Assembly (NCBI GenBank): GCA_934148535.1
Contig: CAKPDF010000001.1
Location: 127,361 to 191,360 of the forward strand
Direction of reading: 5' to 3'
From: an uncultured Bacilli bacterium
GTDB taxonomy: Bacteria > Bacillota_I > Bacilli_A > RF39 > UBA660
Length of the DNA stretch: 64,000 nt
The notes under the pieces: generated by a model
The model's input: only the letters and a program-made list of their open reading frames with translations
The model's database searches: none
What the model was told of the DNA's origin: nothing
Shown: positions 1 through 64,000 of the stretch, in pieces
Layout: each line of letters begins with the position of its first letter
Position numbering within the stretch: the first letter of the stretch is position 1
Made by a program: the position numbers and the translations under genes

Positions 1-652
1 TTGATATTCCTTCATTATATGGCATCGTTTCATAATAATTACCATTTTCTAGATATTCAATATCAGAAATTTTTTGCCATGAACTATTATATTTCATAGC
101 ACTAACCGGAACACTGCTGCCTACTTTATCATAAACATTAATCATATTGTACTCACCGTCAGTAGAGTATTTGTATAATTTTTCAAATTTGCCGTTTGCA
201 TCTGAAAATACTTTTCTACTCCAAAGTCCACTATCATTGTCGTCAAAATATTCTATACTATAAGAACCATCTTCATTAACATATTTAATTGATCGAACAT
301 TTCCAGATTCATAGTAACTAGTTATATTATCATTTTGGTAGCTAGTATTTTCTTCTGTGGTCTCAGTATTTTCAACTTCTTCTATAGGTGCAACATCTTG
401 GCTTTCCTCCGATACATCATTATTTATGTTATCTCCCGTTGTAAAACCTAATGGTACTCCATTTTCTGTAACCAAATAAACGTCATCATATCCGGCTACT
501 TCTTCAATGTCAACACTATTATTTTCGTCTCCCCAATAATCTGTATTTATTGAATCAATAGATAAAAATGAACCATTACTAGCATTAGATGCTGTTGTGG
601 CTATTTTACTGAAATCTAAACTTGGCACGCTTACTTTTTTTATTATTCCCAT
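1..652 (-). CDS. hypothetical protein, partial. Starts at 652 and its 3' end runs off the window; Asn/Asp/Ser-rich with no clear domain
   Basis: Open frame on the minus strand from ATG at 650-652, preceded by AGGTGA SD (revcomp of 659-664). No stop before the window edge. Confidence 0.4.
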   Translation of the reverse strand, partial: MGIIKKVSVPSLDFSKIATTASNASNGSFLSIDSINTDYWGDENNSVDIEEVAGYDDVYLVTENGVPLGFTTGDNINNDVSEESQDVAPIEEVENTETTEENTSYQNDNITSYYESGNVRSIKYVNEDGSYSIEYFDDNDSGLWSRKVFSDANGKFEKLYKYSTDGEYNMINVYDKVGSSVPVSAMKYNSSWQKISDIEYLENGNYYETMPYNEGIS

Positions 653-732
653 ATATTATCACCTAATAAAATATTAACAAAATTTATTATAAAAGTAAAG
701 GTATAATTTTAAATTTTCTCTTATAAAAAGAG

Positions 733-1482
733 TTATTTTGAAACTCTTTGTTGAACTTTTGATTCTACTAATAGTGTCAATTTTATTGGAGATATTTTTG
801 TTAATACTCTATTTAGTTTCATATTTGGTGGGACTATTACTAGTTTATTTGCAAACATATTATTTATTGCATATCTAGCAGCGTAAGTAGCACTTATAGG
901 TTTTATGTTAAATTTTACATTTGCTACATTATTAAAATTAGTCGTTACTGGTCCAGGGCAGAATACAGATATTTTTACATTACTATTTTCTTGTTTTAAT
1001 TCTTCGCTAATTGCTAGTGATAAATTTAAAACATATGATTTAGTAGCGTAATACGTAGCCATATATGGACCAGGCATAAATCCTGCCATTGAGGCTACAT
1101 TTAATATTCTACCATAATTTCTTTTAGTAAAATCTTTTAGGAATAATTTTGTTAATATGTGATATGCTTTTATATTTAAATCAATCATATTTAATTCTTT
1201 GGATAGTGATGTTTCTGTAAAATTACCTGCATCTCCAAATCCAGCATTATTTATTAGTATATCAATATTTTCTTTTTCTAATTGTTTATGTAGTTTTATA
1301 CAATTTTCTGGAACACTTAAATCTGTTTCTATTTTTTTTACTTTATTTTTATAATATTCATAGATGTTATCTAGTTTTTTTCTATCTGTTGATACTACGT
1401 ATAGTTCATATCCTAAACTTAATAGATATTCTGCGATTGACTTTCCAATTCCTGAACTTGCTCCTGTTACTAATGCTTTCAT
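733..1482 (-). CDS. SDR-family short-chain dehydrogenase/reductase
   Basis: TGASSGIGK Rossmann motif, NNAG motif, catalytic YxxxK (YYATK); 249 aa. Confidence 0.85.
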   Translation of the reverse strand: MKALVTGASSGIGKSIAEYLLSLGYELYVVSTDRKKLDNIYEYYKNKVKKIETDLSVPENCIKLHKQLEKENIDILINNAGFGDAGNFTETSLSKELNMIDLNIKAYHILTKLFLKDFTKRNYGRILNVASMAGFMPGPYMATYYATKSYVLNLSLAISEELKQENSNVKISVFCPGPVTTNFNNVANVKFNIKPISATYAARYAINNMFANKLVIVPPNMKLNRVLTKISPIKLTLLVESKVQQRVSK

Positions 1483-1495
1483 ATTTCCTCCTATA

Positions 1496-1933
1496 TTATA
1501 AGTATGGTTTTAGTAATTCTATATTTTCTTTTCCAAAATCTAATAATTTCTTTGCTAGATTTAATATGTCTTTATCAGCATTTTTCTCATACATGTCTAT
1601 TTTTTTGGTTATATCAAGGTTTCCCATAGTAAAACCTTTTGTTAGCATATCTGCTACTCTAGCATCACTGTTATCTTTTAACATTTCCATTTTAATTCCC
1701 ATATATGATGAAATATCTGCTATAAATCCTTTTTCTTTCTTTTCTACTTTGTATTTTTTTAATAATTTTTCGCTATCTTTGACAAAGTTTTCATATCCTT
1801 TTAATTCACCTTCTAATATTTTCTTTATTTTGTTATCTTTGTTGTTTATTATTCTTATTAAAGTAGTTGTACTTTTTACTCCCATACTTGCATTTTCATA
1901 AATATATAATAGTAGTTCATTATTTTCATTCAT
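1496..1933 (-). CDS. hypothetical protein (145 aa)
   Basis: ORF with an SD-like GGAGG immediately downstream of the SDR gene's stop; no recognisable motif. Confidence 0.4.
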   Translation of the reverse strand: MNENNELLLYIYENASMGVKSTTTLIRIINNKDNKIKKILEGELKGYENFVKDSEKLLKKYKVEKKEKGFIADISSYMGIKMEMLKDNSDARVADMLTKGFTMGNLDITKKIDMYEKNADKDILNLAKKLLDFGKENIELLKPYL

Positions 1934-1977
1934 AATAAATCATCCTTTCATATTTATTATAAATAAAATAGTTTTTT

Positions 1978-2679
1978 TTATACTTCTTTTGTTTTACTAA
2001 TTTTTTTAGTTTTAGGTCTTTCGTTAATTATTTTATTATATATAGAATATATTTCTTCAGTGGTTAATTCATCTTTATTTTTATCAATTTTTAAAAGTAT
2101 TAAATCATTTAAAAAATAAAATATTTTTTCTGCTAATTCGGCATCAGATGAAAATGCTGAAGGGTTTAATTTTAAAGATTTTTTATCATTATAAAGTGAA
2201 ATATTTTTAGGCATACCTTTTTTCAAAACTATGTTACCTAATACAAATATACTGCCATTACTTACGTATTCCCAAAATTCTGGGCTTTCATACTTTGGTA
2301 ATTTGGCTATATTTGAATTTACTAATAGGTATACTTGTTTAGATTGATTTTTAAGATAGGTTGTAGTTGTTATAAGCTTATAATCTAAATTATAATGATT
2401 ACTTACTATTTCTTTAATTACTTCTAATAAAGATAGATCAAATGTTGCTTTACTTTTCATATTGTTTATTCTATCAATAATTGAAGTTTTCATTTCTCTT
2501 ACATCTTTTCTTACTAATGTTATTCTTTCATTTAATAAATCTAGGTATTCTTCTGCATTTTTTTCTTTCTTTTCTTTGTTATAGAGTATTTCTAATTCTT
2601 TTAACCAGGTAGCATTTGCTTCAATTGCTTCTTCTGTTAGAGATACACCTAATTTATCTTTTAAGTAGTTATTTATCAT
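1978..2679 (-). CDS. hypothetical protein (233 aa)
   Basis: Long ORF downstream of rplQ. No recognisable motif. Confidence 0.4.
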   Translation of the reverse strand: MINNYLKDKLGVSLTEEAIEANATWLKELEILYNKEKKEKNAEEYLDLLNERITLVRKDVREMKTSIIDRINNMKSKATFDLSLLEVIKEIVSNHYNLDYKLITTTTYLKNQSKQVYLLVNSNIAKLPKYESPEFWEYVSNGSIFVLGNIVLKKGMPKNISLYNDKKSLKLNPSAFSSDAELAEKIFYFLNDLILLKIDKNKDELTTEEIYSIYNKIINERPKTKKISKTKEV

Positions 2680-2761
2680 AATTCACCTCATTTTTTAATA
2701 ATTCTTTATTAAATTATATCATATTAAGAAAAAAAAAGAAACATACTTATGTATGCTTCAG

Positions 2762-3103
2762 TTATACTAATTCTAAGATAACCATTAAAGCGTTATCTCC
2801 TTTTCTTTCAGTTGTTTTAATAATTCTAGTATATCCACCCATTCTATCAGCATAACGAGGTGCTAATTCATTAAATACTTTATTAACACAAGTTTCGTCA
2901 TTGTGTAAGAATGCTAGGGCTAATCTTCTTGATACTAGAGTATTTTTCTTTCCATATGTTACCATTTTATCAAAACTTTTTCTAACTTCTTTAGCTCTTG
3001 TTTCAGTTGTAACAATACGCTCATTTTCAATTAGTTGCTTTGTTAAAGTTGCTAACATACTTCTTCTATGTTTGTTATCTCTTCCTAGTTTTCTATAAGC
3101 CAT
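2762..3103 (-). CDS. rplQ: 50S ribosomal protein L17
   Basis: Conserved L17 sequence; last gene of the alpha operon after rpoA. Confidence 0.95.
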
Positions 3104-3116
3104 AATATCCTCCTAA

Positions 3117-4073
3117 CTAATCTTCATCTCTGAAATTTAGACCCATACCTTTAACTTTATCAATTACTTCTTTTAATGATTTTTTACCTAAATTTCTAAT
3201 TTTCATCATTTCATTTTCAGACTTGTCTGTTAAATCTCTTAAAGTTAAGATTCCTGCTCTTTTTAAGCAATTATATGCTCTTACAGATAGATCTAAGTCA
3301 TCAATTGAAGTTTCTAATGCTTTCATATTAGGGTCTTCTGCTTTGGAACTCATTAATCCAGTTTCATCTGCTATTTCATTTAAGTCTGCTAAAATTTCAA
3401 AATGTTCTATTAAAATTCTACTAGCTAATGCTACAGATTCTTCTGGAGTGATGCTTCCGTTTGTCCATACTTCTAATATTAATTTATCATAGTTATTATC
3501 TTGTCCTACACGTGCTGATTCTACTTCGTAATTTATTCTTTCTATTGGAGCATATAGACTATCAATAAATATTACATTTTGTTTTGATTTATCTCCATAT
3601 AATACTTTATTTTCTTCTGCTCTATTATATCCACGACCGTTTGATATAGTCATTTCCATATTTATGCTTCCGCCTTCTACTAAAGTACAAATTAATTGTT
3701 CTGGATTTAATATTTCGATATCAGCATCACATTCGATTTGAGCTGCTGTTACTTCTCCAGGTTTATCAGCGTGTATTCTTAACATTAAGCTATAATCATC
3801 AGAATGATTCTTTATAACAACACTTTTAAGGTTAAGAACGATTGCTGTAACATCTTCAATAACTCCATCTATTTTTTGAAATTCATGAGCTACACCATCA
3901 ATTTTAACACTTGTGATTGCATCTCCTGGTAATGATGATAGCATTACTCTTCTTAATGCATTTCCTAATGTTGTTCCAAATCCTCTTTCTAGAGGTTCTA
4001 TTTCAAATTTTCCATAATTATCGCTTTCAATATATTCTTTTACTTTATATTCAGGTTTTTCGAATTTTAACAT
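3117..4073 (-). CDS. rpoA: DNA-directed RNA polymerase subunit alpha
   Basis: N-terminal domain plus C-terminal alpha-CTD (SVRAYNCLKRAGI); 318 aa; operon position. Confidence 0.95.
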   Translation of the reverse strand: MLKFEKPEYKVKEYIESDNYGKFEIEPLERGFGTTLGNALRRVMLSSLPGDAITSVKIDGVAHEFQKIDGVIEDVTAIVLNLKSVVIKNHSDDYSLMLRIHADKPGEVTAAQIECDADIEILNPEQLICTLVEGGSINMEMTISNGRGYNRAEENKVLYGDKSKQNVIFIDSLYAPIERINYEVESARVGQDNNYDKLILEVWTNGSITPEESVALASRILIEHFEILADLNEIADETGLMSSKAEDPNMKALETSIDDLDLSVRAYNCLKRAGILTLRDLTDKSENEMMKIRNLGKKSLKEVIDKVKGMGLNFRDED

Positions 4074-4094
4074 TTTAACACACTCCCTTTCTAA

Positions 4095-4490
4095 TTATCC
4101 ACGACGTTTTTTTGGTGGACGACAACCATTATGTGGAATTGGTGTTACGTCTGTTATCTTTGTTACTTCTAGACCTGCTGTTTGCAATGAACGAATTGCT
4201 GCTTCACGACCAGCACCTAATCCTTTTACAAATACTTCTACTTTTTTCATTCCGAACATTTCTGCAGCTTTTTGTCCTGCTAATTCAGCACTCTTTCCAG
4301 CTGCATATGGAGTAGATTTCTTACTTCCTTTAACTCCTTGAGTTCCAGAAGAAGCCCAGCATAAAGCGTTTCCTTCTTGGTCAGTTATTGTTACAACTGT
4401 ATTATTAAATGTTGAACGAATATGTACTACACCATTTACTACTGTCTTCTTTACTTTACGTTTTCTTGCATTATATTTTCCTTTTGCCAT
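4095..4490 (-). CDS. rpsK: 30S ribosomal protein S11
   Basis: Conserved S11 sequence and operon position. Confidence 0.95.
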
Positions 4491-4514
4491 ACAAGTTAAC
4501 CTCCTTATTACCTA

Positions 4515-4880
4515 TTATTTCTTCTTATTAGCTACAACTTTTCCTTTTCCTTTACGAGTTCTAGCATTTCTATTTGTTCTTTGACCTCTTACAGGTAATC
4601 CTTTAATGTGTCTTTTTCCTCTGTAACAACCAATTTCTTTTAGATTTTTGATATTAGTTGCTATTTCTCTTCTTAAGTCACCTTCAACAATATATTTGTC
4701 AATTTCTTTTCTGATGCTTGCTAAATCTTCTTCTGTTAAATCTTTAGCTTTTTTGTTAATATCAACGTTAGCATCATTAAGAATTTTTTTAGATAACTTT
4801 CTTCCAATACCATAGATATATGTTAAAGATATTTCAATTCTTTTATTATCTGGTATATCTACACCTTTTATACGTGCCAT
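4515..4880 (-). CDS. rpsM: 30S ribosomal protein S13
   Basis: [11 protein letters not shown]-terminus, operon position. Confidence 0.95.
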
Positions 4881-4895
4881 TATTATTCCTCCCTA

Positions 4896-5009
4896 TTAAC
4901 CTTGTTTTTGCTTATGTTTTGGATTTTTACAAATAACCATAAGCCTACCATTTCTTTTAATAACTTTGCATTTCTCACAAATAGGTTTAACTGACGCTCT
5001 AACTTTCAT
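4896..5009 (-). CDS. rpmJ: 50S ribosomal protein L36 (zinc-binding type)
   Basis: Manually translated 37 aa [37 protein letters not shown] with C-x2-C-x12-C-x4-H. GGAGGA SD; lies between infA and rpsM. Absent from the ORF track because it is under 60 aa. Confidence 0.85.
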
Positions 5010-5020
5010 TTTCATTCCTC

Positions 5021-5239
5021 CTATTTTTTATTATACACTATACGCCCATGTGTTAAATCATAAGGTGACAATTCTATAACTACTTTATCACCTGGTAAGA
5101 TACGTATATTGTTTACGCGCATTTTACCAGAAACATGGGCTTCTACTATGTGACCGCCTTCGATTTCAACTTTAAATTTTCCTCCAGGTAAAATGTCTAT
5201 TACTTTACCTTCTGTTTCAATACATTCGCTTTTACTCAC
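5021..5239 (-). CDS. infA: translation initiation factor IF-1
   Basis: 72 aa S1-like fold, conserved IF-1 sequence. Confidence 0.95.
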
Positions 5240-5326
5240 ATTATCATCTCCTAACTCTCATTTTAGAGATTTTTATCACCTATATACTTCAGCACCTTAT
5301 ATGTGCATACTCAATATAAGTAATAT

Positions 5327-5983
5327 TTAAATAATTATTTTTTTAATTTCATTAAATATATCTTGTGCTGAATCTTCTTTATTTATTTTTATTCTACTTA
5401 AAACACCTAACTTATCATAGTAATCTATTAATTCTTTAGTATTATTAATATATGTATCAAATCTATTTAAGAAAGTTTCTTTGTTATCATCGCTTCTAAT
5501 TTTAAGGGTATTATTGCATTTATCACAAATTCCTTCTTTGATAGGCTTTAATGATTCTATATTTAAGTTATATGATGCTCCACAATTCGGACATACTATC
5601 CTACTTAGTGTTCTTTCAAGTGCTAAAGATTTATCAATATCTAAAAATATTACACTACCTAAATCTTTATTTAATTCTTTTAATAGATTTTCATAAATTT
5701 TTGCTTGAGTAACATTTCTAGGGTAACCATCTAAGATATAACCATTTGCGCAATCACTTTTTGATAATCTATTTTTTAGTAATGTTGTTATTGTTTCATC
5801 ACTAATTAGATTACCTTTATCCATTTCTTGCTTTAAGTAAACTCCTAAATCCGAACCAGAATTTACTTCTTCTCTTAAAAGATCACCAGTTGATATATGA
5901 GGAATATTATATTCAGCACTTACCAATTTTGATTGAGTTCCCTTACCTGCAGCAGGTGGGGCAATAAATATAATATTCTTCAT
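5327..5983 (-). CDS. adk: adenylate kinase (zinc-lid type)
   Basis: P-loop GKGTQ, LID domain with CPNCG...CDKC zinc knuckle; follows secY. Confidence 0.95.
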   Translation of the reverse strand: MKNIIFIAPPAAGKGTQSKLVSAEYNIPHISTGDLLREEVNSGSDLGVYLKQEMDKGNLISDETITTLLKNRLSKSDCANGYILDGYPRNVTQAKIYENLLKELNKDLGSVIFLDIDKSLALERTLSRIVCPNCGASYNLNIESLKPIKEGICDKCNNTLKIRSDDNKETFLNRFDTYINNTKELIDYYDKLGVLSRIKINKEDSAQDIFNEIKKIII

Positions 5984-7239
5984 TATCTAACACCTCTATA
6001 ATTTCTATTTACTAAACTGCTTTCTAATTGTTTACAAGTTTCTATTGCTACTCCTACAACTATTAAGATACTAGTTCCTCCAACGCTTACGCTTGTTGGT
6101 AAGTTAGTAGATATAAAACTTGAGAATACAATTGGAAGTCCTGCTATTGCAGCAATGAATATTGCTCCTATTAGAGTTATTCTTCCTAATACAGTTTTAA
6201 TATAATTGATAGTTTCTTTTCCTGGTCTTACTCCTGGAATATAACCACCTTGTCTTGATAAATTCTTTGATAGTTCACTTGGATTTACTTGGATAAAAGT
6301 ATATAAGAAACTAAAAGCAAATATCAAGATTATGTAAGCTGCAAATCCTGTTGGAGTTGTGTAGTTTACATATTTTGTTACGAATGTTACAAAGCTATTT
6401 TCACTTTTCATAATTCCCGCTATAAATGTTGGTACAGTAAAGATTACTGATGCAAAGATTACTGGCATAACATTAGCAGAATTTAATTTGAAAGGTATAT
6501 AGTTTTGTTTTGCTCCGTAAGCTGAATTTGTTTGATTAGAATATTGGATAGGAATTCTTCTTTCAGATTCTTGAACAAATACTACTAATACAATTATTGC
6601 AATATATGCTAGTATAAATATAATGAATTCAATTATTCCTAAGAATAGTGAAGCATTATCTAATACAAGTGCTTTAAATGTATCAATAAATGTTTGAGGA
6701 ACTGTAGCTAGAATACCAGCCATTATTATTAAGGATGTTCCATTTCCAATTCCTTTTTGTGTTATTTGGTCTCCTAACCATAATAGGAAAGAAGTACCTG
6801 CTGTTAAGATTAAAGATACTCTTAAATATTCTATAGCAGTTCCATTATTAATCATTGCAAATGACATTGCAAATCCTTGAATGAATGCTATTATTATTCC
6901 TAGATATCTTGTAATCTGATTTATTTTTTGTCTTCCTGTTGGACCACTTTCTTTTAATTCTGTAAAATATGGAAAGATATCCATTTGAAGTAAACTTGTT
7001 ATAATTGATGCTGATATATATGGCATAACTCCTAATGCAAATATTGAGAAATTCTTAAGTGAACCTCCAGTAATTGCATTATATAAGTCACCAAAATCAA
7101 CATTTTTTAATGAAGTTACTCCAGGTACTGGAATAGTTGTACCTGCTATAAATATTAGTAAACAAATAAAAGTGAACCCTATTCTTTTTCTTATGTCTTT
7201 ATTCTTAGGACTTGCTAAGAGTTTAAGGTTTTTAAACAT
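5983..7239 (-). CDS. secY: preprotein translocase subunit SecY
   Basis: 10-TM SecY sequence. 1-nt overlap with adk. Confidence 0.95.
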   Translation of the reverse strand: MFKNLKLLASPKNKDIRKRIGFTFICLLIFIAGTTIPVPGVTSLKNVDFGDLYNAITGGSLKNFSIFALGVMPYISASIITSLLQMDIFPYFTELKESGPTGRQKINQITRYLGIIIAFIQGFAMSFAMINNGTAIEYLRVSLILTAGTSFLLWLGDQITQKGIGNGTSLIIMAGILATVPQTFIDTFKALVLDNASLFLGIIEFIIFILAYIAIIVLVVFVQESERRIPIQYSNQTNSAYGAKQNYIPFKLNSANVMPVIFASVIFTVPTFIAGIMKSENSFVTFVTKYVNYTTPTGFAAYIILIFAFSFLYTFIQVNPSELSKNLSRQGGYIPGVRPGKETINYIKTVLGRITLIGAIFIAAIAGLPIVFSSFISTNLPTSVSVGGTSILIVVGVAIETCKQLESSLVNRNYRGVR

Positions 7240-7240
7240 C

Positions 7241-7678
7241 TTAGATCACCTCTATTTTTCCACCAATTGCTTCAATCTTTGTTTTTGCACTAGCTGTAAA
7301 TTTATTAGCTTTTACAGTTAATTTTTTAGTTAATTCTCCATTTCCTAATACTTTAATTCCGTCTAATCTCTTTTTGATTAATCCAGTTTCTAGTAATAAT
7401 TCTGGAGTTACTATTGTTCCGTCTTCAAATCTATTTAAATCACTTACATTAATGCAAGCATAAAAAGTTTTGAAGTTGTAATTGTTGAATCCTCTTTTTG
7501 ATAATCTTCTGAATAGTGGTAATTGTCCACCTTCAAATCCTAATCTTACGCCGCCGCCACTTCTAGCGTTTTGTCCTTTTTCACCTTTTCCAGCTGTTTT
7601 TGAGTATTTTCCTCCACGTCCAACTCTTTTTTTCTTAGTAGTTGAACCGTAGGCAGGTTGTAATTCGTTTAATTTCAT
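7241..7678 (-). CDS. rplO: 50S ribosomal protein L15
   Basis: Conserved L15 sequence; directly abuts rpsE with no rpmD between. Confidence 0.95.
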
Positions 7679-8256
7679 TATCCTCTAATCTCCTCAATAG
7701 TTTTTCCTCTTAATTCAGCAACATGTGCTGGGCTCTTTTGACCTTTTAGGGCATTTAAAGTTGCTCTAGCCATATTGATTTTTGTGCTTGAACCAAGACT
7801 TTTTGAAAGGACATCTTTTACTCCGGCTAATTCTAGTACATCTCTAACTGGTCCTCCAGCTTTTACACCAGTACCTTCAGCAGCAGGTTTAAGCATTACT
7901 TTTACTGCTCCTTCTTTGGTAATTATTTCGTGTGAGATTGTACGATTATCAATTAATTCAACATTGATTAGGTTTTTGTTAGCAGCCTGTGTTGCTTTCT
8001 TTACTGCATCTGGCATTTCGTTTGCTTTTCCAGTTCCTAATCCTACTTTTCCTTTTCTGTTTCCTACTACTACTGTAGCTGAAAAACGAAATTTACGACC
8101 ACCTTTTACAACTTTTGTTACACGATTAATATCGATAACTTTTTCTTCTAAGTCACTTTTTGGCTTATTGAAATTGTTGCGGTTACGACGTTTACCATTG
8201 TTGTTTTTTCTTTGTTGTTCATTTTTTATTTCTTTCTTAACGTTTTCTTCGCTCAT
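7678..8256 (-). CDS. rpsE: 30S ribosomal protein S5 (with ~30-aa basic low-complexity N-terminal extension)
   Basis: Core [12 protein letters not shown]... S5 motif; N-terminal K/N/R-rich extension. Confidence 0.95.
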
Positions 8257-8271
8257 AGGTTTTCCTCCTTA

Positions 8272-8634
8272 TTAGAATTCTAAGCCGTTTTCACGTGCTG
8301 CTTCTGCTAAAGCTTTTACACGTCCATGATATAGGTATCCACCTCTATCAAAAACAACTTTTGTAATTTTTGCTTTTTTTGCTCTTTTAGCTATTTCTTC
8401 ACCGATTAATTTTGCAGCTTCTACGTTACCACCATTTTTAATTTTTAATTCTTTTTCTAGAGTTGAAGCACTAACTAAAGTTACACCTTTTTCATCATCG
8501 ATGATTTGAGCAGTGATATTTGCGTTTGAACGGAAGACATTCAATCTTGGTCTTTCACTTGTTCCTGATAAATCAGTACGTATTCTTGAGTGTCTTTCTT
8601 TACGCATATCATTTCTTGATACTTTATTTATCAT
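8272..8634 (-). CDS. rplR: 50S ribosomal protein L18
   Basis: Conserved L18 sequence. Confidence 0.95.
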
Positions 8635-8654
8635 AAGTCCATCTCACTTTCTTA

Positions 8655-9194
8655 TTATTTAGATGCTTTCTTTCCTTCTTTACGACGGATAACTTCTCCA
8701 GCATACTTAATACCTTTACCTTTATATGGTTCAGGTGCTCTTAAGGATCTTATTTCTGCTGCAAATTGACCAACAGCACATTTGTCAATTCCACTTATTT
8801 CTATTTCAGTATTGCTTATAGCTTTTACTTCTAAGTTTGATGGAATATCAACGTTATCTAAGTGTGATTTACCATCTTGAACTGATAATACATTTCCTTT
8901 AACAGTGAAACGGTAACCAACACCGACGATTTCTAATCCTTTTTTGTAACCTTCACTTACACCAATCATCATATTTCTGATGTTTGCATTTGTAGTTCCT
9001 TGCATTTCATTTGTGTGTTTTAGGTTATTTAATTTTGTAATTGTAATTTTATTATCTTCAATTTCTACTTTTATATCTTTGTATATTTCTAAAGATAATT
9101 CACCTTTTGGTCCTTTTACTTTTAATTCTTGTCCATTTAATTCTACATTAACTTTTTCAGGTATTGTTAATACTCTGTTTCCAATACGACTCAT
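8655..9194 (-). CDS. rplF: 50S ribosomal protein L6
   Basis: Conserved L6 sequence. Confidence 0.95.
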   Translation of the reverse strand: MSRIGNRVLTIPEKVNVELNGQELKVKGPKGELSLEIYKDIKVEIEDNKITITKLNNLKHTNEMQGTTNANIRNMMIGVSEGYKKGLEIVGVGYRFTVKGNVLSVQDGKSHLDNVDIPSNLEVKAISNTEIEISGIDKCAVGQFAAEIRSLRAPEPYKGKGIKYAGEVIRRKEGKKASK

Positions 9195-9205
9195 TCGTAT
9201 CCTCC

Positions 9206-9598
9206 TTACCAGATATAAGCGATTACTTCTCCACCAACGTTGTTTTTACGAGCTAATTTATCAGTCATAACTCCTTTTGGTGTTGAAATAATAGCTATTC
9301 CTAAACCATTTAATACTCTTGGAATATCTTCTGCTTTTGCGTATACTCTAAGTCCTGGTTTAGAAATTCTTTTTAATCCAGTAATTACTCTTTCTTTCTT
9401 ATCGCTATATTTTAAAGTTAATGTTAGGATATTTTGAACGTCATTTTTATTTACTTTGAAATCTGTAATGAATCCTTCATCTTTTAAGATAGCAGCAATT
9501 TGCTCCTTCATTTTAGAAGATGGCATTGTAACGTTTGCAGCACGATTTTGGTTTGCATTACGGATTCTTGTAAGCATATCTGCGATTGGATCTGTCAT
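9206..9598 (-). CDS. rpsH: 30S ribosomal protein S8
   Basis: Conserved S8 sequence. Confidence 0.95.
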
Positions 9599-9648
9599 TA
9601 AAATCCCTCCTTCTTTTATATACTAGTATTTCTAGTTTTTTGGTAATT

Positions 9649-9834
9649 CTACCAACTTGATTTTTTTACACCTGGTATTTGTCCTTTATATGCTAATTCT
9701 CTGAAACAAATACGGCATATACCAAACTTGCTCATTACTGCATGTGGTCTTCCACATCTTGAGCAACGACTATATTTTCTTGTACTAAATTTTGGTTCTT
9801 TTTGTGATTTAATAATCATTGACTTTCTTGCCAT
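9649..9834 (-). CDS. rpsZ: 30S ribosomal protein S14 type Z (zinc-binding, 61 aa)
   Basis: [10 protein letters not shown]...CRICFR with C-x2-C...C-x2-C; short Z-type S14. Confidence 0.93.
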
Positions 9835-9845
9835 TGTTTTCCTCC

Positions 9846-10385
9846 TTATTTCCTAAAAGGAATTCCAAGTTCTTTTAGTAAATCATAAGCTTCTTCATTT
9901 GTTTTAGCAGTTGTAACGATAACGATGTCCATTCCTCTTACTTTTACAACTTCATCAAAATTAATTTCTGGGAATATTAATTGTTCTTTAATTCCAATTG
10001 TATAGTTTCCTCTTCCATCAAAGCTTTTTGGTGAAAGTCCTCTGAAATCTCTTACACGTGGTAATGAGATTGAAATTAACTTATCTAAGAAGGTATACAT
10101 TTTATCTCCTCTTAATGTTACTTTACATCCGATTTTATGTCCTTCTCTTAATTTAAATGAAGCTATAGATTTTTTAGCAGTTGTTTCTACTGGTTTTAAT
10201 CCAGTTATTTTTTCTAGGTCAGATACTGCTGCTTCTAGCATTTTTGAATTTGCTACAGCATCTCCAACACCCATATTAACAACGATTTTTTCTATTTTTG
10301 GTACTAACATAACAGTACTATATTTATGACTAGCCATTAGACTTGGAACAACTTCATTTTTATATTTTTCTTCTAGGCGGTTCAT
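9846..10385 (-). CDS. rplE: 50S ribosomal protein L5
   Basis: Conserved L5 sequence. Confidence 0.95.
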
Positions 10386-10438
10386 TGAAAATCCACCCTC
10401 CTTCCAAACTAGTTTGCAAATAAATTTATATTAATAAT

Positions 10439-10702
10439 TTATTTTTCTTTGCTTTTTGTTTCTTTTTTTGCTACTTTCTTTGCAGCTTTTTCTTCAATTT
10501 TTTTAACATTAGATCTATGGATAGGTGCTTCTGTTTCAATTATTTCACCAGTACCACCATTGTTTCTAGGTTTTAAATGTTTCTTTACTAAATTAACACC
10601 TTCAACAATTACTTTTTCATCTAACACTTTGGTAATTTTTCCAGTTTTACCTTTATTAGCACCTGCTATAACGGTAACTTTATCACCAGTTTTTAGTTTC
10701 AT
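10439..10702 (-). CDS. rplX: 50S ribosomal protein L24
   Basis: KOW motif, lysine-rich tail. Confidence 0.93.
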
Positions 10703-10725
10703 ACTATCCCTCCTTAAATATAGGT

Positions 10726-11112
10726 TTATAGCACGTCTTTAGCTAAACTTACGATTTTCATAAATCCTTCATCTCTAAGTTCGCGCGCTACTGGACCTAA
10801 AACACGAGTTCCGACTGGGCTCTTATCATCTTTGATAATTACGCAAGCGTTGTCATCAAATTTAATATAGCTTCCATCTTCTCTTCTAACTCCGAACTTA
10901 CTTCTAACGATAACAGCTTTCACAACTTTTCCTTTTTTCACATTACCATTAGGAGTAGCTTTTTTAACTGTACCAACAACGATATCGCCGATGTTTCCAG
11001 TTTTTACTTTACTTCCACCAAGAACTCTGATTACTAGTAATTCACGAGCTCCGCAGTTATCTGCTACTTTTAAACGACTCTCTTGTTGTATCATTTGTCT
11101 TTCCTCCTTCAA
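10726..11112 (-). CDS. rplN: 50S ribosomal protein L14
   Basis: [16 protein letters not shown]... conserved L14. Confidence 0.95.
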
Positions 11113-11121
11113 ATAGATATA

Positions 11122-11379
11122 TTATAGAATAACAGCTTTTTCAATAACTTCAACTAATTCATATCTTTTTGTTTTAGATAATGGTCTAGTTGCTACAAGA
11201 CGAACTTTATCTCCAACATGTGCTGTATTATTTTCGTCATGAGCTGCATATTTTTTTGAATATTTAACTCTCTTTCCATAAATTGGGTTCTTCTTATAAG
11301 TTTCTACTTTAACAGTTATTGTTTTGTCTGTAGCATCACTTACAACAACACCAATTAATTCACGCTTATTTTCATTCAT
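11122..11379 (-). CDS. rpsQ: 30S ribosomal protein S17
   Basis: Conserved S17. Confidence 0.95.
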
Positions 11380-11394
11380 AAGGACTACCTCCTT

Positions 11395-11589
11395 TTAACC
11401 TTCTATTTCGCGTTCTTTAAGAATAGTTTTAAATCTTGCAACGTCTTTTCTTAATTCCTTAACTCTAGCAGGATTTTCAAGACTTCCTGTTGCTTGTTTG
11501 AATCTTAATTTTAATAACTCTTCTTTAGACTCTACGATCTTTTTATTAATTTCTTCAGTGGTTAACTTTCTTATTTCATTAGTCTTCAT
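11395..11589 (-). CDS. rpmC: 50S ribosomal protein L29
   Basis: [14 protein letters not shown] matches the L29 N-terminus. The true start is probably the ATG at 11587-11589 rather than the longest-ORF start at 11601. Confidence 0.9.
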
Positions 11590-12010
11590 TATTATCACCA
11601 CTACTTTCTTTTTTTACAAATTTACATTTGATTGGTAATTTGTGAGAAGCTAATCTTAATGCTTCTCTTGCTGTTGCTTCATCAACTTCAGCAACTTCAA
11701 ACATTATTTTTCCTTCTTTAACTACAGCTACCCATACTTCTGGTTCACCTTTACCTTTTCCTTGACGAGTTTCAAGTGGTTTTTTAGTTAAAGATAAGTT
11801 AGGGAAAATGTTAACCCATACTTTTCCACCACGTTTCATATATCTTGTCATAGCAACACGAGCTGCTTCGATTTGTTGAGATGTAATCCAAGCTCCTTCT
11901 TTAGCCATTAATCCATATGTACCAAAGTGAAGTTCTGTATTACCTTTACTCTTTCCTTCATATCTTAGACGGAAAGTTTTTCTATGCTTAGTTCTTTTTG
12001 GCATTAACAT
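11579..12010 (-). CDS. rplP: 50S ribosomal protein L16
   Basis: [11 protein letters not shown]... conserved L16. Confidence 0.95.
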
Positions 12011-12656
12011 GAGAATTACCTCCCTTACTTTCTAAGATTTCTCCTTTGTATATCCATACTTTTACACCGATTTTTCCATATGTTGTATCAGCTTCTGCTG
12101 TAGCATAATCAATATCAGCTCTTAAAGTATGAAGTGGGGTTGTTCCTTCTGAATAACCTTCACTACGAGCAATATCTGCTCCTCCTAAACGTCCAGATAC
12201 TAAAGTTTTGATTCCTTTAGCTCCTGCTTTCATTGTGTTTCTGATTGCTTTCTTTTGTGCAACTCTAAATGATACACGATTTTCTATGTTATGGGCAATG
12301 TTATCAGCTACTAATTGTGCATTTAAATCTGCATTCTTTTCTTCTATTACAGAAATTTGAACATCTTCGTTAACCATTTTTGAAATTTTTTTCTTAACGT
12401 TTTCGATTTCAGTACCATTTTGTCCGATAACTAAACCTGGTTTTGAAACATGCATAATTACTTCACATCTCTTTGGATTTCTTTCAATAACAATCTTAGA
12501 GATACCAGCAGTTTTGAATGTTTTTTCTAAGTATTTACGAATTTGGATATCGTTATTTAGATTTTTAGCGAAATCTTTGTTATTTGCATACCATTTTGAT
12601 TCCCAATCTTTGTTGATACCAATTCTAAGTCCTATTGGACTAACTTTTTGTCCCAT
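11988..12656 (-). CDS. rpsC: 30S ribosomal protein S3
   Basis: KH domain, conserved S3. Confidence 0.95.
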
Positions 12657-12670
12657 TAACGCATCCTCCT

Positions 12671-13027
12671 TTACTTATTTTTTTCACTTACAATTATTGT
12701 AATGTGACTTGTTTTATGATCATTTCTTCCAACGTGTCCACGTGAGTCCATTTTAGCTCTTTTCATTACTAATCCTTCATCTACGTAACAAGTTTTTACA
12801 TATAAGTTTTCTTCATTTAAATTAAAATTATTTACAGCATTAGCAGTTGCAGAGTTTAATACTTTTTCGATTACTCTTGCTGCTCTTTGTGGTTGGTTTG
12901 CTAAGATTGCTCTAGCTTCGCTTACACTTTTTCCTCTGATTAAATCGATTATTAATCTTGTTTTACGAGGAGCAATTCTTACTGTTAATGCTTTCGCTTT
13001 AGCTTCTGTTCTTTCCATTGCTTTCAC
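12671..13027 (-). CDS. rplV: 50S ribosomal protein L22
   Basis: Conserved L22. Confidence 0.95.
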
Positions 13028-13042
13028 GCCTTTCTATAAGTT

Positions 13043-13312
13043 TTACTTTTTCTTATCGTCGCCGTGTCCACCAAATTTACGAGTCATAGAGAACTCACCT
13101 AATTTATGTCCTACCATATCCTCAGTTACATAAACTGGAATAAATTCTTTACCATTATGTACTGCAAAAGTGTGTCCAATAAAATCAGGATAAATTGTTG
13201 AACGACGAGACCATGTTTTAATAACTTCTTTTTTTCCAGATTCATTCATTTTTTGAACCTTAGCTAGTAATCTTTCGAATACGTAAGGTCCTTTCTTTAA
13301 ACTTCTTGCCAT
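13043..13312 (-). CDS. rpsS: 30S ribosomal protein S19
   Basis: Conserved S19. Confidence 0.95.
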
Positions 13313-13329
13313 CTTATTTCATCCTTTCT

Positions 13330-14163
13330 TTATTTCTTTTTACGACGAGTCACGATATATTTATCTGATTCTTTTTTATTTTTTCTTGTCTTATATCCTA
13401 ATGCTGGTTTACCCCAAGGTGTCATTGGTCCACTTCTACCTACTGGAGCTCTACCTTCACCACCACCATGTGGGTGATCATTAGGGTTCATAACAGAACC
13501 ACGAACTGTAGGTCTTATTCCTTTGTATCTTGTACGACCAGCTTTACCTACTTTTACTAATTCGTAATCTTCATTTCCTACTACACCAATTGTAGCACGG
13601 CAAGTACCTAATATTTTTCTTGTCTCACCACTTGCTAATCTAATTAGAACATATTTACCTTCACGTCCTAGGATTTGAGCACTATTTCCAGCACTTCTTG
13701 CAAGTTGTCCTCCTTTACCAGGTCTTAATTCAATATTGTGAATTACAGTACCTACTGGGATGTTCATTATTTCCATAGTATTTCCTACTTTAACATCTAC
13801 TTTTGTACCTGATTCAACAATTGCTCCAACTTCTAATCCTTTAGGAGCAAGAATATAAGATTTTACACCGTCTTTGTAAGTAATTAAAGCAATATTTGCT
13901 GATCTGTTTGGATCATATTCAATACTTGTTACTTTTGCAGTGATACCATCTTTAATTCTTTTGAAATCAATCAAACGGTATTTTCTTTTTACACCGCCAC
14001 CACGATGTCTGACAGTTATTTTTCCTTGATTGTTACGACCATTAGTTTTAGATTTAGTTACTACTAAACTTTTTTCAGGAGTTGTTTTTGTAATCTCTTC
14101 ATTATTTAAATAACTTTTTTGTCTTTGTCCTGGTGTATTTGGTTTTAATACTCTTGTTGACAT
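13330..14163 (-). CDS. rplB: 50S ribosomal protein L2
   Basis: Conserved L2 (GGGEGR, HPHGGG-like region). Confidence 0.95.
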
Positions 14164-14181
14164 TTTTATTTCCTCCTTTTA

Positions 14182-14457
14182 TTAGTCGAAACTAATAGTG
14201 TTTCCTTCTGCTAATTTTACAATAGCTTTTTTATATAATTTTGTTTTACCTGTATATTTTCCAACTCTTTTATTTTTTGGATGAATATTTGAGGTAGTAA
14301 CATTTTCAACTTTAACATTGAATATTTGTTCAATTGCTTGTCTTATTTGAGTTTTATTTGCTCTAACATCAACTTTGAACGCATATTTTCTTTCTGCTTC
14401 CATAGCAGCTGATTTTTCTGTTATTATAGGTGCAAAAATAATATCGTAATTATTCAT
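14182..14457 (-). CDS. rplW: 50S ribosomal protein L23
   Basis: Conserved L23. Confidence 0.93.
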   Translation of the reverse strand: MNNYDIIFAPIITEKSAAMEAERKYAFKVDVRANKTQIRQAIEQIFNVKVENVTTSNIHPKNKRVGKYTGKTKLYKKAIVKLAEGNTISFD

Positions 14458-15085
14458 TTGTTAGCACCTCCTCTAATTTATTTAATGCAGACTCTGTTAT
14501 TAATAAGTTGTCAGCACTTACTAAATCTAAACTGTTTAATTCGTTAAATAAAACTATTTTTACATTTGCTAAGTTTCTTGAAGCTAAGCAAACATTTTCA
14601 TCTAATTCATCTAATACAACTAATACTTTATGATTTGTTAAGTTTAACTTGTTTAATAAAGTAGTCATTTCTTTTGTTTTGTTTGTTTCGAATTTGATTG
14701 CATCTACTACTACTAACTCTTTATCTGTTAATTTGTAAGATAGAGCTGATAATAATGCTAATCTCTTTTCTTTCTTATTTATTTTCTTTTTGTAGTTCTT
14801 ATTTGGGTTTGGTCCAAATACGATTCCACCGCCACGCCATTGAGTAGCTCTGATACTTCCTTGACGAGCATTTCCTGTTCCTTTTTGTCTCCAAGGCTTT
14901 CTTCCGCCTCCAGAAACTTCACTTCTAGTTTTTGTAGAAGCATTTGACATTCTTGCATTTGATCTTATTGCAATTATGTCGTTATGTAATACAGCATCAT
15001 TTGGTTCTATAGTCCAAACGTTATCTTTTAATTTAATATCCTTAACCTTTTCACCACTTTGGCTTAAAATATCTATCTTAGACAT
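14450..15085 (-). CDS. rplD: 50S ribosomal protein L4
   Basis: Conserved L4. Confidence 0.95.
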   Translation of the reverse strand: MSKIDILSQSGEKVKDIKLKDNVWTIEPNDAVLHNDIIAIRSNARMSNASTKTRSEVSGGGRKPWRQKGTGNARQGSIRATQWRGGGIVFGPNPNKNYKKKINKKEKRLALLSALSYKLTDKELVVVDAIKFETNKTKEMTTLLNKLNLTNHKVLVVLDELDENVCLASRNLANVKIVLFNELNSLDLVSADNLLITESALNKLEEVLTNE

Positions 15086-15142
15086 TATTTTTCCTCCTTT
15101 GTCATCACAACTAAATATTATGTATTGTAATTATATAATCTT

Positions 15143-15874
15143 TTATTCTTCTGTTTGTGATGCAGTGTCTTCTTTAGTTTCTGTTACTTCTGCTTGAGTT
15201 TCTTCTTCATTGATATAAGTAATTAATTCAACTTTTTCATTTACTTTATCCATGTTTTTGATAGCAGATTTAACAAATACTAAAGATTTTTTAGGTCCTG
15301 GAACATTTCCTTTAATTAAGATAACATTTTTGTCTAAATCAATTTGTATTACTTCTAGATTTTGAACTGTTACTTGTTCTCCACCCATATGTCCAGGCAT
15401 TTTCTTTCCTGGTAAAACTCTCATTGGTAACATTGTACCAAGTGATCCTACACCACGATGATATTGGCTACCGTGTCCCATTGGTCCACGTGATTGATTC
15501 CAACGTTTAATAACACCTTGAAATCCTTTTCCTTTAGAAGTACCGGTTACGTCAACCATTTCTCCTTCAGTAAAGATGTCTGCTTTGATCTCTTGACCTA
15601 AGCTATAATTACTAACATCGACACCTCTAAGTTCTCTTAAGAAGCGCTTAGGTGTTGTGTTAGCTTTCTTTAGATGACCTGTTTCAGGTTTATTGCTTCT
15701 AGTTTCTTTCTTTTCTACTGCAGATAATTGAATTGCATCATAACCATCATTAGCAACTGTTTTAATTTGGCTGATAACGTTTGGTTCTACTTCAATTACT
15801 GTTACTGGAACTAGTTTTCCATTTTTAGCAAAAACTTGAGTCATCCCAATCTTACGACCTAAGATTCCTTTCAT
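15143..15874 (-). CDS. rplC: 50S ribosomal protein L3 (with acidic C-terminal extension)
   Basis: Conserved L3 core; ~30-aa E/T-rich tail. Confidence 0.95.
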
Positions 15875-15886
15875 TTTTTCTTCCTC

Positions 15887-16195
15887 CTAATATTTGATTT
15901 GTATATCAACACCGCTAGGTAAATCTAGATGTGATAATGCATCTATTGTTTCTTTACTTGGGTTATTGATGTCAATTAATCTTTTGTGTGTACGACTCTC
16001 GAATTGTTCTCTTGAATCTTTATACTTGTGAACAGCTCTTAGAATTGTATACTTTTGAACTTCAGTTGGTAATGGTACTGGACCACTTACTTCACCACCA
16101 GTTCTTTTTACTGTTGCTACTATTTTTGCAGCAGCTTCATCAAGAATTGTGTGTTCATATGCCTTTAGTTTGATTCTAACCTTTGTATTTGACAT
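15887..16195 (-). CDS. rpsJ: 30S ribosomal protein S10
   Basis: Conserved S10; first gene of the cluster. Confidence 0.95.
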
Positions 16196-16329
16196 ATTTC
16201 TTCCTCCCTTCGCCTATATCTAGTATAGACATAGCTCCGAACAAATTACCTGATAACCCTTTTAAATATTTTACAACTTAACCGGGTGTATCAGCAACTT
16301 TGCACATCTTCGCCATCTACACGATTGTT

Positions 16330-16358
16330 ATTGTACTATATATTTAAAGGTTTTGCAA
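16330..16358 (-). promoter_or_regulatory. Candidate sigma-A promoter of the S10 operon (TTGCAA-17-TACAAT on minus strand), giving a ~125-nt leader
   Basis: -35 at 16353-16358, 17-nt spacer, -10 revcomp of attgta at 16330-16335. Confidence 0.4.
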
Positions 16359-16506
16359 GTGTTTTTTTGTAAGTTTTTGTATTTTTTTTGTTTTTGATTA
16401 ATCAGCGCATAGTTAATAGATAGAAGCGCTGTTATTAATATATAGAATAATATAATAATTATCTTTGTTTTCCCTATCTTCTTTCCTATATATTAATAAT
16501 AAAAGA

Positions 16507-16538
16507 CTAGAGTTTGCTCTCTAGTCTATTTTTTTAGC
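16507..16538 (-). terminator. Hairpin (agactagag/ctctagtct) with flanking T/A runs; likely the alaS terminator
   Basis: 9-bp perfect stem, 6-nt loop, T-rich flank; lies 60 bp downstream of the alaS stop. Confidence 0.5.
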
Positions 16539-16597
16539 TGCCAATTTACAAGGCTGGCTTCACCTGCTTTTTTATTATATTATAAGTTTTTGAAGAT

Positions 16598-19288
16598 TTA
16601 CATATTTTTAATTTGTTCTTTTACTTCTGCTAGGTATTCTGCTATATCTGTAGCATTATTACCTCCACCTTGAGCAAACTTAGGACTTCCTCCTCCGTTG
16701 CCGTTACATTTTAAAGATATTTCTTTTACTATTGTTCCAGTGTTTACTTTTGAAGAAGATTTTGCTATTAGGTTTACGCTAGTACCGTTTATATTTGCTA
16801 ATAGTATAAATGCATTATCTAATTTATTATCTATTGCATCTGCTATTTGTTTTAATATTGTTGTTTCATAATTTTCACAGATTGCTACTACTACATTAAT
16901 TCCGTTTATTTCTTCTTTGGAATCTAAGAATACACTTAAATCACTTACTGATTTTTTTGTTTTTTCTTCTATGTATTTACGTTCTAATTCTTTAATAGCA
17001 TCTTTTAAGTATAATATTTTTTCTTTATATGATACTACGTCTTTATAACTTGTTAATTCGTTTGTGCTCATATCAAAATTAAATGGTATATCTAGTCCTA
17101 ATGTTTTTATATCAGTTAATATTTTTTTGATTTTTTCTAGTAATCTAGTTATTTCTTCATAATATGGCTTTACTGTTTCTTTTAGAGCATCATTAATTTT
17201 ATTGTTTGTTGCTCCTACTAATCTGAAGGTATCAGCTCCTTTATTTTCTAGAGATACTATTGCAAACTTACCAATATCTTTAGTATTTTTTACATGGGTT
17301 CCTCCACATAATTCTACTGAGTCTCCAATTGTTACTACTCTTACAATATTTCCATATTTATTTTCAAATAATGCCATAGCACCTTTTTTCTTAGCTTCTT
17401 CTAATGGTAGATATTCTATTTTTGTATCAATATTTTGATTTATTTTTTCATTTACTTTATCTTCTATTTTCTCAATTAATTCATCGCTTAATCTTCCGTG
17501 ATAGATAAAATCAAATCTGAAGGTATTTTCATCTACCCTAGAACCTGCTTGGTGAACGTTATCTCCTAAAACATCTTGTAATGTTTTTTGTAGTATATGG
17601 GTAGCACTATGATTTCTTGCTGTAGCCATTCTTTCTTCTTGTAATACATGAGTTAGTATTTCTTCACCTTTTGTTAAGGTACCTTCTAATACTTTTACGT
17701 GTAATAGATGTTGTTTGTTTGGTGCTTTTATTACGTCTAGTACTTCTAATTTACAATTATCATTTTTTAGGTATCCTTTGTCTGCTACTTGTCCTCCACT
17801 TTCGGCATAGAATGGATTATCTTTTATGAATATATATCCTTCATCAGTGATACTATCTACAAATTCATTATTTTTTATTATATCTAATACTTCTGTTTTA
17901 GATCCTAGAGTATCATAACCTATAAAGTTGCTTTCTTTAGTATAATTTATTAACAATTCATTTTGAAGATTCATACTACTTTCTACTTTACGATTTTGTC
18001 TTGCCATTTCTTTTTGGGCATCCATATATTTTTGGAATTCTTCTATATTTACTGTGAATCCTTTTTCTTCTGCTGCTTCTTCCGTTAATTCTATTGGGAA
18101 ACCATATGTATCATATAATTTAAATGCGTCAAGACCTGATATTTGTTTATTTGTTTGAGAGGAGAATATTTCTTCTAATCTTTTTTCTCCTGATTTTAAT
18201 GTTTTTTTGAATAAGTCTTCTTCTTTTGATATTTGTTCTTTTACTTCTTCCTTGGTTTTTAATAAATATGGATATATAGCACTATATTTATCTACTACTA
18301 CATCTACTAAATCTCCTAAGAATGATTTTTCTATATTTAATTTTCTTCCCATTCTTACAGATCTTCTTAATAATCTTCTTAGTACATATCCTCTTCCATA
18401 ATTTTCAAATGTTGCTCCATCAGATAAGGCAAATACTAATGTTCTTATATGATCTACAATTACTTTGAATTCTTTTCTTTTATTATAAGGTAGTCCACTT
18501 ATTTCTTCTAGGGCGTGTATCATTGGTAAAAACAAATCTGTTTCATAGTTAGTTTCTGCATCTTGGAAGATACAAGCCATTCTTTCTACTCCCATTCCTG
18601 TATCTATATTCTTACTTGGTAATTCTTCATATTCTTCTCTTGGTACACCTTTTTTGGCATTGTATTGACTAAATACGTTATTCCATATTTCTATGTATCT
18701 ATCATTTTCTATATCATCTTGTAATAATTTTATTCCTAATTTATCTTTGTCGTACTTTTCTCCTCTATCATAGAATATTTCACTGTCAGGGCCACTTGGA
18801 CCTTCTCCTATTTCCCAATAATTGCCTTCTAATTTTACTATATGGGATGGATCTATCCCTAAAGTTACCCATAAATTATATGCTTCTAAGTCTGTTGGAT
18901 ATACCGTTACATATAATTTATTTACATCAATATCAAAGTATTCTTTGCTTGTTAATAATTCGAATGCCCAAGTTAGAGCTTCTTTTTTGAAATAATCTCC
19001 AATAGAGAAGTTACCTAACATTTGAAAGAATGTATGGTGTCTAGCAGTTACTCCAACATTTTCTATATCATTAGTTCTGATACATTTTTGACAACTTGTT
19101 AGTCTTCTACAAGGAGGAACTACACTTCCATCAAAATATTTTTTTAGTGGTGTTACTCCAGCGTTTACCCATAAAATACTAGGATCATTATGTGGTATTA
19201 GTGATGAGCTTTCTACTTCTAAATGGCCTTTACTTACAAAGAAATCTATATATGTTCTTATTATTTGTTCACTTGTTAATTTTTTCAT
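16598..19288 (-). CDS. alaS: alanine--tRNA ligase
   Basis: 896 aa. N-terminal class II core, editing domain with HSATH...CGGTH zinc motif, C-terminal DHHA1-like region. Confidence 0.95.
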   Translation of the reverse strand: MKKLTSEQIIRTYIDFFVSKGHLEVESSSLIPHNDPSILWVNAGVTPLKKYFDGSVVPPCRRLTSCQKCIRTNDIENVGVTARHHTFFQMLGNFSIGDYFKKEALTWAFELLTSKEYFDIDVNKLYVTVYPTDLEAYNLWVTLGIDPSHIVKLEGNYWEIGEGPSGPDSEIFYDRGEKYDKDKLGIKLLQDDIENDRYIEIWNNVFSQYNAKKGVPREEYEELPSKNIDTGMGVERMACIFQDAETNYETDLFLPMIHALEEISGLPYNKRKEFKVIVDHIRTLVFALSDGATFENYGRGYVLRRLLRRSVRMGRKLNIEKSFLGDLVDVVVDKYSAIYPYLLKTKEEVKEQISKEEDLFKKTLKSGEKRLEEIFSSQTNKQISGLDAFKLYDTYGFPIELTEEAAEEKGFTVNIEEFQKYMDAQKEMARQNRKVESSMNLQNELLINYTKESNFIGYDTLGSKTEVLDIIKNNEFVDSITDEGYIFIKDNPFYAESGGQVADKGYLKNDNCKLEVLDVIKAPNKQHLLHVKVLEGTLTKGEEILTHVLQEERMATARNHSATHILQKTLQDVLGDNVHQAGSRVDENTFRFDFIYHGRLSDELIEKIEDKVNEKINQNIDTKIEYLPLEEAKKKGAMALFENKYGNIVRVVTIGDSVELCGGTHVKNTKDIGKFAIVSLENKGADTFRLVGATNNKINDALKETVKPYYEEITRLLEKIKKILTDIKTLGLDIPFNFDMSTNELTSYKDVVSYKEKILYLKDAIKELERKYIEEKTKKSVSDLSVFLDSKEEINGINVVVAICENYETTILKQIADAIDNKLDNAFILLANINGTSVNLIAKSSSKVNTGTIVKEISLKCNGNGGGSPKFAQGGGNNATDIAEYLAEVKEQIKNM

Positions 19289-19292
19289 GTTA

Positions 19293-19844
19293 TTACTTCC
19301 TTTCTAAATCTAATAAGATATCATTTAATAATTTTTCATATTCTTCTAAACTTCTGTTGTTACAAATATAATAATCTGCATAGGCAATAGGTGGAGCTTT
19401 AGCGATATTGTTAATTTCTGCTAGGTCTCTTTCTTTTGCTTCGGTAGATGTTAATGGTCTTATAACTCTATTTTCTAATCTATTATATCTTATTTTTTTA
19501 TCTGTTACTATTGCAATTGTAGTAAATTTTTCTTTTAACTCATTTTCTAATATTTGATATTCATCCCAAGAGTATAATCCATCTAATACTACATTTGATT
19601 TTTTTGATAATTCTAATATCTTTGGTAATAATATTTTAGCGTACGCTGCCATACCATATTCTTTTCTTAATTTTTCTCTCATCATTTTTTCATTTTGGGG
19701 ATTTACTTCAAGATTTTCTTCTTTTAGTTTATCCATGGTAACTCCTCCAAAATATACTTTCTCGTAGCCTTTACTTACTAATATGTCAGTAGCAATACTT
19801 TTTCCACTACCACACATTCCTACTATAGCAATTATTTTATTCAT
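19293..19844 (-). CDS. P-loop NTPase, putative nucleotide/nucleoside kinase
   Basis: Walker A GMCGSGKS at the N-terminus; 183 aa; 4 nt upstream of alaS. Confidence 0.55.
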   Translation of the reverse strand: MNKIIAIVGMCGSGKSIATDILVSKGYEKVYFGGVTMDKLKEENLEVNPQNEKMMREKLRKEYGMAAYAKILLPKILELSKKSNVVLDGLYSWDEYQILENELKEKFTTIAIVTDKKIRYNRLENRVIRPLTSTEAKERDLAEINNIAKAPPIAYADYYICNNRSLEEYEKLLNDILLDLERK

Positions 19845-20415
19845 TACTTTCTCCTCTTTTCTGTAGGGATTTGAATATGTTTATGGTATCTTCTTTTAAT
19901 GATTCAATATCATCATTTTCTATAATATAATCAAAGTTATTATAATTATCTAATGAGGTTTCTGTTACATCTTGTAATTGTTCTTTAGTTAAACCGCTTA
20001 TATAATTACTTCTTTTTACTTGGATTGATACTACATTGGTAAAAACATTTTTAATTGTATCTATTTCTTTAGGAAATCTAACATCATTAATAATTATTAC
20101 ATCTTTAAAATATGAATATATTTTTATATCCTCTATCTGTCTATTAATAAATATATTTTCTAGTCCTAATTTTCCTTTTATTAATTCAGAGCTTAATTTT
20201 TGTAATAAATCTCGTGGTTTATTATTTTCATCTTCTATATTCCAATCTGTAATATTATGAATATATTCTTTTAAATATTTTGTATACGGCGAGATTATTA
20301 CTTCTTTTTTTTCTTTAATAAACTCACTTTCTAATATTTTAGATACTGTATTTTTACCACTTCTTGCTTTACCTGCAATTAAGATAATTATAGGATTTCT
20401 ATTTTTAAATACCAT
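19837..20415 (-). CDS. deoxynucleoside monophosphate kinase-like P-loop protein
   Basis: N-terminal IAGKARSGKNT resembles the GxxRSGKDT motif of T4-type dNMP kinases; overlaps the next gene by 8 nt. Confidence 0.5.
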   Translation of the reverse strand: MVFKNRNPIIILIAGKARSGKNTVSKILESEFIKEKKEVIISPYTKYLKEYIHNITDWNIEDENNKPRDLLQKLSSELIKGKLGLENIFINRQIEDIKIYSYFKDVIIINDVRFPKEIDTIKNVFTNVVSIQVKRSNYISGLTKEQLQDVTETSLDNYNNFDYIIENDDIESLKEDTINIFKSLQKRGESNE

Positions 20416-20465
20416 TATATTCCTCCTTAAATCTACTATAGATTATATCAAATATAAGAAAAAAA

Positions 20466-20496
20466 AGAAATAGATTTTTAATATTTTTCTATTTCT
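20466..20496 (-). terminator. Rho-independent terminator (agaaatag/ctatttct stem) after the GerM-like gene
   Basis: 8-9 bp stem with 15-nt AT loop; T-run on the minus strand (plus A-run 20453-20465). Confidence 0.5.
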
Positions 20497-20560
20497 TTGC
20501 AGTTATTTATTCATTGATTATAAATAATATTTTTCTATTTATAACGCTTTACATAATATA

Positions 20561-21517
20561 TTATTCTACATAATTGTTAATTTCTTTATTTTCTACTAAA
20601 AAATCAACCTCTTTTACATCACTATATAAATCTTGAACAGACAAACTTATAGTATAAATTACTTCCTCTAAAATATTATTACTAGCAATATCATCTAAAA
20701 TAGAATTATTAAAATTAAGTTTTAATATACCATCTTCCAATTTATAATCTAATAATTCTGTACCACCATTCAGATAACTCATAAGATTAGTTTCATATAT
20801 AGGCGCTGCAGCTAACTCATCTACTATTATCTTAATCTTATCATTATCTTCCTTATTATTAATGTATCTAGTAACAGGAACATAATATTTATTATCATTA
20901 TAACTACTAACATAATAGACAGTATAAGAATCTATATTCTTTAAACTAGTAATCTCAAATTTTTTATTAATACCATAACTCTTATCTAAAACAGTCGGTA
21001 ATATCTTACCACTATGAGGTAATTTATTTAAATCATTCCCCTCTACCTGAATCTTAACCTTATCAATTCCATCAACACTAGTTAAAGTATATATTAATGA
21101 CTCAATCATTTTTTCTTCATAATCATTTTTTATATCCATTAGTTCAGAAGAAAAATTAATAAATAAAATGTTATCTTCTAATTTAATATCTAAAATAGAA
21201 GTACCAGCAGGAATAATAGGTTTAAACCCATTAGGAATAATAGAACTTTTGCCACCATCTAAAGTAAGCCCACTAATAAGTTCTCTAGCTACATTAATAG
21301 AATCACAATTACAAGTAGCAATACTAGTTCTAGCAACATAATCATTAGAATCAAGTAAATATATACTTTCTACTGTATTATCATAAACATATTCCACATT
21401 ACTATTATCTATCTTTAATTCTCTATCGGAATTATCTGGAATTAAATACAGAAGTAATAATGCAAATAACGCTAAAGAAGAAACCATAATTTTACGAATA
21501 GACATCCTTTTAAGCAT
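20561..21517 (-). CDS. membrane-anchored protein, possible GerM-like (GerMN domain) sporulation/germination protein
   Basis: N-terminal TM helix followed by two roughly repeated ~130-aa modules. Adjacent to gerE. Assignment by resemblance only. Confidence 0.35.
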   Translation of the reverse strand: MLKRMSIRKIMVSSLALFALLLLYLIPDNSDRELKIDNSNVEYVYDNTVESIYLLDSNDYVARTSIATCNCDSINVARELISGLTLDGGKSSIIPNGFKPIIPAGTSILDIKLEDNILFINFSSELMDIKNDYEEKMIESLIYTLTSVDGIDKVKIQVEGNDLNKLPHSGKILPTVLDKSYGINKKFEITSLKNIDSYTVYYVSSYNDNKYYVPVTRYINNKEDNDKIKIIVDELAAAPIYETNLMSYLNGGTELLDYKLEDGILKLNFNNSILDDIASNNILEEVIYTISLSVQDLYSDVKEVDFLVENKEINNYVE

Positions 21518-21581
21518 CTAAATCACCTAATAAATTGTATGAAAGAAATATATTAATATGAAAAAAAGTCACAATAGTGAC

Positions 21582-21788
21582 TTATAAAGTAATATTTCCC
21601 AACTTGATCAACTCTACAACAGCCTGAGCCCTACCTTTAACACCTAATTTCTGCATAGCATTTGAGATATGATTTCTTACAGTCTTCTCACTTATTCTCA
21701 AACTCTCTGCTATTTCTCTAGTAGACATATTTTTTACAAGTAGCGAAAATACTTCCTGTTCTCTTTTAGTTAAAATACTCTTTTTCAT
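21582..21788 (-). CDS. gerE: LuxR-type HTH spore transcription regulator GerE
   Basis: 68 aa. LTKREQEVFSLLV...ISEKTVRNHISNAMQKLGVKGRAQAVVEL is near-identical to the B. subtilis GerE core. Confidence 0.8.
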   Translation of the reverse strand: MKKSILTKREQEVFSLLVKNMSTREIAESLRISEKTVRNHISNAMQKLGVKGRAQAVVELIKLGNITL

Positions 21789-21862
21789 ACTTACCTACTT
21801 TACATATGGGGTGGATACTTTCATATTATTGTATGAAAAAAAGTATAATGTGTTCTAGTAGT

Positions 21863-22354
21863 TTACTCAAACTGAACAGAAATATACATTTTTGTTTCAA
21901 ATTGTTCTTGAACTAATCTCATAATATTATTAGCAAGTTCCTTAGATTTTTCACACCCAGTAGCAACAACTCTAACTTCAGTTTTATCTATTTTTGTAAA
22001 ATTATCACACTTATACTCAGATTTAATTTTATTTTCTACATCTTCTTCTTTACCACTATTTTCACTAATAGACTTTAATTTTTCATAAGCCAAATTTTTA
22101 TCCTCAGTACTAACATTTAAATCAGTAAGAGTTTCTTGTAACTCTGCTATCTGTCCATTAACTTCTTCTTCATTTTCTATTTTCATTGTTTCTATAATAT
22201 TTTTTTCTTCTACTTCTACACTAACATCAGATAAATCATTATTATCATTACCAGCAGACTCTAATAAAGTATTAGGCATAGTAACATAATAAATACTTAG
22301 AACAAGTACTAAACTAAATAAAGTTAAAAACCATAAATTCTTTTTATTTATCAT
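21863..22354 (-). CDS. hypothetical membrane-anchored protein (163 aa)
   Basis: N-terminal TM helix, acidic middle region, conserved-looking C-terminal ~50 aa. Confidence 0.4.
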   Translation of the reverse strand: MINKKNLWFLTLFSLVLVLSIYYVTMPNTLLESAGNDNNDLSDVSVEVEEKNIIETMKIENEEEVNGQIAELQETLTDLNVSTEDKNLAYEKLKSISENSGKEEDVENKIKSEYKCDNFTKIDKTEVRVVATGCEKSKELANNIMRLVQEQFETKMYISVQFE

Positions 22355-22404
22355 ATATATTTCCTCTTTTCCATTAAAATATATGATAATTACAAAAATT
22401 TATT

Positions 22405-22923
22405 CTAATATATACCTAATATTTTTCTAATACTATCACTATCAAGTTCATTTACTCTAAAATTACCATTTTCATCTTTTATTACTTCAAAAAGGATTGT
22501 ATAAGTAACTTTATCCTTAGTATTTTTTAATCTCTTAATTCTTTCATCGTGATAACTATCTACTCCTACACTATCCTTATTAACTTCTTGATTTAATTCT
22601 TTTATTGTTCTAGCAAAATCTTTAACTGTAACTTCTACCTTTACTATAGCCTCATCACCATCTTGCGTTTCATCCTTAATATTATATGATAAAGAACTAA
22701 TTTGTTTTTTCAAAATCTTTTCATATTCATCTTTTTGATTATTATTAATATTATCACCATCAGTAAGAAGATTTAACAATTCCTCCATATTAATAGAATC
22801 ATCAACTTTTTGATATTTTGAAATTTTTTCCTCAACCTTACTAGTAGGTGTATTATTCAATTTACAGCCCACTAATAAAAAAATAACTAAAATTGGTATT
22901 ATAAATATTATTTTCTTCTTCAT
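22405..22923 (-). CDS. lipoprotein (172 aa)
   Basis: Signal peptide with LLVGC lipobox. Confidence 0.55.
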   Translation of the reverse strand: MKKKIIFIIPILVIFLLVGCKLNNTPTSKVEEKISKYQKVDDSINMEELLNLLTDGDNINNNQKDEYEKILKKQISSLSYNIKDETQDGDEAIVKVEVTVKDFARTIKELNQEVNKDSVGVDSYHDERIKRLKNTKDKVTYTILFEVIKDENGNFRVNELDSDSIRKILGIY

Positions 22924-22968
22924 ATTATCACCCTCAAAAATAATATTCCCAAAATTTAGTTATTTATT

Positions 22969-23583
22969 CTAAAATTCATAACTACTTAAAATTTCTAATA
23001 TCATATCTTTACTAAAACCTTGATTCATTAAATTAGTATAAATTTTATTTTTTAATTTAAAACCATTATTTTTTTTATCAGACTTTAAATATTTTTCTAT
23101 CAACTTATTAATTTTTTCTCTCATTATTTCTTTATCAAATAAATTATAATTATTTTCAATAATATTCTCATCAATACCAGCATTGCGAAGTTCCAAGATT
23201 ATTTTATATTCACCCTGCATAGAAAACATCATTTTATCATGAATAAAACATTTACAAAAATAATCATCATTTATAATATTATTTTTCTTTAATTTATTTA
23301 CTACCTTATTTATTTGTTCATCTGATGCCTTTTTTTTAATCAAATAATTTCTTATTTCTTTTTCACTTCTTAACCTCGATTTAATATAAGATAAACAATT
23401 ATGATAAAATTCTGCTATAACATTATCATTATTAATATTATCATACTTAACACTATCAATATTTTTATTATATAATAAACCATCATCTAAAATAACATCT
23501 TCATACAAATCAAGAACTTCACCATTATCTAAAAACAATCTATACTTATCTTTAGATATCCTCTCGTAGCGATCTATTCTCAT
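22969..23583 (-). CDS. recX: RecX-family regulatory protein
   Basis: 204 aa with the tandem helical-repeat pattern typical of RecX (e.g. YIKSRLRSEKEIRNYLIKK...INKVVNKLKKNNIINDDYF). Confidence 0.55.
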   Translation of the reverse strand: MRIDRYERISKDKYRLFLDNGEVLDLYEDVILDDGLLYNKNIDSVKYDNINNDNVIAEFYHNCLSYIKSRLRSEKEIRNYLIKKKASDEQINKVVNKLKKNNIINDDYFCKCFIHDKMMFSMQGEYKIILELRNAGIDENIIENNYNLFDKEIMREKINKLIEKYLKSDKKNNGFKLKNKIYTNLMNQGFSKDMILEILSSYEF

Positions 23584-23608
23584 TATATCACCTCAATATA
23601 AAAAGTCA

Positions 23609-24175
23609 TTATACATACATATAATGGCTTCTTCTAACTATTTTTTCATCATTCTTATCTGATGCATACTTTGAAACTAAACAAACACTACCAGACTTAA
23701 GACTACTAGGTACATCAATAATTCTTTGATTCTTAGAACCTTTAAACTTTAAATCAAAACTTTTTAGTGCTAAAACAAATCTACCATCAACCAAGACATC
23801 AATATTTTTTAAAAAATTCATAATATATGGATTATTATCACTCTGTTCAATTAATTGTTCATAAGTAAAACCAGTATAACACCATACATTAAGTCCCATT
23901 TCCTTACAATGACTAGCAATAATAGAACAAGCTTCAGCCTGAGACATAGGATCTCCACCCGAAAATGTTATACCATCTTGTCCTTCTAAAGTATCTATTT
24001 TCTTTATAACATCATCAATATCAAGCAAAAATCCGCCATCAAAAGAATGAGTCTCAGGATTGTGACAGCCATAACAATTATGTGTACAACCCTGAGTCCA
24101 TATCACACTACGAATACCTTCACCATCAACTATACTATCTCTTTGAATTTGATCCGTAGCAAGTCTAATCTTCAT
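23609..24175 (-). CDS. nrdG: anaerobic ribonucleoside-triphosphate reductase activating protein (radical SAM)
   Basis: GCTHNCYGC (C-x3-C-x2-C) cluster near the N-terminus; 188 aa; immediately downstream of nrdD. Confidence 0.85.
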   Translation of the reverse strand: MKIRLATDQIQRDSIVDGEGIRSVIWTQGCTHNCYGCHNPETHSFDGGFLLDIDDVIKKIDTLEGQDGITFSGGDPMSQAEACSIIASHCKEMGLNVWCYTGFTYEQLIEQSDNNPYIMNFLKNIDVLVDGRFVLALKSFDLKFKGSKNQRIIDVPSSLKSGSVCLVSKYASDKNDEKIVRRSHYMYV

Positions 24176-24177
24176 AA

Positions 24178-24351
24178 TTATTTATCAATAATTCCTTCTG
24201 TACCATGCTTAACTCTATCGTGTTCTTCAGCCTTCTTACCATTATTAAATCTATCAAGAGTACCAACTAAATATCCAGTAATTCTTCTTATTCTCTCAAA
24301 TCCAACACCCTCACCAACTAATTTTTCTTCTTTAACTTCTTCAGTTTTCAT
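24178..24351 (-). CDS. stand-alone glycyl-radical module of class III RNR (57 aa), separate ORF between nrdD and nrdG
   Basis: Manual translation MKTEEVKEEKLVGEGVGFERIRRITGYLVGTLDRFNNGKKAEEHDRVKHGTEGIIDK. RITGY...GK.EE..RVKH matches the NrdD C-terminal glycyl-radical consensus (RxxGY). Own SD AGAAGGAG 9 nt upstream; different frame from nrdD. Confidence 0.6.
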   Translation of the reverse strand: MKTEEVKEEKLVGEGVGFERIRRITGYLVGTLDRFNNGKKAEEHDRVKHGTEGIIDK

Positions 24352-24368
24352 AATAACATACTCCTTCT

Positions 24369-26657
24369 TTACTTATTATTTTTTATTTTATCAACGCTAA
24401 CTCCCTCGTATGCTTTTCTTCCACATCCAGGACAAACATCACCAATAATTCCAACATAACCACAAACTGGATCTCTATCAACTGGATGATTAATAGCACA
24501 ATATCCCATATTGTTTTCTTTCATAATACGAACTATTTTTTCAAATGCTTCTAGATTTTGAGTAGTATCACCGTCAAGTTCAATATAACTAATATGTCCT
24601 GCATTAGTAAGTTCGTGATAAGGAGCTTCCTTCTTTATTTTATTAACAATAGAAATATTGTAATATACTGGAACATGGAAAGAATTAGTATAATAATCTC
24701 TATCAGTTACTCCCTTAATCTTACCATATATTGCCTTATCAATATTAACAAATCTTCCAGATAATCCCTCAGCAGGAGTAGCAAGACAAGTAAAATTCAA
24801 ATTATATGTCTCCGAATATTCATCACACTTCTCGCGCATAAACTTAACAATTTTTAATCCAAGTTTTTGAGCCTCATCACTCTCTCCATGATGTTTACCA
24901 ATCAAAGCCTTCAAACATTCAGCAAGTCCAATAAATCCAATACTTAAAGTACCATGTTTTAATACCTTTCTTAACCTATCAGTAGGTTTTAATTTTTCTG
25001 AATCTATCCAAACACCTTGTTCCAATAAGAATGGAAAATTATAACTTCTCTTATTACATTGAATTTCAAATCTTTCAAGTAATTGATCTTTTACCATATC
25101 CATTAATTCTCCAAGTTCCTCAAAGAAACCTTTCTCATCTGTTTTATCATTAGTAACAATACCATGTTTAATTCCTAATCTAGGTAAATTAATAGATGTA
25201 AATGATAAATTACCTCTACCTGGAGTAACAGCCTTGTTAGGATCAACTACATTTCCTATAACTCTAGTACGACATCCCATATAACATACCTCAGTATTAT
25301 AATCCCCCTTATAATATTGAGCATTAAATGGTGAATCCATAAATGAAAAATTAGGAAACAATCTTTTAGCAGAAACCTTACAAGATAACTTAAATAAATC
25401 ATAGTTAGGATCCCCAGGATTATAATTAACTCCCTCTTTTACCTTAAAAATAGATATAGGAAATATTGGAGTTTCATTTTTACCCAAACCAGCATCTACT
25501 GACAATAAATAATTTTTCATAACCATTCTACCTTCAGGCGATGTATCAGTACCAAAATTAATAGATGAAAATGGTACTTGAGCTCCTGCTCTAGAATGCA
25601 TAGTATTTAAATTGTGAACAAATGCTTCCATTGCTTGATAAGTAGCCCTATCAGTCTTAGCCATAGCAGTCTCATAAGCCTTATCAAAAATTCTTCTTAC
25701 CTCACTACTATCCTTATAAAAAGGTTCAAAAACATTAATATCTACTTCAATAGAATTTAATTTATCAACTGTCATTGCAACTTTATCCATATTTACAAAA
25801 CTAATAAAATCAGTAAAATCTAAAAGTTCATAAATTGCTTGTTTAAATTCCTTTTTAAATGTCTTCAAAACTCCTGGTGCCATATAAAAATCAAATGCAG
25901 GAATACTTTGACCACCATGTTGATCATTTTGATTAGACTGAATTGCTATAGCAGCCAAAGCAGAATAAGAATTAATTGATTGAGGCTCTCTCAAATGACC
26001 ATGACCAGTAGAAAAACCTCCCTTAAATAACTTATTCAAATCTATTTGCATACATGTTGTAGTTCCCATGGCTAAGAAATCCATATCATGAATATGAATA
26101 TCACCATTATCATGGGCATCTGCAAATTTCTTCTTCATTAAATATGCCTTTGCAAATTCCTTTGATACAGTAGAACCATATTGCAACATAGTTCCCATAG
26201 CAGAATTACCATCTATATTAGCATTCTCTCTTTTAGCATCTTCTTCAACAGCAGACTTAAGTCCTAATCCCTCTAAAGATTTCAAAAATTTATGCATCTT
26301 TTTCTCATCAGAAAATAGTTGTCTAGACTGTGCTCTTCTCTCACGATATTCAGAAAAAGATTGAAATACATCCTCATATCCACACTTAGTTAAAGACGCT
26401 TCAATTAAATCTTGAATTTCTTCTATCTTAATTTTTTCTTCATTTTTATAATCTTTATTTATCTTCTTTAAAACATTTTGATATACCTTTTGAATATCTT
26501 TCTCAGTATACTTTGTTTCTCCTTCTTCATCAATAATACTATCAAAACCTTTTTTTATTGCAAGAGCAACTTTAGTAGTATCAAAATTAACTTTTTTGCC
26601 GTTTCTCTTTACAACCTTTATAGTATCAATTACTTCTTCAGTATTTGTATTAGCCAT
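24369..26657 (-). CDS. nrdD: anaerobic ribonucleoside-triphosphate reductase large subunit, C-terminally truncated (lacks the glycyl-radical segment)
   Basis: 762 aa; N-terminal ATP-cone-like region; C-terminal zinc ribbon (C...C...CPGC); ends right after the zinc ribbon. Confidence 0.9.
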   Translation of the reverse strand: MANTNTEEVIDTIKVVKRNGKKVNFDTTKVALAIKKGFDSIIDEEGETKYTEKDIQKVYQNVLKKINKDYKNEEKIKIEEIQDLIEASLTKCGYEDVFQSFSEYRERRAQSRQLFSDEKKMHKFLKSLEGLGLKSAVEEDAKRENANIDGNSAMGTMLQYGSTVSKEFAKAYLMKKKFADAHDNGDIHIHDMDFLAMGTTTCMQIDLNKLFKGGFSTGHGHLREPQSINSYSALAAIAIQSNQNDQHGGQSIPAFDFYMAPGVLKTFKKEFKQAIYELLDFTDFISFVNMDKVAMTVDKLNSIEVDINVFEPFYKDSSEVRRIFDKAYETAMAKTDRATYQAMEAFVHNLNTMHSRAGAQVPFSSINFGTDTSPEGRMVMKNYLLSVDAGLGKNETPIFPISIFKVKEGVNYNPGDPNYDLFKLSCKVSAKRLFPNFSFMDSPFNAQYYKGDYNTEVCYMGCRTRVIGNVVDPNKAVTPGRGNLSFTSINLPRLGIKHGIVTNDKTDEKGFFEELGELMDMVKDQLLERFEIQCNKRSYNFPFLLEQGVWIDSEKLKPTDRLRKVLKHGTLSIGFIGLAECLKALIGKHHGESDEAQKLGLKIVKFMREKCDEYSETYNLNFTCLATPAEGLSGRFVNIDKAIYGKIKGVTDRDYYTNSFHVPVYYNISIVNKIKKEAPYHELTNAGHISYIELDGDTTQNLEAFEKIVRIMKENNMGYCAINHPVDRDPVCGYVGIIGDVCPGCGRKAYEGVSVDKIKNNK

Positions 26658-26705
26658 ACTTCACTTCCTCCTAAATGTTTCGTAATCTATCTTACTCACA
26701 ACATC

Positions 26706-26734
26706 ATTATAGAAAATATTAAGTAATATGTCAA
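26706..26734 (-). promoter_or_regulatory. Canonical sigma-A promoter for nrdD (TTGACA-17-TATAAT, minus strand)
   Basis: -35 revcomp of tgtcaa 26729-26734, 17-nt spacer, -10 revcomp of attata 26706-26711; ~45-nt 5'UTR to the nrdD ATG. Confidence 0.6.
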
Positions 26735-27106
26735 TACATTTATACAAACAATTTTATTTTTTATTTTTTTGAATTTTGATTTTAGTTAACAATATGTATT
26801 TTTAATTTTTTTAACTTTTTATAAGATACAGTTTTGTTGTTTCTTTAGCAATAAATTCCTTATTATATAAGGCATTGTTTAACTTTCACGTTAATTAAAA
26901 TAAGTAAATTATTTTTTATTTTTTTTGATTTTTCTCGTTTTACACATTTTACATTTTTTTATTTTTTCAAATTTTATTTAAAATTAAATGATAAGTGTTC
27001 GTGTCTATAATAGTTAATTTTTTAGATTTTTATACTTATTATATGCAATATTTAAAGTAAACAAAAAAAATTATATGTTTGTAAAAAAATAGTCTCATTA
27101 CTGAAA

Positions 27107-27832
27107 CTATTTGCACAAACTATATAATATAGCAATTTCTTTATTTGATAATTTTCTATACTCGCCAGTTTTTAACTCTTTTATATTAAAAATAGCATAT
27201 TTTTCTCTTCTTAACTTTATAACATTATATCCTAATGCCTCAAACATTTTCTTAACCTGATGATTTCTACCCTCATGTATAGTAATCTCAACTATAGACT
27301 TCTCTGTTTTCTTATCTACACTCTTTAGCTTAACTAAAGCTCTACTAGTTTTCTTACCATCAATAACTATACCATTTCTAAGTCTTTTTATAGCATATCC
27401 CGTAACAATACCATCGACTTTAGCAATATAAGTCTTATCAATCTTTGTTGAAGGATGCATTAATTTATTAGCAAGTACCCCATCATTTGTTAAAAGAATT
27501 AATCCAGTAGTATCATAATCCAATCTACCAACAGGATAAATTCTAGTACTAGTATTAATTAAATCAACAACGCATTTTCTATTATGTTCATCCTTTGTAG
27601 TACTAACAACTTCTCTTGGTTTATTTAAAAGATAATACTCATAATTTTTATTATTATCTAAAATATTATTTTCTACTTCAATTCTCTCATTACCCTTAAC
27701 TTTAGTACCAAGTTCATAAACTACCTTTCCATCTACCTTAACTTTACCCTCTTGTATTAATTCCTCAGCCTTTCTCCTAGAACAATATCCTAAATTAGCA
27801 ATAACCTTTTGTAATCTTTCCACATCAATCAC
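27107..27832 (-). CDS. pseudouridine synthase (RsuA/RluB family)
   Basis: N-terminal S4 domain (CSRRKAEELI), catalytic-Asp region VGRLDYDTTGLILLTNDG. Confidence 0.85.
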   Translation of the reverse strand: MIDVERLQKVIANLGYCSRRKAEELIQEGKVKVDGKVVYELGTKVKGNERIEVENNILDNNKNYEYYLLNKPREVVSTTKDEHNRKCVVDLINTSTRIYPVGRLDYDTTGLILLTNDGVLANKLMHPSTKIDKTYIAKVDGIVTGYAIKRLRNGIVIDGKKTSRALVKLKSVDKKTEKSIVEITIHEGRNHQVKKMFEALGYNVIKLRREKYAIFNIKELKTGEYRKLSNKEIAILYSLCK

Positions 27833-27937
27833 CTGAATAAAATTATACTAAATAAACTAAGAAATTACAAGTATATTTTTTGTTTATCTGCCAGTGCTAA
27901 TATATATCTAGGCAGTACTTCAAAATAAATATAATCA

Positions 27938-28792
27938 TTAATTAACTAGCTTTTTATCATTTATATATTCATAATTTAAAAAATTTTTCTCAGTAATAAC
28001 TGTTTTCCCTAATTCATTTTCTAAATTATCACGAGTAATTTTAGCTATATTGCCACCACGTTTTGCAATCTTTTTATTTTCTTCTAATCCATAAGGCTTA
28101 TACTCATTAGCAAGTTCCCTAGTAGCAATTTCTCCTAAATCAGTTAAAACAACCTCTATATCAGTCATATTATCTCTTAAAGATTCTTTTCTGAGTCCCT
28201 TAAAATCTTTATATTCACTTGCTTTCATTCCAGACCATTCTTTATAAATTTCATTAGTAAGTATTCCATATTCCACTCCACTAGATATACCACATTCTTT
28301 CCATACATCAGTTAATTTATTTCTATTTAAGATTCCCTTTAATCTAGATTCTATCCATTTATCAGTATATCCTCTCTTACGATAATAATCAATAGATCTT
28401 TTAATAGCAATCTCAGGATCAAATACTTCGTCTATTCTATCACTTCCCAAAGAAGCCAGCCAAACTTTAAAAGGTTCTGCTTTAGGACTAGGAACAGACT
28501 CAATTAATCTTAAAATACCTTTTGTATCTAATGTATCCGTCTTACGATATTTACCATCTTCTGCCAACATTTTCAACTGGTTAGTAACACTAACCAGTTC
28601 ACTTCCTTCATTATTTAATTTATTTTTTAACCATTTCCAATAATTTCTTGATTTTTGATAATCATTATCAGTTAAAGCACTAATCACATCAATAACACTA
28701 AAATAATAATCTCCTTTCTCACTACTCCATACACTTCTAATAGTATTATTCTCAAATAAATTTGAAATAGTTTTTAATTTACTTTCTACCAT
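27938..28792 (-). CDS. Bro-N domain protein (DinD-like)
   Basis: N-terminal ~110 aa fits the Bro-N pattern (IRSVW..GD.YFSVIDV...L......R..L...DG.YRKTD...GILRLIESVPSPKAEPFKVW). Confidence 0.4.
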   Translation of the reverse strand: MVESKLKTISNLFENNTIRSVWSSEKGDYYFSVIDVISALTDNDYQKSRNYWKWLKNKLNNEGSELVSVTNQLKMLAEDGKYRKTDTLDTKGILRLIESVPSPKAEPFKVWLASLGSDRIDEVFDPEIAIKRSIDYYRKRGYTDKWIESRLKGILNRNKLTDVWKECGISSGVEYGILTNEIYKEWSGMKASEYKDFKGLRKESLRDNMTDIEVVLTDLGEIATRELANEYKPYGLEENKKIAKRGGNIAKITRDNLENELGKTVITEKNFLNYEYINDKKLVN

Positions 28793-28892
28793 AAACCATT
28801 CACCTCATAAAAAAAATATCATATATAAAATTAATTGTCAATGCTTTTCACAAACATTTGTTTGTGAAAAAAATAAGAAGACAAAAATCTTC

Positions 28893-31310
28893 TTACTTTA
28901 CAACAATATTAACTATTTTATTAGGAACAACTATCTCTTTAACAATATCCTTACCAAATATATTTTTATAAACATTATCATTTGCCTTAGCAATTTTTAA
29001 TACTTCTTCCCTATCCATATCCTTATCAACTACAATAGTACCTCTCAATTTACCATTAACTTGTACTCCAATTTCAATAGAAGACTCTAACAATTTACTA
29101 GAATCATATGTAGGCCAAAGACTACTAGAAAATTCATCTCCCAAATTATTTATTTCATTTAATTCTTCAGTAATATGAGGAGCAATAGGATTTAATAAAT
29201 GTAGTAATACCCTATAATCACTCTTAGTAATACTAGGAAGTTTATCCATATCATTTAACAATATCATCAAAGAAGATACAGCAGTATTGTAATTCATACT
29301 AAGAATATCATCTCCTACTTTCTTGATAGTTTTATTAATTAAACTCTCAATACTAGAAGTATAACCAACATTATCATTTAACTTATCTTGCAAATTCCAA
29401 ATACGATTTAAAAATTTATTGCAACCTTTTAATCCATTTTCACTCCAAGAAGCATCCTTAGTATAATCACCAATAAACATTTCATATACTCTAAGAGCAT
29501 CAGCGCCATAATCTCTCACCATATCATCCGGATTAATAACATTTCCCTTACTCTTACTCATCTTTTCGCCATTAGAACCTAATATCATACCATGACTAAC
29601 TCTAGTCCAAATCATTTCTTTATTAGGAACTAATCCAATATTATACAAGAATTGTACCCAAAATCTAGCATACAATAAATGTCTAGCAGTATGTTCCATA
29701 CCACCATTATACCAATCAACCCTATTCCAGTATTTCATCGCATCCATTGATGCAAAACACTTATCATTATGTGGATCCATGAATCTTAAGAAATACCACG
29801 AAGAACCAGCCCAGTTAGGCATAGTATCAGTTTCCCTTCTAGCATATCCACCACACTTAGGACAAGTAGTATCAACAAAAGAAGAAATTTTCGCAAGTGG
29901 ACTTTCACCATCATCAGTAGGTTCATACTCTGCAACATCTGGAAGAAGTAATGGTAATTCTTCCTCTGGTATTGGTTGCCAACCACATTTTTCACAATAT
30001 ACCATAGGAATTGGTTCACCCCAGAATCTCTGCCTAGAAAATATCCAATCTCTCATTTTATAATTAACACATCTCTTAGCAACTCCCATATTCTCTAACT
30101 TATCACAAATTGCTTCTTTAGCATCTTCTACTTTCATACCAGTAAATTCTTCTGAATTAATTAACTTACAATCCTTACCTAAATAATCTCCCTTTTCAAA
30201 AGCACAATTAGAAATATCTCTACCATCTATAACCTGTATCATTTCCAAATTATGTTCTTTAGCATATTCATAATCTCTTTGATCATGTGCTGGGACTGCC
30301 ATAACTGCTCCAGTACCATAACTTCCAAGTACAAAATCTCCTAAAAATACAGGAACTTCTTTACCATTTACAGGATTTATAGCCTTAATACCTTGAACAA
30401 TACATCCACTCTTACCTTTAGATAATTCAGTTCTATCCATATTGCTCTTTTTTGATGTTGCTTCTATATAATCCATTACCTCTTTTTTATTTTCTACCCT
30501 AGGCATAAGTTCTTTAATTAATTCACCATCAGGAGCAATAACAAAGAAAGTAACACCATAAACAGTTTCAATACAAGTAGTAAATATAGAAAACTCACCA
30601 CCACCTACTATTTGTACTTTCATTTCAACCCCTTCAGATTTACCTATCCAATTAATTTGACCTAATTTAACCTTAGGAGCAAAATTAGTATCATCTAACC
30701 CTTTAAGTAAATCCTCAGAATAGTCACTCATTCTAAGCATCCATTGAGATTTTTCTTTCTGAACTACAACAGATCCACATCTCTCACATACTCCACCAGC
30801 AGCATCTTCATTAGATAAAACACTCTTACACTTAGGACACCAATTAACAGGAATAGTATCCTTATAAGCCATACCATGCTTATAAAATTGTAAAAACTGC
30901 CACTGAGTCCACTTATAATACTCAGGATCAGTAGTAGAAAACTCTCTATCCCAATCAAACGAAAATCCCAAGGCTTTCATTTGACCTTTAAAAGTCTTAA
31001 TATTAGCCTTAACAGCATCTTTAGGATGAATATGATTTTTTATTGCATATTGCTCTGCAGGAGCACCAAAAGCATCCCATCCCATAGGATACAATACATT
31101 ATATCCTTGCATTCTCTTAATTCTAGCAATAGCATCTTGCGCTGTATAACTTCTAACATGCCCTACATGTAATCCTGCTCCAGAAGGATAAGGAAACTCA
31201 ACTAATACATAATAAGGTTTCTTATCACTATTATTAACAGCCTTAAAAGTTTTTTCTTTATCCCAATGCTCTTGCCATTTCTTTTCTATTTTTCTATAAT
31301 TATACATCAC
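28893..31310 (-). CDS. leuS: leucine--tRNA ligase
   Basis: 805 aa; HVGH and KMSKS motifs; CP1 editing insertion. Confidence 0.95.
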   Translation of the reverse strand: MMYNYRKIEKKWQEHWDKEKTFKAVNNSDKKPYYVLVEFPYPSGAGLHVGHVRSYTAQDAIARIKRMQGYNVLYPMGWDAFGAPAEQYAIKNHIHPKDAVKANIKTFKGQMKALGFSFDWDREFSTTDPEYYKWTQWQFLQFYKHGMAYKDTIPVNWCPKCKSVLSNEDAAGGVCERCGSVVVQKEKSQWMLRMSDYSEDLLKGLDDTNFAPKVKLGQINWIGKSEGVEMKVQIVGGGEFSIFTTCIETVYGVTFFVIAPDGELIKELMPRVENKKEVMDYIEATSKKSNMDRTELSKGKSGCIVQGIKAINPVNGKEVPVFLGDFVLGSYGTGAVMAVPAHDQRDYEYAKEHNLEMIQVIDGRDISNCAFEKGDYLGKDCKLINSEEFTGMKVEDAKEAICDKLENMGVAKRCVNYKMRDWIFSRQRFWGEPIPMVYCEKCGWQPIPEEELPLLLPDVAEYEPTDDGESPLAKISSFVDTTCPKCGGYARRETDTMPNWAGSSWYFLRFMDPHNDKCFASMDAMKYWNRVDWYNGGMEHTARHLLYARFWVQFLYNIGLVPNKEMIWTRVSHGMILGSNGEKMSKSKGNVINPDDMVRDYGADALRVYEMFIGDYTKDASWSENGLKGCNKFLNRIWNLQDKLNDNVGYTSSIESLINKTIKKVGDDILSMNYNTAVSSLMILLNDMDKLPSITKSDYRVLLHLLNPIAPHITEELNEINNLGDEFSSSLWPTYDSSKLLESSIEIGVQVNGKLRGTIVVDKDMDREEVLKIAKANDNVYKNIFGKDIVKEIVVPNKIVNIVVK

Positions 31311-31668
31311 TCTTACCTTCTTTCCAAATATAATATCTGCCTAACAATCCATAACAAATAACAATTAAAAGTAATAATAATACAATTCCAATTACCACCT
31401 GCAATATAAATCCCTTAACCAATCTTACTACAATAATATAAGTTGTAGAAATAATAAATGTATTAATAAGACTATAAGCCCATACAAATCTCTTATAATT
31501 AATTTTCTTTATATTTAAATGATATACCCCCTTAAGATAATATAACTCCTGAGGAACTTTATTTTTATTATACTTTTGTTTCTTTCTAACAAATAAAAAA
31601 TAATTTAATACGAATATAAGAAAAAAAACTATCAAATACTCAAAAAATGGATTCATAGACATCTTCAC
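31300..31668 (-). CDS. small membrane protein (2-3 TM). The annotated start may be a non-ATG codon; the likely ATG is ~12 nt inside
   Basis: Hydrophobic ORF overlapping the leuS start by 11 nt; TTGTCA-17-TAATAT promoter-like signal upstream. Confidence 0.35.
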   Translation of the reverse strand: MKMSMNPFFEYLIVFFLIFVLNYFLFVRKKQKYNKNKVPQELYYLKGVYHLNIKKINYKRFVWAYSLINTFIISTTYIIVVRLVKGFILQVVIGIVLLLLLIVICYGLLGRYYIWKEGKSDV

Positions 31669-31780
31669 CTTTCACATATAAATATTAGCACATATCTATA
31701 AAATTGACAATATTTTATTTCTCTTTTTATAAATTTTAACAAAGAAATTAAAAATAGTATGAGTTTAATTTCATACTATT

Positions 31781-32431
31781 TTAAATACCATCAATACAAT
31801 TATCATAAATCCATTTTTTTGTTTCAGTATAATCATTTGTTTCATAAAATTTAATTAATACGCTAAAATATTCTCCTATTTTTTCTACAGGCACTGAAAG
31901 TATCCCTTGTCCTAGCCTTATCATTTCTTTATTAGTAACTAAATTAGCAACCCTCTTATTACCATCCTTAAACATTTGACTTCTTTGAATCCAGCAAAAC
32001 AAAGTAATACACATCTCAAGTGGATTTTCTATTTTTTTGATATTATCAAGTTCTTTCTCATAATCACACTCACTAGGTAACTTTGGCCTCCATGATGTAC
32101 CAGTAATACCAACACCACAATCTCTAAAATCACCAAGTGGTTCTATACTTTGCCCCTTACAAATTTGATAATGTATTTTTTTATATAATCTACTGTTAAC
32201 TCCTCATCCACACTATTCAAAACAAATTCCCAAGCATCCTTTAAATCTTTTTAATTTAAGCATATCATCAACTGATATTTTTCCATTATTAACATTATTA
32301 AGAAAATAAACAACATCAACCTCAGTAATTTTTATTCCTTCTAAATTAGCACTTTTATACAAATTATCTACTAATTTTCGCTTAGCAAAAAATATATTGT
32401 CCAATTTAACCATACTATAAATACTTTTCAT
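31781..32431 (-). pseudogene. Fic/DOC-family gene remnant, frame-disrupted, with degenerate active-site motif
   Basis: N-terminal fragment ORF (32213-32431) carries the Fic N-terminal motif LYKSANLEGIKITE. The C-terminal frame (31781-~32150) carries QMFKDGNKRVANL where HPFx[DE]GNGR is expected (His to Gln). The fragments are in different frames and separated by stops. Confidence 0.5.
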
Positions 32432-32462
32432 TTTTTACCACCCTATTTTAAAATTAATAATA

Positions 32463-34772
32463 TTACACAATATCAATATATTCAAGCAAATTTAAAAACA
32501 TATTAATAAATTTAGGTTCAAGTTTATACTTCTTTAACTTCCTAATAGCAATTCTTTTCTTTTTAATAGTCATATTACTAAACATAATATCATCTACTTT
32601 TTCTTTAATAATCGTTTCAATCTCCAAATCATCAATAATACCCTTTATATCATAATTAATTAATTTTACAGCTTCTACTTCTATGTTATTACCACTAACA
32701 TTAACCATAACTGTAGCACTAGTAGCAACATTATTAATAACTACTACCAAATCAGATTTATCTAAATAAGATTGTACAGGATAAGAAACATCATTAACAG
32801 ATACATTAACATTACTATTACCAGTATTTTTAAATCTTATTCTATAATTTCTATTATTAGGAATACTATATTGAGTATCAACAGGCGTCATTTTATATGT
32901 ATAATTATCTTTCTCATACTTAAACTCTAATTTAGTCAAATAATGAACCTCATTCTTATAATCATTACTAATACCATCATCCTCATATAAATTATATACC
33001 CCATCACAACCTGGAAATATAACAAATTCCATATTAATAGGATTAGTCCAACTCATATCAAGCGATAAAGGAATAATACTACCCTCTCTACAAAATACAG
33101 GATAATCCTCATCTTTATAAAAACTCATATAATACTTATTTCCAGGATATTTTCTACCAGTAAGAAAATCATACCACGTTCCCTTAGGAATAAACATTTT
33201 TTGAACTACTCTATTCATAACATCATTTTTAGTCTTAGTAATAGGAATAACCAACATCTCAGTACCTAAAAAATACTGATTTCTATACCTAGGCTCATCA
33301 TATATTTTAGGATAACTATAATATAACGGTTGTATCAAAGGACTACCACTCTTATGATATATATAAGATTCAGTATATAAATAAGGTATTAATTGCATTC
33401 TTAAATTCATATATTTTTTCGTGATCTCTCTTAAACTCTCATTCCATCTCCAAGGTTCTCTCTTATAATATTTGCCACCTTCACTAGATAATAAGAATAT
33501 AGGACTAAAAGTACCAAATTGTATATATCTTAAATACAACTCATCATCTTCAATTCCACCATAATATCCTCCAATAGGATGAGCTATAAAACTTATCCCC
33601 ATATTAGATGCAGATGCATTATAGAATGGTAAAATATTTAAAGTATTAAAATCAACCTTAGTTTTGCCACTAAATATAATAGGATATCTATGCATACTAA
33701 TTCCAGTATTTCTACACATAGTAATACCTCTTTGATTTAACATAGTCTCACAAGCAACATAATAATAATGATTTAGCATAGCTAAATTATTCTTATCATT
33801 TGGATTATTATAGTCCAAATTAAATATATTAATACCCATACTATATAAATTTCTAACATATTGATTAAAATATAAATTTATATTATCCATATTAAATGGC
33901 ATTATACTCTTACCATTTATCCCTTTAAAAGGATCAACTGTAACACCAAGTTTAATATTATTTTTTCTTAAAAAACTAGAAATTTCTATTCCATTAATAA
34001 CTTCATTATTAAACGTATAAGAATTATTTTTTTGCCATTTGTCCCCTAACAAAAACACCGATAATCCAATACCTTCATTATAAAAATTCTTAACTACATC
34101 ATATACATCCTTAGTAGTATACTCTTCATTTTTATACCACCAGTTTCCCAAAGCATATCTTGGAATTAAAGGAGGATACCCACATAAAGTATAATAATCC
34201 TGTAAACATAATCCTAAATCCTTTTTATACATAAATACATATATATCTAATATATCTTTTTCTCTTTCTACAAATTCCATAGAATTCTTTAAAACATAAG
34301 AATTACTATCATCTAATACTGCAAACCCATCAGTAGAATAAAGTCCTTTATCTAGTTTTAATTTAGAAGAAAAATCATCCAATGAGTAATTGATAGTACC
34401 AAAATTTCTGCTCTCGGGATGTCCATAATACCAAACTCTATCGGTACCTTTTAAAGTAATTCTTAAATTACTTCCAGGAGTAAATTTGGAAGACTTAAAA
34501 CTTTTTTCTTTTACATAATCTATAACAAAGTACTTAGTACTAATTTGAATTAAAGTTTCACTATTACTTACAGTAAACATTGATTTGGGAAAATTTCTAA
34601 ATACAACATTTTGAGTAGCTCTATCCTCAAATTTGCCACTAGGACTATACTCTAACCGAGCTAATCTATCAGTTAGGATAGATATGCGATAGTTTTTACC
34701 TAAAATAATATTATCTTTTCTAGCAATTAAATTTTTATTATTTTTTACAAAATATTCTCCCATACTAGCCAT
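32463..34772 (-). CDS. glycoside hydrolase family 31-like protein (cytoplasmic, divergent)
   Basis: 769 aa, no signal peptide. C-terminal region RYPIIFSGKT...HPIGGYYGG...ELYLRYIQFGTFSPIF matches the conserved GH31 block pattern (RYP.WSGD...DIGGF.G...ELY.RW.QFGAF.P.F). Confidence 0.6.
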   Translation of the reverse strand: MASMGEYFVKNNKNLIARKDNIILGKNYRISILTDRLARLEYSPSGKFEDRATQNVVFRNFPKSMFTVSNSETLIQISTKYFVIDYVKEKSFKSSKFTPGSNLRITLKGTDRVWYYGHPESRNFGTINYSLDDFSSKLKLDKGLYSTDGFAVLDDSNSYVLKNSMEFVEREKDILDIYVFMYKKDLGLCLQDYYTLCGYPPLIPRYALGNWWYKNEEYTTKDVYDVVKNFYNEGIGLSVFLLGDKWQKNNSYTFNNEVINGIEISSFLRKNNIKLGVTVDPFKGINGKSIMPFNMDNINLYFNQYVRNLYSMGINIFNLDYNNPNDKNNLAMLNHYYYVACETMLNQRGITMCRNTGISMHRYPIIFSGKTKVDFNTLNILPFYNASASNMGISFIAHPIGGYYGGIEDDELYLRYIQFGTFSPIFLLSSEGGKYYKREPWRWNESLREITKKYMNLRMQLIPYLYTESYIYHKSGSPLIQPLYYSYPKIYDEPRYRNQYFLGTEMLVIPITKTKNDVMNRVVQKMFIPKGTWYDFLTGRKYPGNKYYMSFYKDEDYPVFCREGSIIPLSLDMSWTNPINMEFVIFPGCDGVYNLYEDDGISNDYKNEVHYLTKLEFKYEKDNYTYKMTPVDTQYSIPNNRNYRIRFKNTGNSNVNVSVNDVSYPVQSYLDKSDLVVVINNVATSATVMVNVSGNNIEVEAVKLINYDIKGIIDDLEIETIIKEKVDDIMFSNMTIKKKRIAIRKLKKYKLEPKFINMFLNLLEYIDIV

Positions 34773-34873
34773 ACTATCACCCTTTATTTTCTTATAAATA
34801 TTTTACCAAATTTTTTAAAAAAAGTCATTATCAATTTGAATTTTTTATTTTATTAATAACAAATTCAAATAAA

Positions 34874-35512
34874 CTAATCTATTTTCTTGTTTGCTTCCAA
34901 CTTATTTATTTTTATTCCTTTTTTTGAAAACTTTTCTTCATACTCAGTTGTAATATTAAATACATTCTCCTTATGTAAATCATTAGTCAAATATGTTATA
35001 TTGTAACCATTTTCCTTTAATGAAGTAACTGAATAATTAAATAAATCAATGTTATCTGTCTTCATTTCAATATTCGCAATATTGTTTTTAAATATTTTAT
35101 CATAAGCACTTAAAAATTTTGGACTAGTTAATCTTCTTTTAGCATGCCTATCTTTAGGCCATGGATCTGAAAAATTTAAATATAGTTTACTTATTTCATT
35201 TGAAAATACTTCATCTATTCTTTCGGCATCCATTCTGATTAATTTTAAATTTTCTATCTCTAATTCGTTTGACTTTTGAATAGCTCTTACTATAACACTA
35301 TCAAATTTTTCTATTCCTATAAAATTTATATTAGGAAATTGCAAGGCGTTTTTAATTATAAAATCTCCTTTACCCATTCCAATTTCTATATATATTGGGT
35401 TATTATTTTTAAATACATTTTGCCAATTGCCAATTAATTCATAAGGGTTATCTATGTAATGTGTTCCTTTTGCTATTATTTCTTTTGCACCTTTTACATT
35501 TTTTAATCTCAT
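34874..35512 (-). CDS. trmB: tRNA (guanine46-N7)-methyltransferase
   Basis: 212 aa; SAM-binding EIGMGKG; conserved FSDPWPK motif. Confidence 0.9.
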   Translation of the reverse strand: MRLKNVKGAKEIIAKGTHYIDNPYELIGNWQNVFKNNNPIYIEIGMGKGDFIIKNALQFPNINFIGIEKFDSVIVRAIQKSNELEIENLKLIRMDAERIDEVFSNEISKLYLNFSDPWPKDRHAKRRLTSPKFLSAYDKIFKNNIANIEMKTDNIDLFNYSVTSLKENGYNITYLTNDLHKENVFNITTEYEEKFSKKGIKINKLEANKKID

Positions 35513-36078
35513 TATTCATCACCGCCTTCTTCTTTGTAGTTTGATTTAAATAAATCTTTTTCATCATCTTCTTCTACTTCTATTTTGCTTATATCTGGTA
35601 AATCATCTTTACTCGATAGACCAAAATAATCTAAAAAGTCATCTGTAGTTTTATATAATATTGGTCTTCCTGGTAAATCTGATCTTCCTGCTTCTTTTAT
35701 TAAACCTTTTGCTAATAGTTTTCTTATTATGTAAATTGAGTCTACTCCTCTTAATTCATCTATTTGAGCACGAGTTATTGGTTCATTATATGCTACAATA
35801 GCTAGAGTTTCTAAAGAGGTTTGACTTAATAGTCCGTTTTCTGGATTGTCTAACAATTTTTCATAATAAGCCTTGTGTTCTTGTTTTGTTGTTAGTTTAA
35901 ATGTATTTCCTAAATAATTTATTCTTAATCCTCTATCTTCTTTTTCGTAATTATTTTTTAGAGTATAAATTAATTTCTTTGCTTGTTCTTCATCAAGACT
36001 TAATATTGACATTACTTGTTTTAGGGTTAAACCTTCGTCACCTTGAACGTATAATAGTCCTTCTAATATTCCTTCCAT
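35512..36078 (-). CDS. scpB: segregation and condensation protein B
   Basis: Tandem winged-helix ScpB sequence; 1-nt overlap with trmB, follows scpA. Confidence 0.9.
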   Translation of the reverse strand: MEGILEGLLYVQGDEGLTLKQVMSILSLDEEQAKKLIYTLKNNYEKEDRGLRINYLGNTFKLTTKQEHKAYYEKLLDNPENGLLSQTSLETLAIVAYNEPITRAQIDELRGVDSIYIIRKLLAKGLIKEAGRSDLPGRPILYKTTDDFLDYFGLSSKDDLPDISKIEVEEDDEKDLFKSNYKEEGGDE

Positions 36079-36809
36079 TATTGCACCTTCAATTCTATAT
36101 ATATATCTGAAAAATTATTGTCTTGTTTTATGTCTATTTCCCCTTCTTTTGCTAATTCTAGAATAGACATAAATGTTACTACTATATAACTTTTATTGTA
36201 TTCTTCAAATAATTCTGTAAATTTTGATTTTGTGTGTTCTTTTAAATAATTTTTTATCCACGTTTTTCTTTTCTTTACACTATATTCTTTATTAGTTACT
36301 TTTGTTGATAATGGCTTTTCTTTTTCTTTTCTTTCTAGAAATTTTTCAAAGGCTTTTACTAAATCGTCTACTGTTGTACTACCGTCGTTCGTTATTTCTT
36401 TTTGATACATATCTGTCAGCTTTTCTGGACTTTTAATATATATTTGTTGTCTATTGTGCTCTAGTTCTTTAAAATCTTCTGTTATCATTTTATATTTTTG
36501 ATATTCTATTAGTTTTTGAATTAATTTTTCCCTTGATACTTCTTCTTCGTCTTCTTCATTATCATTATCTTCTTCTTTCTTTTGAGGAAGTAGAGTTTTA
36601 CTTTTTATTTCCATTAATTCTGATGCCATTACTAGATAAGTGGATGCTACATTAATATTTAATTCTTCCATTTTATTTATGTAATCTAAATATTGGTTGG
36701 TTATTTCACTTATTGATATATCTATTATGTCTATATTTGATTTTTTTATTAAGTGTAGTAATAAATCTAATGGTCCATCAAAAGCATCTATTTTTATAGT
36801 GTAATCCAT
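36078..36809 (-). CDS. scpA: segregation and condensation protein A (kleisin)
   Basis: Conserved ScpA N- and C-terminal kleisin regions with acidic linker. Confidence 0.9.
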   Translation of the reverse strand: MDYTIKIDAFDGPLDLLLHLIKKSNIDIIDISISEITNQYLDYINKMEELNINVASTYLVMASELMEIKSKTLLPQKKEEDNDNEEDEEEVSREKLIQKLIEYQKYKMITEDFKELEHNRQQIYIKSPEKLTDMYQKEITNDGSTTVDDLVKAFEKFLERKEKEKPLSTKVTNKEYSVKKRKTWIKNYLKEHTKSKFTELFEEYNKSYIVVTFMSILELAKEGEIDIKQDNNFSDIYIELKVQ

Positions 36810-36861
36810 ATATACCTCCTAGAAAGAAAAAAGCAAAAAGCCTTTTAATATTTGCAATTTA

Positions 36862-36902
36862 ATTATACAATAAAAACTATCATATTTCAACATTGAAATA
36901 TG
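36862..36902 (-). promoter_or_regulatory. Candidate scpA-scpB-trmB promoter (TTGAAA-17-TATAAT) whose -35 lies inside a perfect 10+2+10 bp palindrome (catatttcaa ca ttgaaatatg, 36881-36902)
   Basis: -10 revcomp of attata at 36862-36867; -35 revcomp of tttcaa at 36885-36890; palindrome arms exactly complementary. Confidence 0.45.
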
Positions 36903-37067
36903 ATATTAATTTTTTTGTTTCATGCTTTTTACGATGAATTTCATGTTTTAAATGACAATTAGTAATCTAATGATTAATTTCCATTATTTTCCATTGAAAT
37001 ATTTGATGAATTTTGTTAAAAATAATGTTTATTTTTGTAACAAATATGTTACAATAGAGGTGTAAGA

Positions 37068-37090
37068 GGAAAAAACACCTGGTAGGTGTT
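37068..37090 (-). terminator. Rho-independent terminator of the HTH regulator gene (aacacct ggt aggtgtt + T6 on minus strand)
   Basis: 7-bp stem, 3-nt loop, followed on the minus strand by TTTTTT (plus aaaaaa 37068-37073); overlaps the stop codon. Confidence 0.6.
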
Positions 37091-37353
37091 TATGAATTTG
37101 GTGGTATATAGACAATAATGTCTTCTATTTTACAATCTAATACATAGCAAAATTTAGATATTACGTCTAAATCTATTCTAGTTATTGGAGCGTTAGTATA
37201 GTAAGATTTAACAGTTGTGTGTTTTAGTCCCGTTAGCTTTGTCATTTGATACATTGATATACCATATTTGTCCATTATGGAACTTAATTTGATCTCTACT
37301 TTTCCATAATCTTTTAATTCATTTATTCCTCTTACTTCTTTTAATGCATTCAT
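37090..37353 (-). CDS. XRE/Cro-type helix-turn-helix transcriptional regulator (87 aa)
   Basis: Central segment SMYQMTKLTGLKHTTVKSY matches the HTH_3 pattern. Confidence 0.5.
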   Translation of the reverse strand: MNALKEVRGINELKDYGKVEIKLSSIMDKYGISMYQMTKLTGLKHTTVKSYYTNAPITRIDLDVISKFCYVLDCKIEDIIVYIPPNS

Positions 37354-37456
37354 ACTACTGCCTCCACATTTATTTTAGCATATTTACGCAATTTAAAATA
37401 TGCCATTAGAATGGTGCTGTTAGAATGGTATGAGTTGAGTGTAAAGGGGTGAGAAT

Positions 37457-37681
37457 ATGAAATATGCTGATTTAGCAAAGAAAATTTGTGAAGAAATGTT
37501 AAATTATCCAGTTTCTTCTGAAGGTTTATTGGATGTTTATGACTTTGCATTAAAAAAGCATGGGAAGGAGTATATACAAGATAAAGAGGCTATCCTTGCT
37601 AAAGTTACGCATCATATAACTATTATGGGCTATGACATCGAATGTATAAAGCCTTTAAAGTTTAAAAGTTATATTGATTAA
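37457..37681 (+). CDS. hypothetical small protein (74 aa), divergent from the HTH gene and convergent with sigE
   Basis: ORF with GGGGTGAG SD-like sequence 5 nt upstream of the ATG. Confidence 0.35.
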   Translation: MKYADLAKKICEEMLNYPVSSEGLLDVYDFALKKHGKEYIQDKEAILAKVTHHITIMGYDIECIKPLKFKSYID

Positions 37682-38367
37682 ATTCTAATAATATTGGATA
37701 GATGCTTTATAACTTTTTTCTCTATTCTTGAAATATACGATTGGGAAATGCCTAAGAGGTTCGCTACTTCTTTTTGAGTCATTTCCTTTTTTCCGTTTAA
37801 GCCATATCTTAATTCTATAATTTCTTTATCTCTTCCTTCTAGTTTGCTTACTTCTTCGTATAGCATTTTTTTGTCTAACTCGTCATCTAGGCCTTTGGTG
37901 ACGATATCAGTGTCAGTGCCTAATACATCTTCTAAATGCAATTCATTTCCTTCTGAGTCAAAGCTTAAACTATCTTCAAAGCTTACTTCTGTTCTTTTCT
38001 TTTTTGTCTTTCTTAAATACATCAAAATTTCATTATCAATGCAACGAGAAGCATAGGTTGCTAATTTAATATTTTTATCTAATTTATAGGTATTTACTCC
38101 TTTTATTAATCCTATAGTTCCTATAGAAACTAGATCTTCTAAGTCTACTTTAGTATTTTCATATTTTTTTGCTAAAAATACTACTAATCTTAAATTATGA
38201 ACGATTAATTTATTTCTTGCTTCAACATCCCCTTGCATAGATTTTTCTACATAGTCGTTTTCTTCTTCTTTAGATAATGGTGGGGGTAATATATCTGTAC
38301 TGCCTAAATAGAAAATGTAATTAAATTTCTTTAGTATTTTTTTGATTATGGCTATTATTTTTTTCAT
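37678..38367 (-). CDS. sigE: sporulation sigma factor SigE (pro-sigma-E)
   Basis: YFLGSTDILPPPLSKEEEN pro-sequence junction and KLATYASRCIDNEILMYLR closely match B. subtilis SigE. Likely start is the ATG at 38365-38367 (GGAGGG SD, 6-nt spacer), 1-nt overlap with the spoIIGA stop. Confidence 0.85.
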   Translation of the reverse strand: MKKIIAIIKKILKKFNYIFYLGSTDILPPPLSKEEENDYVEKSMQGDVEARNKLIVHNLRLVVFLAKKYENTKVDLEDLVSIGTIGLIKGVNTYKLDKNIKLATYASRCIDNEILMYLRKTKKKRTEVSFEDSLSFDSEGNELHLEDVLGTDTDIVTKGLDDELDKKMLYEEVSKLEGRDKEIIELRYGLNGKKEMTQKEVANLLGISQSYISRIEKKVIKHLSNIIRI

Positions 38368-39176
38368 TATTTTCCCTCCAATACTTTTTGGCTTAAGATA
38401 CAATCTATTCCATCTATATTGATTTTTTCATTACTTATTCCTATTAAGAAGTTTTTCTTAAATCCTATTCCTTGAATAAATATTTTATCTGGTACTATGC
38501 ATTTTAATATTCCTTGATGATTTAGGCTGTCATATGGGACTAATAATATATTGTTAAGATTATAGTTATAGTAATCTTTTATTAAAGACTTATTGATTAG
38601 GATAATAGGTCTTTTTTTGTATGGATCCGTTAATTTGTTTCCTGTGTCTAAAAAACCAGTTAGTTCTATTTTTTCTCCACTTTTTAGATACAAATCAATA
38701 TTATAGTAGTTTGAATAATTTTCTTTCATTTCTTTTAATTGTTTTACATAGGCAATTATTATTATCGGACTTAATACAATGAGTGCTATAACATTTAAGG
38801 ATAAACCATCAAAGTAAAATGCTAGTCCATCATTTTTATAAGAAAATTGAATATTTAAGAAATATAGAAATCCTCCTAGTATTATTGATGAAGTATAAAG
38901 ATAAAACATGTTTTTTAATGTATATCTTACATCATTGTAACCAAATGTTATAATTACCATTACTAAAGATATTATAACTTTTACTAGAAATAGTACTAGG
39001 CTTTTCATAGGAATAAATAAAGATATTATCGTAATGCTTCCAATTAATGCTCCTACGGCGAGCCTTTTTAAGTTAGTTTGTCTTCTTAAAACGACTCCGG
39101 TTGCAAAGAGTAATAGGAAATCAAAAAGGAAGTTTAAAATTAATACTAAATCAATATATACTGTCATATCCATCAC
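38367..39176 (-). CDS. spoIIGA: sigma-E processing peptidase SpoIIGA
   Basis: 5-TM N-terminal domain similar to B. subtilis SpoIIGA (YIDLVLILNFLFDFLLLFAT...RLAVGALIGS). C-terminal aspartic-protease motif FLDTGN. Confidence 0.8.
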   Translation of the reverse strand: MMDMTVYIDLVLILNFLFDFLLLFATGVVLRRQTNLKRLAVGALIGSITIISLFIPMKSLVLFLVKVIISLVMVIITFGYNDVRYTLKNMFYLYTSSIILGGFLYFLNIQFSYKNDGLAFYFDGLSLNVIALIVLSPIIIIAYVKQLKEMKENYSNYYNIDLYLKSGEKIELTGFLDTGNKLTDPYKKRPIILINKSLIKDYYNYNLNNILLVPYDSLNHQGILKCIVPDKIFIQGIGFKKNFLIGISNEKINIDGIDCILSQKVLEGK

Positions 39177-39230
39177 CAGTATTATTATAAAAAAAATATG
39201 ACAAGTATTCTGTCATATTTTAGTTTAGTT

Positions 39231-41150
39231 TTAATTTTTTATTTTATAGTCATCTTCTAATGAGAAAACTACATTTTCTTCTATCCAATTTTTTCTTGGT
39301 TCTACCGCATCTCCCATTAATACTGATACTCTTTTTTCTGCTAAAGCAGCATCTGTTATGCTTACTTTTACTAGACTTCTTTTTTCTGGATCCATTGTTG
39401 TTTCCCATAATTGACTAGCGTTCATTTCTCCTAGTCCTTTGTATCTTGATATTTTATAATTTGTTTTACCTTTAGTTAAGGCTTTTAATTCTGAATTTTC
39501 CCATACATAATGTTCTTTGTTACCAAAAGTTACATGATATAATGGTGGCATTGCTATAAACAATCTTCCTTCTTCTATCATTGGTTTCATATAACGGTAG
39601 AAAAATGTTAGTAGTAAGCATTGAATATGTGCTCCATCATCATCGGCATCGGTCATGATTATTATTTTTCCATAATTTGCATCTTTTATATTAAAGTTGC
39701 TACCATAACCTGCTCCTACAGTATGGATTAGAGTATTTATTTCTTCATTTTTAAAGATATCTTCTATTTTAGCTTTTTCTGTGTTTATTACTTTTCCTCT
39801 TAGAGGTAATATTGCTTGGGTTTTTCTGTCTCTTCCTTGCTTTGCAGATCCACCTGCTGAGTCTCCCTCTACTATAAATAATTCGCGGGATAATTTATCT
39901 TTTGTTTGAGCCGGAGTTAATTTTCCACTTAATATTTTTTCTATTTTTTTGCTGTCTTTTCCTTTTCTTGTTTCTTCTCTTGCTTTTCTTGCTGCTTCTC
40001 TTGCTTCTTTACCTTTAAGGGCTTTAGTAATTATTACTGTTGCAATGCTTTTGTTTTCTTCTAAGAAATATTTTAATTTTTCAGTAGTTATTGCTTCTAC
40101 TATTGCTCTTGCTGCTGGGGTTCCAAGTTTTGCTTTTGTTTGACCTTCAAATTGTAAAATATCTTCTGGTATTTGAACACTTATGATTGCTGTTAAGCCT
40201 TCTCTTACGTCAGATCCTTCAAATGATTTATCTCTTGGTTTTATAAAATTATTTTCTTTGGCATAATCATTTAATACTTTAGTAATAGCAGTTTTAAATC
40301 CTACTTCATGGGTTCCACCATCACTTGTTTTTACATTGTTTACAAACGATACTATATTTTCTGAATAGCTATCTGTATATTGAAGTGCTACAGAAACATT
40401 TATCTTATCTTTTGAGGCATTAAAACACAATACTTTATGTACTGGTGTTTTTCCTTCGTTTAGATATTCACAAAATGATTCTAATCCATTATTATATACA
40501 TATTTTTCACTTTTATCATCTATTTCATCTATAATTTCAATTGTTAATCCATTAATTAGAAAGGCACATTCTTGCATTCTTTCACATATAGTAGAAAAAT
40601 TAAATACTGTACTAGAAAATATTTCTTTATCTGGCATAAATCTTACTGTTGTTCCAGTTTTATTAGTTTTTCCTATTTTTTTTAGGGGAACATTTAATTT
40701 TCCTCCATCTTTGAAACTAATAAAATATTCATATCCATCTCTTCTAGTCGTAACTTCCATCCAGCTTGATAATGCATTTACAACAGAAGCTCCTACACCG
40801 TGTAATCCTCCAGATACTTTATATCCACCTTCAGTGAATTTACCTCCGGCATGTAAAACTGTATATATTACTTCGGGAGTACTTTTTCCTGATGTATGCA
40901 TTCCTGTTGGTATACCTCTTCCACAGTCGGTTACACTTACAGAGCCATCTTTATGTAGTATAATTGTTAAATGGTTACCATATCCATTTAGTGCTTCGTC
41001 TACTCCATTGTCTACTATTTCCCATACTAGATGGTGTAGTCCTCTTTTATCTGTAGATCCAATATACATACCTGGTCTTTTTCTAACTGCTTCTAGACCT
41101 TCTAGTATTTTTATGGAATTTTCATCGTAATTATTGTTCATTATCATCAC
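39231..41150 (-). CDS. type IIA DNA topoisomerase subunit B (GyrB/ParE family)
   Basis: GHKL ATPase (GLHHLVWEIVDNGVDEA), transducer, Toprim (EGDSAGG) and PLRGK motifs; 639 aa. A GyrB versus ParE assignment is not possible from context. Confidence 0.9.
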   Translation of the reverse strand: MMIMNNNYDENSIKILEGLEAVRKRPGMYIGSTDKRGLHHLVWEIVDNGVDEALNGYGNHLTIILHKDGSVSVTDCGRGIPTGMHTSGKSTPEVIYTVLHAGGKFTEGGYKVSGGLHGVGASVVNALSSWMEVTTRRDGYEYFISFKDGGKLNVPLKKIGKTNKTGTTVRFMPDKEIFSSTVFNFSTICERMQECAFLINGLTIEIIDEIDDKSEKYVYNNGLESFCEYLNEGKTPVHKVLCFNASKDKINVSVALQYTDSYSENIVSFVNNVKTSDGGTHEVGFKTAITKVLNDYAKENNFIKPRDKSFEGSDVREGLTAIISVQIPEDILQFEGQTKAKLGTPAARAIVEAITTEKLKYFLEENKSIATVIITKALKGKEAREAARKAREETRKGKDSKKIEKILSGKLTPAQTKDKLSRELFIVEGDSAGGSAKQGRDRKTQAILPLRGKVINTEKAKIEDIFKNEEINTLIHTVGAGYGSNFNIKDANYGKIIIMTDADDDGAHIQCLLLTFFYRYMKPMIEEGRLFIAMPPLYHVTFGNKEHYVWENSELKALTKGKTNYKISRYKGLGEMNASQLWETTMDPEKRSLVKVSITDAALAEKRVSVLMGDAVEPRKNWIEENVVFSLEDDYKIKN

Positions 41151-41398
41151 TCTCTTCTTTAATATTTTGCTTGAACAAATGGTAAAATTTTTTATTATTT
41201 CTTGTTTAATATAAATTTTAAGTTATGTATTATATGCGTTTACCATCAAGTCTTACTGAAGTAAATATATCATATAAAAATTTGATTGTCAACATTGTTA
41301 ACTGTCTTTTTATGGCACTAAAGCCTAATAAAATATGACTTTTTTTGGTTTTGATATTTTTGTAAAAATAAATGACTAGCAAGAATGCTTGTCATTTA

Positions 41399-42718
41399 TT
41401 ATTCATAGATTGAAAACTGACCAACTGAATATTTTAGATTGTATTTCTCTTTTGGGTATTCAATTATTTGCTTATTAGTTTGTCCTAAATCTTCTTCTTT
41501 ATAGTTTTCTACTATAAATATACAATTTTCTTTTTTACAGATTTTATCTATTTCTTCTATATACCCAAGGTATCCTTTATATCCCATGTTACCATTATTT
41601 ATTAAATCAAATTTATTTATTGTTTGATAATTTGCTAATTTAAGAAAATATGCATTTGATGATAGTACAAATAATTTTTTATTTTTATCTTGCTTTATTA
41701 TATTTAGACATGTCTTATAATTATTTAAATAGTTTTCTTGGCCTTCTGTTATTGTACGATTTTTTAATATATCATTTGTTTCATATTGATAAACTTGTTC
41801 TTTGTCTGTTATATATTTTAATCCTAATATTGATAGCAATGTGATATTAGTAAATAATATTAGATATAATACCATTTTTTTAGAAATAGTATTTTCTATC
41901 AAAAATACATATACTAAAGCGCATAGTCCTACAAAGAAATGATATTTATCGGCTATAGGGATAGTTATTATTTGAAATGCTACTCCATATAAATAATTTA
42001 TTTTTCTAGTTTTAATTATTTTATATATAAAATAGATACTAATACTTATTGTGATTATACTATATATTGAAAATGTCTTATTATTGTCAGTAAAGCTTAG
42101 CATTCCTAAAAAGCAATAATCAATAAATTGGTACAAAGCATTATTTAACATTAGGTATATCATAATTAATAATATTGGTATTATAAATGAAATAATTGTT
42201 TTCTTTTTATTCTTTGATTCTATTAATCCTGGTATTAATAAGGCTATGCCTATCGTTTGTTTAGTTAGAAATATTAAAGATATTATTAAGCCTATATAAA
42301 TGTCTTTTCTTTTACTTTTAGTTGTGTTAATCTCTAATAAAACTATATATAGAAAAAGAGAAAATAAATTATACGATGGTACATATCCTAATATTATTAT
42401 CGGATATAGCATTAATGATTTTATACCTATTTTTTTGTATGCTAATGTTAACATTATTCCTACTATTAAGGCATTATATATATGAAATATTTTAATACTA
42501 TCATTAAATAGCATAAACATTGGTAATATTGTTATTGGATATAATGGTGTTAATATCATATTGAAGTCTTTATATGGTATTAATCCATGATATATATTGT
42601 AGGCAAAGCCATAGTTCCATATCTCATCTCCTGTCATTTTTGCAATGTGAAAACTATAGATATAAGTTAACAATGTATATATTATAAATACTAATAAATA
42701 TTGATACTTCTTTTTCAT
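41399..42718 (-). CDS. polytopic membrane protein (439 aa, ~10 TM + C-terminal soluble domain), possibly polymerase/glycosyltransferase-like
   Basis: Hydrophobicity pattern only. Confidence 0.35.
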   Translation of the reverse strand: MKKKYQYLLVFIIYTLLTYIYSFHIAKMTGDEIWNYGFAYNIYHGLIPYKDFNMILTPLYPITILPMFMLFNDSIKIFHIYNALIVGIMLTLAYKKIGIKSLMLYPIIILGYVPSYNLFSLFLYIVLLEINTTKSKRKDIYIGLIISLIFLTKQTIGIALLIPGLIESKNKKKTIISFIIPILLIMIYLMLNNALYQFIDYCFLGMLSFTDNNKTFSIYSIITISISIYFIYKIIKTRKINYLYGVAFQIITIPIADKYHFFVGLCALVYVFLIENTISKKMVLYLILFTNITLLSILGLKYITDKEQVYQYETNDILKNRTITEGQENYLNNYKTCLNIIKQDKNKKLFVLSSNAYFLKLANYQTINKFDLINNGNMGYKGYLGYIEEIDKICKKENCIFIVENYKEEDLGQTNKQIIEYPKEKYNLKYSVGQFSIYE

Positions 42719-42778
42719 TTTGTCACCTTAAAATGATTATACTATAGTTTAGTAATATAATCAATATAGGTATTATTG

Positions 42779-43822
42779 TTATTCTATTGTTATTTGAAAT
42801 TTAGTTGCTGGTACTCCTAAGACTCCGGCATATCCATCTTGATTGTTAGTTTTTTCGTTATCATATTGCCAACTATAATTGTTTATTTTATATTTTGCTT
42901 TTTTATATGGTCTAATATTTTCTGGGGTATAATAATATACCTCTACTAAATCTATTATATTTCTTCCATCTCCAGCATAACCATTATTAATGTCGTTTAT
43001 ATTATATCCTGTTACATAAGGTAACCAACCTGAGTTTTTTATGTGTATTCTATATTTTATTTTACCTATATCTGTTTTTATTGCTATTGCGGTTATCGGA
43101 TCATTATGCCATCCTGCATAATCGTCTAGATTTTTTACTTCTGGGAGCCAATTATACTTCTTAGTTTTGACTTTATAGTAGACATTTACTTTTTTATTAT
43201 TAATATTAGGATTTATATCAGAAGAAATAATGTTATTTGTCATAGTATTTAAATCAACATTACCTATTATTCCTTCTATGGTTCCAGTGGATGAATATTG
43301 CCAGATATCATAATTTGAACTAATACTAGGCCTATTATTGCTATATTTAGCACACCATATAGAACTATTATTATTTTTTATTTTATTTATATCTAAATAC
43401 GTATTAAACCAATATTCATTAGCATATATTCCTGATTTATATCCTAGATTAGTTATTTGATTAGAAAAGTATTTTGCATAACTGGTTAGGGTATCTTTTC
43501 CTAGGTATGTAGTGCTATCATCTTCCATATCCAAGTATACGCAAAAGGGTTTCATACTAATTTTGGATAGTAATCTAATACAATGTTCTATTTCACTTTG
43601 AATACTTTCTTCTCCTTTTAAATTTTTAGCATATGAGTATAGGTATATTGCAAATGGTATGTTGTTGTTTATACATCCAGATACATTATTCATAAATTGT
43701 TTATCATCTTGAGATTCAATGTTATCTCCATAGCCACATCTTATTATTGCAAAATCTATATTATTTTTTACTAAATTCCAATTGATATTTCCTTGATAAG
43801 AACTTACGTCTATTCCTTTCAT
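42779..43822 (-). CDS. GH25 muramidase (lysozyme) with C-terminal repeat/cell-wall-binding-like region, no signal peptide
   Basis: MKGIDVSSYQGNINW...FAIIRCGYG GH25 catalytic N-terminus. Start placed at the ATG at 43820-43822 with a GGAGGTG SD, because the longer track ORF (to 44002) would run into tRNA-Leu. Confidence 0.7.
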   Translation of the reverse strand: MKGIDVSSYQGNINWNLVKNNIDFAIIRCGYGDNIESQDDKQFMNNVSGCINNNIPFAIYLYSYAKNLKGEESIQSEIEHCIRLLSKISMKPFCVYLDMEDDSTTYLGKDTLTSYAKYFSNQITNLGYKSGIYANEYWFNTYLDINKIKNNNSSIWCAKYSNNRPSISSNYDIWQYSSTGTIEGIIGNVDLNTMTNNIISSDINPNINNKKVNVYYKVKTKKYNWLPEVKNLDDYAGWHNDPITAIAIKTDIGKIKYRIHIKNSGWLPYVTGYNINDINNGYAGDGRNIIDLVEVYYYTPENIRPYKKAKYKINNYSWQYDNEKTNNQDGYAGVLGVPATKFQITIE

Positions 43823-43930
43823 TTTATCACCTCCTAATATAGAATAATCTTTTTTAACTATTTTGACTTTGCTTGTATCTAGATAAAAATAAAAATCCTT
43901 AATAAAATTAAGGACTAAATTTATAAAAAT

Positions 43931-44016
43931 TGGTACCAGCCAAGGGACTTGAACCCTTACGCCATCACTGGTAGTGGATTTTGAGTCCACCGCGTCTACC
44001 ATTCCGCCAGGCTGGC
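43931..44016 (-). tRNA. tRNA-Leu (anticodon CAA), type II with long variable arm, CCA encoded
   Basis: Manual fold: anticodon stem GTGGA/TCCAC, loop CTCAAAA, T-arm GGGTTCAAGTCCC, 3' ACCA. Confidence 0.85.
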
Positions 44017-44118
44017 ATTAATAAAATATATATTTATAATATCATATTTTTTTTGTTTTTTAAAGTATTTTTTGTATTTTTTTTAAAATAGCCAATATCT
44101 AGGGAAACAGATAAAAAA

Positions 44119-45945
44119 TTATCTGTTTTTTAAATACTCATCTAGTACCCTATCTAATTCAATTCTATCAATAGGTTTGGCTAAATAATCATTTAATCCA
44201 TAACTTAAATATTTTTCTTTCATTCCAGTTATTGCATTTGCTGTTAACATTACTACAGGAGTTTTAAAAAAGCTATTTTCTTTTAATTTATAGAATGTTT
44301 CTACTCCACTCATTTCTGGCATCATATCATCCATAAATATTAAATCATATTTGTTAGTTTTTATTTTCTCTAAGCAGTCTGTTCCACTTAAGCAACTATC
44401 TATTTGTAAGTTATATTTTTGTAATAATCTAGATGCTACTTTTATATTTAAGTTATTATCATCTACTATTAGTATTTTTTTATTTGAAAAATCTTTAGTT
44501 TGATTTGTTTCTTCTTTTTGATTTTCAACAATGCTATTAAGTGTTTTAATCTTTTGAGAAATTGTTACTTTGAATGTTGATCCTACTTTTTCTTTTGAGG
44601 ATAATGTTATTTTTCCATTTAACATTTCAGTTAAATTCTTAGTAATAGCAAGTCCTAATCCTGTTCCAGTAATTGTAGAATTTTTAACATTATCGTTTCT
44701 ATCAAATTTATTAAAGATTTTTTCTTGGTTTTCTTTTGATATTCCTATTCCAGTATCACTAACGGATATTTCAATAAGTGCTGTATCTTTTTTGTTATGT
44801 GATTTTATATTTAATTCAATAGTACCAACATCAGTATATTTTACAGCATTGGTCATTAGATTTGTTAATATTTCTTTTATTTTGTTAGCATCTCCATTTA
44901 ATATATATGGAATATCTTGTGAATAATTTGTTACTAGTTTTAATTTTTTGTTTTTTATTCTTGGTTCTATTAGTTTTACTACTTCTTCATAGATATCTTT
45001 CATTTTATAATCTATGTTGTTTATTTCCATATTTCCAGATTCTATTTTGCTGATATTTAAAATACCATTCATTATTTCTAATAGATTATTGCAAGAATAG
45101 ATAATATCTTTTGCTTCTTCTTTTGCTTGTTCTATTGTATTATCTTCTAATATGGCATTACTAAAACCTACTATGGCATTTAGTGGAGTTCTTATTTCAT
45201 GAGACATCGATGATAAAAACTCTGTTTTAGCATTATTTGCTTTTTCTGCGTTATTTTTAGCAAGTTCTAGTTCTTTTATCATTTTTACATCTTGATTTTC
45301 TAAAGTGTAATATATTAAATAATTAATTAATATGATTAGTATTGTATTTTCTATAATATTTGTATTGTATGCTAAATTATATAAATTGTATAAAAATAAC
45401 ATTATTGAACTTGTAATAACAATATTTCTTTTTAATTTATTTTTTCTATTAAGTATTATAGTTATTAATGATAGCAATGAATATATTATACAAAGTACAT
45501 AACTTGGTATTAGTGATGTTCCTTTTAATATAACTTTATTATTTTGGCATAATAAATTAACATTTAAAACAAATGTTAATACTATTCCTAAAACACTTGA
45601 CAGTATTGTTATATTTTTTACATCATTAATAAATTTTTTTCTTCTTTTTAGATATGTAGAAACTGTATATATGAATATACAATTTGCTAAAATAATTAAA
45701 ATACTTAGATTAATTTTTGTTAAAACTTCTAAAATATAGTTTTCAAAATTGTTTATATTTTGAAATTCTATATTCTTTATTAAAATACTTTTTACTATAA
45801 GTAAAATACTATCTACTAATCCTGTTATAATCATCAGAGAAAACACTTTGTTTTCTAGATAATTAAAATGTTTTTTTGAAAAATAAATAATACAAATTAG
45901 CAAGGAAAAGAAGGAAGTAAAGATTGATAATTCTACTTCATTCAT
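44119..45945 (-). CDS. hybrid sensor histidine kinase/response regulator
   Basis: Multi-TM N-terminus, HisKA H-box SHEIRTPLNAIVGFS, HATPase_c (GTGLGLAI), C-terminal receiver (ILIVDDNNLN...DLIFMDDMMPEMSG). Confidence 0.85.
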   Translation of the reverse strand: MNEVELSIFTSFFSLLICIIYFSKKHFNYLENKVFSLMIITGLVDSILLIVKSILIKNIEFQNINNFENYILEVLTKINLSILIILANCIFIYTVSTYLKRRKKFINDVKNITILSSVLGIVLTFVLNVNLLCQNNKVILKGTSLIPSYVLCIIYSLLSLITIILNRKNKLKRNIVITSSIMLFLYNLYNLAYNTNIIENTILIILINYLIYYTLENQDVKMIKELELAKNNAEKANNAKTEFLSSMSHEIRTPLNAIVGFSNAILEDNTIEQAKEEAKDIIYSCNNLLEIMNGILNISKIESGNMEINNIDYKMKDIYEEVVKLIEPRIKNKKLKLVTNYSQDIPYILNGDANKIKEILTNLMTNAVKYTDVGTIELNIKSHNKKDTALIEISVSDTGIGISKENQEKIFNKFDRNDNVKNSTITGTGLGLAITKNLTEMLNGKITLSSKEKVGSTFKVTISQKIKTLNSIVENQKEETNQTKDFSNKKILIVDDNNLNIKVASRLLQKYNLQIDSCLSGTDCLEKIKTNKYDLIFMDDMMPEMSGVETFYKLKENSFFKTPVVMLTANAITGMKEKYLSYGLNDYLAKPIDRIELDRVLDEYLKNR

Positions 45946-46035
45946 ATTGCTTTCCTACTTTCTAGGTATATAATTTTATCATAAAAAAATACTTTAGAAA
46001 AGTATTTTATAATTAGTTTACATATTTTTTACATT

Positions 46036-47295
46036 TTACCAATTTTTACCTTCTACTATCCTCGTGACTAGCATTGATGATGCTGTATCTCCTACTACGT
46101 TTAGCATTGTTGCTGGTGCATCTATTATTGTTGCTATAATTGTTAAGATTGGTAAGGCACTTTGAGGGTAGCCCATCATGCTTATTATTAACATTTCTGA
46201 TATAGTTCCTCCTCCTATTGGAACTGCCGCTATTAGGATGGTTGCAATTAGAGAAACTAGTACTATTTTAGCAATTAATGATACTCCTATTATTTGGGTA
46301 TTAAATAAAGATACTAAAAACATTATTTTAAATACACTACCAATAATTGAACCGTCTTTATGAAAGCTTGTTCCTAGTGGTATTGTTGTTTCTGCTATAT
46401 CATCTGGTATACCTATTTTCTTGGCACATTCTATGTTTATTGGAATAGATGCTGCTGAAGAACAGGTAGAGATAGATGTTAATGTTGCTGGTAATATATT
46501 TTTCCAATATTTTTTAACTCCTATAAATCCTTTTGAGATATATGCATATATTGTGTATATAATTAGGTAGAATAATATTGATACTATTAAATATATTACA
46601 AATGTTTTTAGATATCCAACTGCAATAGATGCTCCAAATGAACCTATTAGGGCTGCAAAATAACAACATATTCCTATTGGGGCATAATACATTATTATTT
46701 TAATTAAATTCATTGTCACTGTGGTTAAGGATTCTAATATTTTTATTAATGGCTTAGTTTTTTCTTTACTCATATTTAAGGAACAGCCAAACAAAAATGA
46801 AAACACTATTAGGGGAAGAATGTTATCTTTGGAAAGCAAGTCTTTAAAGTCATGTACTGTAAGTGCTTGAACTGTCCTTTCTAGTATATTGACTTCTAAA
46901 TCTTGAGTTTGATAATCTTTATCTAATGTTTCTAATATTTTAGCACTATCATCTACTTCGACTAATTTGGTAGTACTTGTTGCTATTAGGCCAATAAAAA
47001 CTGATACTAACGATGTTATTATAAATACTAAAAAGATTGTTCCTATTAATTTTTTTAATCTTTTTGGACTTTCCATCTTACTTATAGAAGTCGTAATTGT
47101 TAAAAATATTAAGGGCACTATAACAACATATAATAAATTTATAAAGATATCTCCTAATGGACTTAAAATTTTCGCATCATTTTTTAGTATTAATCCTAAA
47201 ATTGTTCCTATTATTATTGCTAGTATTAATATTAATGATTGTTTGTAGTTTTTAATTATTCTTTTTATCAAAATAATCACCTCTTTCATTAACAT
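46036..47295 (-). CDS. dicarboxylate/amino acid:cation symporter (DAACS family)
   Basis: 419 aa; multi-TM with hairpin-loop-like serine-rich segments (SISTCSSAASIPIN) typical of GltP/SstT-family transporters. Confidence 0.7.
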   Translation of the reverse strand: MLMKEVIILIKRIIKNYKQSLILILAIIIGTILGLILKNDAKILSPLGDIFINLLYVVIVPLIFLTITTSISKMESPKRLKKLIGTIFLVFIITSLVSVFIGLIATSTTKLVEVDDSAKILETLDKDYQTQDLEVNILERTVQALTVHDFKDLLSKDNILPLIVFSFLFGCSLNMSKEKTKPLIKILESLTTVTMNLIKIIMYYAPIGICCYFAALIGSFGASIAVGYLKTFVIYLIVSILFYLIIYTIYAYISKGFIGVKKYWKNILPATLTSISTCSSAASIPINIECAKKIGIPDDIAETTIPLGTSFHKDGSIIGSVFKIMFLVSLFNTQIIGVSLIAKIVLVSLIATILIAAVPIGGGTISEMLIISMMGYPQSALPILTIIATIIDAPATMLNVVGDTASSMLVTRIVEGKNW

Positions 47296-47390
47296 TATAT
47301 TCTATTTTGGTAATATTTTTTAGTTAGATAAATCCACACAATATTTTCGTAATATTTGTAAAATCCACATTTATATAGTATAATTATAAT

Positions 47391-48947
47391 GTGATATTTA
47401 TGAAGAAAAGTTTTGTTAAAATGAATGTTGATGACAAAGAATTATCTTTAGGTAACTTCTGCAGGTTGCTTAAGAGCTTGGCTGTTAATAAAAGTGCAGC
47501 TTTGCAAGTGGAGGTATTTTCTTGTTTATTTGATGTTGATAGTATTCAAGATACTACTGTTAATAATTATTGTATAGGACTTCGTTCTATTGGTGATGAA
47601 TATAAGCAAAAGTATTTAATATTAAAGAAGAAATATAATAAAGATAAATTTATTATGATTAATATTTGCCTTAGGATTGTTTCTATCTTGGATGGTAATT
47701 TATATTTTAATATTAGTAATAAGGATGGATATTTATTAATCAATTCTAATAAAAAAATTAAGGAATTTTGTTTAAAGTTATATAATATTGCTAAAAATGA
47801 TGCTAGTGTATCTTTGGAAGTTAGTGGTAGTATTTATTCTAAAATATGTGATGGTAACTTATATGAGGCTTTAGTTTATATATTGTTTTATATTATTTTA
47901 GAAAAAAAACAGCCTGTATATGAAGAGGATAAAAAGAAAGATGTGATTGAAAATTTATTAGCACAGTCAAAAATTTCTTCTTCTGATTTAGAGGACTATC
48001 TTAAATTAAAGTTTTGTGAGGGAAGTAATTATTATTTATCTTTGAAAAAACTTGCTAATAATGAAAATGCTTATGCTTGTTTTGAATTAGGATGTTTAGA
48101 ATATGAGGGTAATATTTTTGGAATACCTAGGTATGATGTTGCCTATTCTTATTTTTTAAAAGCTACAAAAATGGATCATCCATCGTCATATTATTATATT
48201 GGAAGAATGTATTTTAATGGAAATATTGGTTCAAGAAAAGATGAAGAGAAGAAAATGGCTTTTGATTATTTTAAGAGAGCTAGTGAACTTGGATGTATAA
48301 GTGCTTTTAACTCTTTGGGACTTTTTTATCTTAAGGGAATATATCCTGTAGAGAAAGATATTGATACTGCTATTAAATATTTTAAAAAAGCTAGTGGTAA
48401 TAATTATGTATATGCTTTTAATAATTTGGGATTAATAGAAGAAAAAAGAAATAATTATTCTATGGCGTTTGAATATTTTAAAAAGAGTGCTGATTTAGGA
48501 GAGAGTTGGGCTTGTAATAGAGTTGGTGAATACTATAGAAAAGGTGTATATGTTGATAAAAACATGGTAGATGCTTTTAATTATTACAATAAGGGATTAG
48601 ATGTTCCTAAGTTATATCTATGTTTTTATAATTTTTATAATTTGGCTAGATATTATTATTTAGAGGGATGTTTAGATATTGTAATTAGTCCTGATAAGAA
48701 TAAGGCTATGGAATATTTGATGGTTGCTAGTGATAATGGTATTATAGAAGCTAATATATTATTATTTTATTACTATATTGAATGTTATTTAAAAAATAAA
48801 GATTCTTCAAATTTAGCTTATGTTTATGAATATAAGAAAAAAATTGAAACTGATTCTCAATATAATAGTACTATTAAAAGAGATATAGAAAATGCATTAA
48901 AAAAAATATCAACTCATAATGATATTGATATTTCCTCTATTATTTAG
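47391..48947 (+). CDS. Sel1-repeat (TPR-like) protein
   Basis: C-terminal half contains >=6 tandem ~36-aa Sel1-like repeats (A..YF.KA...G...A.NNLG..Y..G.GV..D...A..YY.K...). Confidence 0.6.
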   Translation: MIFMKKSFVKMNVDDKELSLGNFCRLLKSLAVNKSAALQVEVFSCLFDVDSIQDTTVNNYCIGLRSIGDEYKQKYLILKKKYNKDKFIMINICLRIVSILDGNLYFNISNKDGYLLINSNKKIKEFCLKLYNIAKNDASVSLEVSGSIYSKICDGNLYEALVYILFYIILEKKQPVYEEDKKKDVIENLLAQSKISSSDLEDYLKLKFCEGSNYYLSLKKLANNENAYACFELGCLEYEGNIFGIPRYDVAYSYFLKATKMDHPSSYYYIGRMYFNGNIGSRKDEEKKMAFDYFKRASELGCISAFNSLGLFYLKGIYPVEKDIDTAIKYFKKASGNNYVYAFNNLGLIEEKRNNYSMAFEYFKKSADLGESWACNRVGEYYRKGVYVDKNMVDAFNYYNKGLDVPKLYLCFYNFYNLARYYYLEGCLDIVISPDKNKAMEYLMVASDNGIIEANILLFYYYIECYLKNKDSSNLAYVYEYKKKIETDSQYNSTIKRDIENALKKISTHNDIDISSII

Positions 48948-49381
48948 TTATATTTAAAGTTTGTTCTCATTTCTCTTTCTGTGTCTCTTTTCTTAATAGT
49001 TTCTCTCTTGTCATAATTTTTCTTACCTTTGCAAAGACCTAATAGTACTTTTGCTTTACTATTTTTAAAATATATTTTTAATGGTATTAAAGTATATCCT
49101 TCTAATGTTATTTTATTTGATAATTTCATTATTTCTTTTTTATGCATTAATAGTTTTCTGGTTCTATCTTCTTCATGATTAAAAATATTGCCTTTTTCAT
49201 ACGCTGATATGTGAGTATTTAATAAAAATAGTTCATTATTTCTTATGATTGCATAACTATCTTTTATATTGGCTTTACCTTCTCTTATAGATTTTATTTC
49301 AGTGCCTTTTAATACTATTCCAACTTCATATTCTTCTTCTATTTCATAATCATATCTTGCTTTTCTATTTAATATTTCCAT
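48944..49381 (-). CDS. smpB: SsrA-binding protein
   Basis: 145 aa; conserved SmpB core (NRKARYDYEI...GIVLKGTEIKS...LLMHK). Confidence 0.9.
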   Translation of the reverse strand: MEILNRKARYDYEIEEEYEVGIVLKGTEIKSIREGKANIKDSYAIIRNNELFLLNTHISAYEKGNIFNHEEDRTRKLLMHKKEIMKLSNKITLEGYTLIPLKIYFKNSKAKVLLGLCKGKKNYDKRETIKKRDTEREMRTNFKYN

Positions 49382-49410
49382 AGGACATTTTTCCTTTCTT
49401 TTATATGTTA

Positions 49411-49472
49411 ATTATATTATTATAATTTTATTTTGTCAATTTTTTGACAAAATGTGGAAGTTGTGCTATTAT
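49411..49472. promoter_or_regulatory. Back-to-back divergent sigma-A promoters inside a perfect palindrome. The minus-strand promoter is TTGACA(49434-49439)-17-TATAAT(49411-49416) for smpB. The plus-strand promoter is TTGACA(49444-49449)-17-TATTAT(49467-49472) for sRNA copy 1
   Basis: ttttgtcaa tttt ttgacaaaa (49431-49452) is a perfect 9-bp-arm palindrome supplying both -35 hexamers. Confidence 0.55.
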
Positions 49473-49603
49473 TAGTATGTAAGCAAGGAAACTTGCATAT
49501 ATTAAAAAAGGAACATTCGATTTTGCAAGTGAATGTCATCCTTAATTTTGTTTGGTGACACTCAGTTTAATGAGTGTCTTTTTATTATGTTTATTAGTAT
49601 TTT
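49465..49603 (+). repeat. Direct repeat copy A (~139 bp, ~90% identical to 49833-49975)
   Basis: Alignment by eye of gctattattagtatg...gacactcagtttaatgagtgtctttttattatgtttattagtattt. Confidence 0.8.
49479..49585 (+). ncRNA. Candidate small RNA, copy 1 (~105 nt), from promoter to intrinsic terminator; convergent with and directly abutting the 3' end of the 30-aa peptide ORF
   Basis: Own promoter; internal alternative stems (TGTAAG/CTTGCA versus ACTTGCA/TGCAAGT); terminator GACACTCA-gtttaa-TGAGTGTC + T5 (49557-49583); no ORF. Confidence 0.45.
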
Positions 49604-49686
49604 ATTACTAATATCAATAATATGGTAAGTAATAAAATTAGACATAGTAATTTTAATAATTTTAAAATAAATGTTTTTATCTTCAT
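49594..49686 (-). CDS. 30-aa hydrophobic peptide MKIKTFILKLLKLLCLILLLTILLILVIKY; type I toxin-like small membrane peptide
   Basis: Manual translation. Strong SD GGAGGTGG 5 nt upstream of the ATG. The SD is pairable with upstream CCTCCA (hairpin CCTCCA-9nt-TGGAGG at 49695-49715). Extended -10 promoter TGATATAAT at 49745-49753. Confidence 0.45.
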   Translation of the reverse strand: MKIKTFILKLLKLLCLILLLTILLILVIKY

Positions 49687-49744
49687 ACTTACCACCTCCA
49701 TTCTATTGTTGGAGGATGACACTCACATCAAATGTTCCTAGATA

Positions 49745-49777
49745 ATTATATCAGATATTTCTATTTTATTTTTACAA
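49745..49777 (-). promoter_or_regulatory. Extended -10 promoter (TGATATAAT) for the 30-aa peptide mRNA; weak -35 (TTGTAA at a 21-nt spacing)
   Basis: Revcomp of attatatca at 49745-49753; gives a ~55-nt structured 5'UTR. Confidence 0.4.
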
Positions 49778-49832
49778 TTTACTAACAGTATTCAAATTCA
49801 CTAGCAGTTACTTGATTTGTTATAACATTTAT

Positions 49833-49975
49833 GCTATTATTAGTATGCAAGCAAGGAAACTTGCATATATTAAAAAATGGAACATTCAATTTTGTAAGTG
49901 AATGTCATCCTCAATGTTTTTTTGGTTTTGACACTCAGTTTAATGAGTGTCTTTTTATTATGTTTATTAGTATTT
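49833..49975 (+). repeat. Direct repeat copy B (~143 bp)
   Basis: See copy A; differs by ~10 substitutions and a short T-tract insertion. Confidence 0.8.
49847..49957 (+). ncRNA. Candidate small RNA, copy 2 (~110 nt): promoter TTGATT(49812-49817)-17-TATTAT(49835-49840), terminator 49930-49956
   Basis: Same architecture as copy 1. Stem substitutions preserve pairing through G-U wobbles (TGCAAG/CTTGCA perfect, ACTTGCA/TGTAAGT wobble). Confidence 0.45.
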
Positions 49976-49996
49976 CTTAATTAGAAAAATAAGCAT

Positions 49997-51211
49997 TTAA
50001 TTGGTGCTTATTTCTTTTACTTTTATATTACTATTTAGAGATGTTATAACATTTTTATATTTTTCATATACTTCTTGATAATTATTTAAGTACGAATTAT
50101 CTATTTTAGAAAATGGCACTATTAAGAAATCTTTATATTCATTTGTATAGTACATATATAGTAATTCATTTTCTAAATTTTTAATAGTTATTTTATTTGT
50201 TTTTAAATCTTTTTCTATTTCTAGAGAGGTCATCAATCCCACTCTATTATCCATATTTACTACTTCATGTGCAGATGCAAAATTACCTAGCGAATATATT
50301 ACTAAAGTATTATTTATATAATCTATTGGCTCTATAACATGGGGATGAGTTCCTATTATTATGTCTACGCCATTATCACTTAAGAATTTTGCAGCATCTT
50401 TTTGATAGGCATTTGGCATATTTTGATATTCTATTCCCCAATGCATTGCTACAAGTAATACATCTACTTTATCTCTTACTCTTTTTATATCCTCTAATAC
50501 TTGTTGTTTATAATTTTGATACTCGATATCTTTTTCTGGATTATTTCCGTTCATAGGCCATATATTTACTAGATAATTTTCATCTTCTGGTACGTTAATT
50601 TCGTTAGTTCCATAAGTATAATTTAGCATTGTATATGTTATTCCATTAGATTCTCTTATATCTATTTTATTTCTTTCTTCTTGACTGGAATAAGAACCTA
50701 CTGCTAAAACATTTTCTTTAGAATTCCAATAATTTCTTGAATTTAATACTGCTTGCTTCCCTCTATCTAGAGTATGATTTGTAGCAAGAGATACTAAATT
50801 AAATCCTGCGTCTATCATTGCATCTGCTACTTCATATGGTGAGTTGAAGGCAGGATATGATGATAATCCTATTTCACTTCCTCCTATGATAGTTTCTTGG
50901 TTGTAGTATGCTATATCGTAATTTGAGACTATACTTTTAATCATTTTATACATTGGTTTAAAGTCATAACTTTCATAATTTGCATTTCTATTTGCTTCTT
51001 CATAAATACTTGAATGTATTAGATTATCTCCTACCATTATTAGAGATGTTGAAGTTGTATTTTTTATATTTTCTTTTTCTATATTTTTATTTTCTTTTTC
51101 TTGTTCTGTTTTGGGAATTAATAATAAAATTATACTTGTTAATAGTATTAATATTAAAATAGATATGATTAAAGACTTAAGTTTTTTAAGTCTTTTGTCT
51201 TTCTTATTCAT
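49997..51211 (-). CDS. CapA/PgsA-family (PGA_cap) metallophosphatase-like membrane-anchored protein, paralog 2
   Basis: N-terminal TM, conserved MHWG.EY and GTHPHV motifs; ~60% identical to the upstream paralog. Confidence 0.75.
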   Translation of the reverse strand: MNKKDKRLKKLKSLIISILILILLTSIILLLIPKTEQEKENKNIEKENIKNTTSTSLIMVGDNLIHSSIYEEANRNANYESYDFKPMYKMIKSIVSNYDIAYYNQETIIGGSEIGLSSYPAFNSPYEVADAMIDAGFNLVSLATNHTLDRGKQAVLNSRNYWNSKENVLAVGSYSSQEERNKIDIRESNGITYTMLNYTYGTNEINVPEDENYLVNIWPMNGNNPEKDIEYQNYKQQVLEDIKRVRDKVDVLLVAMHWGIEYQNMPNAYQKDAAKFLSDNGVDIIIGTHPHVIEPIDYINNTLVIYSLGNFASAHEVVNMDNRVGLMTSLEIEKDLKTNKITIKNLENELLYMYYTNEYKDFLIVPFSKIDNSYLNNYQEVYEKYKNVITSLNSNIKVKEISTN

Positions 51212-52457
51212 ACGCTGGTACTACTTTCATGGTTTCATCATATTTCTGAACTACTGCTTTATATTTTTCATATACTGTTTTATATGATGGTAAATATGTT
51301 TTTATTGCTTCATTAGAAAATGGAACAACTTTAAAATTTCTAAATCCACTATAGTAAGTATATATTAATTCATTTGAAACATCATCTATTTTAATGGTTT
51401 TATCTTTTCCTTTTTCTGTTTTAGTTATTTTAAAACTAGTCATTAGTCCTGTAGTACATTTATAATCAGTACAAGTTGATTGATTTTGATATTGAGCTGA
51501 TATTAGGTTTCCTAATGAATATATTACTAGAGTATTATCTATCCAAGTAACTGGTTGGATTACATGAGGATGAGTTCCTATTATTACATCTACTCCATTA
51601 TCTGCTAAAAATTTTGCCATATCTTTTTCATATTCTGTAGGTTCATGGGTGTATTCTACTCCCCAATGCATTGCTACAAATAATACATCTACTTTATCTC
51701 TTACTCTTTTTATATCTTCTAATACTGTTTTTTTATAATCTTGATATTCTGTATCTTTTTCAGGATCATTTATATCTAAATCTGTAGGCCATACATTTAC
51801 TAAGTATTCTTTCCCTTCTGGTACTTTAATACCATTAGTACCATAGGTATAATTTAACATTGTATATGTTATTCCATTAGATTCTCTTATATCTACTTTA
51901 TTTCTTTCTTCTTCACTGGAATAAGAACCTACTGCTAAAACATTTTCTTTAGAATTCCAATATTCTCTTGAATTTAATACAGCTTTACTTCCTGAATCAA
52001 TTGTATGGTTTGTGGCAAGGGATACTAGATTAAATCCTAAGTCTATCATAGTATCTCCTACTTCATATGGTGAATTGAATGTTGGATAGTCACTTAATCC
52101 GATTTCAGATCCTCCTAAAATTGTTTCTTGGTTATAATATTCTATATCATAATTTGATACTATTGGTTTTAATAATTCATACATTGGTGAGAAGTCATAT
52201 CCGTCATAATTAGCATTTCTATGGGCTTCATTGTAAAGACTTGAATGTATTAAGTTATCTCCTGCTGTTATTACAGAGGTTGTATATACTTTTTCTTTAA
52301 CTTCCTCTTTTGTACCATTATTATTAGATTCTGTTTTTACTTCTTTTTTTAATATTTGTTTACTACAATAAAATATTACTAAAATGAATAATATTACTAA
52401 TGATAGTGCTATAAAAATATTTCCTAGTTTTAATTTTCTTTTTTTCTTTCTATTCAT
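51204..52457 (-). CDS. CapA/PgsA-family (PGA_cap) metallophosphatase-like membrane-anchored protein, paralog 1
   Basis: Same motifs as paralog 2; tandem duplication with 8-nt overlap. Confidence 0.75.
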   Translation of the reverse strand: MNRKKKRKLKLGNIFIALSLVILFILVIFYCSKQILKKEVKTESNNNGTKEEVKEKVYTTSVITAGDNLIHSSLYNEAHRNANYDGYDFSPMYELLKPIVSNYDIEYYNQETILGGSEIGLSDYPTFNSPYEVGDTMIDLGFNLVSLATNHTIDSGSKAVLNSREYWNSKENVLAVGSYSSEEERNKVDIRESNGITYTMLNYTYGTNGIKVPEGKEYLVNVWPTDLDINDPEKDTEYQDYKKTVLEDIKRVRDKVDVLFVAMHWGVEYTHEPTEYEKDMAKFLADNGVDVIIGTHPHVIQPVTWIDNTLVIYSLGNLISAQYQNQSTCTDYKCTTGLMTSFKITKTEKGKDKTIKIDDVSNELIYTYYSGFRNFKVVPFSNEAIKTYLPSYKTVYEKYKAVVQKYDETMKVVPAYE

Positions 52458-52465
52458 AACTTCTC

Positions 52466-54529
52466 CTACTTTTCTACTACTTCAAAATCTATCATAGATG
52501 TATCTTTATTAGCGTTTATTACTTTTACTTTAACTCTATCTCCAAATCTATATTGTTTTTTCTTATCTTGGCTGGTTAACATTTTGGCTTTTTCATTATA
52601 ATTAAATCCTGATGATTTTACTAATCCTTCTATGGTGTTATCTAATTCTACGAAGAATCCAAATTCTTGTACTCCAGATATAACTCCTTCAAAAGTTTCT
52701 CCAATATGATCTTGCATATATTCTGCTTTTTTCATATCGTCTACATCTCTTTCACATTTTACAGCATCTTGTTCTTTGATAGAGCAATGTTCTGCCATTT
52801 CTGGTAATCTTTCAGCCCATTTTTCTATGGTTTGTTCTGAATAATTTTCTTCATAATCTTTTACTAATCTATGTAATATTAGATCTGGATATCTTCTTAT
52901 TGGGGATGTAAAGTGTGAATAACATTTACTTCCTAATCCAAAGTGTCCAATATTTTCGCTAGAGTAAATTGCTTTGGCCTGACATCTTATTGCCATGTCA
53001 TTTAATATATGATAATCTGGTTTATCTTTTAATTGTTCTAATACTTTTTGTAAATCTTTACTAGTTATATTATCTCTTTTTCCTTTTACCACATATCCTC
53101 TTGCTGCTAAGAAGTCAAAAAAGCTTGATAATCTTTCTTCATTTGGTTTATCATGAATACGGTATATTCCTGGTAAATTTTGATAGAATATGTGGCTACC
53201 TACTGTTTCATTAGCGGCTACCATAAAGTTTTCTATCATGTTTTCTCCAGTCCCTTCATTTCTTAATTTGATATCTATTGGATGGCAGTTTTCGTCTACT
53301 ATTATTTTTGCTTCAGGAGAAGAAAATTCTATATAACCTCTAGATATCATTTTTGTTCTTAGTATATCTGATAATTCTTTCATTAATCTTAAGTCATTTA
53401 CGAATGGTTCATAATTTTCTGGAATTTCATTTTTATCTAATATTTGATTTACTTTGTTATAAGTCATTTGAATTCTACTTCTTATTACAGTCTTTCTTAT
53501 GTCATATTTTACTACTTTTCCTTGTTTATTTATTTTCATTAGACAAGATAGCGCTAATCTATCAACATTTGGATTAAGTGAACAGATACCGTTTGATAAT
53601 TTATGAGGTAACATAGGTATAACTCTATCTACTAGATATACACTTGTTGCTCTTTCATATGCTTCATCGTTTAATGGTGTATTTTCTTTTACATAATTAC
53701 TTACATCTGCTATATGAACTCCTAAGTTATATGTTCCATCTTCATTTTTATCTATACTTACTGCATCATCTATATCTTTGGTATCGTCACCATCTATTGT
53801 AAAGATTGTTTTATCTCTTAGGTCTAATCTTCCTATCGTATCTTTTTCTTCTATTTCATCTGGAATGCAATCTAAGTATTTTATTACTTCTTCAGGAAAA
53901 TTTGGTTTAAAGTCATGAGCGTATACGTATGATACTATATCTATACCTACATCATTTTTATGACCTATTACTTTTATTACGTTTGCTAAATATTTGCTTC
54001 CGTTTATTGGTAATACTACAACTTTATGTCCTTCTACTAGACCTTTGCTTGTTTCTTTTGTTACTTGCATATCTATATATTCTTTAGAATCGGGGTGAAC
54101 GTAGCATAATTTATCTTTAAAATAAATTGTACCTACTATTTTACTTTCGTCTCTTTGTAAAATTTTTATTATTTTTCCTTCTGTTTTATCTCCTATTAAT
54201 TCTATTAATACTATGTCGTTATGTCTTGCAGTATTTAAATTGTTTTTATTAATATATATATCGTCTTTACCATTTCCAATTTCTACAAATCCAAAGCCTT
54301 TTCTATTCATTAATAATTTACCTTTTACTAAATGACTATTTTCTAGTAATAGATATTTTTTCTTTTTTTCACTATAATATAATATTCCGAGAGCAGCCAT
54401 TTCTTTTAGTTTTTTATCTAATTTTTGATATTCTTCTATTGTTGTATATCCTAATAGATCGTTAATTTCTATAGTAGATAAATTTGGCCTTTCTTTATTT
54501 GATAATATGTTAATTATGTCGTTTTCCAT
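52466..54529 (-). CDS. rnr: ribonuclease R
   Basis: 687 aa; cold-shock/OB N-terminus, RNB catalytic domain (IDGDDTKDIDDAVS...HIADVS), C-terminal S1 domain. Confidence 0.9.
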   Translation of the reverse strand: MENDIINILSNKERPNLSTIEINDLLGYTTIEEYQKLDKKLKEMAALGILYYSEKKKKYLLLENSHLVKGKLLMNRKGFGFVEIGNGKDDIYINKNNLNTARHNDIVLIELIGDKTEGKIIKILQRDESKIVGTIYFKDKLCYVHPDSKEYIDMQVTKETSKGLVEGHKVVVLPINGSKYLANVIKVIGHKNDVGIDIVSYVYAHDFKPNFPEEVIKYLDCIPDEIEEKDTIGRLDLRDKTIFTIDGDDTKDIDDAVSIDKNEDGTYNLGVHIADVSNYVKENTPLNDEAYERATSVYLVDRVIPMLPHKLSNGICSLNPNVDRLALSCLMKINKQGKVVKYDIRKTVIRSRIQMTYNKVNQILDKNEIPENYEPFVNDLRLMKELSDILRTKMISRGYIEFSSPEAKIIVDENCHPIDIKLRNEGTGENMIENFMVAANETVGSHIFYQNLPGIYRIHDKPNEERLSSFFDFLAARGYVVKGKRDNITSKDLQKVLEQLKDKPDYHILNDMAIRCQAKAIYSSENIGHFGLGSKCYSHFTSPIRRYPDLILHRLVKDYEENYSEQTIEKWAERLPEMAEHCSIKEQDAVKCERDVDDMKKAEYMQDHIGETFEGVISGVQEFGFFVELDNTIEGLVKSSGFNYNEKAKMLTSQDKKKQYRFGDRVKVKVINANKDTSMIDFEVVEK

Positions 54530-54581
54530 ATAAATTCTCCTTCTTATTCTTATTTTATGTAAAAAGACTTACGAGGTAAGT

Positions 54582-54794
54582 CTATAATGATATAAATAAT
54601 GATAGCACAAAGAATGCAACTCCAAGTAACATTGTTACTCTGCTTATGAATAATTCAAATCCTCTTTCTTTACGGTTAGTAAATAAATCAGATGATCCTC
54701 CTTGTACTATTTGACCTGCTGATTCTGCTTTTCCACTTTGTAATAAAACTATTATAATTAGTAATACTGATACTATTAATAAGGCTGTTTCCAT
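54582..54794 (-). CDS. secG: preprotein translocase subunit SecG
   Basis: 70 aa, two TM helices with the conserved LLQSGKAE...GG loop. Confidence 0.85.
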   Translation of the reverse strand: METALLIVSVLLIIIVLLQSGKAESAGQIVQGGSSDLFTNRKERGFELFISRVTMLLGVAFFVLSLFISL

Positions 54795-54888
54795 AAAAAT
54801 TCCTCCTGTTCCGTATTAATTATAACATATTAATAATATATCTACAATATTTTAAATTCAATATTTTGAAATTTTTTGTAAAAAATAG

Positions 54889-54917
54889 TTGACAATGATA
54901 TTATTTGTTGGTATAAT
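54889..54917 (+). promoter_or_regulatory. Canonical sigma-A promoter (TTGACA-17-TATAAT) for the tRNA-Ala/tRNA-Pro pair
   Basis: -35 at 54889-54894, 17-nt spacer, -10 at 54912-54917, 13 nt before the tRNA 5' end. Confidence 0.65.
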
Positions 54918-54930
54918 TTTATTTGTCGAT

Positions 54931-55007
54931 GGGGAATTAGCTCAGTTGGCTAGAGCATCTGCCTTGCACGCAGGGGGTCAAGGGTTCGAGTCCCTTATTC
55001 TCCACCA
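54931..55007 (+). tRNA. tRNA-Ala (anticodon UGC), CCA encoded
   Basis: Manual fold; anticodon loop CTTGCAC; acceptor stem has the diagnostic G3:U70 wobble pair of tRNA-Ala. Confidence 0.9.
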
Positions 55008-55016
55008 TTTATTTTT

Positions 55017-55093
55017 CGGGAAGTAGCTTAGCTTGGTAGAGCGCTACGCTTGGGACGTAGAGGTCGCAGGTTCAAATCCTGTCTTCCCGACCA
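55017..55093 (+). tRNA. tRNA-Pro (anticodon UGG), CCA encoded
   Basis: CGGGAAG acceptor; anticodon stem CTACG/CGTAG, loop CTTGGGA; T-arm GCAGGTTCAAATCCTGT. Confidence 0.9.
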
Positions 55094-55108
55094 GGTAGAA
55101 AATTTTAG

Positions 55109-55133
55109 ATACTAACTTTGTTAGTATTTTTTA
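55109..55133 (+). terminator. Rho-independent terminator after tRNA-Pro (atactaac ttt gttagtat + T6)
   Basis: 8-bp perfect stem followed by a T-run. Confidence 0.65.
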
Positions 55134-55207
55134 TTTACAATACATCTTTATATAGAAATATATGAGATAAATAGTTATATTTAAAAATGGCAATTATTGT
55201 TGCCATT

Positions 55208-56194
55208 TTATTTTTTCAAATATTCTATTGCATCATTAAATGTTTTTATTGAAACTATTTCTATATCATAGTTTTTTTCTTTTTTTACTTCTAATGCTTC
55301 TTCATAATTTCCTTCTGGAACTAATACTACATCCATTTTATTTTTAACTGCACCCATTAATTTGTATTTTATTCCATCTATTTTTCCTACATTACCTTCT
55401 AAATCTATTGTACCAGTTCCTGCTATATTTCTTCCTTTTACTATATCGTCATCTGCTATAACATTATAGATACTTAAGGCCATCATTAATCCACCAGACG
55501 AACCACTTTCACTTTTCTTAAACTTTATATTTATCTCTGGATCTAAATTATATTTATAATTTGTCATAATAACTATACCTATTATTTTTTGACCTTTTTC
55601 TTCAGACATTTTTACATTTATTTCTTTTTCTTTGTTATTTCTTTTAACTGTTAATTTTATTGTATTCCCAACTTCTTGATTTGATATAATTTCTTTTATT
55701 TCACTAGTGCTATTTATTTCTTTATCATTTACTTTAGTTATTATATCACCTATTTTTATACCATTATCTTTAGTAGTTGCTATAACATAACTCATTTTAT
55801 CCTTGACTTCAATATTTTTATTAGCAGATGTATATGCTACATATGTGGCATTGCTAATTGAATTATCTAACATTATTCTATTTCTTTCATATATTTCTTC
55901 CATATCTTCGTTATTTACTTGAACGTCACTCACTTTTTCTACTTTCCAATCTTTAAATAAATATGATAGTAAATATGTAGGTATTGTTGCTTCATATTCA
56001 GTTACGTATAACATATTTAAACTTCCATTTATTTTATTATTTCTATTTTCTGTAGTTATTCTATCACTTATGTCAATTGTACCTCCTGATACATCTATAT
56101 AATATGGTAGTTTTATATTAAATAGCGCTACTATAATGATTAAAGATATTATGAACCATATATCTTGTTTTATAAAATTAATTATTTTTTTCAT
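55208..56194 (-). CDS. SepM/YlbL-family S16 (Lon-like) serine peptidase with PDZ domain
   Basis: N-terminal TM, PDZ segment, Lon-protease catalytic region SGSSGGLMMALSIYNV...GTGTID...GIKYKLMGA. Confidence 0.75.
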   Translation of the reverse strand: MKKIINFIKQDIWFIISLIIIVALFNIKLPYYIDVSGGTIDISDRITTENRNNKINGSLNMLYVTEYEATIPTYLLSYLFKDWKVEKVSDVQVNNEDMEEIYERNRIMLDNSISNATYVAYTSANKNIEVKDKMSYVIATTKDNGIKIGDIITKVNDKEINSTSEIKEIISNQEVGNTIKLTVKRNNKEKEINVKMSEEKGQKIIGIVIMTNYKYNLDPEINIKFKKSESGSSGGLMMALSIYNVIADDDIVKGRNIAGTGTIDLEGNVGKIDGIKYKLMGAVKNKMDVVLVPEGNYEEALEVKKEKNYDIEIVSIKTFNDAIEYLKK

Positions 56195-56257
56195 TGTATC
56201 ACCTTCTTAATTATATTCTTAAAAAGTAGTTTTTTTCATATAATTAATTGTGATAAT

Positions 56258-57190
56258 ATGAAAAAGAAACTTTTTAATTTATTTGTTATTTTATCTTGCA
56301 CTTTTATAATAATTTATTGTATTATTTATAAATCATTAATATTTGAAACTATTTATTTTTCTATGGAAACTTGGATTAAAAATATTGTACCTTCTTTATT
56401 TCCTTTTTTTATTATATCAGATATTTTAATTACATACAATGTGGAAAAATATATTCCTTCTTTTATAATAAATTTTTTTAGTAAGTTATTTAATGTTAGT
56501 GATAAACTTGTTTCTATTTTCTTCTTGTCTATGATTTCTGGATTTCCTAGTAGCGCTAAAAATACTAGAAAATATTATGATTTAGGTTTGATTAGTTTAA
56601 AAGAAGCTAATCATATATTGTTGTTTTCTCATTTTTCTAACCCTTTATTTATCTTATCTACTGTTTCAGTTATGTTTTTTAATAATGAAAAATTAGGGTT
56701 ACCAATATTAATTTCTCACTATTTAGGTAATATAATAATTGGAATTATTTTAAGAAATAAAGCTCCAAAACATAATAATTCTAATAATGAGATTAAAAAT
56801 AAAAATATAAAATTTGGTTTAGTATTTTCTGAATCTATTATATCTGCAATAGATACATTACTATTAATTTTTGGAACATTAACTTGTTTTTTGATTATTT
56901 CTACTTGCATTATTGACTTTCTTAATATTAATTTAAAACTTAGTATTTTAATTAAGAGTATTTTAGAAATTACAATGGGATTAAAAAGTCTTTCTTTAGT
57001 TAATATATCCGATTTGTTAAAAATTGTTATTTCCTCTATGATTATTTCTTTTGGAGGATTATCAGTACATATGCAAATATTATCTCAAATAAGTGATACT
57101 GATATTTCTTATTCTGATTTTTTTATTGCTAGAGTTTTTCATTGTATTGTATCTGGAGTGATGTCTTTATTAATTTGTCTTATAATTTAA
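56258..57190 (+). CDS. nucleoside-recognition (Gate) domain membrane protein, YlbJ-like sporulation integral membrane protein
   Basis: Polytopic membrane protein divergent from the sepM/ylbL homolog (conserved ylbJ-ylbL neighbourhood). Start chosen at the internal ATG (MKKKLFNL), because the longer track ORF overlaps the sepM start. Confidence 0.5.
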   Translation: MKKKLFNLFVILSCTFIIIYCIIYKSLIFETIYFSMETWIKNIVPSLFPFFIISDILITYNVEKYIPSFIINFFSKLFNVSDKLVSIFFLSMISGFPSSAKNTRKYYDLGLISLKEANHILLFSHFSNPLFILSTVSVMFFNNEKLGLPILISHYLGNIIIGIILRNKAPKHNNSNNEIKNKNIKFGLVFSESIISAIDTLLLIFGTLTCFLIISTCIIDFLNINLKLSILIKSILEITMGLKSLSLVNISDLLKIVISSMIISFGGLSVHMQILSQISDTDISYSDFFIARVFHCIVSGVMSLLICLII

Positions 57191-57192
57191 AA

Positions 57193-57216
57193 AAGATAGG
57201 TTTCCCTATCTTAATA
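57193..57216. terminator. Hairpin (agatagg ttt ccctatct) between convergent ylbJ-like and TasA-like P1 genes; T-run on the minus strand
   Basis: 7-8 bp stem; plus aaaa before and taataa after. Confidence 0.45.
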
Positions 57217-57218
57217 AT

Positions 57219-58148
57219 TTATGGTGATACTGTAGTTGTTGTTTCTGTGGTTGTTGTTTCTGTAGTTGTTGTAGTTTGAGATGTTACACCATCTTCATAA
57301 TCTCCAGCTGCACCAATTACACCTGTTACACCTTTTCCATCTCCAGAAGTTGCTCTTATGTATCCTTTAAATGATTTCCCATTACCATCAATCTCTGTTT
57401 GGTCATCTCCGCTTTCTTCAATCCATAAAACAACAGTGTATGTTTTTCTTGGACTTTCTTGAGTCAATGTTGGATGTATTAAACTTTCAAATGTCGCTTT
57501 TTGACTTTCTTCAATGTCAGTTCTAACTTCCATTTTTATTTCATCGTCTGGAGTAGTTGATATTTGCTTTGGCTCTGTAACTCTTGTTCTAGTAACAGTT
57601 TGTACTCCACTGGTATTTGTTGATGTTACATCAGTATATACAGCGAACCATAAATTTTGAAATTTGTTATCAGTTACACCTAAATACATAGTTATTGTTT
57701 GTGGGTTAACATTATCATTTATTATAGTATATGAATATGTACTACATACAGCTGAACCTGAATCATCAATACAAGTTGAATTTGCTTGTTTCTTCTTTAC
57801 TAAACATGTTTCAGGCTCATCTTGTTTATAAGTTACACATTCTTCTGGAACAACATATTTTATTTCCTTTTGCATTGCATAAGCATATTTTGCTATTTGT
57901 GCTGTAGTAGGAATCAAATCATAATTAGCACCTGTATCATCTGTTTCAATACCTAGTTTTAAGCTTGTTGATCCTGTTGTAATACTATTTTCTTCTGCTG
58001 TTCTAGTAGATGTTGTGAAATACGCATATGTTGCTCCAACTATTGCTATAATAATTACTGCAAATGCTATCACAAAATAGAATAAACCTCTACCTTTCTT
58101 CTCATTATTTTTATCATTTTGTACTTGATTTATTTTTTCACTTTCCAT
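57219..58148 (-). CDS. TasA/camelysin-like secreted protein paralog P1 (SipW-cognate-type signal peptide), with C-terminal poly-Thr tail
   Basis: N-terminus: charged region + TM + GATYAYFTTS...NSITTGSTSLKL resembles the TasA/CalY signal region (GGGT[WF]A[AF]F.D...NTFA.GTLDL). Conserved C...AVC..Y motif. Tail TSQTTTTTETTTTETTTTVSP. Confidence 0.55.
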   Translation of the reverse strand: MESEKINQVQNDKNNEKKGRGLFYFVIAFAVIIIAIVGATYAYFTTSTRTAEENSITTGSTSLKLGIETDDTGANYDLIPTTAQIAKYAYAMQKEIKYVVPEECVTYKQDEPETCLVKKKQANSTCIDDSGSAVCSTYSYTIINDNVNPQTITMYLGVTDNKFQNLWFAVYTDVTSTNTSGVQTVTRTRVTEPKQISTTPDDEIKMEVRTDIEESQKATFESLIHPTLTQESPRKTYTVVLWIEESGDDQTEIDGNGKSFKGYIRATSGDGKGVTGVIGAAGDYEDGVTSQTTTTTETTTTETTTTVSP

Positions 58149-58239
58149 ACTTCGTTCCTCCTTTATTTATTATGTATTAAGTATAGCATATTTGACTAAT
58201 AAAAATCAATACTTTTTATTAATTTATTTAAAATTAAAA

Positions 58240-58917
58240 TTATCCAGTATAGTTTCCTGTAATGGCTGCAGAAATTTTACCAGTTATTTTTCCACCACTT
58301 CCCGCAAAAAACGTTACATTTCCAAGAAAAGTTCCTATATCTGTTGCATTTTGTGATACTCCATTATCACTTAACCAAATCATTAAGTATAACTTTAATT
58401 CTTCTTTATCTTTTACACTAAAAGATGGACCTAACGGCATATCTTCTGTTGGTATTACTTTTTTATAGTATATGGAATTATTACTTTCATCTTTGTCTAT
58501 TTCAAGTATTTTTCCATTTTCATCAAATAACCTATAGCTTAAGTTTACAATATTTCCCATTTCTAAATTTATCATTCCTGTTACATAATCTAAATTTGAA
58601 TTGTAATCATATATTTTTATTTCATAAATGTAACAAACTGCGGCATTATTTTTATCTATACATGGAGTATTATTATATCCTGTATAAGCTTTCTCTGATA
58701 ATTCATCTTTCATCGGAATTAAGGTTTTAACCCCATTATTTGGATCTGGATATTTTGGAGTTACCGCTAAATTTAACGAAAGACTTGCTGATGAGGTGTT
58801 GATAGAGTTTTTATCTGTAGTTGCTGATGAGGCAATGTATGCATATGTACTTCCTATGACTATTATTACTATTGTTGTACAGATAAGGATTGTATAAATT
58901 ATTTTTGACTTATTCAT
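58240..58917 (-). CDS. TasA/camelysin-like secreted protein paralog P2
   Basis: MNKSK + TM + GSTYAYIASSATT...NSINTSSASLSL; CIDKNNAAVCYIYEIKIYDY motif. Confidence 0.55.
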   Translation of the reverse strand: MNKSKIIYTILICTTIVIIVIGSTYAYIASSATTDKNSINTSSASLSLNLAVTPKYPDPNNGVKTLIPMKDELSEKAYTGYNNTPCIDKNNAAVCYIYEIKIYDYNSNLDYVTGMINLEMGNIVNLSYRLFDENGKILEIDKDESNNSIYYKKVIPTEDMPLGPSFSVKDKEELKLYLMIWLSDNGVSQNATDIGTFLGNVTFFAGSGGKITGKISAAITGNYTG

Positions 58918-58928
58918 TTTTACTCCTC

Positions 58929-59627
58929 CTAAAATACTGCTGTTATCTCATTTCCTTGAGAAGAAATAAAGATAGCTTGTCCAGAAAAGAAATGTTCTAC
59001 GCCTTGCAAGTCGTCTTGTTTTTCATTTAAATTATGCAACCATATTAGCACATAATATTCTTTCTTTTCTCCTGATTTTATTATATCATCTTCATTTTCT
59101 TGACTGCTTTCTACTAGTAATGCATTTTTATCATCACTTCTATTTAAATTATCATCTTCATTTTTTACTATACCAGATTTTATATTATTAATATTAAATT
59201 CATCTTTACAATTATTACTATAACAGAATTCATCGCCATCATAATATATTCTCATAAATCTCATTTCATCATCATTTACAGTATCTAGTTTTAAATATCC
59301 ATCTAAGTACATTGCAGTATTACCGGTATTATTTACTGTGATTTTATAAATTTGACATACAGCAAAGCCATTCATATCTTGACAATTATTTTCTAAAGCA
59401 TAAGCAGCTTTTTCATCATCCATTGGTATCAATCCATAATGGTCGTTTGTTGATACTTTTTCTACTGATAGTCCAAATGAATAGTTTTTTGTTTCTCCTA
59501 CTAATACTTTTTCGGCAGTTTTCTTAGCTGTAAAATAGGCATATGTTCCAGTTATCACTATTACTATTAAAACAATACATATTAATGTAAAATATATCAT
59601 TTTTCTTGTATTTATATCTTTATTCAT
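58929..59627 (-). CDS. TasA/camelysin-like secreted protein paralog P3
   Basis: TM + GTYAYFTAKKT...; CQDMNGFAVCQIYKITVNNTGN motif; 11-nt gap to P2. Confidence 0.55.
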   Translation of the reverse strand: MNKDINTRKMIYFTLICIVLIVIVITGTYAYFTAKKTAEKVLVGETKNYSFGLSVEKVSTNDHYGLIPMDDEKAAYALENNCQDMNGFAVCQIYKITVNNTGNTAMYLDGYLKLDTVNDDEMRFMRIYYDGDEFCYSNNCKDEFNINNIKSGIVKNEDDNLNRSDDKNALLVESSQENEDDIIKSGEKKEYYVLIWLHNLNEKQDDLQGVEHFFSGQAIFISSQGNEITAVF

Positions 59628-59697
59628 ATTTATATGCTCCTTTATTTTCTATTTATATTTTATCAAAATATAATTGTTATTGCAATAGTTTTATAGC

Positions 59698-59721
59698 AAA
59701 AAAACGCAACCCTAAGGTTGC
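59698..59721 (-). terminator. Rho-independent terminator after P4 (gcaacc ctaa ggttgc + T7 on minus strand)
   Basis: 6-bp GC-rich stem; plus A-run 59695-59704 gives a minus T-run; 19 nt downstream of the P4 stop. Confidence 0.6.
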
Positions 59722-59739
59722 ATTTTATAATTAACTTAA

Positions 59740-60642
59740 TTATGCGTTGTTGTCTGTTGCAGGTCTTCTTGTTAATCCTTGGAATGTAGCAGAAACTTCG
59801 CCACCAGCAGCTGAATTGAATGATACAACTCCATTGAAGAAATTAGTTCCTTCTGTAGAATCTGCAGCTGGATTTTGGTTTGTTCCAGTTTCAGATAACC
59901 ATACTACAAAATATAAATTTGCTTTTGAATTTGTAGCATCAGTATTTGGTTCAAGTCTTTGGTTGAACACTAATGCTGAATTTAAATCTCCAGTTCTTGT
60001 ATAAGAACCATCAGTATGTCCACTCTTTCTCATGTAGTTAATATTGATAAAATCATATTGGTTTCCTGAATATGAGTATTTAGCAGTAGTTCCTGTAGAA
60101 TTTAAATCAACATCGCTTGTTCCTGAAGTTGTAATTGCTGTAAATGGATCAATTCCAGTTGCTCCATTTGCTAATGCTGGAGTTCCTGTTAAAGTGAAAG
60201 CTGTTTCATCTGTAGTAAATACTTGAGCCCATCTCATTGTTGTTTCAGTTTGAGCAGCAGTAGCAGCAAGTCCTCCGGTTAAATTAACATATCCATCAAG
60301 GAATAGACCAGCAGAACCATTATTTGCTAATTCTACTTTGTAGATTTGACATACAGCAGCACCAGTGTCATCAACACATGCTCCTTTTGCACTAGTTACA
60401 GCAGCATTTAACATACCATCAGTCATTGGTATCATACCACCTTTAGTTTCATCAACTGTAGTTACTTTAGTAACTTTTAAATCGAAACTAACTGAAGCAG
60501 CATTACCAGTGATTACATTTTCACCAGCTGTTGCTGATGCAGTGAAGTATGCAAATGTTGCACCAATGATAGCAACTATTAGTGTTGCTACACCAATTAC
60601 ACCATAAAATATTCCCTTTCCGTTATTTTTTTCATTATTCAT
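59740..60642 (-). CDS. TasA/camelysin-like secreted protein paralog P4 (Thr/Ala/Gly-rich, 300 aa)
   Basis: TM + GATFAYFTASATAGENVITGNAASVSFDL; CVDDTGAAVCQIYKVELANNGS motif. Confidence 0.55.
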   Translation of the reverse strand: MNNEKNNGKGIFYGVIGVATLIVAIIGATFAYFTASATAGENVITGNAASVSFDLKVTKVTTVDETKGGMIPMTDGMLNAAVTSAKGACVDDTGAAVCQIYKVELANNGSAGLFLDGYVNLTGGLAATAAQTETTMRWAQVFTTDETAFTLTGTPALANGATGIDPFTAITTSGTSDVDLNSTGTTAKYSYSGNQYDFININYMRKSGHTDGSYTRTGDLNSALVFNQRLEPNTDATNSKANLYFVVWLSETGTNQNPAADSTEGTNFFNGVVSFNSAAGGEVSATFQGLTRRPATDNNA

Positions 60643-60717
60643 TTTTATCTATCCTCCTTACAATAATAAGTATAGCAAAATAGTCTTTAAAAAGCAAGCA
60701 CTTTTTTCTATATTTTT

Positions 60718-62619
60718 CTATATTTTTTTTAATATATTATTTTTGTATACAAAATAATCAATAGTTAATATTATTGGTACAGAAAATACTATTGGTAAAA
60801 TGTACCTAAAACTACCATTTACTGGAGATGCAAGACAAACTAACAATACTGATAATAATGGCGCTAATGGAATTAAATATTTATATTGTTTTTTTCTAAT
60901 TATATATAGAAAAGAAAAAATTAAAAACCAATCATAAAATGCTACATGATTAAAGAACCATAAAAATGGAAATGATGCTTGTATTTGATTTATTTGATGT
61001 GATATTTGTCTAGCATCTTTATATTTTTCTCTTGGAGTTATATTTATATAGGTATTTGTTCCTACTCTGGCATCTACTGCTAAGGTAGCATATCTTTCTC
61101 CTACTTCTGGAAAGAAATATCCATAAGTGCTATTAATTAACGATTCTACATATACTAATGGATATTTCTTTAAATACTTTAACCAAATTCCAAAAAAATC
61201 TTTTAATTCTTCTTTAGTTGCATCTTTGTTATAAGTATCTTTTATTGAATCTGCTAAATCAGGATTATAATTATTTTTCATAGCGTCATAGTTTAAAACT
61301 TTATTTATTATTTCTTCATCTTTAGATGATATTTTACTTGAATTATATTTCACAACTCTTGCTACTTGCATGAATGGTACTGTCAATACTTCTTTTATAC
61401 TGGCATCAGTTACATTTAATGATGGTAATAGTAATTTATCATACATTCCAAATAAAATTAAAGGTAATATTAATACTAGCAATATTTTTTTCCATTTTTT
61501 ATTATATAATATCATTAAGAATGGAAATGATAAAATTATTGTAAAAAAGCCATTATTTCTTAAAGTTAGCACTAATATCATTACAATTATTAATAATATA
61601 GTTTTTAACTTGCTTTTAAAAATACTATCATAATTTCTTACTATTTGTACTAAAAATATTACATATAGTAATGTAAATATTGCACTTGGGGTATCTTTTA
61701 TTGCGGTTATTGCATGGGCTGCTATAGTTGGAGTTAGTCCTATAAAAAATATACTAGACATTCTTATCCATAGTGGTACTTTATTTTTTTTCATATAGTG
61801 TAGCATATAACTAAATATTAATAATAATAGTCCTATTTGTAAAATCGTATATATTAGAGCACCTAAGGTAAAATTTTTAAAATGGTTACCTAGTTTAAAG
61901 ATTAACCCTAATACTACAGTGAATAATGGAGGATGATGTTTGTTTATATATACATCTTGATTAATTAAGTTCATTGTTTTTATACTCCAAGATTCATCTC
62001 TGTGAAAAAATTGACTTAAACAGTCAAATGTATCTCCAGTGGATGCGCCTGGATAATAGTTAATAACATATGGCATCCAGCATAGTAAAATGATTATTAT
62101 TGCTATTACAATTTGATATTTATTTAGTATCTTTTCTATTTTTTGTTGCCTGAGACTTTTTTTTTTGGTTTCTGGCTTTATTTTTATTGAAGTGATTTTT
62201 TTTATAATTGCATAGTATATTAAATAATAACCTATACTAAGTATTGCAAACTTTAAAACTTGAGCACCAGACTCTACAATTGTATTTAATGTATTATCTA
62301 TCCTATAACTTTTTCCTATCAAAGTTATTGCAGTTAATATTATAGATATAGCGGCATTTATAAAACTTTTACTAGTTAATTTACTATTATCAAAATAGAT
62401 ATTGTAATATGCATAATATATAAAAACAAATAGAGTTACATATGCAACGTCAAAATCTTTTAATGATAGCCATATTTCTGTTACAAACTGATATAATTTA
62501 CTTTCTTGGGCATAAAATGCCATGTTAGGCTTACTCAAAGTTACTATAAATACTAGTGTTGATAAGGTTGCAAATATTAAAGTATACATTATTTTATTTA
62601 TTTTTTCTAATTTCTTCAT
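60718..62619 (-). CDS. large polytopic membrane protein (633 aa), putative GT-C-type lipid-linked-sugar transferase (partner of the upstream GT2)
   Basis: ~12 TM segments with an interspersed soluble domain; overlaps the GT2 gene by 26 nt (translational coupling). Family assignment by architecture/context only. Confidence 0.35.
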   Translation of the reverse strand: MKKLEKINKIMYTLIFATLSTLVFIVTLSKPNMAFYAQESKLYQFVTEIWLSLKDFDVAYVTLFVFIYYAYYNIYFDNSKLTSKSFINAAISIILTAITLIGKSYRIDNTLNTIVESGAQVLKFAILSIGYYLIYYAIIKKITSIKIKPETKKKSLRQQKIEKILNKYQIVIAIIIILLCWMPYVINYYPGASTGDTFDCLSQFFHRDESWSIKTMNLINQDVYINKHHPPLFTVVLGLIFKLGNHFKNFTLGALIYTILQIGLLLLIFSYMLHYMKKNKVPLWIRMSSIFFIGLTPTIAAHAITAIKDTPSAIFTLLYVIFLVQIVRNYDSIFKSKLKTILLIIVMILVLTLRNNGFFTIILSFPFLMILYNKKWKKILLVLILPLILFGMYDKLLLPSLNVTDASIKEVLTVPFMQVARVVKYNSSKISSKDEEIINKVLNYDAMKNNYNPDLADSIKDTYNKDATKEELKDFFGIWLKYLKKYPLVYVESLINSTYGYFFPEVGERYATLAVDARVGTNTYINITPREKYKDARQISHQINQIQASFPFLWFFNHVAFYDWFLIFSFLYIIRKKQYKYLIPLAPLLSVLLVCLASPVNGSFRYILPIVFSVPIILTIDYFVYKNNILKKI

Positions 62620-63556
62620 TATTGTTCCTCCTTAATGTATTTAGGTATAATTCAAATAACTGTTTTTGTTTTTTTGCTATTACTTCTAAAATCATACCTG
62701 TTATAAATAATAAAAGCGCTATTACTAATGAAATCATTGATACTATAAGTGATGGGAATTTTGGTACTAGTCCAGTTTTAAAATATTCTATAAATACGGG
62801 CAATCCTAATATTAATGATGTTAGTAAAAAAATTATGGTACATGTATTAAAAAATAATCTAGGTCTATATTCTTTAACCAGTTCTTCAATGGTTTTTATT
62901 ACCATTATGCCATCTTTATATGTGTTTAGTTTGCTTACGCTTCCGATTGGTCTATCTTTATATTCTACGGGGATTGTTTTTATTTTAAAATTTTTATCTA
63001 TAGCATGAATAGTCATTTCTGTTTCTATTTCAAATTTCTTTGATAGTACTGGATAACTTTTTACAAATTCATAGCTAAACGCTCTATAACCAGACATTAT
63101 ATCTTCTATATTTGATTTAAATAATTTGTTTATCAGTTTTCTAACTATGATATTACCTACATTATGAAATGGTCTTTTATTTTCTTGAAAATATGTGCTT
63201 GATAGTCTGTCTCCTACTACCATATCATAATTATCATCTAACACTAACTTACACATTTTTTTTGCAGATGAAACTGGATAGGTATCATCTGCATCTACCA
63301 TTAGGTAACAATCAGCTTCTATTTCTCTAAACATAGTTCTTACAACATTTCCTTTTCCTTGTCTTATTTCTTTTTTTACTATAGCACCTTCTTTTTTCGC
63401 TATTTTACTTGAATTATCTGTAGAATTATTGTCATACACATATATTTTAGCATTTGGTAGGACTTTTTTTAAATCTTTTACTACTTTTCCGATAGTCTTC
63501 TCCTCATTATAACATGGTATTATTACCGCTACGGATTTGCTTTTCATCTTCTCCAC
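62594..63556 (-). CDS. GT2 polyprenyl-phosphate glycosyltransferase (GtrB/CsbB/DPM1-like)
   Basis: VAVIIPCYNEE, DNNSTD, DADD (DXD) motifs; two C-terminal TM helices, as in bactoprenol-P sugar synthases. Confidence 0.8.
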   Translation of the reverse strand: MEKMKSKSVAVIIPCYNEEKTIGKVVKDLKKVLPNAKIYVYDNNSTDNSSKIAKKEGAIVKKEIRQGKGNVVRTMFREIEADCYLMVDADDTYPVSSAKKMCKLVLDDNYDMVVGDRLSSTYFQENKRPFHNVGNIIVRKLINKLFKSNIEDIMSGYRAFSYEFVKSYPVLSKKFEIETEMTIHAIDKNFKIKTIPVEYKDRPIGSVSKLNTYKDGIMVIKTIEELVKEYRPRLFFNTCTIIFLLTSLILGLPVFIEYFKTGLVPKFPSLIVSMISLVIALLLFITGMILEVIAKKQKQLFELYLNTLRRNNNEEIRKNK

Positions 63557-63948
63557 CCCACTAACTTATATATTACAAATATTAACGTTGCAACTCCTAT
63601 AATATTTGATATTGTTTCTATTAAAGTATTTTTATGATATAGTTCATACTTTCCTTCTTTAATAATATCAGCTTCAAGCATTCCATACTTACTCATTGTT
63701 AGTTTTACTTTATTTCCATCTTTATCTTTCAAAATATAATCTAAATAATATATTCTTGGTATTTCTATCTTTGTTTTTTCTTTTAATTTTTTAACTTCAA
63801 ATTTTAAATTTGGAAAACTACTGCTAATTATGCTTATCTTTGTATTATTATCACTAACTATTTCCATCTTTCTTTTTTCAAGGTATGTAGTTCTAAAATA
63901 TCTTGCATTGTTTGTTTTTAATGGCAAATATTCTTGCTGATATCCCAT
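63544..63948 (-). CDS. hypothetical protein with single C-terminal TM anchor (134 aa), first gene of the GT2/GT-C cluster
   Basis: ORF overlapping the GT2 start by 13 nt; no motif recognised. Confidence 0.35.
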   Translation of the reverse strand: MGYQQEYLPLKTNNARYFRTTYLEKRKMEIVSDNNTKISIISSSFPNLKFEVKKLKEKTKIEIPRIYYLDYILKDKDGNKVKLTMSKYGMLEADIIKEGKYELYHKNTLIETISNIIGVATLIFVIYKLVGWRR

Positions 63949-64000
63949 TGCTAGTTTCGATGATAATACATAATCTTCTGTATATTCTTCGTTACTATAA

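Follow-up and report, generated by a model that had tools for sequence, protein, structure and literature searches.

The locus described here, from a human-gut bacterium, is best explained as encoding one abundant 300-aa protein together with five smaller or variant paralogs, all belonging to one large, unnamed family of extracytoplasmic beta-sandwich proteins. Inside this paralog array lies a three-gene module comprising the gene of a 549-aa membrane protein, a GT2 glycosyltransferase gene and a DUF6020 gene. Our preferred reading, to which we give a probability of roughly 55%, is that the array specifies a glycosylated SipW-type surface structure, in which the proteins would be exported through SipW-class signals and would form a surface polymer, while the embedded module would decorate acceptors with sugars.

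Four adjacent open reading frames (ORFs) on the minus strand, at 57219-58148 (309 aa), 58240-58917 (225 aa), 58929-59627 (232 aa) and 59740-60642 (300 aa) of the window (the whole 64,000-nucleotide stretch that was analysed), are paralogs with 25 to 38% identity to each other. When the window was searched with a family profile, these four ORFs and no others matched (E values from 3e-122 to 3e-50), far beyond chance. In the numbering of the 300-aa protein, T29, A31, Y32, P72, C89, D91, C98, Y101, W248, F269, G271 and G280 are invariant among the four, and alignment showed that these positions are also fixed across 70 homologs. The identities, invariant residues and family profile bear out the original prediction of four paralogous minus-strand genes with common motifs. 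The predicted four-gene cluster stands for the window but not as the size of the array, because a longer contig of the same locus (L001) adds paralogs of 220 and 212 aa just past the window edge, upstream of the 549-aa gene, so that four of six paralogs lie inside the window.

The 300-aa paralog is presumed to be the major subunit because its gene is set apart by a terminator of its own, a strong ribosome-binding site and a higher G+C content (up to 0.33 in the gene region versus about 0.26 nearby). The 232-aa (family profile E 5.6e-65) and 225-aa (E 2.8e-59) paralogs are presumed minor subunits, and the 225-aa gene starts 11 nt past the 232-aa gene. The 309-aa paralog (E 2.8e-50), for which strain variants of 304, 309 and 313 aa exist, carries an additional two-cysteine insert and has a poly-Thr tail at its C-terminus (TSQTTTTTETTTTETTTTVSP, roughly 57222-57284); among the 253 family ORFs examined, it alone has a 15-residue stretch with at least 70% Ser/Thr. 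The correlation of the poly-Thr tail with the module covers one species, to which a second lineage adds a single Ser/Thr-rich insert. Altogether the family comprises about 1,700 clusters at 50% identity, is confined to uncultured gut Bacilli and forms arrays of up to 14 copies; we found no functional name for any member. The hosts are uncultured, low-G+C gut Bacilli (about 26% G+C) labelled 'Tenericutes' or 'CAG'. They had been assumed to be spore formers, but we saw no evidence of sporulation, and the ylbJ-like ORF had no Pfam match at 1e-5.

Directly past the 300-aa gene we found a strong intrinsic terminator-like hairpin (59701..59726, minus strand) with an 11-bp G+C-rich stem, four G-C pairs and a T-run. 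Another terminator-like hairpin, readable on both strands (57193..57212), marks the end of both the array and the convergent gene on the plus strand (56165-57190). Inspection by eye of the region preceding the 300-aa gene (60653..60697, minus strand) identified, besides a strong ribosome-binding site (AAGGAGG), a promoter-like element made up of TTGCTT, a spacer of 17 nt and TGcTATACT. A consensus scan missed this element because its -35 hexamer is weak, and promoter-like sites were not enriched by the scan in the A+T-rich DNA here, so that a promoter for the 300-aa gene at this place is suggestive only. The earlier statement that a terminator follows only the last paralog is thus incorrect, and the internal terminator and promoter-like elements argue against the single transcription unit that had been proposed.

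Judged from sequence, the N-termini belong to the class of SipW-type signal peptides. A charged tip and a helix of 17 to 19 residues are followed by G-x-T-[FY]-A|[YF]-[FYI], with cleavage predicted at TFA|YF after A31 in the 300-aa protein, TYA|YF after A30 in the 232-aa protein, TYA|YI after A26 in the 225-aa protein and TYA|YF after A42 in the 309-aa protein. T29 (-3) and A31 (-1), the small residues of the cleavage motif past the hydrophobic helix, are invariant in 70 sequences, and a relaxed form of the motif occurs at residues 25-35 in 194 of 253 family ORFs. TIGR04088, the 34-position NCBIfam model of SipW-dependent-type signals (cut-off 19 bits), gave 20.7 bits for the 232-aa, 18.4 for the 300-aa and 14.5 for the 309-aa paralog and no match for the 225-aa paralog; it matched 46 of 70 homologs at E<=0.1 (best 4.2e-5). 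Moreover, archaeal-type signal peptidase I genes (TIGR02228, 94.7 and 102.9 bits, cut-off 51.85) lie within or at the end of two homologous arrays (L043, L051), and similar genes accompany L037, L039, L078 and L052, making six related loci altogether. The proposed SipW-cognate signals are thus supported, and so is the statement that no cognate peptidase is visible in the window: hmmsearch at E<=10 detected no signal peptidase I gene there or in the 6.6 kb of L001 beyond its edge. We infer that the signal peptides are cleaved in this organism.

The lack of a peptidase gene in the window and L001 would also fit an uncleaved helix, in which case the proteins would build a type II signal-anchored glycoprotein coat, like the archaeal S-layer glycoprotein, on a Mollicutes-like, thin-walled or wall-less gut bacterium. 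Residues 10-35 are almost unchanged among orthologs of the 300-aa protein whereas the bodies are 45-70% identical, which is more conservation than a disposable signal usually needs; the labelling of the hosts as 'Tenericutes' or Bacilli, their low G+C content and the archaeal AglJ as best model of the GT2 also agree with such a coat. Nevertheless, the residues that do not vary fall precisely on sites -3 and -1 of a peptidase cleavage motif, the TIGR04088 class model itself spans the helix, and signal peptidase genes reside inside the six related arrays, so we regard the uncleaved anchor as unlikely. Far less probable still, to the point of being nearly dismissible, is a type IV pilin-like or archaeal-type pilin with a class III signal, cut after Gly before a helix that would form the filament core. 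K/R-G does stand just before the helix in two paralogs (KG|IFYG and RG|LFYF), and the helix is highly conserved, but position -1 is K, K, N and N in the other four of six paralogs, with no Gly, Ala or Ser, and none of the six has Glu at +5. The predicted helix has only 19 residues and leads into a disordered linker, the conserved T-x-A motif is located at the opposite helix end, and the recurrent neighbours include no prepilin peptidase or pilus ATPase; in -1 residue, +5 residue and helix length, the paralogs fall outside this class.

The AlphaFold2 model of the 300-aa paralog (pLDDT 80.6) shows a helix at residues 10-28, a stretch with pLDDT below 50 (30-46) and then strands between 53 and 288. 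It divides the protein into a signal peptide (1-31), a conserved but flexible segment (32-52) and a body with a beta-sandwich fold and the C89/C98 pair (53-288). In the 70-sequence alignment, the arm residues Y32, F33, I44, G46 and A49 are nearly invariant, although the conserved arm (30-46) has such low confidence in the monomer model. Exactly two cysteines past residue 60 are present in 169 of 253 family ORFs, and this pattern, together with the invariance of C89 and C98 in 70 sequences, points to an extracytoplasmic location.

The description of the paralogs as TasA/camelysin-like holds for the signal class and is not borne out for the protein body. Fold searches with the body returned generic Ig-like sandwiches, with no TasA-like top match, no detectable sequence homology to TasA and no jelly-roll of the TasA type (PDB 5OF1, 8AUR). 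The four window paralogs had no match to PF12389 (Peptidase_M73, camelysin) at E<=1. Sub-threshold matches occurred in 16 of 70 homologs (best E 0.0028; gathering score 22.5 bits), and the two inspected aligned residues 12-53 with profile positions 9-48 of 196, that is, the signal and the arm or first strand only; one member of the L078 array reached 21.8 bits over profile positions 2-84. PF12389 therefore does not place the mature domain in the TasA/camelysin family. In TasA, residues 28-38, equivalent to the arm, form the donor strand (PMC9674648). Because the body shows neither detectable TasA homology nor a TasA-like top fold match, donor-strand assembly here is suggested by the N-terminal resemblance only.

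By comparing the locus with TasA/TapA/SipW of Bacillus (also CalY/camelysin), we found the same G-x-T-aromatic-A|aromatic cleavage motif followed by an N-x-[FI]-x-G-x-L/S-x-L strand, several adjacent paralogous substrates, an archaeal-type signal peptidase I encoded within related arrays, and a beta-sandwich body with a flexible N-terminal arm resembling the TasA donor strand. Unlike TasA, the proteins here have an invariant cysteine pair, and the locus lacks sipW and tapA, belongs to a family with arrays of up to 14 copies, embeds a glycosylation module and is found in uncultured low-G+C gut Bacilli. The BsaA family of Clostridium perfringens (TIGR04090) likewise consists of SipW-dependent, secreted paralogous subunits that polymerise extracellularly; however, TIGR04090 matched weakly in only 2 of 70 members (E 0.0086, cut-off 60 bits), and no sipW is adjacent here. 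By analogy, archaeal bundling pili (AbpA, Pyrobaculum calidifontis; PMC9245690) may also be compared, as their subunit is an archaeal-type signal peptidase substrate with a beta-sandwich and a proposed donor-strand polymer, and the GT2 here is most similar to archaeal AglJ, although the hosts here are bacteria.

The first gene of the module is cut by the window end. The window holds only its 3' end (about 150 codons; 63544..64000, minus strand), with the remainder outside, and what had been taken for a 134-aa C-terminally membrane-anchored protein (63544-63948) represents the final quarter of a polytopic membrane protein of 549 aa, encoded in full at 5450-7099 of L001. This candidate second GT-C-type transferase matches PF10131 (PTPS_related) weakly (E 3e-4, below cut-off), as does the 562-aa counterpart in another locus, L082. 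Its stop overlaps the ATG of the GT2 gene by 4 nt. The GT2 frame (62594..63556, minus strand; PF00535, E 1.1e-21) likely starts at the ATG at 63547, giving the 317-aa form that is on record, and its sequence reveals an MVDADD motif and two C-terminal hydrophobic helices. In NCBIfam, every one of its best matches is a polyprenyl-phosphate glycosyltransferase (AglJ, dolichyl-P hexose transferase, PpgS, ArnC, PgfS), with 212 bits against the AglJ equivalog (below the cut-off of 325) and only 22.8 bits against PgfS, and these matches assign the enzyme to the polyprenyl-phosphate-sugar-synthase-like class (GtrB/DPM1/AglJ-like) as a predicted function. The adjoining 633-aa polytopic DUF6020 protein (60718..62619, minus strand) has, as had been expected, a GT-C glycosyltransferase fold and not a transporter fold, and the predicted pairing with the GT2 is real, the two genes overlapping by 26 nt. 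D196 and D309 are invariant in 37 DUF6020 homologs, and the model places D196 in the loop that follows helix 169-187. A fusion to GtrA occurs in one homolog, and GT2 or GtrA genes stand beside DUF6020 in L082 and L084.

What the module glycosylates has to be weighed from its surroundings. In L082, a second distinct lineage whose DUF6020 protein is only 45% identical, paralogs (P) flank the module in the order P-P-[562 aa - GT2 - DUF6020]-P, and this matching order shows repeated embedding of the module in arrays. Ser/Thr-rich stretches are present in paralogs of both module-bearing loci. On the other hand, the module may have entered the array by chance insertion and act on another acceptor, such as a teichoic-acid-like polymer, a glycolipid or other surface proteins (cf. 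GtrB/CsbB-YfhO). Most arrays in other species, indeed nearly all others, lack any such module; a DUF6020 homolog with 31% identity sits in a GT2-DUF2304-GtrA-DUF6020 cluster next to an amidase gene, with no family member nearby, and another comes after mutS. These more distant DUF6020 genes in GtrA/GT2 contexts without family members suggest that the module could serve another acceptor, and the internal terminator and promoter-like sites between module and downstream paralogs fit this as well. The presence of family members on both sides of the module in the second lineage, and the sole poly-Thr tail among 253 family ORFs in a module-bearing species, speak against it, and we consider another acceptor a tentative alternative of limited likelihood. 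The SipW-dependent surface proteins of this array are probably O-glycosylated, as their gene position suggests.

Directly before the array, in L001 and about 30 species, there is an atypical F-type ATPase cluster encoding c-like, b/delta-like, alpha and beta subunits, an 85-aa protein, a 178-aa transmembrane protein, gamma and a coiled-coil protein. Its c subunit no longer has the carboxylate that binds ions, and in place of subunit a there is a small, unrelated membrane protein that lacks arginine. One might suppose that the arrays are external working parts or clients of this ATPase, with ATP-driven rotation doing mechanical work on the surface proteins (assembly, extraction or movement) instead of pumping ions; mycoplasma F1-like ATPases, which drive gliding and are required for MIB-MIP, offer a precedent. 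MIB-MIP loci similarly place an atypical F-type ATPase next to paralogous surface proteins that are arranged in tandem and have hydrophobic N-terminal segments (PMC12994834, PMC3369863). But the seven-gene Mycoplasma cluster, which systematically adjoins its surface partners, consists of a 12-TM protein, a small cytoplasmic protein, gamma, epsilon, a large protein with a signal peptide and two TM segments, alpha and beta, whereas the ATPase here keeps c-like and b/delta-like subunits and has another gene order and other accessory proteins. Neither MIB nor MIP is related to the family, and a reverse search from the ATPase showed that most copies have no family member downstream. The gene set is thus not that of the Mycoplasma Type 2/3 F1-like X0 ATPase-associated system, and we find a functional link to the ATPase quite improbable.

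Returning to the glycosylated surface array, each paralog would carry a SipW-class signal peptide when synthesised and would leave the cytoplasm through Sec. An archaeal/ER-type signal peptidase I would then cut it past the invariant Ala, freeing a conserved, aromatic N-terminal arm of roughly 20 residues ahead of the disulfide-containing Ig-like sandwich. We infer that a polymer, fibre or sheath is built from the mature proteins at the cell surface; the 300-aa subunit may be its main constituent, while the other paralogs would serve as minor, tip or anchoring subunits and the arm as a TasA-like donor strand. At the cytoplasmic face, the GT2 would load a sugar onto polyprenyl phosphate, and one or two GT-C-fold transferases (DUF6020 and the 549-aa protein) would pass it to acceptors outside the membrane, the most likely being Ser/Thr-rich segments of these paralogs, such as the poly-Thr tail of the 309-aa protein. 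In streptococci, GT2 and GT-C pairs O-glycosylate Ser/Thr-rich regions of surface proteins (PMC12041528). The GtrB plus PgtC2 and PgfS/PgfM1/PgfE/PgfM2 systems (PMC12041528, PMC5856776) resemble the module in combining a GT2 polyprenyl-phosphate sugar synthase with GT-C-fold transferases, Pgf also in its two large membrane partners, and the disordered poly-Thr tail here would be available as an acceptor. They differ in that the GT-C protein here belongs to DUF6020, an uncharacterised family, that no epimerase gene is present and that the module is physically located among its putative substrates.

The present family widens the SipW signal class to include a protein body of another kind. TasA-type SipW-dependent fibres are the main protein scaffold of Bacillus biofilms, and fibres related to TasA have been recognised in archaea only recently; to our knowledge, nothing is known about how the prevalent, uncultured, genome-reduced gut Bacilli build their surface or attach to each other or to the host. 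The locus probably encodes a sugar-decorated surface fibre or coat of a not-yet-studied kind, and the embedded GT2/GT-C module provides DUF6020 with a concrete, testable role and a candidate substrate. If these bacteria do carry such glycosylated fibres or coats, these would likely be major antigens and points of contact with phages or the host.

The four adjacent genes of the array all lie on the minus strand and were called as ORFs of 300 aa (59740-60642), 232 aa (58929-59627), 225 aa (58240-58917) and 309 aa (57219-58148). The encoded proteins are 25 to 38% identical to one another and, as the original prediction claimed, carry common motifs: a short charged tip, one hydrophobic helix, G-[AS]-T-[YF]-A-Y-[FI], another conserved stretch about 12 residues past it, and a C-x8-C pair with x-[IT]-Y after it. 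Across 70 aligned homologs, residues T29, A31, P72, C89, D91, V97, C98, Y101, W248, Q256, F269, G271 and G280 (numbered on the 300-aa protein) are invariant, and the profile of this alignment picked out, within the window, these four ORFs and no others (E values from 3e-122 to 3e-50). The 300-aa protein is on record in a 213-kb gut-metagenome contig (L001) with the same locus, where two extra paralogs, of 220 and 212 aa, closely precede a 549-aa gene; therefore, the locus consists of six paralogs flanking three membrane or glycosyltransferase (GT) genes.

The first observation was largely real, with its edges misread. A single transcription unit with one terminator after the last gene had been proposed, but this description fails, because a clear terminator-like hairpin (59726-59701) directly follows the 300-aa gene, a second one (57212-57193) follows the last paralog, the 309-aa gene, and a promoter-like element (TTGCTT-17-TGcTATACT, identified by eye only, such sites not being enriched in this A+T-rich DNA) lies ahead of the 300-aa gene. 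The ribosome-binding site AAGGAGG also precedes this gene. With a terminator of its own and a higher local G+C content, the 300-aa gene resembles a major-subunit gene that heads a series of minor-subunit genes. The separate 134-aa protein described upstream does not exist: in L001, this ORF (63544-63948, minus strand) is only the end of the 549-aa polytopic membrane protein, the rest of which falls outside the window. The gene models were wrong in that the 134-aa ORF is truncated, and a 320-aa ORF starts at GTG. Elsewhere in the window, the 5' end of a mechanically called 407-aa ORF (42779-44002, minus strand) overlaps tRNA-Leu(CAA) (43931-44016, minus strand); since its relatives are about 362 aa long, the true start probably lies downstream of the tRNA.

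The NCBIfam model of SipW-cognate signals (TIGR04088, cut-off 19 bits) scored 20.7 bits for the 232-aa paralog, 18.4 bits for the 300-aa paralog and 14.5 bits for the 309-aa paralog, gave no match to the 225-aa paralog, and matched 46 of the 70 homologs at E<=0.1. Both invariant residues of the motif occupy the expected -3 and -1 positions of a signal peptidase I site (T-x-A/), so the mature proteins are predicted to begin at Y32 (300 aa), Y31 (232 aa), Y27 (225 aa) and Y43 (309 aa). A profile search found no signal peptidase I gene in the window or in L001. In six related loci, the array contains or is closed by a gene for an archaeal/ER-type signal peptidase I; these genes were picked up by the relaxed pattern GSM.P, the stricter [SG]GSM.P matching none. 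Scores of 94.7 and 102.9 bits were obtained against TIGR02228 (cut-off 51.85), the SipW model ranking second, and in one case a DUF5305 gene follows the peptidase. These array-embedded peptidases are the strongest support for the SipW signal class, and together with the TIGR04088 matches they bear out the original assignment. A type IV pilin reading of the paralogs was considered and rejected.

In L051 and L052 (5801-9913), three unusual genes lie within the array. One encodes a 379-aa protein that joins a polytopic membrane domain at the N terminus to a signal peptidase I domain, another a DUF5305 protein, and the last a 625-aa protein that combines an ALK/LTK-type glycine-rich domain with one resembling a phage head fibre. 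The proteins of 572 to 705 aa after the peptidase in L037, L039 and L043 have C termini that look family-like by eye; the family profile gave no match to them.

The body of the paralogs falls in no Pfam or NCBIfam family, the family profile had no match among PDB sequences, and none of the sources examined gives these proteins a functional name. In the AF2 model of the 300-aa protein (pLDDT 80.6), a helix of 19 residues (10-28) leads through a low-confidence segment (30-46) into a well-predicted beta-sandwich (53-288). The predicted homology of this body to TasA proved wrong: Foldseek of the model against PDB gave no match below E 1e-3, with TasA absent among the matches listed, and aligning the family with the TasA sequence (verified against 8AUR and 5OF1) in hhalign gave a probability of 0.15%. 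The commonest weak match in the family is Pfam camelysin PF12389 (16 of 70 members), which, where inspected, does not extend past the signal and first mature strand (profile positions 9-48); in L078, one array member beside a peptidase reached 21.8 bits over profile positions 2-84. The family thus has a TasA-type signal and N-terminal arm, but by any test run it does not belong to the TasA/camelysin family. The two groups perhaps have a very distant common origin. In TasA, residues 28-38 form the donor strand; the family arm is conserved yet predicted to be disordered in the monomer, and we infer from this analogy that it looks as a donor strand would.

Upstream of the paralogs and co-oriented with them, the GT2 gene (62594-63556) and the 633-aa polytopic gene (60718-62619), both on the minus strand, overlap by 26 nt, in agreement with the original prediction. 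The best matches of the GT2 protein are all polyprenyl-phosphate glycosyltransferases (AglJ, dolichyl-P hexose transferase, PpgS, ArnC and PgfS), and no cut-off was reached with the equivalog models. The 633-aa protein belongs to DUF6020, on which a literature search returned nothing; one DUF6020 homolog carries a GtrA fusion. The 549-aa protein has a weak PTPS_related match. Among the GTDB loci, DUF6020 lies beside the family only in the closest relative, L007. An independent look-up found a DUF6020 homolog of 45% identity in a different genomic context (L082), arranged as family-family-[562 aa PTPS_related - GT2 - 150 aa - DUF6020]-family, and more distant DUF6020 genes occur in GtrA/GT2 clusters without the family.

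A strongly Ser/Thr-rich stretch was present in 1 of 253 family ORFs, the 309-aa protein of this species, as a poly-Thr tail (57222-57284, minus strand). This protein is 304, 309 or 313 aa long among strains, a difference which we assume to be due to the tail. The L082 family member adjoining DUF6020 has a Ser-rich insert. In streptococcal surface proteins, Ser/Thr-rich disordered regions are O-glycosylated by GT2 and GT-C pairs (PMC12041528). Given this precedent, the Ser/Thr-rich stretches and the position of the module among the paralogs, glycosylation of the family proteins is a reasonable but unproven reading; the two-step glycosylation module was correctly recognized, while its target is unproven. 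A 439-aa polytopic membrane protein of the window (41399-42718, minus strand) has no Pfam match, and in several other species a member of its family directly precedes the gene of the major subunit. Its family has a weak hhalign match to DUF6020 (E 1.4e-3, probability 18%); it may be another GT-C-like partner but cannot be called a GT-C.

Just past the right edge of the window, upstream of the extra paralogs, lies an F-type ATPase-like cluster (L001:1-3898). Its gene order is c-like, b/delta-like, alpha, beta, 85-aa protein, 178-aa membrane protein, gamma and a coiled-coil protein ending in [IL]PxMG[LM]. PF00137 recognizes the c subunit, which has no acidic residue in helix 2 in 24 of 24 species aligned, the membrane helices of the 178-aa protein contain no arginine (two sequences, by eye), the cluster has no subunit a gene, and the beta subunit departs little from canonical F1 beta. 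This atypical cluster recalls the mycoplasma F1-like X0 ATPase, on which the MIB-MIP surface system depends (PMC12994834). Similar clusters occur in L008, L015, L037-L080 and L087-L166, and a variant with the order alpha-gamma-beta exists. In L001 and 30 of 75 GTDB loci (31 loci), the cluster is followed by the array on the same strand, an adjacency that would suit a functional unit of ATPase and array. We downgraded this idea, because a reverse search of metagenomes with the unusual c subunit showed that housekeeping genes, with no family member among them, follow most of the ATPase clusters found; therefore, the adjacency is synteny restricted to one clade, and a functional link has a low probability.

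In the clade of L036, L039-L042 and L078, arrays flank the ATPase on both sides, and giant N-terminally anchored repeat proteins (about 1,850 aa), with companions of 477 and 244 aa, lie between arrays and ATPase cluster. Right after the gamma gene, L136 (15546-15779) and L153 (15548-15760) carry ORFs of 70 to 77 aa that start with MLNR[KR]GQTLVEYVLI, which by eye looks like a Flp/Tad-type pilin signal (G/xxxxEY); ORFs of about 76 aa occupy the same position in L008 and L015.

Beyond this locus, a word-indexed search gave at least 1,482 matches to the family, and an exhaustive search gave 1,717 clusters at 50% identity (E<=1e-3). The named hosts are all uncultured gut 'Bacilli', 'Tenericutes', CAG:302 or CAG:321 MAGs, apart from a few evidently mis-binned contigs. 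The spore-forming context once suggested is not supported. Contigs with this locus (L007, L011, L022, L023, L038; protein P0097) are labelled Oribacterium, Muribaculaceae, Methanobacteriaceae or Methanosphaera in public MAGs; they are almost certainly low-G+C Bacilli contigs that were binned wrongly. The family is best described as a new, large group of SipW-class secreted beta-sandwich proteins, organized as major and minor subunits and, in this lineage, coupled to a DUF6020 GT-C glycosylation module. Arrays hold one to fourteen copies. The largest, in L072 (roughly 7000-19000), has fourteen tandem family genes, the first ten alternating between about 246 and about 239 aa, a pattern that suggests repeated duplication of a gene pair. 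An expansion of this type would fit diversifying selection on a surface antigen.
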